Part shown: positions 1 through 64,000 of the stretch, piece after piece
Layout of the letters: each line of letters starts with the position of its first letter
How positions within the stretch are numbered: position 1 is the first letter of the stretch
NCBI GenBank assembly: GCA_004431415.1
Contig: QPMI01000095.1
Coordinates: 310,001 to 374,000 of the forward strand
DNA length: 64,000 bases
Direction of reading: 5' to 3'
Source: Cyanophora paradoxa CCMP329
Lineage: Eukaryota; Plantae; Glaucophyta
Notes under the pieces: generated by a model
Databases searched by the model: none
What the model was told of the DNA's origin: nothing
Seen by the model: the letters and a program-made list of their open reading frames with translations, nothing else
Program-made: the position numbers and the translations under genes

Positions 1-14
1 CAGCGGGGCCATAG

Positions 15-3000
15 CTATAGGCGTGCGTGCTCCTGCGGCCACGGGCCCCGCGGGGTCGGGGCCTCGCGAGGGGCAGAGAGGGGCGGGCGGGGCGCGCTCA
101 CGGGACGGAGGCGAGGGCCGGCTCGGGCTGGCGAGCCTCGGAGGGCGCGGCGCGGGGCGCGGCTCGGGGCTGGCGAAGCGCCGGTCGGGCCCCAGGGGCC
201 CCTCGGCCCCAGCACCGCCTCGAGCCGCTCCTGCCCCCGCCCCGCCTCGCACCGCCGCGCAAGGCCGCGGGCCGCGGGGCGACGCACCAGGGCCCGCTCC
301 GAGACAGGCGCGAGGCGCAGCGCGGAGGCGGAGGCGGCGGCGGCGGCGCGGGCGGCGGGGGCGGCGGCTGCGAGGCGGGGCAGGGAGGCGGCGTGGGCGT
401 GGAGGAGGAGGGCGGCGGGGAAGGCGCCGAGCCCCGCGGCGGCGAGGGCGCGCTCGGCGGGGCGCGGCTCGTCGGGGAGGTGGAGCGGGGCGGGGGCGGG
501 GCGGGGCCGGGGCCGGGGCGCGGGCGGGGCGGCCCTCGCGGCGGCGGCGGCTGCGAGGAGGCGGGGGACGTCCTCCGGGGCCGCGGCGAAGCGCAGCGCC
601 ACCTGGGCGGCCGTCAGCGCGCCCCGCCCGCGGCGCCGCGCCCCGCGACCGGCGCGCCTCGGCGGGGAGGGCGCTCGCCGCGGTGGCGAGGGCCGCAGCG
701 AGGCGCGGGGCGGCCGGGGGCGGGAAGGGCGGGCGGGCGCCGGGGCCGGTGGCGCCGGGGCGGGGCGAGGAGGAGGATGCGGTCGTAGCGGGCGGCGAGG
801 GGCGCGAGGTTCGCCAGCATTGCCCCGCCAGCTCCTCCGCCGCCCCCGGCCCCGCCTCCGCCCCCGCCCCGCAACCTGCCCCGCCCTCCCCTTCAGCCCT
901 GGGGGGAGGGCGAGGAGGGGCGGGCGGACGAGGGCCGGGGCAGGAGGACGACGGCGGCGGCGGGGAGAGGGCAAGGCGGCGGGGGCCTCGAGGGGCCGCA
1001 CCGCCACCGCCAGCCCCGCCCCGCGCAGCGCCCCAGCAGCCCCTGCCGCCCCCGCCATCAGCCCAGGCGCGGGGGCGCGGAGCATGGCGGCGGCTCACGG
1101 GCTCCTCCCGCTCGAGGGCGGCGCTGGCGAGGAGGGGCGGGGCAGGGGGCGGGGCCGGGGCGGCCGGGGCGAAGGCGGCGGGCCGAGGCGGGCGACGCCT
1201 CGGGCGCGAGCAGCGCCCCCGCCTCCAGCGGCCCCGCCGCCCCGCCCCGCCAGCCACGCCGGCCGCCGCCCTGCGGCCCAGGCGGCGTCAGCGGGCCTGC
1301 GAGGGAGGGAGGGGGAGGGGCGGGCCGGAGGGCGGCCCAGAGGCGCTCGGCGGCGCCGAGGGCGGCGTCGGCCTCGGCGTCGGCGGCGGGGCGGGGCGGC
1401 GGGGCGGGGCGGGAGGCGGACGGAGTGGAGGCGGCCGCGCGCCTCGAGCGCCGCCGCCGCCTCGGGCAGCGCTGCGGGGCCGCCCCCGTACCAGACGACC
1501 AGCCCGTACCTGCCGGCCCCGCCCTCGCCCCACAGCACCGCGCTCCCTCCGGGGCGGCGCACCGCTCCCAGGGACCTCGGGGCGGCGGCGGCGGCCTCGG
1601 TGGCGACGTGGACGGGGGCCGGGGGAGGGCGGCCCAGGCGGGGCCACGGGCACGGCGGCGAGGGCGAGGGCCGCCACGGGGGCGGGGCCCTCGGGCCGCA
1701 GCACGGCGGCGGGGCCGCAGGGCCGAGGGCGGCGCAGGCGGGGCCGATGTACGGGGGCCCGGGACGAGCACGAGGCGGGGCGGGGCGGGGCGGGGCCCGC
1801 GTGGAGGGCCCCGCGCCCCCGGCGGCGGCGGCGGCGGCGGCGTGGGCGGCGAGGGTGGCGCGGAGGGGGCGGCGCGGGGCTCTTCGGGCTCGGGGCCGGC
1901 GGGGAGGGCGGCGTCGCGCCAGAGGGGCGGGAGGAAGCGGGCGGCGAGGGGCCCGAGGCGCCCGTCGTCGAGCACCGCCGCGAGGTACGCCCGCAGCACC
2001 GCCCCGCCCCCGCAGCGCGCGTGCTCCGCCGCCCCCGCAGCACCTCCACCCGCAGCAGCGCCTCGTACCGCCCCGCCGCCTCCCGCGCCGCACCGCTCCC
2101 CGCCGCCGCCCGCGCGCCTCCGCCGCCGCCCGCGCCTTCGCCTCCTCGAGCGCCCTGCGCGGCCGCCTGAGGCGCGCGGGAGCCGGGCGAGCGGGGCGGG
2201 GCGGGGCGGACGGGGCGGGGATGTCGAGGAGGCGGGGTGCGCAGACGGCGGGCCCGGCAGTGGGGGCAGCAGGTGGCGGACGGCGGCGAGGGGCGCCGCC
2301 GCCAGCAGCTCCGCCGTCGCCACGCACGCCGCCCCCGCCCCTGCGCCCCCTCAGCCCGCCGCCGCGCGGCCCGGCGCCGGGCGGGCGCGCACGGGACGGG
2401 GGACGGAGATGACGGGGCGGAGGGGGCCGGCGAAGGGACCCACGGCGGGGTCGCCGGGGCGCTCCCCGCGACGACCTGGCGGCAGGGTCGGGGGCGTGGG
2501 CGCGGGGCGGGGAGGCGTGCAGACGTCGAGGGCGAGGGCGCGGAGGAGGCCGGCGAGCGCCGCCCCGTCGGGGGCCGGCAGGGGCGCCAGCGCGGCGAGC
2601 CGCAGGGCCGGCATCGCCCGCCGCGCCCCGCCACCTGCGCCGCGTGAGGGCCGGGGCCGGGGGCGCGGGGACGGGGCGGGGCGGGGGCCTCTTGGAGGAG
2701 GGCGGCCTCGGCGGAGAGGGGCGCGGGGGCGGGGGCGCCCGGGGCGGGGCGCCAGTCGAGGGCGAGGAAGGTGACGCCGTGCGTGGCGAGGCGGCTCGCG
2801 AGGCTCCCCCGGAAGGCCCCCGCGGGGGCCACCGCGATCCCCGCCCCCGCCAGCGCGTCGTAGACCTGCCCCGTGTGCATCCCCGCCCGCACCCCCGCAC
2901 CCTCGTCCGCCCCGCGCCCCCGCCGGCAGCAGCCGCTTGAGCGCCGCATGCGCCTCCCCGGCCGCCGCCTCGTCGCGGGCCAGCCAAAGCACCTGCGCGG

Positions 3001-5998
3001 CGTCAGGCCCCTGCCTTGGGCGCGGGGGCGGGTGGTGGAGGCCTTGGCGGCGGGTCGAAGCGGAGGGCGGAGAGGGCGAGGAGGGCGAGGGCGCGCAGGC
3101 CCCCGAGCGGCAGCGTCGCCGGCAGCACCAGCAGCGCGTCCCGCCCCGCGCCCCCTCCGCCCCTCCGCCTCGCACCGCAGCGGCACCACTCCCTCCGGCA
3201 CCGCCAGCACCCCCGCCGCCCCCGCCGGCCCGCGGCCGGCCCCGCGCCGGCGTCGGCATCTCGGGGCGGGCGGGGCGGGGCGGGTGCCGGGGGTGGCGGG
3301 GCGGGGCCAGGGCCGGCGGCGCGGCGGGCACGCATGAACTCGTCGAGCGTCGCCTGCGCGCCGTCACTCGCGCGGGAGTCGGGGGCGCGGAGCTCGCTCC
3401 ACCGCACCGGCGCCGCCTCCCGCGGGGGCGACGCCGCTGCCGGCGGCGCGGGCGGCTGGGCGGCGGGTGCGCGGGGCGGAGGGAGAAGGGGCGGGGCGGG
3501 AGAGGGTGCGGGGGCGGGGCGGGGGCGGGGCGGGACCGTGTGCGGGCGCTGGGCTCGAGGTCTCTGCGGATGGGCGACGGCGGCCGCTGCCGGCCGGCCT
3601 GCAAGCTCCCCGGCGGGGACGGCCGCGGGGAAGCCGCGGCGGGGGCCGGGGAGGTGGCCGCCGTGGGGGCGGGGAGGGGTGCGCGGGGGCCAGGGCGGGA
3701 CCGGGGAGGCCTCGTCGCTGTCCGGGGGCGGCTGCTCCTGGAGAGAGGGCCGCGGGGAGGGCGCCGGCGTCCCCGCCTCCCCCTCCGCCTCCGCCTCCTC
3801 CTCCTCCGCGAGCTGCCGCCCGCTGGCACGCGCGGGGCGGGGCGGGGGCGCGGGGAAGGCGGCGGGCCTTGGCGAGAAGGGCGGGGAGGGGCAGCTCCAG
3901 GAGACCACCGGGGTCCTCGGGGCGGGCCCCTGCGCCTGGGCGGGGCGGGGCGGGGCACGCCGCCGCCATCGCCAGGAAGCGGTACACGAGCCCTGGCCCC
4001 CGCCGGCGCCGCCTCGGCCCGGGCGGTGCGGAGGGGGCGCGGGCGGGGGGCACCGGCGCAGGAGTCGTCGGCGCCCTCGGCGGGGCGGACGCGGAGGGCG
4101 GCGGCGATGCGGCGCGCCTCCTCCGCCCCCGCCGCCTCGGCCTCGAGCAGCTCGAGCGGCTCCTCCAGGCCCGCCCCGCCCCGCCCGCCCCCGCCCCGCC
4201 TCCCGCTGAGGCGCCCCCGCCGCCCCGCGGGCGGGCGGCGGGGCCCTCGGGGCGGCGGGGCGGGCCGCGGCCCGGCGAGGAGGGTCCAGGAGGAGCGCCC
4301 TGCTGGCGCCGGGGCGCGGCTCGGCCTCCTCCTCCACGCTCCGCGCCCGCGCCCGCCGCCCTGCGCCGCCCTCGGGCCCCGCGCGGGCCGGGGAGGGGCG
4401 CGGGGAGCGCACGGGCCGCCGGGGCGGGTAGGGCGCCCGCGAGGGCCACCGCCTCGCGCGGCGCCAGCGGCGGAGCGGCGGGGCGCCGCTCCGGCGGCGC
4501 CGACTCCGCCAGCGCCGCCCGCGCCGCCGCCACGGGCGGGAGGAGGGCGAGGGGCGGCAGCCGCAGCTCCAGCGGCGCGAGCCGCGCCGCGGGACCTGGC
4601 CCGGCGGCCGGCGCGGCGGGGGCGGCGGGGCGGGGGCAGGGCGGCCTGCGGGGCGGTGAGAGACGGAGACGGGGCGGGGCGCGGGGGCGGAGACGGAGGG
4701 GAAGGGCCCGTCGGGGGCGGCGAGGAGCTCCTCGATGGCGGCGGGGCCCGGCGCCCCGGGGCCCAGCAGCGCCTGCCCCGGCCCCGCCACCGGCGACGCC
4801 GCCCGCGCCCATTCCGGCGCCCCCGCCGCCGCGGCCCCGGCTTCGGGCGGGGAGAGGCGGCTCCAGCACGGGGCAGTCAAGCAAGGGCACGGTGGTCGCC
4901 TCGCCGCACGGGGCGGCTGCGGCAGTCGTGAGCCTACGGAGGCACGTGGCGGGGCGCACGCACGCGGCGCGGAGTCGGGGGAGGGGCGACGGGGCAAGGC
5001 GCGGGCCGGGGCAGCGGCGCGGCGTCCTGGAGGAGGGGTGCGGGGGGCCCCACCCGGCCTAGCCCTCGAGCAGCGCCTCCCGGGCCGGCGGCAGTGTGAG
5101 GGCGGGGCGGGGCGGCGAGGCGGCGGCGGCGAGGGCGCGAGGGAGCGGGTCGGTGACGGGCCGGAGCTGCCAGCCTGGTGCCGCTTGCGGCAGCTCCAGC
5201 TCGCCCCCGCCGGCCCTCGCGGCTCCCCGCCCGCCGCCCTCGTCGGCAGCACCCTCGGGCTCCGCGGCAGGGAGCGCGGGGCGAGCCGGCGGGACGAGCG
5301 GGGCGGCCTCCTCGCGCAGGCGCGCCGCGGCGCCCGGCGTGACGTCTTCCTCCAGCGCGAGGACCGGCGCCGGCGGGGCGCGCGCGGCGCCCCCGAGCGA
5401 CGGGCGGCGCGGCGGCGGCGGCGGGCGCGGCAAGAGCGGCTCAAGATCAAAGCGGCGCGGGCCGCGCGGCGAGGCGAGCAGTGCTGCGGGGCGGCGCGCG
5501 TCGGTGGGGCGCGGGTGCGCGGCGAGAAGGACGCGCGGCACCGTCGAGTGCGTCGTCGGCCTCTGAGAAGGCCGGCGGCTTGCCGCTTGGCGCGACGCTC
5601 TGTGCATCGCCGGACAGGAACCATTCTGGCGGCGCCGGCGCTGGCAGCTCTGCAAGCGCAGCCGCGGCGGTCCATCCGGAGGCCGCGCTCCGCGGGCCTG
5701 CTACGTGCGTGCTTGCGGTTACACCGATTACGATGTCGACGAGAGAGGAGGCGAGAGCGCGTGCGGGCTTACCGGAAGACGAGGCGCGTAGCGATGCGAG
5801 CAGGGAGCCCAGCGACGCGAGGCGCTGCGCTCCATCATCAATGAAGAAGCAGAGAGCGCACTCAAATCGAGGCCGCACCCCGATCGGGCGCTCGGCGAAT
5901 GGTTCGGCGGGAAGAATCGCCGCCGCGTGCGCCGCGGCCTTCTGAAGCGCAGCGGAAGCCTCACCGAACGGGTCCGTGCCAAGGTGGCGTGTCCGCAT
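15..5998 (-). CDS. SHOC1: SHOC1/ZIP2-like meiotic crossover protein (multi-exon; 3' end approximate)
   Basis: The N-terminus MRTRHLGTDPF resembles the recalled plant SHOC1 start MRTRFL(N/A)(I/T)DYF. C-terminal exons (LHLPDEPRPAERALAAAGLGAFPAALLL...SLPRLAAA...PVSERALVR) fit the XPF-like/HhH tail. The ~6 kb gene size fits. Confidence 0.6.
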
Positions 5999-6172
5999 GG
6001 CGACAGCGCGGCGCCGAGTTCAGGAATCACAGCACGCGTATGCGCATGCGTACGCGAATTCACGCGAAAAAAAAGAAGGCGCAGCGAAGGCGCGCTCTTC
6101 CGAAAGAACGGGGCCTCCGGAGCAAGCCATAAACAGGGTACCGTGGGCGCGCGCCCGAGGCCGCAGCTCAGC

Positions 6173-7516
6173 ATGGACCAGCTGGTTTCGTCGTTTGAGG
6201 GGCTCGAGGGCGAGCACCTCCGAGTCTGCGCGGCCCTCTCACACACCCAGGCCGTGAGTGTTTTCTTAACACTCACATTTAGCAGCCCCTCTGCCATCGC
6301 CGCTCGTATTTCGCGCGGGGACCCGAATTTGATGGGATTTCGCAGGCTCTCGCAATCGCTACGCACGAGATTTCAGAGCTCCACGCCCGCCTCGCGGTGC
6401 ACAACGCGCCTGCACGCACTGCGACACTGCTTTACTCAACGTTTTCAATTTTCGCGCCCCGCAGAGCTTGCAATCTGAGAACAAGAGCCTTTTGGATGTT
6501 CTCGACAATCAGCAGAAGACCATCAACACCAGGCTAGCTCCGATATCGATTCCCCCGGGCACTGCTTTCCGGGCTCGTACAAGTCACTAGATCCTAGATT
6601 CTAGAAGCCGGAGTTTCGCGTCCTCTGAAAACCTCGAGCTCGCAGCCTCGATTTCAGCAAGGAAATCGAGCAGTCGCGCGCTGCCCTGCTCGCCGCCCGT
6701 AGCCAGCTCGTCGCCGAGCAGCGCGTAAGTGCTAAAACTCTGCGCGAGAAGAGGAGCAATTCGTCGATTGATCATAAATCGCACAGCGGAACGAGGAGGC
6801 GGAAGGGGAGCGGGAGCGGGCGCTGCGAGATGCAGTGGCGGAGAAGGAGAAGACGGCGGGGGCGCTGCGAGAGGCGCTGGAGGCGCTGGCGAAGGCGCGC
6901 GAGGAGGCGGAGCGCGCGACGCGCCTCAAGGACGACGCCGAGCGTGCCTGTGCGGCCAATGCGAATGCGCATGCGCATGCGCATGCGCGCCTCCATGGGC
7001 GATCGCGATCGCGATCGCGGCGGCGGCGCGGGGGCAGGGCGGGAGCAAGTCGAGGCGCGGGAGCGGGCGCTAGAGGAGCGGACGGCGGAGCTGCAGCGAG
7101 CGCGGGGCGAGCACGAGGCGCAGGCGACCGCTGCCGAGCAGGCCCTCGTTCGCGAGCGCATGAAGGTCAGCTTGCCGAATTCTCCACGAAATATTCTCGC
7201 CTTAAGCTTCGCAAAAAACGATTGCTAATCTGATTCGCGATCGGGGCCGCGGGGCGCGGCCGGGGCGACGGGAGCAGTTCGAGGAGCGGCTGATGGCGGC
7301 GTCGAGCCGGGCGGAGGCGGCGGTGGGCGGGGGAGGCATGGGCGACGCCCTCCGCCGCAAGGTTGCACAGCAGAAGGCAACTTCCTCCAAACCCGCCCGG
7401 CCCCCCGGGCCCCGCGCCCGAGCGCGCGTCCCCGAGCTTACCACCCCCGGCAGCAAGAGATCGAGGCGCTGCGGCTGCAGATTCGCGCTCTCCACGCCGC
7501 CGCCGGCCGCGCATAG
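6173..7516 (+). CDS. Coiled-coil protein of unknown function (~8 exons)
   Basis: Spliced reading MDQLVSSFEGLEGEHLRVCAALSHTQA|ALAIATHEISELHARLA|SLQSENKSLLDVLDNQQKTINT|SLDFSKEIEQSRAALL...|FEERLMAASS...|QEIEALRLQIRALHAAAGRA*, with GT/GC-AG junctions. E/R/A-rich heptads. Confidence 0.7.
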
Positions 7517-7698
7517 CTCATGATCATCGCGATCGGCCGCGGGTAGACTCTTAGTAGATCTCAATTGCAATCGCGAGTATAGAATTCAGATCTAGTCTCG
7601 ATGACCTTTGAACCGTTTCACGACCGAATTGAAGTGAACCTAACTGATCATGATCACCGTGAAAAGCGACGAAAGGCGGGGCGGGGCCGGGGCGGGGG

Positions 7699-9798
7699 CT
7701 ACATGATGGCGCAGGCCTTGCTGCGGCCGCAGCAGCCGCGGCGCAGCATCGCCTCCTCCGCCATCTGCTCCTCCGCCGCCGTGCCCCGCTGCAGGCGCCC
7801 CCGCTGCGAGCCGGGCCCGCCCCGCGCGCTCCCCGGCGGGCCGTCGGCGGCAGCGGCGGCGTCCTCGGCGTCGGGGAGGGTGGGGAGGGCGTCGAGGTCG
7901 ACGTCCTCCGCAGCGGGCTCCGTCTCGGTCTCGATGGAGCGCTGCTCGGGGTAGACGCGCGACTTGTGCCGGAACGCCACCCGGATCTTCGCCTTGAGCA
8001 GCGCCTGGTCCCGCTCGTGCAGCATGGCCTTGAGGAGCTCGATCTCCTCGCGCAGCTCGCGGATGAGCTTGTCCGTCGGGTTCTCGTTGACGGTCGCGCG
8101 GTTGACGATGGCCTTGGCGCGCTCCGCGTAGCGCAGCGTGGAGAGCGTCTCCTCGTACTGCGCCTCCGCCGGCGAGACGGTCGCCAGCATGATCGTCTTC
8201 GCGTTGCCCCCCAGCGACTCCCGCAGCAGCCTGCCCCGCCCCGCCCCGTGTCGACCGGCCGCCGCCCGGGCACGGCAAGGGGCGGACATGGTGAGGGCCG
8301 AGTCGCGGTAGGGGATGTGGGTGCGGCCCTTGCCCTCCGTGAGCGCGGCGATGACGTTCCCCAGCGCCGAGAGGGACTGGTTGATCGCCGCCCCCTCCCG
8401 CAGCCGCTCCCCCGTCGCCCCCGCTGCCCCGCCCCCCGCACTCGCCCGCGCCGCAGCGACGCGTCCGTGTGCCGGCGGGGCGGCGGCGCACTGGAGTCGG
8501 CGCGCTCGGAGCCGGCGAGGTCGACGAGGGAGACGCGGGCGCTCTTCGAGAGGACGCGGCCCGTCTGCGGGTCCTTCTCCGCCTGCGCGCGCCGGCGGGG
8601 TCGGCAGGGGCGGGGCGGGGCGGGGCGGGCGGGGCGGGGCGGGGGCCTGGGCGAGCTCGAGGGCGAAGACGGCGTGGGAGCGCGAGCTCTGCGCGTTCAT
8701 GTTCGTCGACGCCGTCGTCCGCGAAGCCGTCCCCCGCGCCTGCCCCCGCCCCCGCCCTCAGCGCCCCCTTCCCCCGCAGCGCCGCGCTGGGGCGGGGCGG
8801 GGCGGGGCGGGCCATGAGCTTGGCGATGCCCTCGGCGGAGGAGACGGGGGTCTTGGTGAGGCCCTCCACGTAGACCCCCGTCACCGGGTGCTCCCGCAGC
8901 TTCAGCTGCCGCCCCCGCCCCCTCACGCTCCCGCGGGGGGCCCGGGGGCGCGCGGGGGCACGTTTTCGCCCTTGGGGTTGAGGAGGTCCGAGACCTTCTC
9001 CTTGTAGACCTGCGCGGGGTCGCGGCGGCGGGCGCCTGGCTGCGCGCCTGCGGGGCCCGGCACCTCGAGGAAGGAGACCTGGACCTCGTAGATGGCCTGC
9101 ACCCCCGCCGCGTCCCGCTGGCTCCGCACCCGCTCCATGATCGAGAACACCGTCCGTGGGATGATTCCGGGGTCCGCCTCCGTGCCCAGCATGGTGTGCG
9201 TCTTCCCGCTTCCCGTCTGGGACACGTGCACCGACGGACGTCAGCGGATGCAGTGACCCAGCGGGATGAATCCCCACGGCGCAGGGCCCCCTCATGTTCA
9301 TGATCACCTGGCCGTAGGCGAAGATGGACGTGTTGTAGCCTTCCGGGGACACGGATGGACGTCAGCGAATGCAGAGGCAGCGAGCCTTAAAGCTTGGAGG
9401 TGGGTCGCCGGGCCCGCTCACCCTGCCACGCGCTCTCGAGGAAAAACGACTTCAAGCTGTCGAAGATACCCAAGTTCGTCGTGTGGTCCTCGCGATCCTT
9501 CAAGTACGACTGCGCCAGGCATGAGCAGAAGCCGCGCGCGTCGCGTCGCCCGATGAACGCGACCGCAGCGCGCCTGCCAGACGTTGGAGAACGCGAACTT
9601 GTTGACTTTCTTCTTGTCGGAGGGGTGGACCACTTCCACGGAAGCGCTGCCGCTCTTCGTCTCAAGGCAGATCTTGCTGCTCGCTGCATTTTCCTTCTCG
9701 CTGAGCGGTCGGATTCTGAGCGCTAGCGTGAGGGCTACTCGAGCGTACGCCAGCAACCCAGATACGCACCGCACCGCCACCCGCACGTTCTCAGCCAT
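7699..9798 (-). CDS. Kinesin motor (kinesin-3-like) with short tail ending in CaaX
   Basis: Motifs: [10 protein letters not shown]|[14 protein letters not shown]|TGSGKTHTM (P-loop), [60 protein letters not shown], neck [17 protein letters not shown]. Ends ...[12 protein letters not shown]. Confidence 0.93.
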
Positions 9799-10220
9799 AG
9801 CTATCAATGTAACTGCTCCTGCTCCTATCCAGCACTACCTAGGCCTACCGCTACGCTGCTGATTTACTAAACGGGCCGGCCGGCCCTAGGGCGAGCGCTT
9901 GCCGCTCTAGGAGCTCTTTGCGCGCAAGACAGTGTTGGAAGAAGCGGATGCTTGCGCTTGGCCCCGTTGCCCTGGCTCTAAACGAGAAGCCGCCCTGCGC
10001 AGTGCGTGACGGGCGCTGTCAGCGCTGGGTGGTTGCTTTTAAAGAACTGCTGAGATCCGGCGCACGCGCGCGCTGTTCCTTGCTCAACTCGCCTGACAGT
10101 GCGCTGAGGCTGTAGCTGAGGCTGTAGCCCTCTTCCGCCCCTTCCCCACCCAAACCTTTCGGCCCGCAGTTCTGCTGACTTTGGTCCGCGTCTCTCGTGC
10201 TCCATAGCAGGACCCAGCCC

Positions 10221-11104
10221 ATGGCCTTCCTCTCAGTTTCGGCCGCAGCCCCCAGCAGCGTGCGTGGTACGCTGTCAGTGGATTCTGTTAGATTCTGCAG
10301 CGCGTACGCGTCGATCGAGCAGCCTGGTCTTGGGCGGTCGCGAGGGGCTCAGCGGGCCGTGAAGGGCAGTCGCGCCTCCTTCGCGTACGAACCGATCAAG
10401 CCTCGCCTCTTAGTCCCTACCGCATCTGGCACGTCCCTCGCGCGCTGCAGCGCCGATGCGCCCGCAGCAGCGAGCGACGCCCCAAGCGCGCTCTTCCCGA
10501 AGCGCTGGAAGTGCGTGGAAGGTGTGTTCCCCGCGCGCTTCAAAGAGAGCGGGATCGGTCCGATACGATGGGGACCGGGGACACAGGCTGCGGGGCGTGC
10601 TGCGACCTGACGCCGGAGGACCGGCCGGACCTGGACAAGTACCTCTCGCCCGACGAGCTGCGCACGTACATGGAGATGGTCGGCGAGGACGGCTGGTGCA
10701 AGCACTACGACAGGGAGAAGCGCAGCTGCACCGTCTACGACACCCGGCCCGCCTTCTGCAGGGTGCGCCTGCGCCCGCGCCTGCGCATGTGGCTGTGGTG
10801 CGTGGGCGGCGCCGAGGTTGCGCGTGCGGCAGGTGACGCTGGAGGGGATGCGGGATCGGTACGGCGTGCCTGAGCACAAGGCGGACAAATTTGCGTGCAG
10901 CTGCTGCAAGCTCCAGATCGGCGCCGTCTACGGCTACGACTCCGGTGCCCGCTGCCCGCCGGCCCCGGCCCCCAGCCCCCCTGCTCTGAGGCGCGCCGAC
11001 CCGCAGAGGAGATGGCGCGCTTCAAGGAGGCGATCGGGACGCAGGCGGAGGCCGCCGGCAAGGGCCCCTCTCGCAAGAAGCCGACCAAGAAACGCAGGGG
11101 CTAG
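10221..11104 (+). CDS. YkgJ-family (CxxCxxCC) cysteine-cluster protein, probably plastid-targeted
   Basis: WKCVEG|CGACC...DGWCKHYDREKRSCTVYDTRPAFCRV...CCKLQIGAVYG (cyanobacterial/plant type). Ser/Ala/Arg-rich leader starting MAFLSVSAAAP. Confidence 0.85.
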
Positions 11105-11136
11105 CTGTAGGCGCGTCTTGCGGAACGACATGGGAG

Positions 11137-13092
11137 CTACCTGCTCCGCGCGTGCGACCGGCCGCCCTGCCGCGCCGGCCGCTCCGGGGACCTCGTGCCG
11201 CCGCCCCGACTGCGGTCCCGACTGCGGCTGCGGCTGCGGCTGCTGCTCCGGTGCCGCCCGCCGCGACGCTTTCCCGGAGGGGAGCGGGAGGAGGGTCGCC
11301 GCCGGCTGCGGGGGGAGCGGGAGGGGCGGGGCTGCGGTGGCGAGCGGGACCGGGCACGGCGCGGGAGCGGGGCCGGGCCGGCGCGGGGAGCGGGAGCGGG
11401 AGCGCTTGTGGGACCGGCGGGCTCCGAGGGGGTCTGGGGCAGGGGCAGCGGCGGGGGGCGGGGCGGGGGCGGAGCGGGGCTCGGGGAAGGGGTGGAGGAA
11501 GTTGCAGTCGGGGCCGCGGGGGCACGCCCCGCGCTCCCACTGCCCGCAGATGGCGCCCCGCCAGGAGGGGACCTGCGGGGGCTCTTGGGCGGGCGCGGCG
11601 AGAGGGGGCGGGGTCGCCACCTCGACGAGGACGGCGTCGATGCGGCGCCCCCCGTAGAAGCGCCCCCGCAGCGCCCCGCCGCCGCCGCCGCCGCCCCCCG
11701 CGCGACGAACTGCGCGTAGACGCTGCCCCGCAGGTGCGCCGCGGCGTTGCGACAAACCTGCGGCGGGGCGGTCAGCGGGGGACGGGGCGGGGCGGGGCGG
11801 GGCGGGCCCGGAGGGCGGCGAGGGGCCCGAAGGCCTCGAGCTCGGGCCGCACGTCGGCGAGGAACTCTGCCACGCGCTCCACCGCCTGCCGCCCCGTCGC
11901 CCCGCGAAGAACCCCGAGGGCCGGGCCGCGCGCCTCTGCCTCGGGCACGGCCGGCGGCACGGTGGCCTCCAGGTCGCGCAGGGCGCGCCGGCCGCGCTGG
12001 TCGGGCCCGGGGGCCGCCGCCGGCAGCCCCGCCCTTCGTACATGTTCCGGAGCAGCACAACATCCGACGTCTGCCGCGTTCGCGCGTCGGGCGCGGCCCG
12101 CCCCGCCCGCTATCGCCGCCGCCCCCGCAGCCGCCGCAGTCTCGCGGGTCAAGGGGGCGAGCCCGGGGCGCGGCGCGGCGCGGCGCGGCGCGAGCAGCGA
12201 GGCAGCAGCGCATGCGGTTACCTGAGGATACGGGTGCTTGCGGCTGCAGCGGTCCCCGAAGCGGCACGCGCCGGTCCTCGCGAAGTAGTTGCACACGGGC
12301 CCCCCCGCCGCCGCCGCCTCCGCCGCCGCCGCCTGGGCGGGAGGCGCTGGCGGCGCCGTGGGGTGGACGGCGCCAGAGTCGGCCTCCGCATGCGCCGCGC
12401 TCTCCTCGCCGCCCGAGTCGTACGTGACCTCGTCCAGCTGCCCGCCCGCCGTCACCCGCCGCCGCCCCGGCCCCCCGGGCCACCCCCGACGCACGAACAC
12501 CCCCGCCTCCAGCGCATCCATCTCCGCCGACGCCCGCGCGTAATCCTCGGCCAGCTTCGCCTTTACCCGCGCCTCCGCCGCCTTCGCCTCCGCCGCCTCC
12601 TTCTCCGCTGCATGTCTCTTCGCCCGCTCCTCGGCCTCGGCCCTCAGCTTTGCCGCACGCTCCTCCTTCTCGCGCTCGCGGGCCTGCGCGTCCGCGGCGT
12701 GAGCGGTGATCGGGCGGCGGGGGCGGCTGTCGCGGACCAGTCGGGCCTGCGCCACGGCCTCAGCCTTCTCCTCGCGCTCGCGCCACTGTCGTTCGAGGTA
12801 GTCGTGCATGCGCTTCTCCTCTGCCTCGATCTGTGACAGCAGGATCTCCTCCTGCTGCTTCTGCCATCGGTACTCGGGATCCGTCTGAGCGTGCGTGTTA
12901 GCGCCTCGCTTCGCATGCGGCGCGAATGCGCACCTGCAGTCGCTCTTCCTCCTCCGCTAGCTCGCGGGCGCGGGTCTGCGCCGCTTGCTGCCTGAGCTTC
13001 TTCCGCCGCTGCTTCTTGGCGACCAGACGCCGCTGTCTTCGGAGCGGCTTTGCGGGGCCGGCCTCGCCGGCCTCGCCCGATGTTTCTGGCAT
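11137..13092 (-). CDS. ZRSR2: U2AF35-related splicing factor ZRSR2/URP
   Basis: Charged coiled-coil N-terminus, CCCH1 (CNYFARTGACRFGDRCSRKHPYP), UHM (LLRNMY...VCRNAAAHLRGSVYAQF...GRFYGGR), CCCH2 (SWRGAICGQWERGACPRGPDCNFLH) and RS tail (RSSSRSRSRSRDRSR...*). One apparent frameshift lies in the RS tail. Confidence 0.88.
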
Positions 13093-13171
13093 CGACCCGC
13101 GACCTGCGTCGATCAGGCTCGACCTTGACCTGAGACAGGGGGGGTAGGGTCACAAAGCACCAGCGGTCGAA

Positions 13172-14529
13172 ATGGCCTTCCTGGCGCCACCCGCGCTGCC
13201 GAGGCCGCACGACCTGCAGACCGCTTTCCAGAGGAGCACGCGTCTCGCGTGGACGCTCGCTCCTCGGCCCGAATGTCGTCGCCCGGCTCGCGGGCGCGGC
13301 CGGCCGCGGCACGAGCCCAGGGTGAGCTCCCGATCCCGCGTACGTGACGCGTTTGCTAACGCGGAGCCCGCGCGTCGTCCGCTCGCGGCAGGCCGCGGTT
13401 GTTTGGCAGGCTGTCAGTGGTGATCTCGGGAAGATACACACACTCCGTCAATCTATACGGGACGGAGAGTTCATTGTCGGCTCCTGGCTCAACATACCGT
13501 CGCAGTTCGTCGCGCAGCTCATCGCCAGGCAGCACGTCTTCGACTTTCTGGTCGTCGACCTGGAGCACGCCCCGATCCCTGCGGACGTTGCGGCCGCCAT
13601 GGTCGGGAGCATCGCGGCCGAGGGCGTGGCCCCCATCGTCCGCGTTGCCTGGTGCTGGCCGCCGCCCGCGGCCCCACGGATTGTTTTCGGGCGGCGGCGA
13701 GCGGCGCGGGCGCAGGAACCGGCCGGAGTACATCAAGCAAGCGCTGGACCTCGGAGCGGCCGGCGTCGTGGTGCCCATGGTGCACACTGCGGAGCAAGCC
13801 CGCGCCGCCGTCGCCGCCGCCAAATACCCTCCCGAGGCACGCGCGGGGGCCGCCCGGCTGGCGCCCCCACGGGGAGCGCACGCAGACCGGGGAGCGCAGG
13901 GGTCGCGGGGCGCGGCGGGCTGGCTGCATGCGGCGACCTTCCGCATGACGCCGTCGGAGTACTACGAGCGGGCGAACGAGCTCGTGACCGTCGCCGTCCA
14001 GATCGAGAGCCGCGAGGCGGGCACCGCCGGCGCGCCGCCCTGGCGTGGAGCGGGGGTGACGGGGCGGGGCGGGCAGGGGGCGGGGAACGCGGAGGAGATC
14101 GCGGCGGTGCCGGGCGTGGACATCGTCTTCGTGGGGCCCAAGGACCTCCACGCCCAGGCGCCCGCCCCCGCCCCCGCCGCCCGCGCCCGCCCCCGGCGAC
14201 GCGGCCGGCAGCTGGGGAAGCGGCCGGTGTCGGACTCGGAGGAGCCGGAGTTCCTGGAGGTCCTCGAGCGCGTCGTCCGCGCCTGCGCCGCCCACGGGCC
14301 CGCCCCGGGCATCTGCGCCCCCAACCGCCCCGCCCTCGAGAAGCGCCGCGCCGACGGCTTCCGCTTCATCGCGGTGCGGGGCGGGGCGCGGGGCGGGGGG
14401 CCGGGGGCGGGCGCTGAGTGCGGGGCCGGGGGGCAGGTCGGGGGCGACGCGGCCTTCCTCCAGGACGGCGTCGCCAAGCACGCCTTCCCCCCCTTCCGCT
14501 ACCCCGACCTCCGCCCCGACACCCCCTGA
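13172..14529 (+). CDS. HpcH/HpaI-family (class II pyruvate) aldolase, MAF-type leader
   Basis: FDFLVVDLEHAP, PIVRV, IKQALDLGAAGVVVPMV, YPP..GSRG, VAVQIESRE, EIAAVPGVDIVFVGPKDL. Confidence 0.9.
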
Positions 14530-14590
14530 CCCCCCCGCCCCGCCCCCGCACCCCTCCTTCTCCCCACGCTACCCCACGCTGCCTGCTGCT

Positions 14591-14645
14591 CTGCGTAATC
14601 TAGTGTCTCCTCTACCTCTGCTGCTGCCTGCGTAATCTAGTGTCT
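14591..14645. repeat. Short direct repeat between the convergent aldolase and CDK10 3' ends
   Basis: ctgcgtaatctagtgtct occurs twice. Confidence 0.8.
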
Positions 14646-14666
14646 GCGCTGCCGTGCCGCATGAAC

Positions 14667-16610
14667 CTAGCCGGGTCTGCGGCGCTTGTCGGGTCCGCCG
14701 CCGCCGCCCGCGGAGCCGCCGGGCCCGTAGGAGAAGGCGACGGCGCCGAACTCGGGGCGGAAGAGCTCCTGCTGCTTCTTGGAGAGGGAGGCGGCAAGCG
14801 GCTCGCGGCCCATCTTGGCCACCAGGTCTGCCGGCACCGCCGTCGCAGGTGAGGCGCGCGGCGGCAGGGTCGGGGGAGTGCGGGGCCGCTGGGGCGGGCG
14901 CACCGCGCTCGAAGGTCGCCTCGAAGGACGAGAAGCGCTCCTCCTTCTCGTCCCGCACGTGCCTGGCCCGCCCCGCCTCGCCTCGCCCCCCCGCCCAGAG
15001 GCCCTCCCCGAGGCGGCGCCACGCACCGGTCCCGCTCCGCCCGCACTCCGTTCTGCAGGTCGTCCTCCAGCCGCCGCTTCTGCGACGCGCTGCCGGCCGG
15101 CTCCGGTCGGCGCGGGGCGGCGCAGGGCGCGGGGCGGGGCGCGGGGCACCCGGGCGGGGGCTCGGAGTGGAGGACGGGGAAGGAGGGCATGAGGGCGGGC
15201 TCCTTGGCGACGGGCTTCTCGGCGAAGTAGGGGTGGATGAGGGCCTCGCGGGCGGAGATGCGCTTGCGGGGGTCGTAGGTGAGCATGCGGTTGAGGAGGT
15301 CGACGGCGAGGGCGCTGTGCCCGCGGAACTTCTGCGCGAGGTTGTTGTAGGGCTGGTGCGGCAGGGCCATCCCCTTGGCCCCCGGCAGCTCGGAGAGGCC
15401 CGGCCAGATCTTCTCCGAGGGGGCCCCCAGCAGCTGGAAGGTCAGCTGCAGCTGCTGCGCCTCCGACTTGCCCGGCAGCTGCCGCCCCGCCCTCGCACCC
15501 CGCGCCGCGGGGCGGGGCGGCGCGGCGGGCGGGGCACCATCGGGGTGTGGTTGAGGAGCTCCCCGAACATGCAGCCGACGGCCCTGCGGGGGGTCGGGCG
15601 AGGCGGGGGCGGGGCGCCCGCGGGGCCGGGGCGGGCGGACCACATGTCGATGGCGGTGGAGTAGTTGCGGTCGCCGAGGAGGAGCTCGGGGGCGCGGTAC
15701 CAGAGGGTGACGACCTTGGGCGTGTAGGGCCGCAGCGGGAGCCCGAAGGTGCGCGCGAGCCCGAAGTCGGCCAGCTTCACCTCCCCCTGGTTGTTCATCA
15801 GCAGGTTCGAGAGCTTCAGGTCCCTGCCCCGCCCCCGTCACACGCGCCCCCCGCTCGGCGCGACGGCGGCGCGGCCGGCGCGCCTGTGTATGATCCAGTG
15901 GTCGTGCAGGTAGGCCACGCCGCGCAGGATCTGCAGGATAAGGCACTGCGCCCCGCCGGCCCCGGACGCGTGAGCGCGTGCGCGGGCGGGGCTGGGCAGG
16001 GCGGACCTTGACTTCGGAGACGGAGAACGGAGTGCGGATGTTGTCGAGGAGCTTGGCCAGGTCGTGCTCGCAGTACTCGAAGACCAGGAACATGCTGCCG
16101 GCGCCCGTGAGCCGCCCCGCACCCGCGTATGCGCTCCACAGCGCCTCGCGCCGCCCCCCACCTGTCCGGCTTGCTCCCAACCGCCACCTCCTTCAGGTGC
16201 ACGATGTTGGGGTGCCGCAGGCTCTTCAGGATCTTGATCTCCCGCAGCGCCGTCAGCGGCAGCCCGTCCTTCTCCCGGTCCATTCGAACTTTCTTGAGCG
16301 CAACGATCTCCCCGCTTGTCCTGTCCCTCGCCTTGTCTGCCGGCGCCCGGCGTCAGCGCATGCGCACAAGCCGCAGTGAGCGCGGGCAGCGCACAGACGA
16401 CGCCGTACGTGCCCTCTCCGATTCGATGAATCTTCTCAAAGTTAGACACCGATCTGCGGGTCCCGTAAGCTGCGGGAGCGGGCGGGCCAGCGACGCGCGG
16501 GCCGCAAGGGCGGCGCGCCTGCAGTTCCCAAATCCGATGCTGAGCCCCGACGGACCCGCTGCAGATTCATCTTCGCCGCCGCCTCCCGCGCCTGCCGTTT
16601 GCTGGGACAT
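14667..16610 (-). CDS. CDK10: Cyclin-dependent kinase 10
   Basis: GNCR|[49 protein letters not shown]|[32 protein letters not shown] and QPYNNL are CDK10-type features. Confidence 0.9.
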
Positions 16611-16765
16611 CGCGCCGCGCCTCGGTGGATCGCGCTTTCGTCGGACTTTTCTAAAGCGCTACCGCATCGCCTGGGGCTTCGGCGGGCGCTTGCACAGCCC
16701 TGAAGGAGCAGGCAGAGGGGGGGGAGAAGACCGAGAGGGCTACAGTACGCGAGTCGACAGTTCGG

Positions 16766-19347
16766 ATGCCAGAGACGCCGAACAAGAAGCCCAAGATGTC
16801 GGCCCTGCCTTCCAGCCTTCCCGAGTGGCGCCAACTGGCCGATCACGCTGCTGAGATCAAGCAGACCCATCTCCGCGACCTGCTCAAGTGCGTACAGTCT
16901 GCGCCCGTTCCCGGGGTCCAGGACTGCCGTACACGCTTCGAATGACTGGACTGCGCGGCCGTGGGGTCCCAGCCGCGCCCTGTCATCGAGCCGAACCTTC
17001 TCCGTCGCAGGGATGTCGCCCGAACGACCAGCATGAACGCTGAATTCGACGGCATCTACCTCGACTACTCGCGTCAATGCGCGACAAAGAAGACGGTCGA
17101 CCTGCTCTTCAAGCTCGCGGACGCCACCGGTGCGCGATTCGTGCGCACGTCATGGCGCCCCTCCGCGCGCCGATCGTCTACGCGCAGGCTTGAAGAAGAA
17201 GATCGCCGATCTCGCGAGCGGGCAGAAGATCAACACGACGGAGAACCGCGCCGTCCTGCACATCGCCCTGCGCGCGCAGGCGGGAGAGGTGCGCGACAGC
17301 AGCGCGACGGGGCGGGGTTCGCGCCCGATGCGGGGCGCGCGGGGCGGCAGTCGATCGTGGTGGATGGGAAGGACGTGGTTCCGGAGGTGCACAAGGTGCT
17401 GGCCAAGATCGAGGACTTCGCCAACCGCGTGCGCGGCGGCCAGTTCGTCGGCTGCACGGGGAAGTGCGCCGCCCGCTCGCCGGCCCCCGCGGGGCGCGCC
17501 TTACGGTTCGGGCAGGCCGCTGACGGACGTCGTGTCGATCGGGATCGGGGGGAGCTACCTCGGCACCGAGTTCGTCTACGAGGCCCTCCGCCACGTCCGC
17601 GCCCCGCCCCCGCCCCCGCGCCCTCGCCCCGCGAGCCGCCCACGGCGCGGGAGGCAGGACGGGGAGGCGAACGCGGCGGCGGCGGGGCGGCGGCTGCGCT
17701 TCCTCGCGAACGTGGACCCCGTGGACGTGGCGCGGGCCACCGAGGGGCTCGACCCCGAGACCACCCTCGTCATCGTCTGCAGCAAGGCCCGCCCCCCCGT
17801 CCCCCGCGACGGCCGCCCCGCCCGGCTGAGCGGCCGGCAGACGTTCACGACGGCGGAGACGATGCTGAACGCGCGGACGCTGCGGAAGTGGCTGCAGGAC
17901 GGCCTCAAGGGCCACGCGGACGCGGTGAAGAAGCACATGGTGGCGGTGAGCACGGCGCTCGACCTCGTCGACAAGTTCGGCATCGACACCGCCAACGCCT
18001 TCGGCTTCTGGGACTGGGTCGGCGGCCGCTACTCCGTCTGCTCCGCCGGTGAGCCCTCTCTCGCGCGAAACCCTCCGCCGCCCCGGCTGAGCGGGCCCGC
18101 CGGCAGTCGGGGCGCTCCCGCTCTCGCTGCAGTACGGGCCGGGGGTCTTCCGTCGGTTCCTGCAGGGGGCGCACGCGGTGGACCGCCACTTCCTCGCTGC
18201 CGACTTCAGGGGGAACCTGCCCGTGCTGCTCGGCCTCTTCGGCGTGTGGAACGCGACCTTCCTCGGGCACGCCTCGCGCGCCCTCCTCCCTTACGCCCAG
18301 GCCCTCCTCCGCTTCCCCGCGCACATCCAGCAGGCCGGCCCGCGCCCGCACGCGCCGCGCGCGGGGCGGGGGCCGGGGGCGAGGGGGCGGGGCAGGTGGA
18401 CATGGAGTCGAACGGGAAGCGTGTGGCGCTGGACGGGACGGCGCTGGACTTCGAGGCCGGGGAGGTGAACTTCGGGGAGCCCGGGACCAACGGGCAGCAC
18501 AGCTTCTACCAGCTCATGCACCAGGGCCGCGTCCTCCCCGCCGACTTCATCGGCGCCGCCGTCAGCCAGCGCCCAGCCTCCCTCCCCGGCGAGCCCGTCT
18601 CCAACCACGACGAGCTCATGTCCAACTTCTTCGCCCAGGCCCGCCCCGCCCCGCCCCGCCCCGCCCCGCCCCGCCCCCCCGCGCGTGCAGGCGGCAGAGG
18701 CGCCAGCGCAGCCGGACGCGCTGGCGCTGGGGAAGACGGCGGAGGAGCTGCGCGCCGAGGGCTGCCCCGAGCCCCTCATCCCCCACCGCGTCCGCCCCGG
18801 CCCCGCGCCCCGCCGGCCGCCGCCCCGCCGACGGCGTGCAGAGTTTCCCGGGGAACCGGCCCTCGAACATGCTGCTGCTCCCGCGCCTCGACGCGTACAC
18901 GACGGGCCAGGTGCGCCGGCCCCGCCGCGGGGCACGCGGGGGCGGGGCGAGCGGGGGCGGGACAGCTGCTGGCGCTCTTCGAGCACCGGACGGTGGTCGA
19001 GGGCTTCGTCTGGGGCATCAACTCCTTCGACCAGTACGGCGTCGAGCTCGGCAAGGTCCTCGCCACGCAGGTCCCTGCCCCGCCCCGCCCCGCCCCGCCC
19101 CGCCCGAGGCCGCCCGAGGCCCCCGGCGCCCACGCGGCGGCCCGCGGCAGGTGCGCAAGGAGCTCCAGCAGGCGCGCGCCGCCGGCGCGGGGGCCGCCCT
19201 CTCGCGCTCGTACAACCCCTCCACCGACGCCCTCCTCCTCCGGTGCGCCCCGCCCCGCCGCCCCGCCCCCCCCCACGCCCGCTCCCCGGCCCCGGCCGAC
19301 GTCGACTCGAACACAGCTACCTCAAGCACTCGGGCGCGAAGCTCTGA
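16766..19347 (+). CDS. GPI: Glucose-6-phosphate isomerase (cytosolic PGIC type) with C-terminal AKL
   Basis: [33 protein letters not shown]|[54 protein letters not shown]. Ends YLKHSGAKL*. Confidence 0.97.
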
Positions 19348-19719
19348 TCACGAGCCGCCCCGTGCCCAGCCGGCCCTGCCCCCGGCCCTCGAGGGCGCGC
19401 TTGTGAGCGTTCGAACAGCGCGCGAGCGATGCAGTCTGATGTTGCGACCTGGTGGCGGGCACCTGGGCCAGGGGAGGAGAAGAGCAATAACAACTGCAGC
19501 AGCCACACCAAAAGAGCGGCAGTTGACGCTGAAGAGGATACAGCTAAGGTCTCGCATTGGGAAGAAGAGGCAGCCTGTTCGGACTGGCGGGGCGGAGATG
19601 GGCGTGGGAGGCCCCGCGGCTGAGGCCGCGGGCTGCAGGCGCGGGGGTCCGAGGTGAGTTGGGGGGCGAGAGGAGAGCGGCGGGGCGGGGTTGGGGCGGG
19701 CGGGGCGGTGGGCGGGGGC

Positions 19720-20649
19720 CTAGAACTGGGTGTCGAGGACGGTGGGGTGGAGGGGCCCGTGCTGGGCCTCGCTGTAGCCGAAGGAGGCCATGTCCTTGAG
19801 GACGACGTTGAAGGCAACCTTCACCTGCCCGTTTGACTTCACCCGCGTCACTGCCGCGCAACCCGCCCCCGTCAGCGCCCTTGCCAGCCCCCGAGCAGCC
19901 GGCGAGGGGGCGCACCGCCGCGGCCCTCGCCGCCCGTGGAGACGAACTTGGTGTCGACGTACTCGGGCTTCATCCCGAACATCCACGCCTGGAACTGCTG
20001 CAGGTACGACGACGACGTCGGCCGGAACATCCACACGTACTGCGTGCACCTGCCCGCCCCCGCTCGGCCCTCGCGGGCGCGGGGCGGGGCACGGCCGGCC
20101 CACCGTCCGGGGGTCAAGGGGATGTGGCACGACCCGTAGCCCTGCACCACGTCCCGCCCCAAGCCGTCGAGCCCGTACACGCTGAGCACGAGGCGCGGGC
20201 GGTGAGGCGCGCCGATGGTGAGGCGCGCTGGCGGCGCGACGGCGGCACAGGCGGACCTGAGGACTAGCTGGGGCCAGCCGAACGCGTTGCTGCTCTTGAA
20301 AGTGATGTCGAGAGGGTAGTTCCAGATGATGGGTTTATTTGTGCCGTCTGGCTTGATCGTCATCTGCGTGATGCCCTCCTCCACGCCCTGGTCGCTCGCC
20401 GGGGTCAGAGTTCGAACAACGCGCGTCGATGAGAAGCGGCGCGAACCTGAATGACGACCCAGTCCTGTCCGAACTGGAACGAGAACTTGCAGTACAGGTT
20501 ATCGCATCTCGGGAACTGCGCGGCTGCTTAGCTGCAGGCGCACGAACACCTGGCAGCGAAAGCCAGGCGATCAACCGCGAACGCACCACTGCTGACTCTA
20601 TCTGTCCCGTGATGTGCACAGTGAAGAACGACGGCGGCTCTCCGCTCAT
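19720..20649 (-). CDS. B9D1: B9 domain protein 1 (MKS ciliary transition-zone module)
   Basis: [88 protein letters not shown].G. Confidence 0.93.
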
Positions 20650-20968
20650 CGCTGTGCCAGATGCTAGCTAGGGCGCGCCTGTGCCCTTCACCGGTCTATA
20701 CTGAGCTTCGCGAGGCCGCTGCGCGTGTCCGGATGCTGCCTGTTGCTCGGAAAACCTTTCCCGCTCAAACCCAGCGGAATAGCGTATCCCGGACGCAAAA
20801 AAAGAGCGCCGATCCGCGCTGGATCAGAGAGGAACGCTAGGCGAGCGCCATTTAGCCTCTGGCGTGCACGATCTCAAACAACCCCGATCTCAGCCTCTGC
20901 GTTCTACTCGGGTCGTGTTTTCCTCGCTAGCTCAGCTCAACTCAGCAGCTCAGCTCAGCTTCTGCTTG

Positions 20969-23811
20969 GGCAGCTTCCAATATGAGCTACACGACGCTCT
21001 CCGCTGGAACGACTGGAGGGTGATCCGAGTGAAGGTTGCGAGTTGTGCCGAATCGAGCTCCGGCAGCAGGCCCTCTTCGGTCTAAGCGGTCTTGTACAGA
21101 AGTGCGTCATCGTGCTGCACTCCAGCTCCGGCTGAAGAGCTACTAAACTGCCCTAGCTAAGCAGGCGCGGCTGCCGCGGGGCGGGCAGGACCCATGCTCG
21201 ACAAGCAGCTGCACGTCCTCGTCTCCTCGTCGGCGGACCTGCTGGCGCAGCACTTCGACGAGGATGCGCCTAGCACCGCCGCGGCTTCGCCCGGGGGGCG
21301 GCAGGCGCCGGCGGCGGGCGGCGGCGCCGGGGCCAACCGCAAGGCGGGCATGGCGCGCAAGAAGTCGATCGCCGAGTCGATGCTGCAGGGCGTGGCGGCG
21401 TTCCGGCTCGAGGTGCGCGGCCGCGGGCACGGGGGCGGGCCTCGCGGGGGGCCGACGGGCTCGGGCGCAGGTCCCCGTGGAGAGCATCGCGACGGTGACG
21501 ACGCCGTGGGCCCCAGAGAAGTGCGCCGGGCCCTGCGGGGCGCCCGGCGCCCCTCACCGACTGCGCAGGCCGCTGCGGTACGCCGAGCGCAAGGGGACGC
21601 GGGTGCGGAGCCCCCCCCCCCCCCTTTGCGGAGGAGGCGCGGGGCGTGCCGGGTAGCGAGGGGGCGGGCAGGTGCTCTTCACGGAGGACTGCCAGGCGGT
21701 GCTGCAGGCGGGGACGGCGTCGATCCCAGCGGCGGAGGCGCCGGCGGGGCTGGAGGAGGCGTTCGAGGCGCCGGACCACACGCAGGTCCTCCGCGTCTCC
21801 GTCGTCGACGAGGCCGGCCTCTTCCTCCTCACCCTCCGGAGCCCCAAGCTCTTCGCCAAGGCCTTCTTCTACTGGGCCTGCGAGTTCCTCGCGGGGGCGG
21901 GGGCGGGGCGGGGCGACGAGGCGGGGGGCGCCGAGGGCGAGTCCTTCGACGCCATCCTCCACTGGCTCCTCGTGAGGGAGACGGAGCGGCAGCTCGGGCA
22001 GGCCGAGGCCGACCGCATCCTCGGCGGCGCCTCCTCCGACGCCTCCGCCGCGCCGCGCCCCGGCGCCCCCGGTGAGGAGGGCGCCGACGAGGAGGGGCCC
22101 CCGCTCGCCCGCGGCATCGCCGGCGCCGGCGCCAAGGGCGGCAAGGTCAGCATGCACGGGCATCCCCCCGGCAGCGCCGGCGCTCCTCGGAGCGGGCGCT
22201 CACTCGCCGCGCAGGAGAGCGCGCACGCGGTGGAGACGCGGATGCTGAGGACGGCGGGGGCCGCGATCTCGGCGGTGCCCGGCCTCGCGCTCGCCTCCCG
22301 TGATCCCCGCCCGACCTCTCGCCCGCGGCAGGCGCGCTCGCTGCACGCCGAGCCGATGACGCAGTGGCGCTTCCGCGGGTCGAACCAGAACTGCATGTGC
22401 CACTCGCGCAGCGACGGGCCCTTCAACCCGCCCATCTTCCGCGGCCAAGTCACCATCCGGGTGCGCCCCCGCCGACCGGCCTGCGCCCGGGCCTGGCCGC
22501 GCCGGCGGGTGACGCTGCGCAGGCGCCGGCGCACATCACGGCGAACTACATCCTCGAGCCGTCGGCGCGGGCGCGGTGGGACCACCTGTGCCAGCGGCTG
22601 GCGGTCGTGCACGAGATCGACCGGCACCACCGCGTCGAGCGCCTCTCCGAGCTCACCGTCCTCGAGGGCCACGCCCCCAACGACGTCCGCCACCCGCCCC
22701 GCCCCGCCCCGCCGGCCGCCCCCGCGCCCCGGCCTCTGATGACGCGAGGCGGGCGGCAGTACTTCATGGTGACCGGCTGTAAGCTCTTCCCGCAGGAGAA
22801 GACGGTGAGCTCGCGTGCCCTCGCCGCCGCGCCGTGAGCCGACTTGGGGCGCAGTACGTGATAGCTTCGCGGTCGGTCGGGAAGCACCCCGACAACGAGG
22901 CGCCGATCCCCGGGTTCACGCGGGCGGAGGCGACCCTGATGGCCTTTCTCGTCCTCGCCGTCACCCCGGCCACCTGCCAGGTGCCCCTCAGCGCCGAAAC
23001 TCGTCTTCCCCCTAGTCCCCCGCGCGCTCGCGCTGCTAACCAGCCCGCCCCGCGCCTCTTCTCGCCAGGTCACCGCCTACTTCCAGGGTGCGCCCCGCGC
23101 GCGCGGGGGCGCGGGAGGGGCAGGGGGCGGCGGGGGCTGATGGTGCGGGGGTGGGCAGTGGCGTACAAGGGCGTGCTGCCGAAGGTGGTGGAGCACGCGC
23201 TGACGGACGGCCGCCTGACGTGCCTCGTCGACCTCCGCGACGTCCTCCGCTCCGAGATCATCTCCAAGTCGTACCCCCGCACGGGGCCCTTCACGAAGCA
23301 CATGCAGCGGGACGGGGAGGCGCAGAACGCCAAGCCCGTGACCCTCCGCGCCATCCTTAAGCTCGCCCGCGTCCTCTCCCGCTGGAAGGCCGTCGGCAAG
23401 GAGGGCGAGCACGGCCACCCCCACGCTCCGCCCCACGCCCCCTCCCCGGGCCCCGCCCCCGGCCCCGCCCCGGGCCCAGGCGCCCCGCAGGCCCTGCCCC
23501 CGGTCCGGCCTCCCCCAAGCGGCAGCAACCTCGCCGCCGCGGGCGGCGGAGGGGCGATGGCGCCCACCGGCGGCCCCCGGCGCGCCGTCTCGCGGGCGGC
23601 AGTCTCGCCGGGTCTGGCGGCGCCCCTCGGGCCGCGGTCCGTGAGCACGCCGAACCTCTCGGAGACGCCGGCCCCGGGGTTCGGGCGACCGCCCCGGGCC
23701 CCCCACGGGACCCTCGGGACGACCTCGGGCCCCATCAACGCGCTCACCAAGCTGCCCCCCGCCACAGGCGCCACCCGCTCCCGCTATTTCGCCCCTCCCC
23801 AGCGCATGTGA
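20969..23811 (+). CDS. Bro-N-like domain + START domain protein, paralogue A (start codon uncertain, may lie further upstream)
   Basis: Bro-N-like: PLRYAERKGTR|VLFTEDCQAVL...VSVVDEAGLFLLTLRSPKLFAKAFFYWACEFL. START-like: QWRF...FRGQVTIR|APA...RARWD..., VIASRSVGKHP...PGFTRAE, AYKGVLP. Confidence 0.75.
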
Positions 23812-24038
23812 GCCGTTTCTTCCCTCTCCCTCGCCACTGCGCCCCTTTAGTCTCTCGTTCCGAGCTCGCATGCACGCCTAGAACCTCTGCTTCGCGATCG
23901 CCAGCTGCAATTCCGTATACGTGCACCCAGCAGCATCCATCTTCAATGAAGCCTTTCAGATGTGCGGGCGCGCCGCAGTGCCGCAGTGCCGATCCCTGCA
24001 CGCTTTCGTTGTGCCATCAAACTTGCAGAGAGGGTGAG

Positions 24039-26977
24039 CTAGCGGGCGGAGAGAGGGGCGGGAGGGGCGGGGCCCGGGAGGGCGCCGAAGCCCGGGCTGC
24101 GGGGCCCGCCGGAGTGGGAGCGGTCGGTGAGGGGCCCGCCGGGGAGGAGGAGCGAGGGGCGACGGAAGGAGGGGGCGAAGAGGGAGGGGCGCGGGGGCGG
24201 GGCGCGGGGCGGGGGCTTGGCCTTGGGCTCGTGGCCTCGGAGGCGCCTGAGGAGCTCCTCCTCGTGGCGGCGGCGGGCGATGCGGCGCCAGAAGAGGACG
24301 ATGCCGATCATGCGGGTGACCATCCAGAAGTAGCGGTAGACCTGCTCCCGGCTCTGCATCGCCACCCGCTTCCGCTGCTCCCCCTCGTTGCGCGGCTCCT
24401 TCTTCTGCTCCCAGTAGCCCGGCCACACCCCCGGGTCGTAGTGCTCGTTCTGCCGCCCCGTCGGCCCCGGGCGCGGGGACGGCGGGGGCGGGGGGCGGGG
24501 GGCGGACGGAGGAGGCGGCCTCGGCGACGGCGAGGCGGCGGAGGGAGGCGATGCAGAGGGGCCGGACCTGGCGGAAGAAGTCCTCCACGCCCCGCGAGAG
24601 GATCCCCTTGTAGTCCACCTGCGCCACGTACACCACCTCGCACGACTCTGCGCACCCGTCGCACCCCACCCCGCCCCGCCAAGCCCGCCCCAGGGGGCCC
24701 CCGCACCGAAGCCGGGCCCCGGGCGGATACAGAAGCCCGAGGTGAGGAGCTCGCCGCGGATGTACTCCTTCAGGGGCGACACCCGGTCGTGCGTCACCGA
24801 GAAGCTCCCCACCAGCAGCTCCCCCTGCGGCCCCCGCCCCGCCCGTGAGGCCCCCGCCCCCCGCCCGCGCCGCGCCCCGCCGCACCGTGTGCGCGTCCTT
24901 CCGCCACGACGAGAGGAGGCAGAAGTCCCGGCACTTGTACCCTGCAGGGGCCGTCGGCACGCGCCGCTCGTACGCTCCGGGGGCGGGGGCAGGGCGGGGC
25001 GGACCGGGGTACATGAGGTGCTCGGCGAGGTAGGTGATGCGGTGGCGCTCGTCGAGCTGCGCCACTGTCGAGGCGAGGTCCACGAGCGGGTCCCACGCCT
25101 TGCGCCCTTCCGTCTCCCACAGCAGCCGGAAGAGCGTCGAGGGCGGGGCCTTGATGTGCCCCACCCCACGCACGATGTCCGGGGTGTTGGGGGCGGCGGC
25201 GGGCCCTGAGGGGCGGCGGCAGTAGACGCGGACGCCGTCCTTGAAAGTGACGAGCTTCCAGGCGGGGTCCCCCTCGTTGGCGACCTCCTCGGCGAGGCGC
25301 GCCAGCATCACGTCCGCCTGCTTCATCAGCTTGAACACGTTGTTCGCCCCGAGGCTCGACTGCGCGTGCGCCGCCGCCCCGCCCCGCTCCGCGCTGCGCT
25401 CCTGGTCGCGGGCGAGGAGCCACTGGATGATCTTGTCGCCCTCCTTGGCGTCGGCGGCGCTCGAGTAGGGGACGGCGTGCGCGGCCTCGCGCTCGAGGGC
25501 CGCCTCGGGGTCCCGGTGGCCGGCGGCGAGGGCGGCCGCCCAGCGGTGGAAGTCCCGCGCCGCCTTCTTCTGCGACCGCATGCACGCCGCGAAGACCCCC
25601 GCCTCGCCCACCACCGCCGCCTCCTGCCGCCCCCATCAGCGCCCCCGCCCCGGGGCGGGGCGGGGCGGGGGGGCGGGCCTCGAGGGCGCCGGTGTCGGGG
25701 TGCTGGACGAGGTGGGTGGAGAGGCCGGGGAGGGAGCCCTCGGCGGCGCGCAGGTCCACCCCGAGCACCCGCCCCACGTCCCCCGCCAGCAGCAGCACCG
25801 GCGCCGCCCCCGACGAGAGCCCCGCCCGCTTCTCCTTCACCACCACGTACCGCACCTCGCGCCCCGCGAACCTGCGCCCCGCGGCCCCCCCTCAGACGCC
25901 GAGACCCCGACCCAGGCCGAAGAAGAAGCTCGCACCGCGCAGACTGCACAGGCCGCGCCGCCGCCGCCGCCGCCGCCACGCTGCCCACCGCACCGCCGCC
26001 GCCGTGTCGCTCGCTGGGGCTCCGGGGCACGCTGCCGGCCTCACGGGGCCCGCCGGAGCTCTGGAGGAGGGCCCGGCGCACGGCCGCGCTCCCGGGGCGC
26101 GGCGACTGGGCGCCCGGCGGGCCAACCTCGGCCCCTCGGGGAGGGCGGCGAGCTGGGGCGCGGGGGGCCGGCGGGGCGGCGGGCGGTGGCGGGCGGGCGC
26201 CCGGCGGGGAGACCTCGCGGGAGGCCGGCCTGCCGGGGCCTTCCCCGCCCCGGCTGCTCAGCGCCCTCGGCGAGGACTCGGGCGCCCCCCGCGAGGAGCG
26301 CGCCGAGTTCGGCGGCCGCCCCGCGCGACGCGGCGAGCCCGCGGAGACCGTCCGCGGGGGCGGGTGGGGGTACGGGTGGAGCGGCGAGGGGGAGAAGGGG
26401 GAGTCCATGTCGGCGGGGGAGGCCCCGCGGCGCCAGATCTGGACCTCACCCGCGGTAGCTGGCCGCCGCGGCGCGCTGCTCGGCGGGCCGTGCATCTGCC
26501 GCACGGGCGACGGCGAGCGGCCGCGCTGGAAGACGTCCCACGCCACCATCAGCGCTGCGGCCCCCCGGCAGCGCCCGGCGCGAATCAGCACGGCGCCCCA
26601 CTCGGACACAGCGGCGCGCCGCTGCCGCCGACGACTTCTGACGCAAGACATAAGCAGCGCGCACGAAGAGACGTGACGTAAGCGTCTGCCAGCGCCTGGT
26701 GGATCCGCTTGGCCTCGAACTCTTGCATCCGCTGCCCCAGGTAGTCCGCCTTTTGAGGCTGCCGGGCGCTGGAATTCATCCCCTCGCTAGGGCCCGCTGA
26801 ATGGCCCCTCGGGGTCGACGGAGTCGAGGGTAACATGGAGCGCCGAGGTGAGCCAAAACCAGGCGGGGCCAGAGGGGGGACGAGCGGCGCCGGCGGAGGG
26901 GAGCGCTGCGGCGACTCGAGCACCAGCTGGTCGAGCTCCCGCATCGCTGCGCCCGGCGCTCGCGGGCTGCCGGTCAT
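24039..26977 (-). CDS. Bro-N-like domain + START domain protein, paralogue B
   Basis: S/P/R-rich N-terminus. Bro-N-like: VRYVVV...PVLLLAGDVGRVLG...VVGEAGVFAACMRSQKKAARDFHRWAAAL. START: WKLVTFKDGVRVY, VRGVGHIKAPPSTLF, RKAWDP, RDFCLL, SFSVTH..P..YIRG, SGFCIRP, VVYVAQVDYKG. Confidence 0.82.
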
Positions 26978-27284
26978 GCCTTGCGCTGCAGCTCGCTGCT
27001 ATCTTGGGCGCTTCGGGTTGACGGTCGGGTCTGATAAGCTTCAGAAAGAGCTGCTGAGCACGGAGCTGCAGACCTGCTGGATCTCTAGATCTGGTGGTTC
27101 TGCGCTTGTCTGCCGGTACCCCCCGCCCCTCCGGCCCCCCTCCCCGCAACAGCGTCGCTGCTGGAGTCAGCAGCTGGACTCAGCATATTAGCTCGCTGCC
27201 TTCCTGAGTGTGTCTATTGCTTTCTCTCTCTCTCTCTTTTTGGAGCCTGCAGCGGAGACGTGCGCGTACTCAGTATACGCAGCG

Positions 27285-28685
27285 ATGGGCGAGCTCGTCG
27301 TCGGAACCGTGCGCGGCTTGTTCCGCGTCTCGCTCAGCGGGGGCGCTCCGAGCGTCACGGCCGCCGGAGAGGTGTTGCGGGAAGCATGGATAAGCCACAT
27401 CGCCGTCGACGGCGGACAGACGCTTGCAGCGGTGATGAAGCTTGCGCGGGTCCACAGGATGTATGACCGCGCCACGTACGAGCTTGGCGCCAACGCCGGG
27501 CGGGAGGGACTTTATCTGGTTGAGGGAGGGTCGACGTCGAGCTCGAGTGAGAGGCGGCTGCTGGCGGGGGACGTGAAGGCGTGTGCCCTCTCGGCGGACC
27601 CGCGCTTCCCCGTGATGTACGCGGGCTTGGAGCCGGCGGCGGTGCAGCGGAGCGTCGACGGCGGCGCGACGTGGCAGAACCTCGAGGCGCTGCAACGGGT
27701 GCCGTCGCGGGGTCGCTGGACCTTCCCCGTCCCACCCCATCAACCCCACGTCCTAAGCCTCGATCTCCTTCCCACGTGGGACGCTGTACGTAACGCTGCG
27801 CCCTACCGTCCGCTGCCTGCACTTGGCTGCTGAAGCGGGCGGGGCCGGGGTGCGCAGAGCCAGGCGCCCGGGAAAGACCTCCTCGTGTGGCCTCCTCGAG
27901 CTCCTGCGGGGCTGGGCGCAACATCTGACGGCGGGAGCGCAGGTCGGCGTCGAAGTGGGCGGCGTCTTCCGATCGGGCAACGCTGGGGAGAGCTTCTCTG
28001 AGCACAACGGGCCTGCCATGCAGGGCAAGGAGGACGTGCACAGCTGCCGGCCCGACCCGCACCGCCCGGGCCGCTGGTACGCAGTGACGGGCTACGGCTT
28101 CTTCCGCACGGAGACGGCGGGAGAGCGCTGGGAGCGCGTCTCCACGGGCGGCGGCGGCTACTGCGTCGGTGCCGCCCCGCCCTGCCGCCCGCCCCCGCGC
28201 AGCCCGCACCCTCACGGGCCGGGACGGCAGGCCTCGCCGTGTGCCCCTCCGTGGAGGACACGGTGCACCGAGCCTGGCGCCGCCCCGCTCCGCCCCGGCG
28301 GCCGCTCACGCCGCGGGCAGCTGGCGGTGACCTCGGCGGACTCGCCTCCAGGCGTCGGCAACGCCGTGGTGTCGATCTCCCGCGACGGCGGGCGCTCCTT
28401 CAGGCGCGGGCGGGCGCCGGGGCGCGCCCGGCCTCCCCGGCATGCCGCTGATGGCGGCGGGCTGGCAGGGTGCTGGAGTGCGGGGAGCGGCTGGAGGCGA
28501 CGCCGGTGCCGCTGTGGGTGGGGGGGACGCTGGTGGTGGGGGCGATGGTGGGCGGCTCGCCCTCGCGGGGCGCGCTGCTGCGGGTGAGCGGGGACGGGGG
28601 GCGCCTGGAGCGCCTCTGCGAGCTCCCCGCCGGCGTCACCTGCCTCGCCGCCCGCGGCTCCTCCCCCAGCTCCGTCATGCACTAG
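27285..28685 (+). CDS. BNR/Asp-box repeat beta-propeller protein (prokaryote-like)
   Basis: MYAGLEPAAVQRSVDGGATWQNL...PSRGRWTFPVPPHQPHV, VGVEVGGVFRSGNAGESF, DVH...PDP, GFFRTETAGERW, ISRDGGRSF. Confidence 0.8.
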
Positions 28686-28981
28686 CACCCGCCCCGCCCC
28701 CCGCCCCAGCGCGCGCCCCCGCCCCCCATCAGCGTGGCCAGTTATTTCATTAGCCGCATGGATTCGGTGTGTGCGAATTTATTGGTCAGGCGGGGCCCTC
28801 GAGCTCGCCCCCGCCCCAAGCCCGCCCGTCGCGTACCAGGGATCTCTCGAGAGCGCTCGTTGAACCCTGTAACGTGTGCTGGGTCTACACTGCAGCTGGG
28901 TGCGATAGTACCGTTGAAAGAAAGGCATCAAAAAAAGCGGCGAGGCGGCAAAAGAAGGGGGCTAGCGGTGCACGGGGGGCG

Positions 28982-31900
28982 CTAGGAGAGGACGACGGTG
29001 CGGGTGAGGATGGAGGGCGGTGCGAAGGAGGGGGCGTCGGAGGCGGCGGAGGGGCGGCGGGAGAGGGGCCCCGGGGCGCGGCAGGCGGCGCAGAAGTCGA
29101 AGGCGACCTCGAGCTCGCAGGTCACGGGGCGGTGGCCCGACGTCCGCACCCCGCCCACCGAGCGGTAGCGCAGCGGCACGATGCCCGGCCCCTGCTGCAC
29201 CCCCTCTGGCGCCTCCCGGAAGGCGTAGAGCACGCGGTCCGTCCAGGCGGGGGTACGCTGCAGTTCAGAAACACGTAGCACAGTCATTAAGATGAATGAT
29301 ACGAGCTGATGATGACCGCACCTGCTTGGGCCCGGTGTCGTAGAGATCGGCCTCGAGGTCGAGCTTGTAGTTGGGGGGGAAAGCGATGGGGGCCTCGTGG
29401 AAGGAGGGGAAGGCGCGGCCGGCGCGCATCTCGGCGAGCAGCTGGTCGGCCTCGAGGAGCGCGCCCAGCGAGCCCGGCCGCTCCAGCAGCGCCAGGGCCT
29501 CCGCCCGCGACACCCCCGCCAGCCGGTAGTTCAGGTCCCCCAGCCACACCACCCGCTCGAAGCGCTCCGAGGCGCCTGCGGCGACCGAGGGCGCCGCAGC
29601 GCGCCAGGCCTCCATGCCGCCGTCGGCAGGGGAGGGCGCTGAGGAGCGGGGCGGGCTCAGCAGCGGCGCCGAGGCGGTGCGGGAGGCGGCGGAGAGCGGG
29701 TGCGGCGCCGCGCTCGGCGGCGGCGTGGAGCGGGCGGCGTACAGGGGCCCCGAGGGGGCGGAGCCGAGCTGCGAGCCGGGGGAGACGGCGGGGGAGGCGG
29801 CGGGGGGTGACAGGCGCGGGCCGCTGTACGCCGGCTCCGAGGCGAGGGGCCGCAGGAAGGGCGAGGAGGAGGGGCGCGCCGGGGTGGGGAGGTCGGAGGG
29901 GCTCAGGAGGGGCGGGGCCGGGGGCGCAAAGGAGGCGGAGCGGGCCGGGGTGTAGGAGGCGGGGCGGGCGGGGGTGTAGGTGGCGGGGGCGCCGGTGAGG
30001 GAGGAGGGCGTCGAGGCGCGCGACGAGGAGGCCGAGGCCGGCGACGAGGGCGGCGCCGAGCTCGAGAGCGAGGGGGCCGGGACGAGGGCGCGCAGGAGGG
30101 CCCCCTCGGGGCCCCCGGAGGCGGCGGGGCAGGGCCGCGGGGCGAGGGAGAGGGCGGCGTTGATGCGGTGGAACATCTGCCGGCGGGGGCGCGTCAGACG
30201 GGGCGGCCCCGGTCTCGGGGGGCTAGGGCGGGCGGGCCTCGTTGCGGGGCTCCGGGGCGGGCCCCGAGGCGAGGTACGAGCAGACGAAGAGGAGGGAGGT
30301 GCAGCCGAGGGAGCAGGCGACGGCCACCGCGCCCTTGGTGCCCACGCCCCCGGGGCCCGTCGGCACCTTCGCCGTCTGCACGTTCGCCACGTGCGCCGCC
30401 AGCGGGCGCCGGGCGAAGAGCTGCGGGGGGCTGAGGGGGGCGGGGCGGGGGCGGCGGGGCGCGGGGCGCGGACGGCGATGTGGCAGGAGGGGAGGGCCTC
30501 GCGGGCGACGAGGCGGTAGCGGTCGGGCCCGAGCTCGGCGAGGAGGCGCTGCTCCCACTGCTCCGCCCCGGGGCCCGAGACCATCGCCCGCGAGATCGTC
30601 CGGTGGCACTGCTCGCTGCCCACCACCACGAGGTCCGCCTCCTGCTCGCCCCGTCCCGGCAGCAGCGCGGCGAGGCTGCCGGGGGGCGGGCGCCCCTGGA
30701 GGTTCCACGTGCAGGCGAAGAGGCGGAGGCGGCGGGTGGGGAGGAGGAAGGCGAGGTCCTCCGCCCCCTCCCCGCCCGCCCCGCAGGCCCGCGGCGTGGC
30801 CCCCGGCGTCGACGCGGCGCTCCCCGAGGCGGGGGCGGGGAAGGGGGGCGGGGCGGGGGCCGGGGGGCGGGGCCAGAGGCGGCGGCGGCGCTGGGCCTGG
30901 AGGGGCCCGGCGAGCCACTCGAGGCGCTCGCGGAGGACGTCGAAGGAGGCGCGCTTCGCCGGGCTCCGCTTCAGGCACTTCTTCATCAGGTCCCGCAGCA
31001 GGTCCGGGCACGAGGCCGGCACCTCCGGCTTCCGCCGCTCCGTCACGACCTGCCGCCCCGCTCGCCCCGCGCGCGGCCACGGGGCGGGGGGGCGGGGGCG
31101 GGCCTTGTGGGCGATGGCGAGGGGCTGCATGCCCTCCCAGGGGTGGGAGCCAGTGAGGAGGAAGCGGAGGATGCAGCCGAAGGACCAGACGTCGGCCGTC
31201 GCGCTGATCTGCGACTCCCCCGCCAGGATCTCGGGGCTGCTGTACGCGTCCCCGAAGGGCGTGAAGTCGGGCGTCCCCGAGACCCGCGTCTTGATCTCCT
31301 TGGAGATCCCGAAGTCGGCTATCTTGGGCGCGTGCTCCGCGTCCACCAGGATGTTCCGCGGGTTCTGCCCCCGCGCCTTGGCCCCGCGCGCCGCCGCTCG
31401 CGCGGGGGCGGGGTGGGGCGGGGCGCACGAGGTCCCTGTGGACGATCTGGGGCTTGCGGGCGTGCAGGTAGGCCATCCCCGAGGCGATCCCGTGCGCGAT
31501 CCGCACCACCTGCCGCCCCGCTCCAGCCCGCCCCGCCCCAGCGGCCCCCCAGCGGCGCGGGGCGCGCACCTCGGGGAGGTCGAGCGCCCCGCGCCGCTTC
31601 ACGTAGTCCGAGAGCGAGCCGTTCGCGGCCAGCTCCATGCAGAGCATGACCTCTCCCTGCGGGCCACAGCTCCAGCCCAGGAACCGCACGACATTCGAAT
31701 GCGCCAAGGTCCGTAGCATCGCCGCCTCGCGCGCCAGCATCGTTCTCTCCTCCTCAGCGTTCCGAGCAAGGCGCCCGTGCGAGCACTTGACGGCAACTGC
31801 GCGCTGCGCTCGCACGGCCGCTTCACAGCCGCTCACGGCCCAAGGGGACCGCACCGCTCTCTCCTCTGTACACACTGCGATAGATGAGCCCAAAGCCACC

Positions 31901-32205
31901 TGAGCCGATGATGTTCTTCGGGTCCAGGGCGAGCTCGCTGACGGGAATCACTGCGGTATGGAGAGTCAGCGGGGCGGGAGTCGTGTTCGCGGCAGCATGC
32001 AGCGCTTTATGGCCCCAGCGCACTAGCGCTAACGACATGAGGCCTCGCGCATGCGCCGTTATGCAGCGCAGGGGTTGGGGGGCAGTTTAACCGGCGCACT
32101 TTCCTGCTCCAGCAGCGCAGGATGAAGCAGTGGCGGCGCTGGCGGTCCTGCTGAACCGCCAATGCCCGAGCCGGCGGCGGCAGGCCCGCCGCTGCTGGAC
32201 GGCAT
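28982..32205 (-). CDS. TKL-type protein kinase fused to an inositol polyphosphate 5-phosphatase domain
   Basis: Kinase: IGSGGFG, VAVK, IVHRDL|NPRNIL, KIADFG, SPE, DVWSFG. Phosphatase in the same reading frame: CTWNLQG, GTKGAV, WLGDLNYR, DQL, FHEAPIAFPPNYK, RTPAWTDRVL, SGHRPV. Confidence 0.88.
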
Positions 32206-32375
32206 GGCCTGGCCGTCTACCCCCTCTCCCGCCCCTCCCCCCTCCCGGCAACCGGCTCTGCGTCTGCAGTAAACGTGACAGTAGAATCCGCTGCGAGCAG
32301 TTTGCAGTAAACGTGTGGACGTCGTTTCGAACAGTCTCGACAGCCAGGAATTCAAACCACCGCTACACGCACGCC

Positions 32376-33737
32376 ATGCTGAAGTACTTGCAGCGCGGCA
32401 TCAAGGAAAGCGATAAGGTGAAGGACGTCAAGAGCAGCGATGCGAAAAGCGAGCCAAAGACGAGGTCCGACTTGCGACGGCTGATCCTGCGGTCACCCGC
32501 ATGGCGGGGGCGCTCCGCGGAGCTGCTTGGCGGTGCGATACATGTGCGGTGGCTTCAGCGTGCCTTTCGTTTCGTAACGCGTTGCGCAGGCGCTCGCTGG
32601 TTGCCGGACCTCACAACAAAGGAGCTCGTTGAAGTTGCCAAGCTGCTGGACATCGCTGTGCCGGCCGGATTCCTCAAAGCCGCGGGCAAGTCATCCGCGC
32701 GCGGAAGCGTGCGCGCGCTCAAGCGCGCGCCGCGCAGAGACGAAGACGTCGACCGGCAAGAAGGACGGTGGCGCGAAAGGCGGGAAGGCTGCCGCGGGCA
32801 ATGCGGGCAGCTCCAAAGGAGCCGTCAGCTCCAAAGCAGCCGCGGGCAGCTCCAAGGCTGGCGCAAGCAGCTCGAAGCAAACGAAAGAGCCGGCCAAGTC
32901 CGCGGGAGAGTCGAGCAAGGCCGCGGGAGGGAAGCGGAAGGCAGGGCGCCTAGCCCCTGGAACATACTGTGCGCGCCTCCGGCTGCCCGCTGTTGCTTGA
33001 CTGCGGAATAACAACATGGATCGACCGTAGGCATCGGCGGGTGCGGCCCCGAAAACAACTTCAGCAACGCCTTCGTGTACAAGATTCTTGACGTCTACAA
33101 GGAGACGGCCGAGGACGGGTCTGTCGAGGAGGTAGCGAAGTGCCTCTGGTTCCGAGTGCGCTCACGTCGTCGCCACATCGCCCCGGCCGCTCGCCGAGGG
33201 GGGTACGGTGCAGGAGCAGCAGGTGGAGGCAACGAAGGGGGAGGAGGGGACGCCGAGCAAGCGGAAAGGCAAGCGGAGCGGGAACGAGGAGGGGGACGAG
33301 GAGGACGAGGGGGCGTCGAACGACGTGGAGGGGACGCCCTCGAAGAAGGGCAAGGCGCGGACACGGACCCTCTTCGTCGGTGCGGCCGCCCCGCCCCGCC
33401 CCGCCCCGCCCCCGCCCGACGCCGGCGCGCAGCGGATCCCGAGACGCAAGTGGAGTGCCTGGACGCCCTCACGGAGATGGACGGAGTGCGAGAAGGTGAG
33501 GGCGCGCCCCCGGGAAGGGGTCCCGGCGGAGCCGGCGCCTAGCGGCGCGCAGGGGTGGACGAGGCGACGGGCCTGCCCGTGGCGCAGTTCAGCCGCAAGG
33601 CCTTCTACGAGCTCCTAAAGAATCTCAAGTCGAAGGTGCCGCCCCGCCTCCGCCCTCTCTCCGCGCCGCGGCGCACCGCAAACCCTCGAGCCCCCGCCCC
33701 GCAGCACGCCGCCCACCAGAAGAAGCAGAAGAGCTGA
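32376..33737 (+). CDS. Hypothetical K/S/G-rich, probably nuclear protein (multi-exon)
   Basis: Exons MLKYLQRGIKESDK..., WLPDLTTKELVEVAKLL, a GSSK-repeat linker, FVYKILDVYKE...AKCLWF, KRKGKR, FSRKAFYELLKNLKSK|HAAHQKKQKS*. No family recognised. Confidence 0.55.
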
Positions 33738-33937
33738 GGGCTCGTCTTCAAGCTTATCGTGTGAGGTCGATCCACCAGCTCTGTTCCCCGCCCCCCTGTC
33801 GCATTCGCCTTGCGTGTATCTCGCAGCACCAGTACGCTACATACCCTCGCGGGCGCCACGTGCACGCGGCTGGGCGCCCCCGTGCGGGTAGGCAGCCGGG
33901 CGGGCGGGAGCGCGCGATTGTAGATCCAGCAGACAAT

Positions 33938-34002
33938 GTAGGTCGGCTGGTTGGCCGCAGTGTAGGTCGGCTGGTTCACCTGCGGCCAACCAGCCGACCT
34001 AC
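33938..34002. repeat. Perfect 23-bp inverted repeat whose 19-nt loop holds a partial extra copy of one arm
   Basis: gtaggtcggctggttggccgcag (33938-33960) and ctgcggccaaccagccgacctac (33980-34002). The loop starts tgtaggtcggctggtt. Confidence 0.95.
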
Positions 34003-34427
34003 CTTACTGCCTATGCTGTCCGCGAGCCAATAGCCGAAGGTCAATCCGACGGCGGCCGAGGTGGCCTGCGAAGCGGATGAGAGCTTAGCTGTAGCTCTCG
34101 GGCGGCTGTGGCTTTTTGGCGCTATAGCTACAGCAGACCATGAAAAAGGGTGCGGCAATGAGCTTTCGGAAACTCCGCAGCAGACGCTGGAAGCATTCAG
34201 CAGCAGTCGGTAGTCGGCAATGAGCAGGGCAGCGGCAGTCGGCGGACCTTCTTCTTTGCGAGCTCGTGCAGCTCCGCGATCGCTTCCTCCTCGTCCTGAG
34301 CGATGCGTCACAGACGCACTGAGGCGCGCCGGTCGGTGGCGCCGGCAGTTCCGACCTCGATGTCAGCGTCGGAGTTCTCTTGGTCCTCCGCAGCTGGAGG
34401 AGGCGGCGCGGCGTTGGACGTACGCAT
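33976..34427 (-). CDS. Small 85-aa single-pass/tail-anchored membrane protein (4 exons; absent from the ORF track as a gene)
   Basis: Exons 34427-34356, 34295-34248, 34186-34139 and 34065-33976 are joined by three phase-0 GT-AG introns (60, 61, 73 nt): MRTSNAAPPPPAAEDQENSDADIE|DEEEAIAELHELAKKK|RLLRSFRKLIAAPFFM|ATSAAVGLTFGYWLADSIGSKVGRLVGRR*. Confidence 0.75.
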
Positions 34428-34597
34428 CTTAGGCGCGACTCAGGGACTCGTGGACTCCGATGACTTGGTGGGGGGGGGGGCCGGGGCGGGGGGGTAGAGC
34501 CCACGTCCGGGCTCGAGCTGCAGCCTAGGCTCGATCTGGGACTCCGGACTCCAAAGGGGCTCGAGCTAGCCGGGCTGGACACGGGCGGCGACTGACG

Positions 34598-37500
34598 ATG
34601 CCGCCGCTCGTGCTGATGGTGGCGGAGAAGCCGAGCATGTTCGTTCGCTCGCAAGCCCCGAGGCCGATTCGATTGGCGCATCGGTAATGGCGGCCATTGA
34701 TGGGATCATCGCAGCGCTTCGTCGATCGCATCGATCCTCGCTTCGTCCTCGTCTTCGAAAGCGCGTCTTTTAAAAGCGTCGCCGAGGCTGGGCGAAGCCT
34801 CTGGAGAGACTGCAAGTGCGAGGCCGCCAAGTGCGAGGCGCGGCGCGTCTCCCGCTACGTCGGTCTGGGAGTTCTCTGCGCAATTTCAGGTGCTGCTCGG
34901 TGTCACGCATCGCTCGAGGCTGAGCTGCGGCCTGCGCCCCCTTAGCTACGGCTTGGGGCTCGCAGAACCGCCCCGCCAACTTTCGCGTAACGAGCACCGT
35001 AGGGCATGTGCTAGGTACGTCTCCGGCGCTCGCAGGGGCCCGGGGGTGCCCGGGGGGGTGCTCGGACTTGCACTCTGCGGGGCGGGCACAGCGAGCCCCG
35101 GCGCTAGCTTGCCTGGCCGTCTAACATGCACTTTCACCGCGGCAGCGTACGACTTCCTGCCCGAATACCAGAACGTGCGACTTTCGAAGTTCCTGCCCGC
35201 ATACCAGAACGCTCACGGGCCGTGCAGTGGGAGAAAACAGATCCCGCAACGCTCTTCTCTGCGCCTGTACGGAAGGAAGAGACCAATCCGAAGGTACCCC
35301 GGTCGCGGCCGGGCCCCGCCGGCGCCGGTGGCGGGCGCGCGCAGTCGATCGGCGCGGCGGCGCGGCCGCGCCAGCCAACGTTAAACGTCAGACGCGGATC
35401 TGCTACCACCTGCAGCAGGAAGCGAAGGGCTGCGACTACCTCGTCCTCTGGCTCGACTGCGACCGCGAGGGCGAGAACATCTGCTTCGAGGTCATCGACA
35501 ACACTGTCCGCAACATGAACCGCCTCCCCGGCGGCCAGCAGCAGGTGTTCAGGGCGCGCTTCTCGGCCATCTCCGGTCCGCCGGCGCCGCCGCGAGTGCC
35601 GGGGAGCGGGGCTTTGCGAGCGGGGCGCAGGGCCGGACATCGAGCGGGCGATGCGGACTCTGGTGGCGCCTAACAAGAATGAGGCACTCTCGGTGGACGC
35701 GCGGCAGTCCGTCTCAAATGCCGATGTCAAACGAACGCCGATCTCAAACGAACGCAGGGAAATCGACCTCAAAGTCGGAGTGGCCTTCACCAGGTCGGGA
35801 CCCCTCCCCGGTTGGGACCCCCCCAGGGGAATGTAAGGGCTCAATAGTCGGCGGCCTCGGACTTGCACTCCGCGGGGCGGGCTCTCCCAGCCGCGGCGCT
35901 AGCTCACTCGGCCGTCTAACATGCACTTCCACCGCGGCGGACACGGATATACACCCAGAAGAGAGAAAGGAGGCGGAGAAAGAGAGCCTCTGCGGGGCCC
36001 TCGAGGTCGTCCTCCCCCATATGCATGGCCAGCTAACGGTTCCAGACCAGATTCCAGACCCGGTTCTTCCAGGGGAAGTACGGTGCGCGCCGCCCCCTCG
36101 AGGCGCGCGTGGGCGGGGCGAGCGGGGCGCAGGGAACCTCGACGCGCGGCTGTACGCCCCCGCGCTGAGCGTCCACATCGTGCCATTAATATAGCGCCAC
36201 GCACGCAAAGCGTATCCTACGGGCCTTGTCAGGTTCGCGCGGCCCTCTAGCGTGCACTCTGACCGCACAGGCGCGGGCATACACGCCGACCTGTCTCCCA
36301 GACCCCGACCCTCGGCTTCTGTGTCGACGTGCATGACCAGGTGCGGGCGACGCGCAGACTTACAGCCGCTGCCCGCCGCCGCCGCCGAGCCAGGGCCGAC
36401 CAGATCCAGTCCTTCAAGCCCGAGCGCTGGTGGTCCCTCGCAGTAACGATCGCCAAGGCGCGCACCACGCCCCGCCCCCGCTCCCGCCGCCCTCGCCTCT
36501 GAGGCCGGGCGCAGGCGGGGAGCCCGGCGGTGCAGCTCGAGTGGGAGCGCGGGCGCCTCTTCGACCTCGAGGTCGCCACCATGTTCCTGAAGCTCGTCCA
36601 GGAGGCCAAGACCGCCAAGGCCCGCCCCGCCGGCGCGCCCCGCCCCGGCCTCCCGCGCCGGGGGCGAGGCGGGGGTTCCGGCAGGTCGTCTCGGTCTCGG
36701 TGAAGGAGGAGCGCAAGCCGCGCCCCACGCCCCTCAACACCGTCGCCCTCCTCAAGGGTCCCCGCCCCCGCCCCGCCCGCCCCCCCGGCGCCGCCTCACG
36801 CGCGGGGCCGGCAGTGGCCTCGGCGAGCCTGGGCCTCGGCCCGCACCACGCGATGCAGATCGCCGAGCGGCTGTACATCCAGGGGTACATCTCGTACCCG
36901 CGCACCGAGTCGACGTCGTACCCGGAGCACTACGACGTGCGGGACGCCGTGCGGGAGCAGAGCCGCCACCCCGTGCGCCCGCCCCCGCCCCCCCTCGCCT
37001 CCCGCCGGCGCTCACCGGGCCCAGATCTGGGGGGAGTACGCCGGCTCGCTGCTGCAGACGGGCCTGGCGAAGGCGCAGGCGGGGGTCGACGTGGGGGACC
37101 ACCCGCCCATCACCCCCATGCGCACCGCGACCGAGGCGGAGCTGGGCGGGGGCGACACGTGGCGGCTGTACGACTACATCGCGCGGCACTTCCTCGCGAC
37201 CGTCTCGCCGGACTGCCGCTACAAGCGGATCACGGCCTCGTTCGCGGTGGCGGGAGAGTCCTTCTCGTGCTCGGGGCGGGAGATGCTGGCGGCCGGGTGG
37301 ACGGCCCTCATGCCGTGGACGGCGATGAAGGACGAGGGCCCCCGCTCCTTCACCCAGGGCGAGACCCTTTCCGTTGCCTCGGTCTCCCTTCGCGATGGTT
37401 CCCGCTCCCCCCCAGCTTCGAGAGCTCGCGTGCAGCCTCTACTAGCTCTGAATAACATGCCTGCGCTACGGCCCGCGACGGCCCGCCCCGCCCCGCGCGC

Positions 37501-39348
37501 CCCCCGCCCCCTCGCCGAGGCGGCGGGCGCAGGGGAGACGAGCGCGCCGGAGTACCTGACCGAGTCGGAGCTGATCGGGCTCATGGAGCGGCACGGCATC
37601 GGCACCGACGCCTCCATCCCCACCCACATCAACGTCCGTCCCGGCCCCGGCCCCGGCCCCTCCCCGCTCGCGCTCCCGAGCACGGCGGGGGCAGAACATC
37701 TGCGAGCGGAACTACGTGACGGTGACGGGCGGAAAGCGGCAGCTGGTGCCCACGAACCGTGCGCGTCTTTGCACGACGACTTTCCCGCACAGTTTCTTTC
37801 GTGACCCCGCGCGGCTCTCCAGTCGGGATCGTGCTGGTGCACGGGTACCACCGGATCGACCCGGAGCTGGTGCTGCCGACAGTGCGGAGCCACATCGAGA
37901 AGGAGATCTCGCTCATCGCCACCGGCGAGGCCCGCTACGAGGAGATCGTCGGCGCGCCCCCGCCCCGCCCCGTCCCTCCCCGCGCCGCGAGGCTGAGGCC
38001 GGCGCCGCAGAGCACGCCCTCTCCGTCTTCTCCGAGAAGCGCGCCCCGGTGGCGGGGCGGGGGCGGGGGGCGGGCTGACGGGGCGCAGGTTCGCGCACTT
38101 CGCGAAGAGCATCGCGCGCATGGACGACCTCTTCGAGGCGACCTTCTCGCCCCTCGCCGCCTCCGGCCGGCCCCTCTCCAAGTGCGGCAAGTGCCGCCGC
38201 TACATGAAGTACAGTCCGCCAGCCCGCCCCGCCCCGCCCCTGCCCCGTGCGGGGTCCAAGGGCGTGACGCGGGGCAGTGCCGCTGCGGCCGGCGCGGCTG
38301 CACTGCGCGACGTGCGACGAGACGTACAACGTGCCGCAGCAGGGGACGATCAAGCTCTACAAGGAGCTCCGCTGCCCCCTCGACGACTTCGAACTCGTCC
38401 TCTACTCGACCGGCCAGGACGGGTGCCCCCGCACCCGGCCCCGCCCCCGCCCCGCCCCCCCGCGCCCACCGCCGGGCAGCGTGGCGTACCCGCTGTGCCC
38501 CTACTGCTACAACTACCCGCCGTTCGAGGGGGTGAAGGCGGGGATGGCGTGCAACAGCTGCGTGCACCCGACCTGCCCGCACTCCCTCGTCCGCAACGGC
38601 ATCTGCCCCTGCACCACCTGCGACTCCGGCGTCCTCGTCCTCGACCCCGTGCACCCCGCCCCCGCCCCCGATCGCCCCGCGCCCCTCACCGGCCCGCCCC
38701 GCGCCCCCGCAGATCTCGGCCCCCAAGTGGAAGGCCGGCGCCCCGCCCGCCGCCGGCGCGTGGAGTGGCGCTGAGGGGCCGCGCAGGTGGAGTGCAACGC
38801 GTGCAACTGCCTCGTCTACCTGCCCCCGAGCGCCCACAAGGTCGCCCCGAGCGAGGACGGTCCGCGCCGCCCCCCGCGCCGCCCCTGCGGGGGGCGACGG
38901 GGGCGGATGGGGCGCAGGGCGGTGCGAGGAGTGCGGGGCGACGCTGCTGGAGATCGAGTTCCACAAGGAGAAGACGCCGCTGCCCGACCGCAGCACCGCC
39001 TACACCGGCTGCATCCAGTGCGACGACTTCCTGTCCGCCCCGCCCCGCCCCCGGCCCCGCCCCGCCGCCCCCCCCCCCCCCCCTCGGCCGACCCCGGTCC
39101 GCCAGGTACGAGATGTGCGAGCAGGGCATGGGTGCCGCCCCCCGACCCCCCCCGCCTCCCCGCTCCCCGCCCTTCTGAGCCTCCCCTCAGGCCGCATGCG
39201 GCACAAGATGTTCAGCAGGAGGCGCGGCGGCGGCGGTCGGGGGCGGGGCCGAGGACGGGGACGGGGCCGGGGCCGGGGCCGGGGCGGCGGGGGCGACCCC
39301 TCGAAGATGTCCGTCGAGGAGCGCACGCGCCTTATCTTCGGCTCCTAG
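34598..39348 (+). CDS. TOP3B: DNA/RNA topoisomerase III beta
   Basis: [59 protein letters not shown], catalytic [26 protein letters not shown], many CxxC zinc ribbons and a C-terminal RG tract. Confidence 0.96.
35061..35145 (+). repeat. 85-nt intronic repeat, copy 1 (forms branch point and 3' AG of TOP3B intron 35015-35145)
   Basis: Ungapped match to 35856-35940 with 12 mismatches in 85 nt (hand count). Ends ...ctaacatgcactttcaccgcggcag. Confidence 0.9.
35856..35940 (+). repeat. 85-nt intronic repeat, copy 2 (internal to TOP3B intron 35794-36050)
   Basis: Ends ...ctaacatgcacttccaccgcggcgg, with GG in place of the AG of copy 1. Confidence 0.9.
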
Positions 39349-39666
39349 CGCCCGCGGCCCCCCCCCCCGCCCCCGCCCTGGAGCATAGACTAGTTTGCTC
39401 AGCCAGCCAGGGCAGGCAGATGTAGCCGTGGATGCGTAGTTTCAAGTTTAGGGCATGCAGGAATCGAGGCGTGAGGAGGCACGGCTCAGGGCTCGGGGCA
39501 CTGCGGCTTTCACAGGCGTGAGCTCCGAGGCTCAGCGGCTCGAGGAGGACAGGCGAGGGTTCTGCGAGGCAGCGACGTCTCCTGCAATTGAACCCGGAGT
39601 CCTTCTATCTCGAGGTGATCTCACATCTAACATCGTGCAGTTCCCAAGCTGCTTCTCTAGCTGCGA

Positions 39667-40658
39667 CTAGCGTGTTGCCGAGGCGGGGTCACCTCCTGGG
39701 GAGGCCGGAGGCGCGGGCGGCTGGGGGAGGGCCGTGCGGCTGCTTTGGCACGCACACGCACGCGAAGAGGTAGTCGCCGAAGTCAAGCTCCACGCAGGCG
39801 TCCTCGGGGCGTACGGAGAGCGACGTCGAGGCCGCCCGCTGCTGCGAGCGCGCGCTCTGCCCGCCCCCGGAGCGCGAGCCCGGGCGCGCATCGTGCACGG
39901 GGGCCTCCTCGACGAACGACGACGGGAAGAGGCGGTCGATGGAGGACAGGAATGAGGCCGAAAAATCAAGCGGCGTTTCTGCCGGGCCCTCAAGCACGTC
40001 CTCCTCCAGGCCCCACCGCGCCCCTCCCCGCCGCTCCTCCGAGCCGGGCCGCCGCGCGCTGCTGAGGCGCGCGGAGGTGCCCGGGGTGCCCGGGGCGCGC
40101 CGCCCGCCGGCGTCGTCGACGCGGGCGGAGAGGTGCACGCTGCCGGTGGTGCTGTAGCTGAACCAGCCGTCCTTGGGGACGCCGGGGTTGGCGTAGAGGG
40201 AGGAGAGGCCGAGCTCGAAGTGGCCGAGCTCCGCCGAGCTCCGCGGGTCCACCACGCGGAAGACCGCCTTCCTCACCTGCCCCCCGTCCCCCAGCGCCTG
40301 CCCGCCCGCCGCCCCCGCGTGAGGCCCCCCGCGCCGCTCCGCCCGGGCGCCGCGACGCACCGGGAAGCGGAACGTTTCGTCCAAACGGCCCCGCCGGCCG
40401 CCTACCGCAAGACTTTGAGCGACTTTTCCCCGGACTGAGACCTCAACCATCTTCTTATCTTCGTATCCGTCATCAGCGAGCTCTGCGACGATGAGAAAGT
40501 TAGCTATCGCGTTCATTCATGGCGCTTAGCTAATCAAGCGCCCATTAGCTAAAAGCCCAGCATCCGCAGCTGCGAGCGGACGAAGGGCACAGGAACTTGA
40601 ACATCTGAGCTGGGAGGCGAGGACTCGCCGAACCTATTAATGTAAGTTCTATGGACAT
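39667..40658 (-). CDS. C2-like domain protein (ends uncertain)
   Basis: MSIELTLI|A..., MVEVSVRGK...LDETFRFP|VRKAVFRVVDPRSSAELGHFELGLSSLYAN...DGWF...TGSVHLSARV follows the C2 beta-sandwich pattern. Confidence 0.55.
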
Positions 40659-40868
40659 TTTGTGCGCCGCAAGCGGCCAAGCCGACGCGCTGCCACGGTC
40701 AGTTTTCCCAAGCTGGCCCTGCTTTGCGCGAAGGCGGAATTATTGTGCGCGATTCGCTTCGGCTGCGGTTCAGGTGCAGCTGTTGAGTACTAGTGATAGA
40801 TCCAGCGACAGCCGCACGTTGTAGGCTGTACCCCTCAAAGAGGGGCCGGGGGAGGAAAGGGGGAGAGC

Positions 40869-41280
40869 GCAGCTAGCTGCAGATCCGATCTAGCTATAGA
40901 GCGCTAGCGCCGGGCAGCCGGGCCCTGCCGGCGCCGGTGGCCATGGCGGGCGTGCGCGCGCGGTCGATCGGCGCCGCGCCAGCCATCATGGCATGGCGCC
41001 AGCCACGTGCACGTGCACTGGCCAACTTTTGGCAATGCGCGCGCGGCGCCGGCGCGCGCCGGCGTCGCCGGCGCCAGCTGCAGCTAGCTATAGCCGGCCG
41101 CCGGGCCATGGCCGGCGCCAGCCATTCCTGCTTGCGCACGCGTACGTGCACAAATTCTTTGAACGATCGCGAAGGTGCCTTCTCGAGCTCGTCTAATCGA
41201 CATGCTGCCGCAGCACCTAGGCCTATGGCTGCCTAAAGCTGTAGCTATTTAGCTAGCGCTATGTATAGCGGCGCCGAGCC
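40869..41280. repeat. Intergenic tract of chained short perfect palindromes
   Basis: gcagctagctgc (40869), gcgctagcgc (40901), ccggcgccgg (40928), cacgtgcacgtg (41004), cgccggcgcgcgccggcg (41047), ggccatggcc (41105). Confidence 0.8.
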
Positions 41281-41288
41281 TAGCGCAC

Positions 41289-42344
41289 CTATATCCTTTC
41301 GGCGACGAGCCACCAGTTTTCCTTGTCGTAGCCGCTCTCGAGGAGGCGGGCGGTGCCGAGGGACTCGACGAGGGCCTCCAGCTCCCCCTTCCTGAAGACG
41401 TGGTAGAAGCGGCGGAGGACCACCTCGCCCGCCCCCGCCCCCGCCTCGCCCGCCTCGCCCTCTCCCCCGGGCCCCGGGGAGGCCGGGCGCCCCCTCTGGC
41501 GCTGGAAGCGCGCCTGCAGGTGCCACGGCACCAGATTGTCCTGCTCCGTCCACTTCATGCGGCTCCCCTGCCCCGGGCCGGCGCCCGTGAGCGGCGAGGC
41601 CGCGTTCAGGCGGATCGAGCGGGGCACCTCTTGCTGCTCGAAGGCCCAGACGTACACGAGCACGCGCCCCTTGGGCCGCGCGATCCGGAAGAGCTCCTGC
41701 GCCCCGCCCCGCCCCAGGCGCTCGGAGGGCGCCGTCGTCTTGAGCGCGAGGCGGTGCGCCACGCGCTGCGCACGGCGAGGGCCTGCCGCCTGTGCTGCTC
41801 CGTCGAGAAGTGGTGCACGACGGCGATCGAGATGACGGTGTCCTGTTCAGGCCTATCAGGGCGGGGCTCCCGAGCGCGGGATGGGCGCGGAGGGCGCACG
41901 AAGGCGTTGCTACGAAGTGGCAGTTTGATGCTGTCTGCTACGAGCGCCTCGAAGCCGCGGCCGCCGCAGATGTCTGTGAGCACCCTGCTCCTGCATGCGC
42001 ATTCGGAAGCGATCAGGGTCCGCCGCGCGCAGCGCTTATGCACGCATGTGCGCGTGCTGAGAGCGAGCGAACCTGTCCGAACCGATCATAAATGCGTGCG
42101 GCGGGACGGACCCGAAGTACTTGCCATTCCCGCACCCAACATCCGCGACGAGCTCCCCGGGGGCGCACGCTTTCAGAAACGCGTCAATCCGCGGCCAAGG
42201 CTGAGAGAGCGTCGAACCGATCGTCAGGCATCGTGCGCGCGGCGACCTCGCGGCGCACACCTTGTACCGCGTTTCCGAGAAGTGGTGCCCGATCTGATCG
42301 TAGATCTCGTGAACGTGCTTGATCTCGATATCAGTCGACTGCAT
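41289..42344 (-). CDS. TRM9: tRNA wobble-uridine carboxymethyl methyltransferase (Trm9 / ALKBH8 MTase domain)
   Basis: HVHEIYDQIGHHFSETRYK|PWP, VADVGCGNGKY, ISIAVVHHFST, VLVYVWAFEQ, QDNLVPW, RFYHVFRKGEL, YDKENW. Confidence 0.93.
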
Positions 42345-42422
42345 GTGCGCCCGGGGCGCAGCCCGCGGCCGGTGCGGCGGTGCGGCGGTTCCAGCTGCAG
42401 GGATACCGCTTTAAAAAGCCGG

Positions 42423-44300
42423 ATGGGCGACGCGTCCGAGCAGGACCAGCAGCTCGTGCGTTCGCACTACGATCAGCGGAAGAGCCTGGGGATTGCAGGC
42501 CGCGAAGAGAGCCGCACTTTCAAGGTGCGGACGCTGCACAACTGGATCAAGGTGCGCCACCGCGCCCCGCGCCCCGATCTCGTTCTGCGTCTCGTTCTGC
42601 GTACGCGTCGTTCTGATCTCGTCTCTAGTTCGCGCTCATCGAGTTCGATGAGCACGCGCGGCGCCGCTCACGGCCCGTCGTGCTCGACCTGTGCTGCGGG
42701 AAAGGCGGGGACCTGAACAAGTTCGCGCGGGTGCGGGCGCGCGGGGTCGTCTGCGTGGACTGGGCGAGGAAGAGCGTCGAGGAGGCGGTACGGCGCTGGG
42801 GCTCGATGCGAGAGCGGTTTCCCGTCGAGTTCTACTGCGCGGACTGCTTCGAGGTTGACCTGGGGGCCCATCTGCACGCCGACCTCCGCTTCGACCTCTG
42901 CTCGTGCCAGTTCTCGCACGCCCCGCCCCCCTCCCCCGCACCGCTCCCGCGCGGCCCGACGCGGCGGCAGCGCGCACTACGCCTTCGCGTCGGAGGGGCG
43001 GGCCCGGGCGATGCTCCGCAACGTGAGCTCGCGGCTCGTCCCCGGCGGCGCCGCCGTCCTCACCCTCCCGGACGCCGACGAGCTCGCGTGCGGCGGCCCG
43101 CCCCGCGCGGCGGCCCGCCGCGCCGACGCGGGCGGCGCAGGCGGCGGCTGAGGGCGAGCGGCGGGGACGGGTTTGGGAACGGGTTCTACCGGGTGCGCTT
43201 CGACGCGGGGAGCGCGGGGCGGGCGCGGGCATGGAGCTCGAGGAGGGGCCCCCGAGCCCGCCGAGCCCTCGGCGTCCGCTACGAGGTGCGCCGGCGCCCC
43301 GCGGGCCGGCGGGGCGCCGAGGGTCCACGCGGGGCGCAGTTCTACCTGGAGGACAGCGTGGGGGAGGCGGCCGGCCCCGGCGCCCTCGAGCTCGTCCCCG
43401 AGTTCCTCGCCCCGCTCGCCACCCTCCGCCGGCCCGCCCCAGCCCCGCCCCCGCCCCGCCCGCACGCCCGCCCGCTTGCCGACGCCCCGCAGCCTCGCAG
43501 CGGAGGCGGGCCTGGAGCTGGTCTTCGCCCGCAACTTCCGGCGTTCGCGGAGGAGCTGGGGCGGGACGGGCGCAGGTGGCGGCGCTGCGGCGGATGCTGG
43601 GGGGTGCGCGGGGCACCCCCTCGAGGCCCTCTCCCCCGACGAGTGGGAGGTCTCCTGTGCGCCGCCCGGCCCCGCATGCGCGCGCGGCGCTGACGCGCGG
43701 CCGGCAGCGCTCTACGCCGCCGTCGCGTTCCGCAAGGCCGCCGCCGCCCCGGGGGCCGGCCCCAGCCGCAAGCGCGACCGCGACGAGGAGCGCGACGCGC
43801 GGCAGCAGGGCCACCACCCGCGCCGCGAGGGCGACCCCGGAGGGCCCTACGACGACCGCGGGGACAACGCATACTCGCGGCAATCGGACAGCGGCTACAG
43901 CGATCGTAGAGGGGGGTACAATGACCGGTGGCGTGGCTACGACGATCGGCGAGGCGGCAGTGGCGACCAGCGAGGGAGGTACGACGAATGGAGAGGAGGG
44001 TACGATGACCGGCGAGGAGGGGGATACGATGGTTCGCGAGGCGGGTACGACGATCGAAGACGAGGACACGATGGTCGGAGGGCAGGACACGATGACTGGC
44101 GAGGGGGGTACGACGACCGGAGAGGCGGCTACGAACGAGGTGGTTCTGACGAGCGGAGAATGGGGTACGACGGTCGGAGAGGCTATGACGACGGGGGAGG
44201 GTTCGGTGATCGGCGAGGGGCGCGGGAGGCGGGGGAGCGGGCTTGCCCCATCGTGCTCGTGCCCGGCTTCTCCGCCTCCGACATCCGCTCCCTCCCGTAG
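42423..44300 (+). CDS. RNMT: mRNA cap guanine-N7 methyltransferase with C-terminal RG/YDD repeat tail
   Basis: VRSHYD, RTLHNWIK, VLDLCCGKGGDLNK, ADCF, FDLCSCQFS..HYAFASE, LVPGG..LTLPDA, FGNGFYRVRF, FYLEDSV, VPEFL, LSPDEWE, LYAAVAFRK. Confidence 0.92.
43890..44220 (+). repeat. Coding tandem repeat (~21-nt unit, consensus GGYDDRR) in the RNMT C-terminal tail
   Basis: SGYSDRR GGYNDRW RGYDDRR GGSGDQR GRYDEWR GGYDDRR GGGYDGSR GGYDDRR RGHDGRR AGHDDWR GGYDDRR... Confidence 0.9.
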
Positions 44301-44313
44301 CGACCGTGTTCGC

Positions 44314-46552
44314 TTAACTCCGTTTGCACGCCTCTCCGCTCTCCGCCAGCGGGCGGGGGCCCGGGCCCGGGCCGGGAGGGGCCGCCGGGGCGCGCCGGCG
44401 GCGGCACCAGTCGAGGTAGTAGGCAGGCTCGCGGCCGCCCTCGAGCTCCTCGGCACGCACCGCTGCCTCTGCCGCCCGCACCAGTGCCGCCGCCTCCTGC
44501 GCGCCCCGCCGCCCTCGCACGCGGCGCCTCGCGTGGGAAGCTTGCGGGGCGGCCGGCACCGCGTCGGGCTCCATGCGCAGGGCCCCGCAGAGGGCGACGA
44601 GGAAGTCGGGGGGCAGGCCGGCGCCGCCGGCCCCGCCCTCCGACGCCGGCGGCTGGCGCTCGCGTACTCGCGCGAGGCTGAGCTCGATGACGGCGCGCTC
44701 CCGGCGGCCCACGCGGAAGAGGGCAACCGCGCCAGCCACTTGCCCAGCTCCGAGGCCCCGCCGGTCTGCCCCCGCCGGCCGTCAGCGGGGCGGCGACAGG
44801 GGCGCGGGCGCGGGGCGGGGCGGACGGCGGCGGCGTGGGCGTCGGCGCGGAGGAGGGCGGCGACGTGCGGGCGGAGGCGGTCGCGGAGGAAGGCGGCGGC
44901 GGCGGCGCGGCCCTCGGCGCTCGCCTCGAATGCCGCCCCCGCCCCGCCCCGCCCCTCCACCGCCCCCGCCGCGAACACCGAGTGCGCGAGAGCCAGCGGG
45001 TAGCCCGGTGCCATCGGGCCGTTGATCAGCAGCGGCGTGTCCAGGCTCGCCTGCCGCCGGTGTCAGGCTCCCCGTCGCAGAGCCACGCGGCCTACGAACC
45101 CGCACGATCTCCTCGGGAATGTACCCCTGCCCGCAGGCGTCAGGGGCGCCCCGGGGCGGCGGTGCGGAGGGGGAGCCGGCGCACCGCACAGCATGCGACG
45201 AGCGTGCCGACCTGGCGGTGGCTGATCATGAGCTGCGGGGCGGGGGCGGGGGCGGGGGCCCGGGGGCGGGGCGGGCGGGGACCATCTTGCGGATCTGGTG
45301 AAGGAGGAATGCGCGGCCGCCGAGGCGGAGGAGGACGTGGGGGCGGCCGGCGACCTCGGCGGCCTCGCAGTCGAAGCGGTAGACCGTCCGCAGGAAGGCG
45401 GGGTCCAGCGCGTCCCCCTCCCCGGGCCACCGCCCCGCCTCCATCGCCCCCCGCAGCGAGTGCCGCGTCCCCGGCCCCGCCCCAGACCGCCCCGCCCCCG
45501 CGTCCGCCCCGTCCACCTTGGCGCCGCCCTCCGCCGCCTCCTCGCCCTCCCCGCCGCCCTCCGCCGCCTCGCCCTCCACTTCCCCCGCCCCCTCCCCCCC
45601 GCCCCCGCCCCGCCACCGGGGCCGCGACTGGGGCGCTTGGCGGCGGCGGGAGGGCCGTCGCGGGCGGCGAGGGTGCGGCGGCGCTTGCGGCGGGCGTCGG
45701 AAGCGGCGTAGTTGTGGAAGTGGCGCGTGCCGAGAAAGAGCGCCGCCAGCCGCCCCGCGCGCCCCACGTCCGCCTCCCCCGCGTACGCGTCGGGCCCCGC
45801 CCGCCCGCCGGCCGCCGCCTCGAGCGCCTCGGCGAAGAGCGCGTCGGCCGCGGCGTCCTCCTCCGGCTCCGGCGGGGCCCGCAGCGCGAAGGCCCCCGCC
45901 GGCAGCAGGTACTCGTACAGCCGGTAGCTCGTCTCCTGCGCCCCGCCTCGAGCTCGCACCCCGCGGCCCCGCGAAGGCCGGAGCGCTGCGAGGGGCGGCG
46001 CATGCGCACGTCGCGGGCGTCGAAACCGCTGCGGACGCGCTGCAGGTCGAACGCGCGTATGTCCTCGGGAAGCGCCCCGTTCAGCCGCTCCAGCAGCGCC
46101 CTCGCTGCCACACGCCCGATCGCCGCCGCGTCGCCGGCCCCGGGCCCCGCACAGCCGCCTGCTCCAGCTGCAGCTCCAGCTGTAGGCCCACTGGCAGCCG
46201 CAGCTCCCGGCGGCTCGAGGGCGTCCCGCGGGATCCGAAGATCGAGTGCGAAGAGGGCGGCAGCCGCGTGCACCCCCTTGTCCGTCCGCGAGCTCCTTGA
46301 TAGCCGCGTCTGCGCTGGCGTTGCATTCTGCCAGAGGAGCCCGATCTCGCTCAGCGCTCGAAGCAGCTCGCCCTCGATCGCTGTGCGAGATCAGCCGGCT
46401 CACGTACGCGTACCGAGGGGATATCACGCACTCTTAAGGCGCGCGTTGTACTGACTGCCTTCGTACGCCGTTCCCAGATAGCCTAGCAGGAGCGCGCACC
46501 TGACCTTCTTTGCCGGTGCGCGGCTCGAGCTCGCGCTCGCCTCCCTGCTCAT
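44314..46552 (-). CDS. tRNA pseudouridine synthase, TruA/Pus1 family
   Basis: ALLLGYLGTAYEGSQ, TIEGELLRAL, catalytic SRTDKGVHA, LNGALPEDIR, FDAR, YEYLLP, FLGTRHFHNY, GRAFLLHQIRKM|VG. Confidence 0.92.
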
Positions 46553-46654
46553 GGCAAGGTGGCTCCCACTTAGCTGTGCCCCCACTGAGCTGTGCCCTCC
46601 GCCGACGGCCGTCGGCCGGCGGCCGCAGTTTGTGGGGTAGAGGATTCGAATACC

Positions 46655-49600
46655 ATGCTGGGCCTCACGCCGCTGGGCGCGCTCCGGCGTGCAACGGAAG
46701 AGATGCGCTCGATTGGTGCGTCCATTTTGAGCACTCCTCGCGCTGCCCCCTACGCCGCTCGCAAGCGACGACGAAACGAGCGCTCTCGCAGCGCGCCTCG
46801 CGCGGCCTCTGTCGTACAAAGGGCGTCGTCTTGATCTCGTGCAGCCCGACGAAGCCGCTCCTCCTCCGGACGCCGAGTTCCTCGGCTCGACCAAGGGGAC
46901 GACGATCATCCCTCCCAGGCGCAGCCAGAGGCCCAAGGTGTTCAAGCGCGATCACGAAGAGTGGTGGAAACGCGCGATCCACCGGCAGCGCGCTCGCGAG
47001 GGCGTCTCGCGCTACCAGGACCGACATCCAGCGCTCCCGTTCAACCCTCGCGAGCTGCCGCCGTCACCCTGGGCCGTCTCGCACCCAGCGAGCATCGGGA
47101 TTGGGCGCGGCAGGCGTACGTACGCTGTCGCAGCCGGGAGCCAGGCGTTTCGGCGGCCGCGCCGGCTGTCAGCGAACCGGGATTGGGACGCGGACGAGGA
47201 CGACGAAGACGAGGAGGACGAGGAGAGGATCGACACGCCAACTGCGAGGCGCTCCGCCCGCATCCAGCCAAAGCGCAGCCCGGAGAGGCCAGCGGCGCGC
47301 GCCAAGAAGTCGGCTTTCCGAGGGCGCGGCCGTGTGCGGGATCTGCGGGAGGAGGAGGAGGACGAGGACGAGGACGAGGACAACGAGAACACGTACGACG
47401 GGCTGGCCATCCGGGACGCGCGCGTCTCGTCGTGGCAGGAGGAGCGGGACGAGGAGTTCGACGTGCGCCGCCCGCCCCGCGCGCCGCCCCGCCGGCCTCA
47501 CGCGGCGCGCAGGAGGAGCTGTGGCAGCACGTGAAGGCCCGGCAGATGGGCCTCCCCGCGAAGGAGATGCCCGGCACCTCACGGCTGCGGGGCGCCGAGC
47601 GCAAGGCGCTCAAGACGATTGCGCCGGGGCCGCCCTCGGTCAAGCAGCTCCGGGAGGAGCGCGACAAGCTCGAGCGCCGGCAGCGCCGCGCCGAGCGCGC
47701 CGGCTCCGATCGCGAGGCGGACGAGGCGGCAGCGGGGCGGGGGAGGCGGCGGGCGGCGCGGCGCCCGCAGCGGAGGAGGGGCGGGAGGGAGGCCGCTGGT
47801 GGAGCTCATCGGGCGGTGGCAGGGCAAAGTCGAGGCCGCCGTGCGGGCTCGCGACGCCGAGCGCTTCTCGGCCCTCATCAAGGTCCGCGGCGCGGCGGCG
47901 CGGCCGGGCGGCGCGGCCGGGCGGCGGGGCGGCGGGGCGTGAGCGGGGGCGTGAGCGGGGCGTGAGCGGGGGCGGCAGGGTGTGGAGGTGGAGGACGCGG
48001 TGCCGGCGGTGTTCGTGTGCAACGCGGCGATGCACGCCCTCGCCGAGGCCGGAGAGCCGGCCGCCGTCGACGCCCTCCTCGACCTCATGCTCCAGGCCCG
48101 CCCGCCCCGCCCGCACCCGCCCCGCCCCGCCGCCGGCCGCCTGAGGGGGCCCAGGAGCGCGTCTTCCCCGACTCGGTGACGCTGGCGGTGTACGTGCGGG
48201 GCTCGGAGGCGGCGGCCCCCGCGGAGGCCCTCCCGGGGGAGTCCCTCGCCCTCCTCCAGGCCCCCGCCCCGCCAAGCCGCCCGGGCCCGCCGCCCGCGCC
48301 GAGCGCGCGAGCCACGTTCTGCGCCCCGACGGGCCCCACGCCCGCGTCGCCGCCGTCTTCGAGCGCTTCCGGCGCCTCGCCGCGCGCCCCACCATCGAGG
48401 CCGTCACCGTGCGACCGCCGCTGCCCCGCCCCGCGCCGTTGGGGCAAGCGGGGCGGGGCGGCAGGCGGTGGTGCAGCGGTACGCGGCGGCGGGGCGCCCC
48501 GGGGCGGAGATCCTGGCCCTCTTCCGAGCCCTCCGCGCCCGGCGCGCCGGCGCGCTCCTCCTCGCCGCCGGCCCCGCTGAGGCTGCGCAGGTACAATATC
48601 GCGTGCGACCCGCCGGCGTACACGGCCCTCATCAAGGCCGTCTGCTTCCCGCCCCGCCGCCCCGCCCCGGCCCAGGGCGCCTCGGGCGCGAAGGCCAAGG
48701 CCGAGAAGGCGGTGGGGGCGGTGGGGGGCCCGCTGCTGGCGATGGCCCTCCTGCGAGAGATGAATCGGCAGAAGGGCGCCGCAGACGCCCTTCTCTACAC
48801 CACCGTCGGCCCGCCCCCGCCCCGCCCCCGTCCCGCCCCCGTCCCCGCCCTGCCGCTGACGGGCGGCGGGGGCAGTTTCGGCGCTGTGCAAGCGGGGCGC
48901 CGTGGGGGCGGCCACGGCGGCCTTCGAGGAGGGCCTCTCCTTCGGCTGCCGCTTCGACACCCGTGCGCGCGCCGGGCGCGCCGGGGCGGGGCGGGGCGCG
49001 GAGGCGCGGCTGAGGGAGCGCAGTGGCGTGGAACGTGGTGATGTTCGGGCTCTGCGTGCGCGGCCGCACCCCCGACGCCGAGAACTGGCTCTCCCGCATG
49101 CACGCCGAGTGCGGCCCCCGCCCCGCCCCGCCCCCGCCCTCCGGCCCCCGCCCCGCCCCCGGCCCCGCCCCGCCTCCGCCCCCGCGCCCCCGCCCCCGCC
49201 CCCGCCCCCGCGCCCCGCCCGCGCCCCCGCCCGTGCGCCCTCTGAGGCCGGGGCAGGGGCGCGGACCCGGACGCGTTCACGTACGCGTGCCTGGCGCGGA
49301 GCTACGCGAAGGAGGGGCGCCGGGAGGAGGGGCGCCGGGTGCTCGAGCTGGCGGCCCGGGAGGGGGTGATGCCGGCCGGCGTCTCCCTCGAGTGGGTGGA
49401 GAGCTACGCCGGCTTCGGCGAGATCCGCGAGATCAGCGCCCGCCAGGCCGCCCAGGCCCGGCCCCGCCACGGCTCTCGCCCCTGGCTCAACGACCCCCGC
49501 CGCGACCCCCTCGAGCAGCAGACCGCCGCCCCGAAGCCGGCCGCTGCGCGCACTCGGGACCTCCCCAGCCCGCGCCGCGGGCGCTCCCGCACCACCAGCC

Positions 49601-49671
49601 CTCGCCGCGGGAGCCGCCCCGCCGCCCGCGCCCGCGGCTCGAGCACGAGCGCACGAGCCCTGCTTAAGTGA
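46655..49671 (+). CDS. Pentatricopeptide-repeat (PPR) protein, probably organelle-targeted
   Basis: PPR-like units: PAVFVCNAAMHALAEAG...M, PDSVT, DPPAYTALIKA, DALLYTT, VAWNVVMFGLCVRG...M, PDAFTYACLARSYAKEG. Leu/Arg-rich leader MLGLTPLGALRR. Confidence 0.75.
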
Positions 49672-50275
49672 TCGCTCCCCGGGCCCGGACGCGTACATTG
49701 CGGAATACATACGATATATCATAGTATCCGATGCAGGGAGATAAGCTTAAGAATTACGATTACGATAAGCCGGGTGGGCTCGGGAGTCGACGAGGCCCGG
49801 CGCGCGGCTGCCCCCGGAGGATCCCCAGCAGCAGCCGCAGTAGGTTAGGGTAGCCTTTAATTTAGTATTCTTCTTCATCGCGTAGGCCGCCTTCCAAGGA
49901 TAGGCCTCGCAGACGGGGGTAGCTGGGTTAGCGCCTCGTTTTTCGAGGCTGGCACTGCTCTACTATCCCCCTGAGGGCCCGGCATCCCCCGGGTACCAGC
50001 ACGTAGCGTGTGGTCGTGTAGCTACCGTGTGAAGAGCATAGTATTGCCGTCGGCGTTCGTCGCTCGGATTCGCTGAATTTCGCTCCCACTGGGGGATACC
50101 GCATTAGTGCTTGCCGGAGGCTACCTCGAACTCGCTCCCCGACAGCTGCAGCTGGGCAGGACAAGCGCCCGCACCATTCGCGCCGAAGGCAGTACACAGC
50201 CGCCTGACCATCAGCACACAAGGCCGATCAGAGCAGCTCTCAATCGATGACCACCGGCTGCTGACCAGAGAAGAG

Positions 50276-52955
50276 ATGACTACAATAATTTTCAAGACTT
50301 CTTGTGGGGAAACCAAGCCAGGTCAAGGAGTGTTCCTGGTCGGAAGCTGCAAAGAACTCGGTTCGTCGCGCGCAGGGCGATCCTTGGCGCATTCGTGAGC
50401 TAGTAGTACATACTCAGTCCCTGGAACATAACACGCCTGGCGCGCATCTTTGGCCACAGGAGACGCTGAGTTTCTCTGCTGCAGGTGCCTGGAATGTTGT
50501 TAACGGACTTAAACTCTCTACTTCTGCTGCCAGGTGCGTCGCTTTCGTCCAGAAACTCGCCCGCGCGCACGTGCCTAATCCGCGCGCGGCAGCTTTCCGG
50601 AGTGGCGCGGATCCGTCTCTTTGGCCTCCTCTGGAACGCAAATAGAGTATAAGGTCGTTATCGCGGACGAATCTGGGAAGAATCCGCGCTGGGAAGATGG
50701 GAAGAACAGGTCGTTGAAGCTGCAGCCCAGCGATGTATCCGTGGCCGTCGCCTTAACTTGGAGCAAGCCCGGTGGTGAGCTTTCTTTTTCTATTCTTGCT
50801 TTCATTGCTTTTATAACGGGGCCACAGAGTCCCTCGAAGTTGCTTCAAGTGCTCCTTCCACACCAGCACCAACGCCAACACTGGCACCCCAGCCGGCGCG
50901 GCCGGCGCCCGTCGCGCATTTAGCGCCAGCGGCTTTGCCTCCCGTTGCTGCGGCCCACGCCCTCGCCGGCAACTCGAAGGCGTTCAGTCCACAGCTAGGG
51001 AGTCCGATCGGCTCGCCGATGGCGTTCTCGCCGATCGGCTCGGCGCACCCATCGGGGAGCCCCTCGGGGCTCGCCGGTCTCCTCCCTCTCTCCACTTCCT
51101 TCTCGCCGATCGTGATCGCGTCGTCGCCGTCGCCCCCTGCGGCGCTGTCGACATCGCTGCCGCCGCGGCCCCGCGGCCCGCCGGCCTCCTTCCACGAGGA
51201 GGAGCAGGCGGCAGCGCCGCGCCTTCTCGGCCTCTCGATCGGGTCCCCCGTGCCGCTCAACGTCGCGCCGGGCGCCGGCTCGGCGCACAACTCGCCGCGC
51301 GCCCTCTCGAGCTCCTCGAGCTCGGCCGGCTCGGGGCCCAGCACGCCCACCAAGGTGATGCACCGGTCGGGCCCCCCGTCGGCGCCGCGGCCGATCCCGA
51401 CGAAGCCGCCCGTCTACCACGGGCCCCACGGGCCACACCACCACGAGTCGCCCCTCACCGTCCAGATCCCCTCGCCGACGCAGAAGCCGGCGCCGGGCTC
51501 GAACCCGACGAGCCCGGCGGGGATGCTGCGGAGCCCCGTGCTCTCCCCGGGGACCCCCGGCTCGCTGCCGTCGGCGGTGCGGGTGGAGCTGGGCGTCCCC
51601 AAGGTGGAGGGCGAGGAGGCGCGGGGCCTGGAGCTCGGCCAGGTGCTGGGGCGCTCGGCGTTCGGGGCGATCCACCAGTGCACGGAGACGGCGACGGACC
51701 GCACGCTCGCCATCGCCCGCATCCCCCGCCACATCCTCTACCGCGCCCCGGCCCGCATGAAGGCCCGCCCGCCCGCCCCCCCCGCCCGCTCCCGCCCCCC
51801 CGCGCCGCGCCGCGCTGACGCGGGGGCAGACGCTGGTGGAGGTGGTCGAGCGGGTGCGCAAGGGGCAGCAGGAGCGGGGTCCCACGGGGCGCCACGTCGT
51901 CGCCCACCGCGACACCTTCGAGACCCCCGTGCGCCCGCCCCGCCCCGCCCCGCCGGCCGCCGCGGGGCGGGGTCCGACGGGGCGGGCAGCTCTCGCTGTG
52001 CTACACGATGGAGCTGGTGACGGGGGGGAAGCTGTTCGACCGGATGGTGATGAACGGGGCGTACAGCGAGAAGGACGCGGCGGCGTGCATGCTGCAGGTC
52101 GCCGCCGGCCTCGCCTTCCTCCACTCGTGCGGCGTCGTGCACAGCGAGCTCAAGCCCGAGAACCTCATGTACGAGGGGCCGGACGCCGACAGCGCCCTCG
52201 TGATCATCGGGCTGGAGCAGGGCCACCTCGTCGGCGAGACCGACCGGGAGGCGGCGCAGCGGGCGGCGCCCGAGTACCTGGCCCCCGAGGTGCTCGCGCA
52301 GGGGGACGAGTACCGCTACGACCCGGCCGCCGACGTCTGGTCCTTCGGCGTCATCCTCTACGTGCTCCTCTGCGGCTACTTCCCCTTCTTCGGGGCGACC
52401 CCCGAGGAGGTCTTCCGCCGCGCCCTCGAGGCGCCCCTCGACCTCGAGCGCCGCGAGTGGGCCGCCGTCTCCGAGGCGGCCAAGCGCCTCCTGCGGCGCC
52501 TGCTCGACAAGGACCCCGCCGCCCGCCCCCGCGCCGAGGAGCTCCTCGCCGACCCCTGGATGCGGGGCGAGGTCTGCGCGGAGGCGCCGCTCGCCCCCAA
52601 GGTCGTCTCCAACCTCGCCGCCTTCACCGCCCGCCGCCGCTTCAAGGCCAGCGTCCTCGCCGCCGTCGCAATGGGCCGCCTCAAGGCCGCCGGCGCCTCC
52701 CCCTCGGCCTCGCCCCGCGCCTCGCCCGTGCCGGGGGCCCACGCCGGCGGCCAGGAGAGCGGGCGGGCGAGCCCGACGGGGGCGGCGATGAAGGACCCGC
52801 GGCTGGCGGCGGTGCTCGCGGACCCGCACGTGCACTCGGCGCTGCGCGACCCCGACCTGGCGGCGCGGCAGACGGCCGCCGCGGAGCACGCCTGCGGGGC
52901 CCCCGAGCGGCCCCTCCACCTCCACCACGCCCTCGCCCGCCTCCAGGCCGCCTGA
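50276..52955 (+). CDS. CBM20 starch-binding domain + S/P-rich linker + CaMK-like pseudokinase
   Basis: CBM20: TKPGQGVFLVGSCKELG|AWN, FPEW, IEYKVV, RWEDGKNR. Kinase fold: LGRSAFG, MELVTGGKLFDR, HSELKPENL, PEYLAPEVL, DVWSFGVILYVLLCGYFPF. The spliced frame is continuous. Confidence 0.88.
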
Positions 52956-53536
52956 CAGCCCCGCCGCCCGCCCCCGCCGCCCCGCGGCGCCTCCTCCTCT
53001 TCGTCTCCCGTTTTCGCCGCTGTACCACGACTCCAATTTTGACCGGGCACCGCGTACTCTAGTAGACCTTCATTTCTGTTGTTTTCTGTATCGTGTATTT
53101 CATGGGTAGTAGGGGTAGGGGGGCATGGGTAGGGGTAGAGGGACTTGTTTGTTTGATGACGCAAGCCCTGCAAGAGGGACAGCAACGTTGTCTGTCCCCT
53201 TCCCGCGGAGCTCGCTCCCCGCGCGGGTCGCAATTTTCGGCTTCGGCTTTCAAATCGATGATTTCAGCTTGCTTTCTAAATTTCTCGGTATTGTAGAAAC
53301 GAGACCGGTGTGGCAGTGCCGCACGCAGCTTTTTTTATATTGCAGGACAATCCCGCTGCGCCGGCGTTGCGGTCGCAGTTGGGGCATCGATATTGGTCGC
53401 ACTTAGTGCACAGAGCAACGTAATTTACGATCTCCTATTCATTCAGCGGCTATCACAGTGTGTATTGCGACGAGTGTTCAAACTAAGACATTTCTGCAGG
53501 GCCTTTCCGGGGGCCGAGCGCGGGGGGCCGACCAGG

Positions 53537-56500
53537 CTAGGCGAGAGCGGGGGCGGGGTCCTCGGGGGGAAGGTGTGGGAGAAGGAAGGCCCAGGGGACG
53601 CGCTGGTGCCAGGGGCCGCCGGCGCCGGCCCCGCCCTGGGCCCCGAGGCGGACGCCCTCGGGGAGGCCCGGGGCGGCGAGGAGGCGGGCGGCGAGGGCGC
53701 GCAGCAGGGGCGCCCCCGGCGGGGCCTGCGCCTCCGCCGCGAGCGCCGAGGCGGCGAGGAGCGCCACGGGGCTCACCACGCCGCTCACCGGCCGCCCCAG
53801 GTACCCCTCGGAGCCGCCGCGCTGCGCCGCCCCGCCGGCGAACGCCCAGCGCGCCGCGGGGCCCGCCTGCCGGCGCGTCGGCCTCGGGGGGCGGGGCGGG
53901 GGCGGGGCGGGGCGGGGCGGACGTGGCGAGGCGGAGGGCGAGCTCGAGGGGGGCGGCGGCGCGGGCGAGGTCGGCCTCGGCGAGGAGGCCCCGCGCAGCG
54001 AGCACCACCAGCAGCCGCCCCGCCGCCACCACCGCCCCCGCGCTCCGCCCCGGCCGCGAGAAGTCCGCCCCCCCGACCAGCCCCGCCGCCACGCACCTGC
54101 CCGCCCCGCTCAGGCCGGCGCGGGCGGCGGGGGCGGGGTTGGGGCGCACTCGGCGGCGGCCTCGGCGAGGCGGGCGGCGGCGGGGCCGGCGGCAACAACG
54201 GGGAGGGCGGCGTCGAGGACGGCTCCCGCCGCCTCCGCCTCGCCGGACAGGGGCGGCCCCTCCGCGGGGACGAGGCCGTCGTCGGTGACGAGGGGGCCGC
54301 GGAGGATGCCGGCGGCGGCGCGCCAGGCGCGGTCCACGAGCTCCACCGCCGCCTCCGTCGCCGCCATCGCCCCCGCCACCCCCGCCCCCGCCCCGCCCCC
54401 GCCGCCACCCGCCCCGCAAAGGCCACCGCGTAGCCAGCCGCTCGGTCCGCCGCCGCGGCGTCGTCGGGGGCGGGGCCGGGGGCCGGGGCGGGCGGCGCAG
54501 CGGAGGGCGAAGCGGAGGGCAACCTGGGCGAGGGCGGCGGGGACGAGGGGCCCGTCGTGCGCCCCGGGGCCCTCCTCGGGGGCACCCCGCCGCCCCCGGC
54601 CCCCCCGCCGCACGAGGCGAGCCACGCGCCGAGGTGCCGCCCGTGCACCTGCCGGCGCCCCCTCAACCGCCTCGCAGCGAGGCCACGGGGGGCGGGGGTG
54701 GAGGCCCGGGGGCACCTCCCAGAGTGCCTGCAGGAGGGCGTCGCGGGCCTCGCAGGGCCCCGGCCACAGGTGGAGCCGCCGCAGCAGCTCGAAGCGCCGG
54801 CACGCCCTGCACGCACCGCTTGTCGGGGGCGGGGCGGGGCGGGGCGGGGCGGGGCGGGGGCCGCACATGACGACGGAGCCCATGGAGAGGGCGTCGGGCC
54901 GCAGCTGCCGACCCGCTCCCTGAGCCGCCGCGCGGGGGGCGGCACGGGGGGCGCACCGAGGCGGGGAGGGTGAGGTCGAACTCGAAGTGCTGCGGGGGCC
55001 GGTGCCCCGCGGGGCCGGCGAAGGGGTCGCGGGGCACGGCGACGCGGCCGGTGTCGAGGGGGAAGGGGCCGGGCCCGTGGAGGGCCTCGTCGCGGGCCCC
55101 CTCCCGGAAGAGCGCCTCGAGCGCCTCCTCCATCTCCCCCTGCGCGTCCTCGTGCAGCTCCGCCAGCGCCGCCGAGGGCGGCTCCGAGCAGAGGCGCTCC
55201 GCCAGCCGCGCGAGGCGCTCGGGGGGCCCGGCGACGAGGGCGGCGAGGGCGGCGGGGCGGCGGAATGCTGCGGCCTCGAGGAGGGCCGCCGCCTCGAGGG
55301 CGTCCCCCGCGGCCCCGCCCCGCCCCACGGCGCGCGCGAGGAGGGCGGCGAGGAGGGCGGGGGCGGGCGGGGCGGCGGGGGCGCGGATCGCGGAGGCCCG
55401 CGCCGCGGGCGGCGTCGCCGAGGTCGAGGGCCGTCGCCAGGCGCCCCCACGCCGCCACGTCCACCCCCACCTCCCCCGCCTCCACCCTGCCCCCCGCACC
55501 CGCCCTCAGCCCCGTCCCGCGCGCGGCGCAGGGCGGCGGGGGGCGCGCCTGCGCAGGAGCCACTCGAGGAGGGCGGCGAGGAGAGCGGGGCGGGTGGCGA
55601 GGGCGGCGCGGGGGGCCCCGGGGGGCGGCTCCTCCTCGACGGGGCGCCCCTCGTCGTCGGCGCGCTCGAGGAGCTCGCGGTACTGCCCCCGCGCCCCGCC
55701 CAGCGCGTCCCACTCGATCGCAGCCACGGCGGCGGCGCCGAGAGCGCGGGCCGGCGCCCGGGCCGTCGCCGGGCGGACGGCGAGGCCGGCGGCGAAGGCG
55801 TCCAGCAGGCGGCCGGCGGCCGGCCCCTCCCAGCCGGCCCCCGCCCCGCCCGCCTGCTCGGGCGCCTCGAGCGGGGCGGGGGCGTCCGGTGCCTCGGGGG
55901 CCCCTCGGCGGCGAGCCCCGCGACGGAGAGGAGGGCGAGGAGGAGGGCGCGGGCGGCGCCGGCGCCGGCCGCGCGGCCCCAGGCGCGGTAGGCCTCGGCG
56001 GCGGCGGCGGAGGCGGCGTCGAGGGCGGGGCCCGGGGCGGGGCGGCGGCGCGCAGGAGGCAGGCCCCCGCGGAGAGGAGCCCGTAGACGAGCTCCTCGGG
56101 GACCTGCCGCCCGTCAGCGCGCGCGGCGGCGCGGGGCGGGAGCAGGGCGCGCCGCCGGCGGGGCTCCCGCGGGGGCGATCCAGAGGACGGTGCCTGCGGG
56201 GGCGGCGGCGGAGGCGAGGCGGACGGAGGGCCCGGGGGCCTGCGCGTCGGGCCCGAGGAGGCCCGGGGCGGTGGCCTCGGGGCTCAGGGTGAGGCGCCCC
56301 GAGCGGCGCTCGGCGAGGCTCCGCAGGCACTCCTCCGGCACGAAGACCCGCTCCTCCGCCACCCCCTCCCCTGCCCCCGTCCACTCGCCCGGGCGCCCCC
56401 CGCGGCCGGCGCGGCGCTGGCGCACCGGAGCCGTCGCAGGGGGAGAGGGCGCGGCGGGCGATGGGGACGCCGTCGAGGTCGGCGCGGATGGCGAGGTGGA

Positions 56501-59500
56501 GCCCCGCCGGCACCGTCTGCCGCCCGTCACGCCCCGGCCCAGCGCGGCGCCCCCGCACGCGCGGCGCGCCTCGGGCCGGGGAAGACGGCGACGGCGCCGC
56601 GCAGCGTTCTCCCGCCAGCGCGGGCGCCTGGGCGGGGGTGAGGGGCGGCGCCGGGGCGCGGGGGCGGGCGGCGCGCCTCGAAGGTGAGGCGGCCCCAGTG
56701 CGGGCTCCCCTCCACGATCCCCACCCGCATCTCCTGCCGCCCCGTCGGCCCCGCCCGCCCCGCGCCGCCCCCGCGCACGCGCACCAGCGACTTGGGGGCG
56801 TCCCCGGGCGGGGCGGGGCCGGGGCGACGGGCGTGCTGACGCCCGCCCAGTCGCGCACCGTCTCCGCCTCGCGCCGCAGGAGCGCCCCCACCGCCCCGAA
56901 GAGCCGCCCCGCCGCAGCCGCCGCCGCCCCGGGGGCCAGGCCGAGGGCGCGGAGAAGGGCGGGCAGGCGGGGGGCCAGCGGAAGGCGGGGAGGGCGGAGG
57001 CGGCGAGGAGGGCGTCGGCTGCGGCGGCGGCGAGGGGCTCCTCGGGGGGCACTCGAGGAGGGCGGCGAGGGCGCGCTCGCCGGCCGCCTGCGCCAGCTCC
57101 CGCCCCGCTGCTCCCGCCCCGCCCCTCCCGCCGCAGCACCGCGGCGGCGGTGTGCAGGGCGGCGGCGGCGCGCAGGGCGGCGGGGCCCGGGAGGTCGGGG
57201 CGGCGCGCGAGGCCGAGGGCGCAGGCGGCGGCGGCGAAGGCGGCGGGGAGGGCGTCGGGGCGGCGGGGAGAACGGGCATGGCGGGGCCTCCTCGGCGGGG
57301 AGGAGGGCGGCGCGGGTGCCGGCGCAGGCCCCCGCGAGGCCCTCGTCCCCGAAGCCGGCCCCCGCAGCCGCAGCACGCACCCGCACAGCTCCGCCAGGCG
57401 CCCCCAGGGGCCGGCCCCGCCGCCTCCCGCCCGAACCCCTCCGCCAGCGCCGCCAGCGCCTGCGCCGGGGCTCGGGGCGGGGGCGGGGCGGGGCGGGCGG
57501 GGGCGGACCTCGTGGATGAAGCCGGCCCAGCGGGGGAGGGCGGCGGCGGCGGCGGGCCCCTCGCGCTCCGCGTACGCCAGCACCGCCTCCGCGGGGGCCA
57601 GCCACGCGCACACCCCCGCCTCCGCCCCGCCCCCGCCCGCCCCCGCACCTCCCCCGCCCCGCCCTCCCCGCCACCCGCCCCGGCCTCGCCCCCGCCCGCG
57701 GCGACCTCGCCTCCCGAACCCGTCCCTTCGCCTCCGGCCGGCGCCGCCTCACGCCCGCCGGGAGCCGCGGCTGCCGGCTCGGCGGTGGGGACTGGGGGAC
57801 TGGGTGGCCTGGTCGGAGATAGCGCAGCGGAGGGCTGCGCGGAGGAGTGCTGCGACGGCCTCGAGAGCGCGCAGCCGCTCCGCGCTCGCCGGCTCCGCGC
57901 AGAGGTGCCCCGCTGCGGCGGCGGCGGCGGCGACGGTGGCGGCGATCTCGCGCGCGCCGGCGGGGCCGCGCCAGCCGGCGGCGGCGAAGAGGAGGAGGTC
58001 GCGCAGGGCGGCCGCCGCCCACGCGCGCAGCCCCGGCTCGAGGCCGGCGGCCGCGAGGGCCGTCCGCCCGTAAAGCAGCCTGCGGCGCGTCGCGCGGGGC
58101 GGCGGGGCGGCGAGCACGGCAGGCGCACCACTTGGGCCAGTGGCGGCGGGGCGTGGAGGCGGCGAGCGGGGCGGCGGCGGCGTGGAAGAGGAGGAGGGCG
58201 GGGGCGGGGGCGGCCGGGGCGGCCTCGAAGGCCTCCTCGGCGAGGTGCACGACGTTGCGCACGCCGAGCGCCCGCAGCGCCGCCTCTCGCGCCGGCGCCG
58301 CCGGCGGGCCCCGCCCCGTCGCCCGCAGGAACCCGGCGGCGCCGCGGGCGAGGGCGAGGAGGAGGGCGGGCGGTGGCGCCCGAGGGTGCGGGCCCACTCG
58401 AGGGCGGCGACGGGACCGTTCTCCCAGGGCCCCTCGGTCGCCCCCGCCGCCTCCGGGTGGCTCCAGTAGCACGCCCCGCCAGCCCCGCCACCGCCCCCAG
58501 GAACCTGCGCCGCCCTGAGCCCCCGCCCCGCCCACCGGCCCCGCCGCACGCGCACCGGCCCGGGGCGGCCCCGTCGGAGGCCCGCGCGAGGAGGCGGCGC
58601 AGGAGGCGGCCCCAGGGGGCCCCTCCTCCTCCTCCTCCTCCCCCGAGGCGCCTCCGAGCGCGGCGGAGGCGGCGCGCCCGAAGGCGGCGCGGGCGCGGCG
58701 CGGGGCGGCGGCGTGCAGGGCCGCCATCGCCTGCGGCGTGCCGGCGCGCGAGCCGGCCCCGACGGCCGCCGCCGCGATCGCCGGCAGCGGCCCCGCCGCC
58801 GCCCCCTCGTGCGCCGCCCGCTCCTCCAGGAAGGCCCGCAGCTTCCCCAGAGCGCCCGCCGCCCCTGCGCCCCGGAGCGTCACCCCCGCTGGGGCACCAG
58901 GCACCGGAGCCCCGCGCCACGCGGCCGCACCCTTCTTGGCCCGCCGCCGGGCGATCGCCGCCAGCGCCTCCGCCTCCTCGTCCTCGCCCTCGCCCTCCGC
59001 CCCCTCGCTCCCCGCGCCATCGCCGCCGCCCGCGCGCCGCAGCCGCTTCGCTGCGCGCCCCCCGTCCTCCGCGTTCTCCGCTGCAGCCGCATCGCCGTCC
59101 TCCGCAGCGCCGCTCTTCCGCTTCCGCTTCTTCTTCTTCCGCTTCTTGCGCGCCTTCTCGGCGCTCGCCGCCGCCGCCTGCTCCGCGCCCTCCCCCGCGC
59201 TCTCCGCACCCGCCGGGGCGCTGCTCGGCCCGCCCTCGACGGTCGTCGCGGCCGACGCAGCGCTCGACCTCTTCCGCTTCTTCTTCTGTCCGCGTCGGCG
59301 TGAGCGGCGAGCGCTGGACCGGCCGCAGGGGCGCACCTTCTTCTTCTTCTTCTTGTCTGCAGCGGCAGCCTGAGTCACGCCGGTCCCTCCATGCTCCTCC
59401 AAGCCATCATCAGGCGCCGCCTCGCCAGCAGCGGCAGTGTGCTCATCGCCGGACTCGGGCGCGTCGGCGAACTGCAGCGGAGCGTTCGCACGGTCAGCGA

Positions 59501-59643
59501 TCGGCGCGCGCGCGCCACAGGACGTCAAGCGGGCGTACGCAGGAGCCTGCAGCGCCTCCGTCGTCGCCCGCGGCGTACTCGGCCTCGTCGGATCGCCGTA
59601 CGTGATCTCCGAACTCGTACTCCGCCTCATCGCTCGAGCTCAT
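53537..59643 (-). CDS. Large hypothetical protein with acidic N-terminus, poly-Lys/Arg NLS-like tracts and helical L/A-rich body
   Basis: MSSSDEAEYEF..., DKKKKKK|KKKRKR, KARKKRKKKKRKRK and many spliced exons with normal codon pattern, ending ...WHQRVPWAFLLPHLPPEDPAPALA*. Could be more than one gene. No family recognised. Confidence 0.6.
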
Positions 59644-59770
59644 CGCCGGCGTCTTGCAGGCGCGATGAGGCTGAAGCCTCGCAGCGGGGACTGGAATGAA
59701 CGTCGAAGTTGGAACTTGGAAGTTGGAAGTTGGAACGTCGGAGGGAGGATACGGCATTAATCTGAAAACA

Positions 59771-62700
59771 ATGTTCGCAGCTCCGTTCGTCGTCGTTCCC
59801 GGCGCGCCCGCGCGCGCCGCTGGCCTTCCTGTGCGCCGCGCATTTGCTGGGAAGCCCTTGCGTTGCGTGCAGGCGCCGCGCCAGAAGCTGAGCGTCCCGT
59901 CTCTCCCCGGCTCTCCCACTCGGAGCGGCGCGCCCGGTCGGCGCATTCATTGTTATTATAAAACTTACTTCAATTAAAATGCAGCGAGCTTCCACGCCAG
60001 CGCAAAGCCGGGCTTCCCCGATGAGTACCGACGCACAATTTGGCTGCTGGAAGGTTCGTTACCCGGCTGTGGTTGCCGCTGCCGGGCACGCTCTTACTCC
60101 CGAGCAGGAGTCCGGCCCGCTACGCGCCCCCAGCTCCCACGGGACGTCACCTCCGCAGACGTCATCGTCGTTGGCGCCGGGTAAATCCATACCTTGTTCT
60201 TTTGCTGCATCAAGAATGTACTCATCATCTGGATATTCAGTATTGCGGGATTGACATTGGTGCGCTGCTGCTCTCGCGAGCTCTCCCGCGGTTGCTGGCG
60301 TCGACGCGGTCGCGCAGGCGTACGAGCTGCTGAAGAAGGGCGTCAAGGACGTCCTCGTGCTGGAGGCGCGCTCCGTCAGCGGCGGCATGACCGGGCGAAC
60401 TACGGCTCACCTTATGACCAGCTGGGACGGTCCGGGATCCGCGCCGGCGCCGCGCCGCCCCCTCGCGCCGGCAGAACGCGCGCCGCGCAGACCGCTACTT
60501 CGAGGCGGAGAAAGAGTTGGGGCGGGAGCGGACGCGGGTGCTGGCGGAGAGCCTCGTGGGGGCGGTGGACCGTATCGAGGCGATCGTGAAGGAGGCCGGC
60601 ATCCAGTGCGACTTCAGCCGCCTCCCCGGTGCACCCGCCCCGCCCCGGCGCCCCCCGCCCGAGGCCGCCCGCCGAGGGGGGGCAGGGCACCTGTTCCTGG
60701 GCGAGGGGCAGGGCGAGGAGATCCTGCGGCGCGAGCTGGACGCCGCCACCCGGTGCGCGCCCCGCGGCCCCACGCCCCGCCCCGGGCGCCGAGGCGGGGC
60801 CGCGCAGGGCGGGAATCAAGGGGCTACAGCTGGAGCGGTACACCGACACGACGGCGGTGCGGGGCTTCGGGCGCGTGCTCACCTTCCCCGGCCAGGGCCA
60901 GTTCGACCCGGTGCGCCGGCCCCCCGCGGTACCCCGCCTCGCGGCGCGATGCGGGGCGGGGCGCAGGTGAAGTACACGGACGGGCTGGCGCGGGCGGTGG
61001 AGCGGCTCGGGGGGCGCATCTTCGAGGGGACGCGCGTCGCCCACGCCCGCGGCGGCTGCGTCGCCACCGGCGACGGTCGCGAGCTCTCTGCCGGCGCCGT
61101 CGCCCTCTGCACCAACTCCCCCATCGTCCGCGAGCCCCTCCTCCACATGAAGCAGGCCCGCGCCCCGCCCCGCCTTGCCCGCCCTCGCCCCGCGTGACGC
61201 GGGCGCCGCAGTCGCCCTACCGCACGTACGCCGTCGCGGGCCGCGTGCCCCGCGGCTCCGTTCCCCCCGCTGTGCGCCCGCCCCTCCTGCCCGGCCCTCT
61301 CCGGCGCGCCTCTGAGGCGGCGGCAGCTCTTCTGGAGCACAGAGGACCCCTATACCTACGGTCTGCCCCCCTGCTCGCCCGCTCCCCCGCCCCGCCCCCG
61401 GCGCACGAGGCGACTGGCCGCAGTGCGGCTGCAGCCGACGCCGGCCTTTGACTACATCATCACCGGCGGGGGCGACCACCGGTGCGCCGAACCCCTCCGT
61501 CCCCACCCGTCCGCCCTCCCCCCACCGCGCCCCGCGCAGCTCGGGCCACACGCCGGAGGTGCCGGGGCGCTTTCGCGGGGCGGGGCGGGGCGGGGCGGGC
61601 GGGGCGGGGCCGAGGTGCAGGGCGCGCGCAGGACCCCGGTTCGGTCTTCGAAGACCTGGTGCCCGCCTTCTCCCCTTGGGCTCTCGGGGGAGCTGGGGGA
61701 CACGGGGCGGCAGGTGCGGTGGACGAAGGCGCACTTCCCCCTCGCCGACCGCTTCGACTGGCGCTGGTCCGGCCAGGCTCGCGCCTCCTCCGGGCCCCGC
61801 CGCCTCTGCCGGGCCGCTAGTGCTAGTCTGTCTTGAACAGTGCTAGTAGAGGCCGACGGACACGCGGCCGAGGCTCGCGAGGCTCCGCTGTGCGAGCGTC
61901 ACCGCCCATTGGTGGGGGAAGAGGAACCGGGGGGTACCTCGGAGCACTCGAAAGGGGATCAAATCGGCGTAGCGTGGCGGGCGCGCCCCGGAGGTCGGCG
62001 GCGCTAGCGCGACTCGAGGAAGTAGGGAAGGAGCGATGTCGGGCCTGCCGTTCGTCTACGTACCGTACGCGGGACCCCCAGGTGGGGACGCCATGCCGGG
62101 GCCGCGCCGAGCGCCCCGCCTGCGCTGCCGCCGGCTGAGGTTGTCGCGTGCGTGCGTGCAGGGGCCCCTCCGCCTGTGCCCGGAAGCATCGTGCGCTGCA
62201 GAGCCCCGATGTCTATCGATGTCTATCTCTCCCCCTTGCGCGCGCGGCTTCGCCGCTTCGTGTCCCTTCATTTACGAGCTCGGGATCCGCGTGCGCTCGA
62301 TTCGGGCGCAGGGCTTGGGGTCCGGGCGGCCCCCGCTGCCTCCGCCGCCTATCATCTAGACGCATCCTCGCCGCCCTCATCGCAGGCCCCCGCCCGCCCG
62401 CCCCGCCCCGGCCTGCGGCGGGCGGCGAGCGGGCTGCAGGGGAGGAGCACCCTTGGGCGGCCCTCTACGACCCCAAGCACCTCAAGATCGGTGCGTTCGT
62501 CGGCCCCGCCGGCGGCTCCTTGTGCGGGAGCGAGCGGGGGGGCGGTGCGTGCAGACACGAGCTCGCTGCCGGACCTGGTGGAGCACACGGCGGCGACGGC
62601 GGGCGGTTACGCGGGGGCCGTCCTGCCCCGCCCGCCATTCTCCGCCCGCTCCCTCGACCCGGGCTCCGGCGCCCTCGTCCACGACCCGCTCCCCGTGCCC

Positions 62701-63150
62701 GCCCCGCCCCCCGCCCCCGGCGGCCCCTCACCCGGCGGCAGACGGCGGCCTTCAAGGACGAGGCCGGCGCCACACACGTCCACTCGGGTGCCGGCCCCGC
62801 CCCCCCCCCGCCCGCCCCCGCCCCCGCCGTCCCCGCCGAGCAGCCGAGCTCAGCGATCTGCCCGCACCTTGGATGTGCGGTCGAGTACAACCCCGTCGAG
62901 AAGGCCCGCCCCTGCCCCGCGCTCGCCACCGCGCCCGCCGGCCGCCGCCGTCGGTGACGCAGGGCGGGCGGGGCGGGTGCAGACGTTCGACTGCCCGTGC
63001 CACGGCTCCATCTTCGACGCGGACGGGGCCGTCCTCAACGGGCCCGCCACCTCCAGCCTCCACCCCGCCCCCTTCTCCCACGGCGCCGACGCCCCCGCCC
63101 CGCCGCCCTCCGCCCCCAACGCCCCGCCCCCCAAGAAGGAGACCCTCTGA
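59771..63150 (+). CDS. YhfW-like FAD-dependent oxidoreductase with C-terminal Rieske [2Fe-2S] domain, plastid-type leader
   Basis: MFAAPFVV...RRAFAG leader. DVIVVGAG|IAGLTL|AYEL, VLEAR..GGMTGRTTAHL, GQGQFDP|VKY..GLA, PYRTY, IITGGGDH, WSGQ, PWAALYDP. Rieske: CPHLGC...FDCPCHGSIF...GPA. Confidence 0.88.
60181..60240 (-). other. Plastid-type ferredoxin (petF) fragment that forms a complete + strand GT-AG intron
   Basis: The reverse complement reads [19 protein letters not shown](P). GC is 22/60, against a much more GC-rich host gene. Removing it restores GAG|IAG of the FAD-binding motif. Confidence 0.88.
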
Positions 63151-63236
63151 CCCGGCGAATTCCTTTGTAGGGTGCCGGTCCGCCCAATGTTGATGTGCGG
63201 GTTCTTCTTTGTGCCCTTCTGTTGAATTTATTCTGA

Positions 63237-64000
63237 TCATGAGCAAACGTAGCCTGCGCATGCAGCTGCTAGAGATGCCTCCCCAAGCTTGCGCACTCCG
63301 AATTGCTCAGCAGCTGGCGACGTCGACCGCGAGGGCAGGCTCGAGCTCGGCTCGAGCTCACTCCTCGAGCCACTGCGCACGCGTACGCACCAACCGTGAG
63401 GCCTTGGCGATCGAAAGCGGGTACATGCACAGGGCCCGGGGGAAGGACGGACGGAGCTCTCGGTGGCGAGCGCGTATACCGACGTTAGCTGAAAACGTTG
63501 AGCCGGACCGACCCGGCACAGAATGTGCCCTGCCTCCAGATCATACCGCAGCCGTTTTATCAGCTGCGGGGCGGGGCGATCCAGAAACGTAAGTACTAGT
63601 TCATTCATAATCCGATGATCAAATTAAATGAACAGGCTCTGGGACATGTACAGGCTTTAGATCTGGGACCGGCTAGCGCGCGATTCACGGAACCTGCGTG
63701 AAGGCAGCGTGCCGGGGGCGCGTAGAGTGCAGCTCCCGCAGGTGAGGCCGCGTGATGAACGAGTAGAGCACGAAGCAAATCTATTTTGTGTGTGAAAACT
63801 CGATCGATGGGCGGGCGCGGGAACTCCGATCGCGAGAGGGGCCGGCGCACGCGAGCCAAGCTGTTCTCCTCGTCGGGGTCGAGCATGCGACTCCCGCGGC
63901 GGTCGATGCCGTGCAGCAGGCCCTCCACCGTCTCCAGTCCGTGCAAAATCGCCGTGACTGCGCACGGCTTCAGCGCGCGTGCAGGGAGGCCATATATATG
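63237..64000 (-). CDS. Possible 3' part of a gene entering from beyond the window
   Basis: Exon-like segments LHGLETVEGLLHGIDRRGSRMLDPDEENSLAR|gt and MNELVLTFLDRPAPQLIKRLRYDLEAGHIL. No family recognised and boundaries uncertain. Confidence 0.35.

Follow-up and report, generated by a model that had tools for sequence, protein, structure and literature searches.

Bro-N proteins of viruses and phages have been described as DNA-binding (PMC6537400, PMC12721341 and PMC9043618, each in the part available). In plant HD-Zip factors, START is linked to DNA-binding function: binding of phosphatidylcholine by START is needed for DNA binding in HD-Zip III, and START controls location and stability in HD-Zip IV (available part of PMC13590234). 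Furthermore, fungal APSES/SBF factors and Bqt4 have been described as host genes that took in a virus-type winged-helix domain and were duplicated (PMC4862756, in part). This fungal KilA-N/APSES group is the main known example of viral DNA-binding domains that became host regulators.

The window analyzed here comprises 64,000 nucleotides from Cyanophora paradoxa, a freshwater glaucophyte alga, and harbors two adjacent, convergent genes, A (+) and B (-), with stop codons ending at 23811 and 24039, respectively. A preliminary description had reported these as tail-to-tail, intron-containing genes, each joining a Bro-N to a START domain. This gene arrangement was confirmed, all motifs quoted were present where they had been placed, and the gene models match the EukProt proteins P0002 (A) and P0001 (B); the accessions of the matching EukProt proteins read EP00741_Cyanophora_paradoxa. 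Runs X1, X3 and X4 were treated as RNA because they skip GT-AG introns of flanking genes which X12 does not skip; none of the runs is on record as RNA. The table of X1 joints leaves out three joints located at repeats.

The coding region of gene A extends from 21194 to 23811 (+) and encodes 656 amino acids in 11 exons (21194-21412, 21471-21520, 21569-21602, 21672-22145, 22215-22274, 22332-22460, 22523-22684, 22760-22804, 22855-22980, 23069-23087 and 23159-23811). The exon model was built from the sequence and RNA joints and is identical to P0002. Nine of its ten coding introns are backed by X1 joints; a single joint, which contains the 19-nt exon, accounts for two of these introns. Position 20969, previously taken as the start of gene A, lies in the 5' UTR (20798..21193, +), which was delimited by RNA-type contig pieces and a joint; coding begins at 21194, after a UTR intron at 21102-21164. 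The 5' region (20929-21193, +) thus combines a long 5' UTR and its intron with a short run of five-base repeats and an upstream open reading frame of 13 codons (20982-21023, +, read from the sequence). Gene A and a B9-domain ciliary gene (Pfam B9-C2, 5.3e-29) have a common divergent promoter region.

The Bro-N-derived domain of A (21513..21887, +, aa 88-173) is split by two introns, both spliced in X1. It is followed by a shared helix (21945..22001, +, aa 193-211), which according to the alignment is kept in all three paralogs found, and by the START domain (22230..23256, +, about aa 265-472, the N-terminal limit being inferred from the alignment). The preliminary description had placed the second Bro-N motif and the START N-terminus of A in one open frame; this frame stays open across two in-frame introns (69 and 57 nt), which are spliced out in the RNA contig. 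No single RNA-type contig joins Bro-N to START in gene A. One contig stops near 21890, and a second extends upstream as far as about 21907; the two ends fall in one G-rich run of an open exon, and a DNA contig crosses this run. The join in A is therefore inferred, as the two contigs end in the G-rich run and neither bridges it.

Gene B (26977-24039, -) encodes 822 amino acids from the first ATG in 8 exons (26977-26665, 26554-25936, 25871-25679, 25623-25005, 24941-24886, 24824-24707, 24647-24508 and 24449-24039), likewise modelled from the sequence and RNA joints. P0001 corresponds to the last 756 of these amino acids, the EukProt start being located 66 aa later. Four of the seven introns appear as joints in X1. 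The Bro-N-derived domain (25528..25944, -, P0001 aa 242-341) is again split by two introns, one of them a GC-AG intron (25678-25624, -) which agrees with the EukProt model and has no RNA joint listed. In the PGI gene (about 17000-19400, +), places resembling this GC-AG intron were read by eye in the translation, also with no RNA joint listed. The shared helix of B was located by alignment at 25387..25437 (-, P0001 aa 372-388) and corresponds to helix 124-146 of the structural model with a pLDDT of about 92; the START domain extends over 24508..25341 (-, about P0001 aa 404-620). An extra base at position 26131 in exon 2 occurs in one X1 contig of low depth (2.3); the other three runs have no coverage there, and the frame is open in the assembly.

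The Bro-N–START fusion in gene B was seen on single RNA-type contigs. The exon piece from 25604 to about 25004, whose product runs from the second half of Bro-N through the shared helix to the end of the first half of START, is present on single contigs in X1, X3 and X4, which come from two studies. The claim of one open frame thus stands for B, where it is a true exon (25623-25005). The X1 contig contains 258 more bases upstream, which fit the rest of the Bro-N domain and 46 bases of exon 2; the two joints inside Bro-N are absent from the RNA joint tables, and this 258-base part fits them. Hence, the fusion transcript proposed earlier is found for B and lacks a bridging contig for A.

The two genes are not just a pair. 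A third paralog, C, is the database-predicted 695-aa Cyanophora protein P0005 (g24681), which contains a START domain, aligns with A at 34% over 453 columns and is annotated in a part of the same source contig that the window does not cover; the family thus has at least three members. All three keep one order of parts: a disordered N-terminus, Bro-N, the conserved helix, START, a basic amphipathic helix and a proline-rich tail. No transmembrane stretch was found in the proteins; the helix after START in B peaks at a hydrophobicity of 1.01 over 19 residues. The Bro-N domains of A and B are each interrupted by two introns, and the alignment contains no intron position common to both genes, as would fit a duplication of old age.

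A and B are spliced, expressed host genes. GC3 is 0.97-0.99 in both the Bro-N and the START domains, a host-like codon use. All families matched by the 150 long frames of the window were host ones, e.g. kinesin, PGI, topoisomerase III beta, cap methyltransferase and kinases; none was viral. An endogenous viral element was considered and rejected in view of the host neighbors, a GC content of 69-76%, many introns and spliced RNA. The introns in Bro-N, the codon use and the neighborhood support domestication of the family, and the three paralogs of the same architecture support its duplication, as the preliminary description had proposed. Elsewhere in the window, a kinase-phosphatase fusion gene is suggested at 29268-31947 (-), with both domains in one frame at 29268-31598 (Pfam PK_Tyr_Ser-Thr, 3.6e-17; Exo_endo_phos2 phosphatase domain, 4.8e-25). 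Regions 1-6000 and 54000-58000 have 82-86% GC and long open frames in several phases, with no Pfam family.

The START domains were readily identified, as had been predicted. Pfam PF01852 matched B at 4.6e-20 and A at 7.8e-11 (aa 323-462), and the three paralogs scored 72.3, 42.2 and 50.2 bits against a cut-off of 22. The family profile matched STARD6 best (4.5e-15 over STARD6 residues 20-204), then STARD10, ACOT11 and STARD13; the START domain of B alone matched STARD10 at 9e-11. Judged by these matches, the START domains are whole, eukaryotic and of the STARD type. A basic amphipathic helix containing Trp directly follows START in all three paralogs, at a common position in the alignment (A, 23338..23394, +, aa 500-518; B, 24270..24350, -, P0001 aa 654-680, where it is basic and hydrophobic). 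In A, it has the highest hydrophobic moment of the protein and a net charge of +5 to +6. Presumably, these helices resemble calmodulin-target helices.

Identification of the upstream domain required more than a Pfam search. The pieces and P0001 scored 12.9-16.4 bits against PF02498 (best E 0.014-0.18) and missed the cut-off of 25.6 bits; whole P0002 and P0005 gave no Pfam Bro-N match. PHROG antirepressors matched the Bro-N region at E 0.013-0.59, with an atlas score of 0.79. NCBIfam gave nothing in 4 sequences, and tblastn of the B domain gave nothing in phage records. A KilA-N match was absent in Pfam at E up to 1-10. The Bro-N region, as a profile built from two sequences, was then run over 1.84 billion proteins at E<=0.001. 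It gave 29 matches, two of them self. The 27 non-self matches, with a best E of 1.1e-8, comprised 25 Bro-N proteins, P0005 and one repeat protein counted as an artefact. START was absent from all 25 Bro-N matches, and the 29 matches included no other eukaryotic homolog. In 18 of these 25 proteins, P0003 and P0006 among them, two or three Bro-N domains are arranged in tandem, which raises whole-protein scores.

The domains of B, C and A scored 27.8, 20.9 and 19.0 bits when compared with a profile built from 80 phage-type Bro-N domains. None of 1000 shuffles reached the real score for any of them, in a test that is not fully independent because the profile was seeded from the query's own matches. 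The frames of A and B were the only ones with E < 1 to this profile among 848 six-frame segments of the window. Profile-profile alignment by hhalign gave 98.4% over 90 columns, and the alignment with phage Bro-N domains is in register over the entire domain. At the 15 core positions that are >=95% invariant in the 80 rows, A and C are identical at 11 and B at 10, and the residues of the Bro-N core motif are present: the first-strand R, the D-V..L helix, E.GL, S and A..F..W. We conclude that, by sequence, the upstream domain is Bro-N-derived; the earlier assignment thus fails at the Pfam cut-off and stands by the profile matches, the shuffles and hhalign. The shared helix was also considered as a descendant of the linker helix of phage antirepressors, and this was not supported: when 71 of the 80 rows were used, 562, 435 and 17 of 1000 shuffles scored as high as the real sequences, and 79, 345 and 537 of 1000 did so with a post-hoc subset of 7 rows.

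The Bro-N domain of B, predicted with a Bro-N alignment and including the shared helix, folded at a pLDDT of 89.5; B was the one paralog folded in this way. Single-sequence AlphaFold of whole P0001 was poor (pLDDT 39). Among predicted viral structures, the B model gave 17 matches at E<=0.001, including 5 Bro/Bro-N by name, 3 repressor-domain and 7 unnamed proteins, and the matched Bro/antirepressor structures came from phages, baculoviruses and an algal virus; this fold match is partly circular because the model was built on a Bro-N alignment. Foldseek against the PDB gave no match at E<=0.001. The structural support asked for earlier was thus obtained from predicted Bro structures and not from the PDB search. 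The nearest solved neighbors of the model were baculovirus PEP-N (Z 9.0, rmsd 3.3, 94 aligned) and DdrC (Z 6.4), followed by Bqt4 (Z 5.3), Mbp1 (Z 5.1) and Dachshund (Z 5.0). By sequence, no solved structure matched the Bro-N profile (best E 0.18). A shared fold by itself shows no function.

At ten positions that are mostly K/R in phage Bro-N, a basic residue is kept at 3 in A, 4 in C and 5 in B, and none of the three paralogs retains a lysine whose position is basic in 99% of the phage rows. All three have retained the Arg of the first strand and one basic residue of the last helix. Domain A has 8 K+R, the minimum among 80 phage rows being 9. The net charge is -3 in A and +3 in both B and C, as compared to a phage mean of -1.9. 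The second helix reads DNA in folds of the Mbp1 type; this region varies between the three paralogs in both length and sequence and could not be aligned. A simple pattern scan found a bipartite NLS-like pattern only in B. Taken at sequence level, the eroded basic positions and the diverged second helix argue against a viral DNA-reading surface that was simply retained.

A Bro-N tree was calculated by a quick method from 128 rows and 111 columns, in which the paralog domains were compared with phage-type rows and known eukaryotic-virus rows were left out. The three paralog domains formed one long branch (SH-aLRT 93), in which A grouped with C (90), with branch lengths of 0.9-2.0; this grouping may possibly reflect long-branch attraction. 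The tree thus places the three on one common branch, and it supports no neighbor and names no donor group. A viral or phage origin of the domain appears likely from the sequence matches. The searches for the fusion outside the species were weak ones: word-index searches gave only self or paralog matches, and one of them missed P0002 itself; pattern scans gave 0/157 and 0/325 metagenome stretches and 0/53 viral stretches. Atlas matches for the fusion reached 0.78-0.80, which is lead level. In the literature searched, which covered few subscription papers, no description of a Bro-N–START architecture was found, in line with the preliminary description. One paper contains both terms, unrelated to each other in its available part (PMC2701414). 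By titles, this literature contained no report of such a domesticated eukaryotic Bro-N.

We propose, with about even confidence and by analogy to HD-Zip factors, that A and B act as lipid-sensing regulators in which the START ligand would control binding of Bro-N to DNA or chromatin. The history would begin with a single ancient event in which Bro-N was captured from a phage, a prophage or a large DNA virus; fusion to a host START gene and then duplication would follow. By analogy, the winged-helix fold common to Mbp1 and Bqt4 would contact DNA, and the divergence of the second helix would probably leave this contact with a low or altered specificity. The shared helix may couple or dimerize the domains, and a ligand in START could alter dimerization, location or DNA binding, as in HD-Zip III/IV.

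A serious rival holds that A and B transfer or sense lipids and that their Bro-N fold was left as a protein-docking or targeting module, with no direct gene regulation; we regard this as possible, if short of probable. It gains its weight from the divergence of the second helix and from the loss of all but 3-5 of the 10 basic positions, while the fold core is kept. In Bqt4, PEP-N, Ski and the Swi6 N-terminus, this fold has a structural or protein-binding role, the best solved match, PEP-N, being a virion envelope protein. The KilA-N domain of Bqt4, which is related, docks partners at the nuclear envelope; its DNA binding is weak, and it mediates protein contacts (PMC10375492, in part). The nearest START relatives are animal lipid-transfer proteins, and the NLS signal is weak. 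However, the B and C domains are still net basic, the first-strand Arg and the basic last-helix residue persist in all three paralogs, and described Bro-N proteins bind DNA (available parts of PMC6537400 and PMC12721341).

A role in virus defense, with the captured Bro-N as a decoy or sensor competing with viral Bro or binding viral DNA and START reading the lipid state of membranes, seems unlikely to us. Bro-N typically occurs in phages and in giant and polinton-like viruses (PMC12721341, in part) and the paralogs have diverged strongly, as their branch lengths indicate, but the neighboring genes include no viral or defense families, only three copies were found, and spliced RNA occurs in several ordinary runs. 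Very unlikely, in our judgment, is an N-terminal domain that belongs to an old eukaryotic fold of the Ski/Dachshund, XPA or KilA-N kind and was not captured from viruses, or was taken by viruses from hosts: all informative sequence matches are Bro-N of the phage-antirepressor type and none is Ski, XPA or KilA-N, and the 29 profile matches are devoid of another eukaryotic homolog, although eukaryotic proteins have the same fold and the tree resolves no donor. Finally, we give hardly any credence to an artefact, either a chance resemblance in a GC-rich genome or an annotation merging two genes. The sub-threshold Pfam scores and the missing bridging contig of A are set against one part order in three paralogs, the shuffle controls and the G-rich run in which both A contigs end and which the DNA contig spans; for B, an artefact is largely refuted by the fusion within a single exon on contigs from two studies.

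As lipid-sensing regulators, the Cyanophora proteins would combine features of several known systems. With viral and phage Bro-N proteins (PF02498; phage antirepressors, baculovirus and entomopoxvirus BRO, giant-virus and polinton-like proteins) they have the sequence core and the predicted fold in common, as well as the habit of fusing to other domains (PMC12721341, in part). Unlike these, the Cyanophora genes are nuclear and contain introns, the domain is internal behind a disordered N-terminus and below the Pfam cut-off, its second helix has diverged, and its partner is START. The fungal APSES/SBF factors and Bqt4 likewise go back to a virus-type domain, with the same fold as the B model (Z 5.1-5.3); the Cyanophora domain belongs to a different family, without KilA-N match, in a glaucophyte and not in fungi, and its proteins carry START instead of ankyrin repeats or a membrane anchor. 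STARD6, STARD10, STARD13 and ACOT11 contain the same whole START with the usual conserved motifs, whereas no Bro-N partner has been reported for them in the literature searched.

These comparisons allow a wider reading, which we advance tentatively and consider doubtful as a whole: the genes may represent an old, overlooked eukaryotic family of lipid-gated transcription regulators on a domesticated viral Bro-N. After KilA-N/APSES, this would be another viral DNA-binding domain that became a host factor, and the DNA-binding-plus-START design would have been invented independently in the plant supergroup. A spliced, triplicated glaucophyte Bro-N family provides the second case with a different domain. 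Additionally, since no solved structure matches the Bro-N profile by sequence, soluble proteins of a cultured alga are practical targets for the family. The plant HD-Zip III/IV proteins have the same order of a DNA-binding domain, which is putative in Cyanophora, a helix and START, and the model of ligand control is theirs (PMC13590234, in part). In contrast, the Cyanophora proteins match neither homeodomain nor leucine zipper, and their START is closer to animal STARD6/STARD10 than has been shown for plants, with PDF2_C reaching only E 0.22-0.28. HD-Zip III arose in streptophytes (PMC13590234, in part), so that the likeness of the Cyanophora proteins would be convergent. The fusion mirrors HD-Zip with unrelated parts and thus offers an independent test of START as a general ligand switch for DNA-binding proteins.

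Follow-up and report, generated by a model that had tools for sequence, protein, structure and literature searches.

Does a single gene of Cyanophora paradoxa join a starch-binding module to a kinase fold that has lost its catalytic residues, and could its product bring cytosolic starch under Ca2+/calmodulin control? The regulation of cytosolic starch in glaucophytes and red algae is little known; CDPK2 of Toxoplasma, which depends on its CBM20, is the only thoroughly studied case in which Ca2+ signalling is linked to such starch. That glaucophyte starch is cytosolic, as presupposed by the first-pass annotation of this locus, is stated in bioRxiv 10.64898/2026.09.25.754361, according to which there is only one biochemical study on glaucophyte starch metabolism.

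Gene structure and expression

The gene and its transcript comprise the following features:

50276..52955, + strand: CDS of six exons, ATG at 50276-78, TGA at 52953-55
50276-50360, 50485-50533, 50593-50774, 50828-51762, 51830-51928 and 51990-52955, + strand: exons 1 to 6
50098..53062, + strand: transcript with 5' UTR (50098-50275) and 3' UTR (52956-53062), from intron-free contig X1 record 1
50247..50264, + strand: upstream ORF of five codons (MTTGC-stop) in the 5' UTR, read from the sequence
51763..51829, + strand: intron 4, 67 nt, GC-AG, 94 % G+C, ends GCCCGC...GGGCAG, joint in X1/X4/X8

The extent of the CDS agrees exactly, from ATG to TGA, with that given in the first-pass annotation. Contigs from two studies, X1 (2601 nt) and X4 (2457 nt), join all six exons and do not differ in any letter from the genome, so that the proposed substitutions in the kinase motifs are also present in the transcript; X4 record 12 covers 50101-52921, likewise with no other letters. 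Three of the five splice joints are also found in X8 contigs of a third study, among them those of intron 1 (50359/50484, GT..AG) and intron 4 (51760/51828, with two ambiguous letters). Since the intron-free contigs span all five splice joints, CBM20 and kinase reside on one mRNA, settling the earlier concern that they might belong to separate transcripts. Transcription is argued here solely from intron-free contigs, no contributing run being recorded as RNA; run X13 retains the introns and is thus DNA. A single expressed and spliced gene encodes the CBM20 and the CaMK-like domain, and its spliced translation (771 aa) equals the predicted EukProt protein P0001 letter for letter, whose name follows the EukProt scheme for Cyanophora paradoxa and fits a glaucophyte origin. 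Three further joints (51328/52686, 52269/52799 and 52733/52978), with only 18-22 letters on one side, were treated as chimeric GC-rich overlaps and not as isoforms.

Four introns are of the GT-AG type and one is GC-AG (51763-51829); a second GC-AG intron is present in a neighbouring gene. An in-frame stop lies at 50105-07, near the transcript start (50098), and no in-frame ATG precedes the start codon within the transcript (from 50098). The first three residues of the upstream ORF are the same as those of the main ORF. The kinase part has a GC3 of 1.00. With 75 % G+C in the gene and many spurious long ORFs in the sequence, the open frame argues only weakly for selection.

CBM20 module and linker

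The N-terminal part of the protein is encoded as follows:

50282..50728, + strand: CBM20 starch-binding domain, residues 3-90, split by introns 1 and 2 (Pfam PF00686)
50276..50360, + strand: exon 1, start codon and CBM20 residues 1-28 (joint X1/X4/X8; Pfam)
50485..50533, + strand: exon 2, CBM20 residues 29-45 with W31 of the 'LGxW' motif (joints X1/X4/X8)
50593..50774, + strand: exon 3, CBM20 residues 45-105 with W49, K65, W78, E79 and N83 (Pfam, PDB alignment)
50828..51627, + strand: Pro/Ser/Ala-rich linker, residues 106-372, 267 aa, 19 Ser/Thr-Pro sites (composition)

On the full protein, Pfam assigns CBM_20 to residues 3-90 (E 2.2e-20, 72.7 bits at a cut-off of 23.3; profile positions 3-89 of 97) and Pkinase to residues 374-641, in line with the domain pair that had been proposed for confirmation by an InterPro-type search. 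On single exons, the CBM_20 match is at E 0.039 (exon 1) and 3e-8 (exon 3), and exon 3 can be aligned to the CBM20s of maltotetraohydrolase and STBD1 (PDB). Via the numbering of A. niger glucoamylase we take the binding site to consist of two Trp, a Lys and an Asn (site 1) and a further Trp (site 2); all of these aromatic and polar residues are present in the alignment. Six residues (W31, W49, K65, W78, E79, N83) are invariant in four kinase-linked CBM20s and each recur in 12-15 of a further 15 CBM20 copies. The structural model, unreliable in this part (pLDDT only 37-53, owing to the shallow alignment), places β-strands at 37-40, 48-54, 61-69 and 94-100. Because the domain begins with residue 3 and the mRNA offers no earlier ATG in frame (with the in-frame stop mentioned above), a transit peptide is absent, as previously claimed. 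The N-terminus fits a cytosolic protein with a putative starch-binding CBM20.

The linker, described before as long and S/P-rich, indeed consists of 21 % Pro, 16 % Ser and 13 % Ala, contains no Pfam family and is predicted to be disordered (pLDDT < 50 across nearly all of it).

Kinase fold and loss of catalytic residues

The kinase-like domain and its altered sites are located as follows:

51628..52562, + strand: CaMKI/IV-like pseudokinase domain, residues 373-641, across introns 4 and 5 (Pfam, PDB, Foldseek)
51715..51717, + strand: A402 codon at the position of the β3 (VAIK) lysine (K in 99/99 relatives)
52140..52148, + strand: H501-S502-E503 at the HRD position, HCD in the nearest glaucophyte relatives (alignment)
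52209..52217, + strand: G524-L525-E526 at the DFG position (D in 99/99, F in 99/99 and G in 96/99 relatives)

The proposed CaMK-like fold is borne out by the Pkinase match (E 8.1e-42), by CaMK1D and CaMKIV as best PDB sequence matches (E 4e-51 to 1e-49) and by Foldseek TM scores of 0.86-0.90 to CaMKI/II structures, including autoinhibited CaMKII (2bdw) over 314 columns; pLDDT of the domain model is mostly > 90. The three catalytic motifs reported as altered are found as LAIAR (399-403), HSE (501-503) and IIGLE (522-526), and those reported as kept are all present in the spliced product, i.e., APE (548-550), DVWSFG (565-570) and GYFPF (579-583). For DFG, the loss of the Asp stands, while the pairing does not: ungapped alignments place DFG opposite G524-L525-E526 rather than I-I-G.

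Conservation was assessed against 99 full-length close relatives. At the changed sites, these carry K in 99/99 (A402), E in 98/99 (L419), D in 97/99 (E503) and D in 99/99 (G524); the middle column of HRD is R or C in 94/99, and S502 in the query. Among 37 columns conserved in at least 90 % of the relatives, 29 are kept. The eight changes (K to A402, the αC Glu to L419, D to E503, DFG to GLE, one Gly-loop Gly and one activation-loop Gly) all fall within 11 ATP/Mg/catalytic columns, and all 26 other conserved columns are kept (hypergeometric p 4e-6, for a catalytic column set chosen after the data were seen). Ala occupies the activation-loop Gly-Thr positions, whereas H501, K505, N508 and APE are retained, as is the entire C-lobe core. 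By alignment, the substitutions are distributed far from chance. With a pseudokinase defined operationally by the lack of one or more of the VAIK Lys, HRD Asp and DFG Asp, the protein qualifies as one on its sequence, having lost all three while keeping the fold, and is predicted to be inactive.

Regulatory helix and C-terminus

Two elements follow the kinase fold:

52596..52694, + strand: predicted regulatory helix, residues 653-685, containing segment 658-681 (model and alignment)
52839..52889, + strand: C-terminal motif ALRDPDLAARQTAAAEH, residues 734-750 (alignment with P0134, P0133 and P0161; seen in P0139)

The tail segment NLAAFTARRRFKASVLAAVAMGRL (residues 658-681) had been likened to a calmodulin-binding helix, and is identical in 13 of 24 positions to the autoinhibitory/calmodulin-binding segment of CaMKIV and in 16 of 24 to that of the predicted active Gloeochaete CaMK P0134. 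Outside the catalytic core, no other stretch is conserved as well. The helix is basic and amphipathic (net charge +4 to +6 in 18-residue windows), F668 and L681 being spaced fourteen residues. Judged from sequence and model, helix 653-685 may be a CaMKI/IV-type calmodulin target. The former label 'CCaMK-like' holds for the helix alone, but not for the whole protein, since Pfam detects no visinin/EF-hand domain on the full protein at E up to 1.

The region behind the helix is of low complexity, and residues 700-771 have no usable Atlas match. ALRDPDLAARQTAAAEH is a degenerate version of the clade-specific motif (R/K)xQ(T/A)SLG. An STI1/HOP DP reading of MKDPRLAAVLADPHVH was rejected, because the match (13 bits versus a cut-off of 29.1; E 0.098) appeared with exon 6 alone, is absent on the full protein, and the alignment shows the clade-specific C-terminal motif instead.

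Relatives and origin of the fusion

The nearest kinase domains are those of glaucophyte CaMKs (37-41 % identity), which are predicted to be catalytically intact. The kinase tree groups the query with them at weak support (SH-aLRT 81), yet placing it in one clade with the CBM20-CDPKs of alveolates is not rejected by the AU test (p 0.555). The tree of 36 CBM20 domain copies is a polytomy; the best score of the query CBM20 is to that of Chromera (60.8 bits). With a terminal branch of 0.84 versus 0.19-0.53 in clade members, the query also fits relaxed constraint; its amino-acid composition is odd.

Among at least 120 long relatives listed, CBM20 occurs once, in the query itself; the 19 CBM20 matches include no other glaucophyte, and a word-index search with residues 1-105 at near lengths retrieved the query only. 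The Pfam scan for extra domains covered 55 multi-stretch matches of the best 150 representatives and, of the single-stretch ones, P0133 and P0139 only. Scanning metagenomes for relatives of exon 6 gave 597 pattern matches and four confirmed loci of 28-33 % identity, none of them an orthologue. As neither protein databases nor metagenomes yielded an orthologue that shares the architecture or the substitutions, purifying selection on the dead state is not demonstrable. Paralogues were sought through protein databases; within the window (the whole 64-kb stretch of DNA analysed), tblastn for tandem paralogues detected nothing but a fragment of an unrelated kinase at 31122-31244, and no calmodulin or EF-hand gene matched better than E 0.5.

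Apart from the query, CBM20-kinase fusions were found only in alveolates, as active CBM20-CDPKs of the Toxoplasma CDPK2 type. Full-text searches, with subscription papers outside their coverage, turned up neither this protein nor a CBM20 pseudokinase of any kind. While the known alveolate architecture reduces the novelty of the fusion, its pseudokinase version is new.

Proposed function and alternatives

We consider it probable that the protein acts as a catalytically dead adaptor on cytosolic starch granules, with a docking surface opened by Ca2+/calmodulin. CBM20 would anchor the protein at the granule surface. In the resting state, the regulatory helix, basic and amphipathic, would be docked on the C-lobe in the manner of autoinhibited CaMKI/II, until bound and lifted off by Ca2+/calmodulin. 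Once exposed, the C-lobe or the pseudo-substrate groove would take up or let go of granule clients, with starch-metabolic enzymes or catalytically intact paralogous CaMKs as candidates. Starch turnover could in this way come under Ca2+ control without phosphotransfer by the protein itself. Calmodulin-dependent kinases are the expected Ca2+ decoders in glaucophytes, because CDPK-type kinases were not found there in one study (PMC5482843). Two precedents favour the adaptor: Toxoplasma CDPK2 governs amylopectin by way of its CBM20 (PMC9254107, PMC9691885), and CASK is a pseudokinase scaffold of the CaMK family with a Ca2+/CaM-bound structure (PDB 9m5y).

The substitutions allow two other readings of the kinase part. 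An atypical kinase in the manner of WNK or CASK might still be active with substitute residues (R403, E503 as base, E526 as metal ligand): K505, N508, H501, APE and the C-lobe core are kept, D to E503 is conservative, and the acidic E526 lies two positions past the lost DFG Asp. CASK-type CaMK pseudokinases, which have residual activity, are also among the structural matches. Here, however, the β3 Lys, αC Glu, HRD Asp, DFG Asp, second Gly-loop Gly and activation-loop Gly-Thr are jointly lost, and we know of no active kinase lacking all of these together. R403 is unremarkable, as 7 of 99 active relatives carry R at that column in addition to the Lys. Activity of this kind therefore appears very unlikely. 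A decaying paralogue, i.e., a lineage-specific duplicate of a glaucophyte CaMK fused to CBM20 exons, inactive and drifting without function while still transcribed and spliced, is suggested by the protein being the sole member of its kind found, by its long terminal branch and odd composition, by the degenerate C-terminal motif, and by the ease with which frames are kept open by chance at high G+C, as the many spurious ORFs illustrate. Yet decay would hardly confine all eight changes to catalytic columns and spare all 26 conserved non-catalytic ones, nor leave the CBM20 binding-site residues and the regulatory helix intact; five correctly spliced introns, a transcript assembled in runs from three studies, and the GC3 of the kinase part, a pattern of coding sequence long resident in the genome, also speak against it. 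We regard such drift as rather improbable.

A further alternative concerns calmodulin. CBM20 might bind soluble glucan or granules, the dead kinase serving as a constitutive docking or decoy partner and the tail as an intramolecular lid only. Examples would be sequestration of substrates or activators of active paralogues, or a receptor for granule turnover similar to STBD1. Pseudokinases commonly regulate active paralogues, the tail, with 16 of 24 identical residues, departs from the consensus of its clade at several positions, and the exon 3 matches include STBD1 (PDB 8x8k), a CBM20 cargo protein without enzymatic activity. Against calmodulin independence, the amphipathic segment resembles CaMKI/IV-type calmodulin targets in the spacing of F668 and L681 and in its positive charge, and its conservation exceeds that of any other stretch outside the catalytic core; this reading is accordingly given little credence.

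With respect to origin, one may speculate that CBM20 tethering of a CAMK-group Ca2+ decoder is an old solution for cytosolic starch, common to glaucophytes and myzozoan alveolates, the CBM20-kinase module of alveolate CDPK2 stemming from an archaeplastid source and the Cyanophora version being a Ca2+/calmodulin-gated non-catalytic switch that recruits or blocks starch enzymes and the active CaMK paralogues at the granule surface; we hold this broader scenario to be doubtful. The proposed adaptor would extend the tethering idea to a primary alga in a form modified twice over, with a dead kinase and with Ca2+ input that would arrive via free calmodulin instead of fused EF hands. If starch and calmodulin are bound, the protein would offer a handle on Ca2+-dependent granule machinery, a natural example of a carbohydrate-anchored pseudokinase, and a data point on an archaeplastid source of alveolate starch regulation.

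Comparison with known systems

Plant CCaMK differs from the query by a visinin-like EF-hand domain following the calmodulin-binding helix, for which Pfam finds no counterpart here. STBD1, PTST and LSF1 likewise combine a carbohydrate-binding module with a non-enzymatic part for protein interaction, but possess neither a kinase fold nor a calmodulin-target helix; PTST and LSF1 are non-catalytic plant starch-granule proteins with CBM48. CASK shares the CaMK fold, a degraded metal-binding motif and scaffold use, but has L27, PDZ, SH3 and GuK modules instead of CBM20 and only ~27 % sequence identity. It keeps the β3 Lys and the catalytic Asp and has weak residual activity. Structures of CASK with Ca2+/CaM are available according to the titles of the entries (PDB 9m5y, 7oai).

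Animal CaMKI and CaMKIV represent the best matches among solved structures in both sequence and fold, and their autoinhibitory/calmodulin-binding segment aligns through residue 681. Unlike the query, they are active, need activation-loop phosphorylation and have no carbohydrate-binding module. The glaucophyte CaMK clade comprises P0133 of Cyanophora, P0134/P0271, P0139 and P0164/P0273 of Gloeochaete wittrockiana, and P0161/P0272. Its members have the helix NLxAFNARRRF(K/R)KGxxAAxA and the C-terminal (R/K)xQ(T/A)SLG region in common with the query, but retain Lys, HCD and DFG and are predicted to be active. At the N-terminus, P0133 and P0273 carry a PH domain and P0139 a coiled coil with a linker, while others have no module there; CBM20 occurs in none of them.

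The closest architectural counterparts are the alveolate CBM20-CDPKs, i.e., Toxoplasma gondii CDPK2, Chromera velia Cvel_32861 (P0179), P0275-P0278 of Cryptosporidium, P0204, P0243 and P0279. In T. gondii, CDPK2 binds amylopectin and controls starch stores through its CBM20, as described in two reports (PMC9254107, PMC9691885). As in the query, an N-terminal CBM20 starting within the first few residues is followed by a linker and a CAMK-group kinase; the order of CBM20 before kinase is also found in P0179, P0204 and P0243. The CBM20s share C10, T13, P15-G16, W31, W49, K65, W78-E79 and N83-R84. The linker measures ~270 aa in the query versus ~100 aa in the alveolate proteins. The latter keep K, HRD and DFG as well as four C-terminal EF hands, all of which the query lacks; in place of the EF hands, it carries the putative CaMKI/IV-type calmodulin-target helix.

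Gene model and transcript

Since the G+C content of the window is 66–86 % (2-kb steps), an open reading frame as such proves little. No single one spans 50276-52955, and reading of the sequence led to a six-exon model:

50276-50360 (+), exon 1
50485-50533 (+), exon 2
50593-50774 (+), exon 3
50828-51762 (+), exon 4
51830-51928 (+), exon 5
51990-52955 (+), exon 6

The stretch was recovered from 18 of 24 listed public runs, which stem from one organism (5 named studies). None of these runs is recorded as RNA, the transcript evidence consisting of intron-free contigs. Contigs of four runs (X1, X4, X8, X13) were aligned to window 50000-53300. All six exons are joined, with 0 other letters, in record 1 of X1 (2601 nt, 50098 to 53062) and record 12 of X4 (2457 nt, 50101 to 52921), which represent two separate studies. 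Joints 1, 2 and 4 were also seen in X8 (third study); the fifth joint (51928/51990) lies inside a repeat and is supported by adjoining blocks of the same X1 and X4 contigs. The X13 contig is unspliced across 50030-51724 and thus represents genomic DNA. Accordingly, CBM20 and kinase reside on one mRNA, as the first-pass annotation had proposed, and the unusual codons are part of the transcript.

Splicing and translation of the model give 771 aa without any difference from P0001, the gene model already known from EukProt (tig00000383_g24712.t1). A full-text literature search did not turn up any paper on this protein or on a pseudokinase linked to CBM20.

Four introns are of the GT-AG type, while 51763-51829 is GC-AG. 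A second GC-AG intron (32686-32737) occurs in a neighbouring gene, both being backed by intron-free contigs. Introns in the GC-rich part of the CBM20-kinase gene measure 61–67 nt at 93–94 % G+C. A five-codon upstream ORF (50247-50264, MTTGC-stop), 12 nt 5′ of the main start, opens with MTT like the main ORF.

Domain architecture

Pfam analysis of the full protein detected CBM_20 (residues 3-90, E 2.2e-20) and Pkinase (374-641, E 8.1e-42), confirming the claimed combination of both domains in one product; no EF hand was matched. The frame 5′ of the ATG contains no further ATG back to the stop at 50105-07 (transcript start 50098). With CBM20 beginning at residue 3, there is therefore no room for a transit peptide, in agreement with the earlier reading. 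The long S/P-rich linker was likewise recovered (residues 106-372; 21 % Pro, 16 % Ser, 13 % Ala; 19 Ser/Thr-Pro sites) and is disordered in the AlphaFold2 model, which was built from a 99-sequence alignment. In this model, pLDDT mostly exceeds 90 over the kinase domain and where the next helix begins, and residues 653-685 form a long helix; CBM20 reaches only 37–53, because few CBM20 sequences are in the alignment. Foldseek comparison with the PDB matched CaMK1D, CaMKII, CaMKIV, CDPKs and the pseudokinase CASK (autoinhibited CaMKII 2bdw: TM 0.88 over 314 columns), supporting the proposed CaMK-like fold.

Loss of catalytic residues

The kinase domain was compared with 99 relatives spanning the whole catalytic domain (drawn from the best 150 among 1.84 billion representatives, with two earlier matches added).

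Altered kinase positions (relatives; P0001)
beta3 Lys: K 99/99; A402
alphaC Glu: E 98/99; L419
HRD Asp: D 97/99; E503
DFG: D 99/99, F 99/99, G 96/99; G524-L525-E526
second Gly-loop Gly: G 96/99; S382
activation-loop Gly: G 95/99; A
activation-loop Thr/Ser: T/S 99/99; A

The VAIK, HRD and DFG motifs are thus all altered, as first noticed. Of 37 columns conserved to at least 90 %, 29 are retained, including H501, K505, N508, the APE motif (also noted before), D565, W567, G570, R629 and W640. The median relative is changed in 1 conserved column, P0001 in 8, and all 8 fall within 11 textbook ATP/Mg/catalytic-motif columns (hypergeometric p 4e-6, the 11-column set having been chosen after data inspection). 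The substitutions are present in the intron-free contigs; no orthologue was detected among the listed protein relatives, CBM20-profile matches and metagenome loci.

Regulatory tail and glaucophyte relatives

Residues 658-681 align with the autoinhibitory/calmodulin-binding region of CaMKIV (phmmer; 13 of 24 identical by count), a higher share of identity than in the catalytic domain. The segment NLxAFNARRRF(K/R)KGxxAAxA is common to the closest relatives (16/24 identical to P0134 of Gloeochaete wittrockiana), is basic, with a net charge of +4 to +6 in 18-residue segments, and carries bulky hydrophobic residues fourteen apart (F668, L681). On the basis of homology, the tail is predicted to bind calmodulin. 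The CaMK-like tail described initially thereby holds, and it is shared by glaucophyte CaMKs.

The closest kinase domains are glaucophyte: P0133 of Cyanophora, P0134/P0271, P0139 and P0164/P0273 of G. wittrockiana, and the MMETSP record P0161/P0272. A quick maximum-likelihood tree (103 rows) places P0001 as the sister of this clade (SH-aLRT 81), with a terminal branch of 0.84 versus 0.19–0.53 for clade members. Lys, HCD and DFG are intact in all of the latter but lost in P0001. N-terminally, P0133 and P0273 carry PH domains, P0139 a coiled coil with long linker and other members no module, in contrast to the CBM20 of P0001. Given the shared kinase and helix, the clade resembles one cassette with exchangeable targeting heads; P0001 looks like its starch-binding member and the sole one to have lost catalysis.

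Clade members have a non-RD HCD catalytic loop and share both the CaMKIV-like regulatory helix and, at the C-terminus, a conserved (R/K)xQ(T/A)SLG motif.

Base composition and other features of the window

GC3 along the coding sequence
CBM20 (window 50276-50774): 0.57
linker: 0.87
kinase: 1.00
tail: 0.99

Composition breaks sharply between 50276-50774 and 50828-52955, and the three CBM20 exons sit inside the window's largest low-G+C island (49701-50900). Since GC3 is 0.84 over the first 50 codons of a neighbouring gene modelled from RNA contigs, a general 5′ dip is no obvious explanation. The CBM20 exons could have joined the gene recently, a lead resting on this one comparison gene.

Other features are:

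32375-33900 (+), seven-exon gene from RNA contigs; GC3 0.76–0.94 along its length; product ~318 aa, Lys/Ser/Ala/Gly-rich; 3′ end of model uncertain
~29265-32086 (-), unrelated kinase gene (raw ORF translations) with GxGxxG, AVK, HRD and DFG intact, apparently fused to a C-terminal region with WNLQG and GDLNYR, resembling inositol-polyphosphate 5-phosphatase/EEP enzymes
49246-49671 (+), upstream ORF containing AFTYACLARSYAKEGRREEGRRVLELAAREGV, similar in look to a pentatricopeptide-type helical repeat
43226-43598, 44545, 44720 and 47771-47786, extra single G letters in RNA-like contigs relative to the window (nine places, two studies)

The extra letters suggest homopolymer indel assembly errors or allelic indels, and gene models across this stretch may be frameshifted.

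Proposed function

Architecture, expression, selective catalytic loss and the retained fold and helix are documented here. We lean towards a non-catalytic, granule-tethered adaptor whose docking is gated by Ca2+/calmodulin. CBM20 would anchor the protein on cytosolic starch granules, the 267-residue tether giving it reach; at rest, the helix would mask the C-lobe as in CaMKI/II, and Ca2+/calmodulin would lift it, whereupon clients could dock or be released. CDPK-type kinases are reported absent from glaucophytes (PMC5482843), and calmodulin-dependent kinases are therefore expected as Ca2+ decoders there.

A drifting relic is unlikely, since the changes are selective for catalytic columns: judged by sequence, the pattern is that of a pseudokinase with preserved fold, not of uniform decay. 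Residual atypical catalysis, which would have to proceed with the substituted Lys, HRD and DFG positions, appears improbable, and we regard a calmodulin-independent decoy or cargo receptor, a reading that sets aside the predicted calmodulin binding, as about equally improbable.

Comparison with other CBM20-kinase proteins

Among the 120 long exon-6 relatives listed, PF00686 occurs in P0001 alone. An exhaustive search retrieved CBM20 plus kinase in 3 of 55 multi-stretch matches: a partial sequence, Cvel_32861, of Chromera velia, and two CBM20-CDPKs that carry four EF hands; another match was a 12-fold CBM20 protein without kinase. A profile from four kinase-linked CBM20s retrieved 19 proteins, nine with a kinase domain (P0001, Chromera, four Cryptosporidium CDPKs and three others) and ten with PP2C, GWD/amylase, GH77, GDPD, LPMO or no other domain. 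Further metagenome records are P0280 and P0281; P0280 combines two CBM20 copies with a PP2C-type phosphatase domain, and its CBM20 is 39 % identical to that of P0001. Starch-tethered phosphatases may thus exist alongside such kinases in some protists.

The CBM20 of P0001 scores best with that of Chromera (60.8 bits), and in the CBM20 tree the domains form an unresolved polytomy. A clade of P0001 with the CBM20-CDPKs is not rejected (AU test, p 0.555); relative to the quick unconstrained tree, the constrained one gained 3.8 log-likelihood units. P0001 is linked to glaucophyte CaMKs by its regulatory helix and C-terminus. The CBM20-CDPK architecture is already known: according to PMC9254107 and PMC9691885, CBM20 of Toxoplasma CDPK2 mediates amylopectin binding, and loss of the kinase leads to massive amylopectin accumulation. 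The alveolate proteins belong to this CDPK2 family and are active enzymes.
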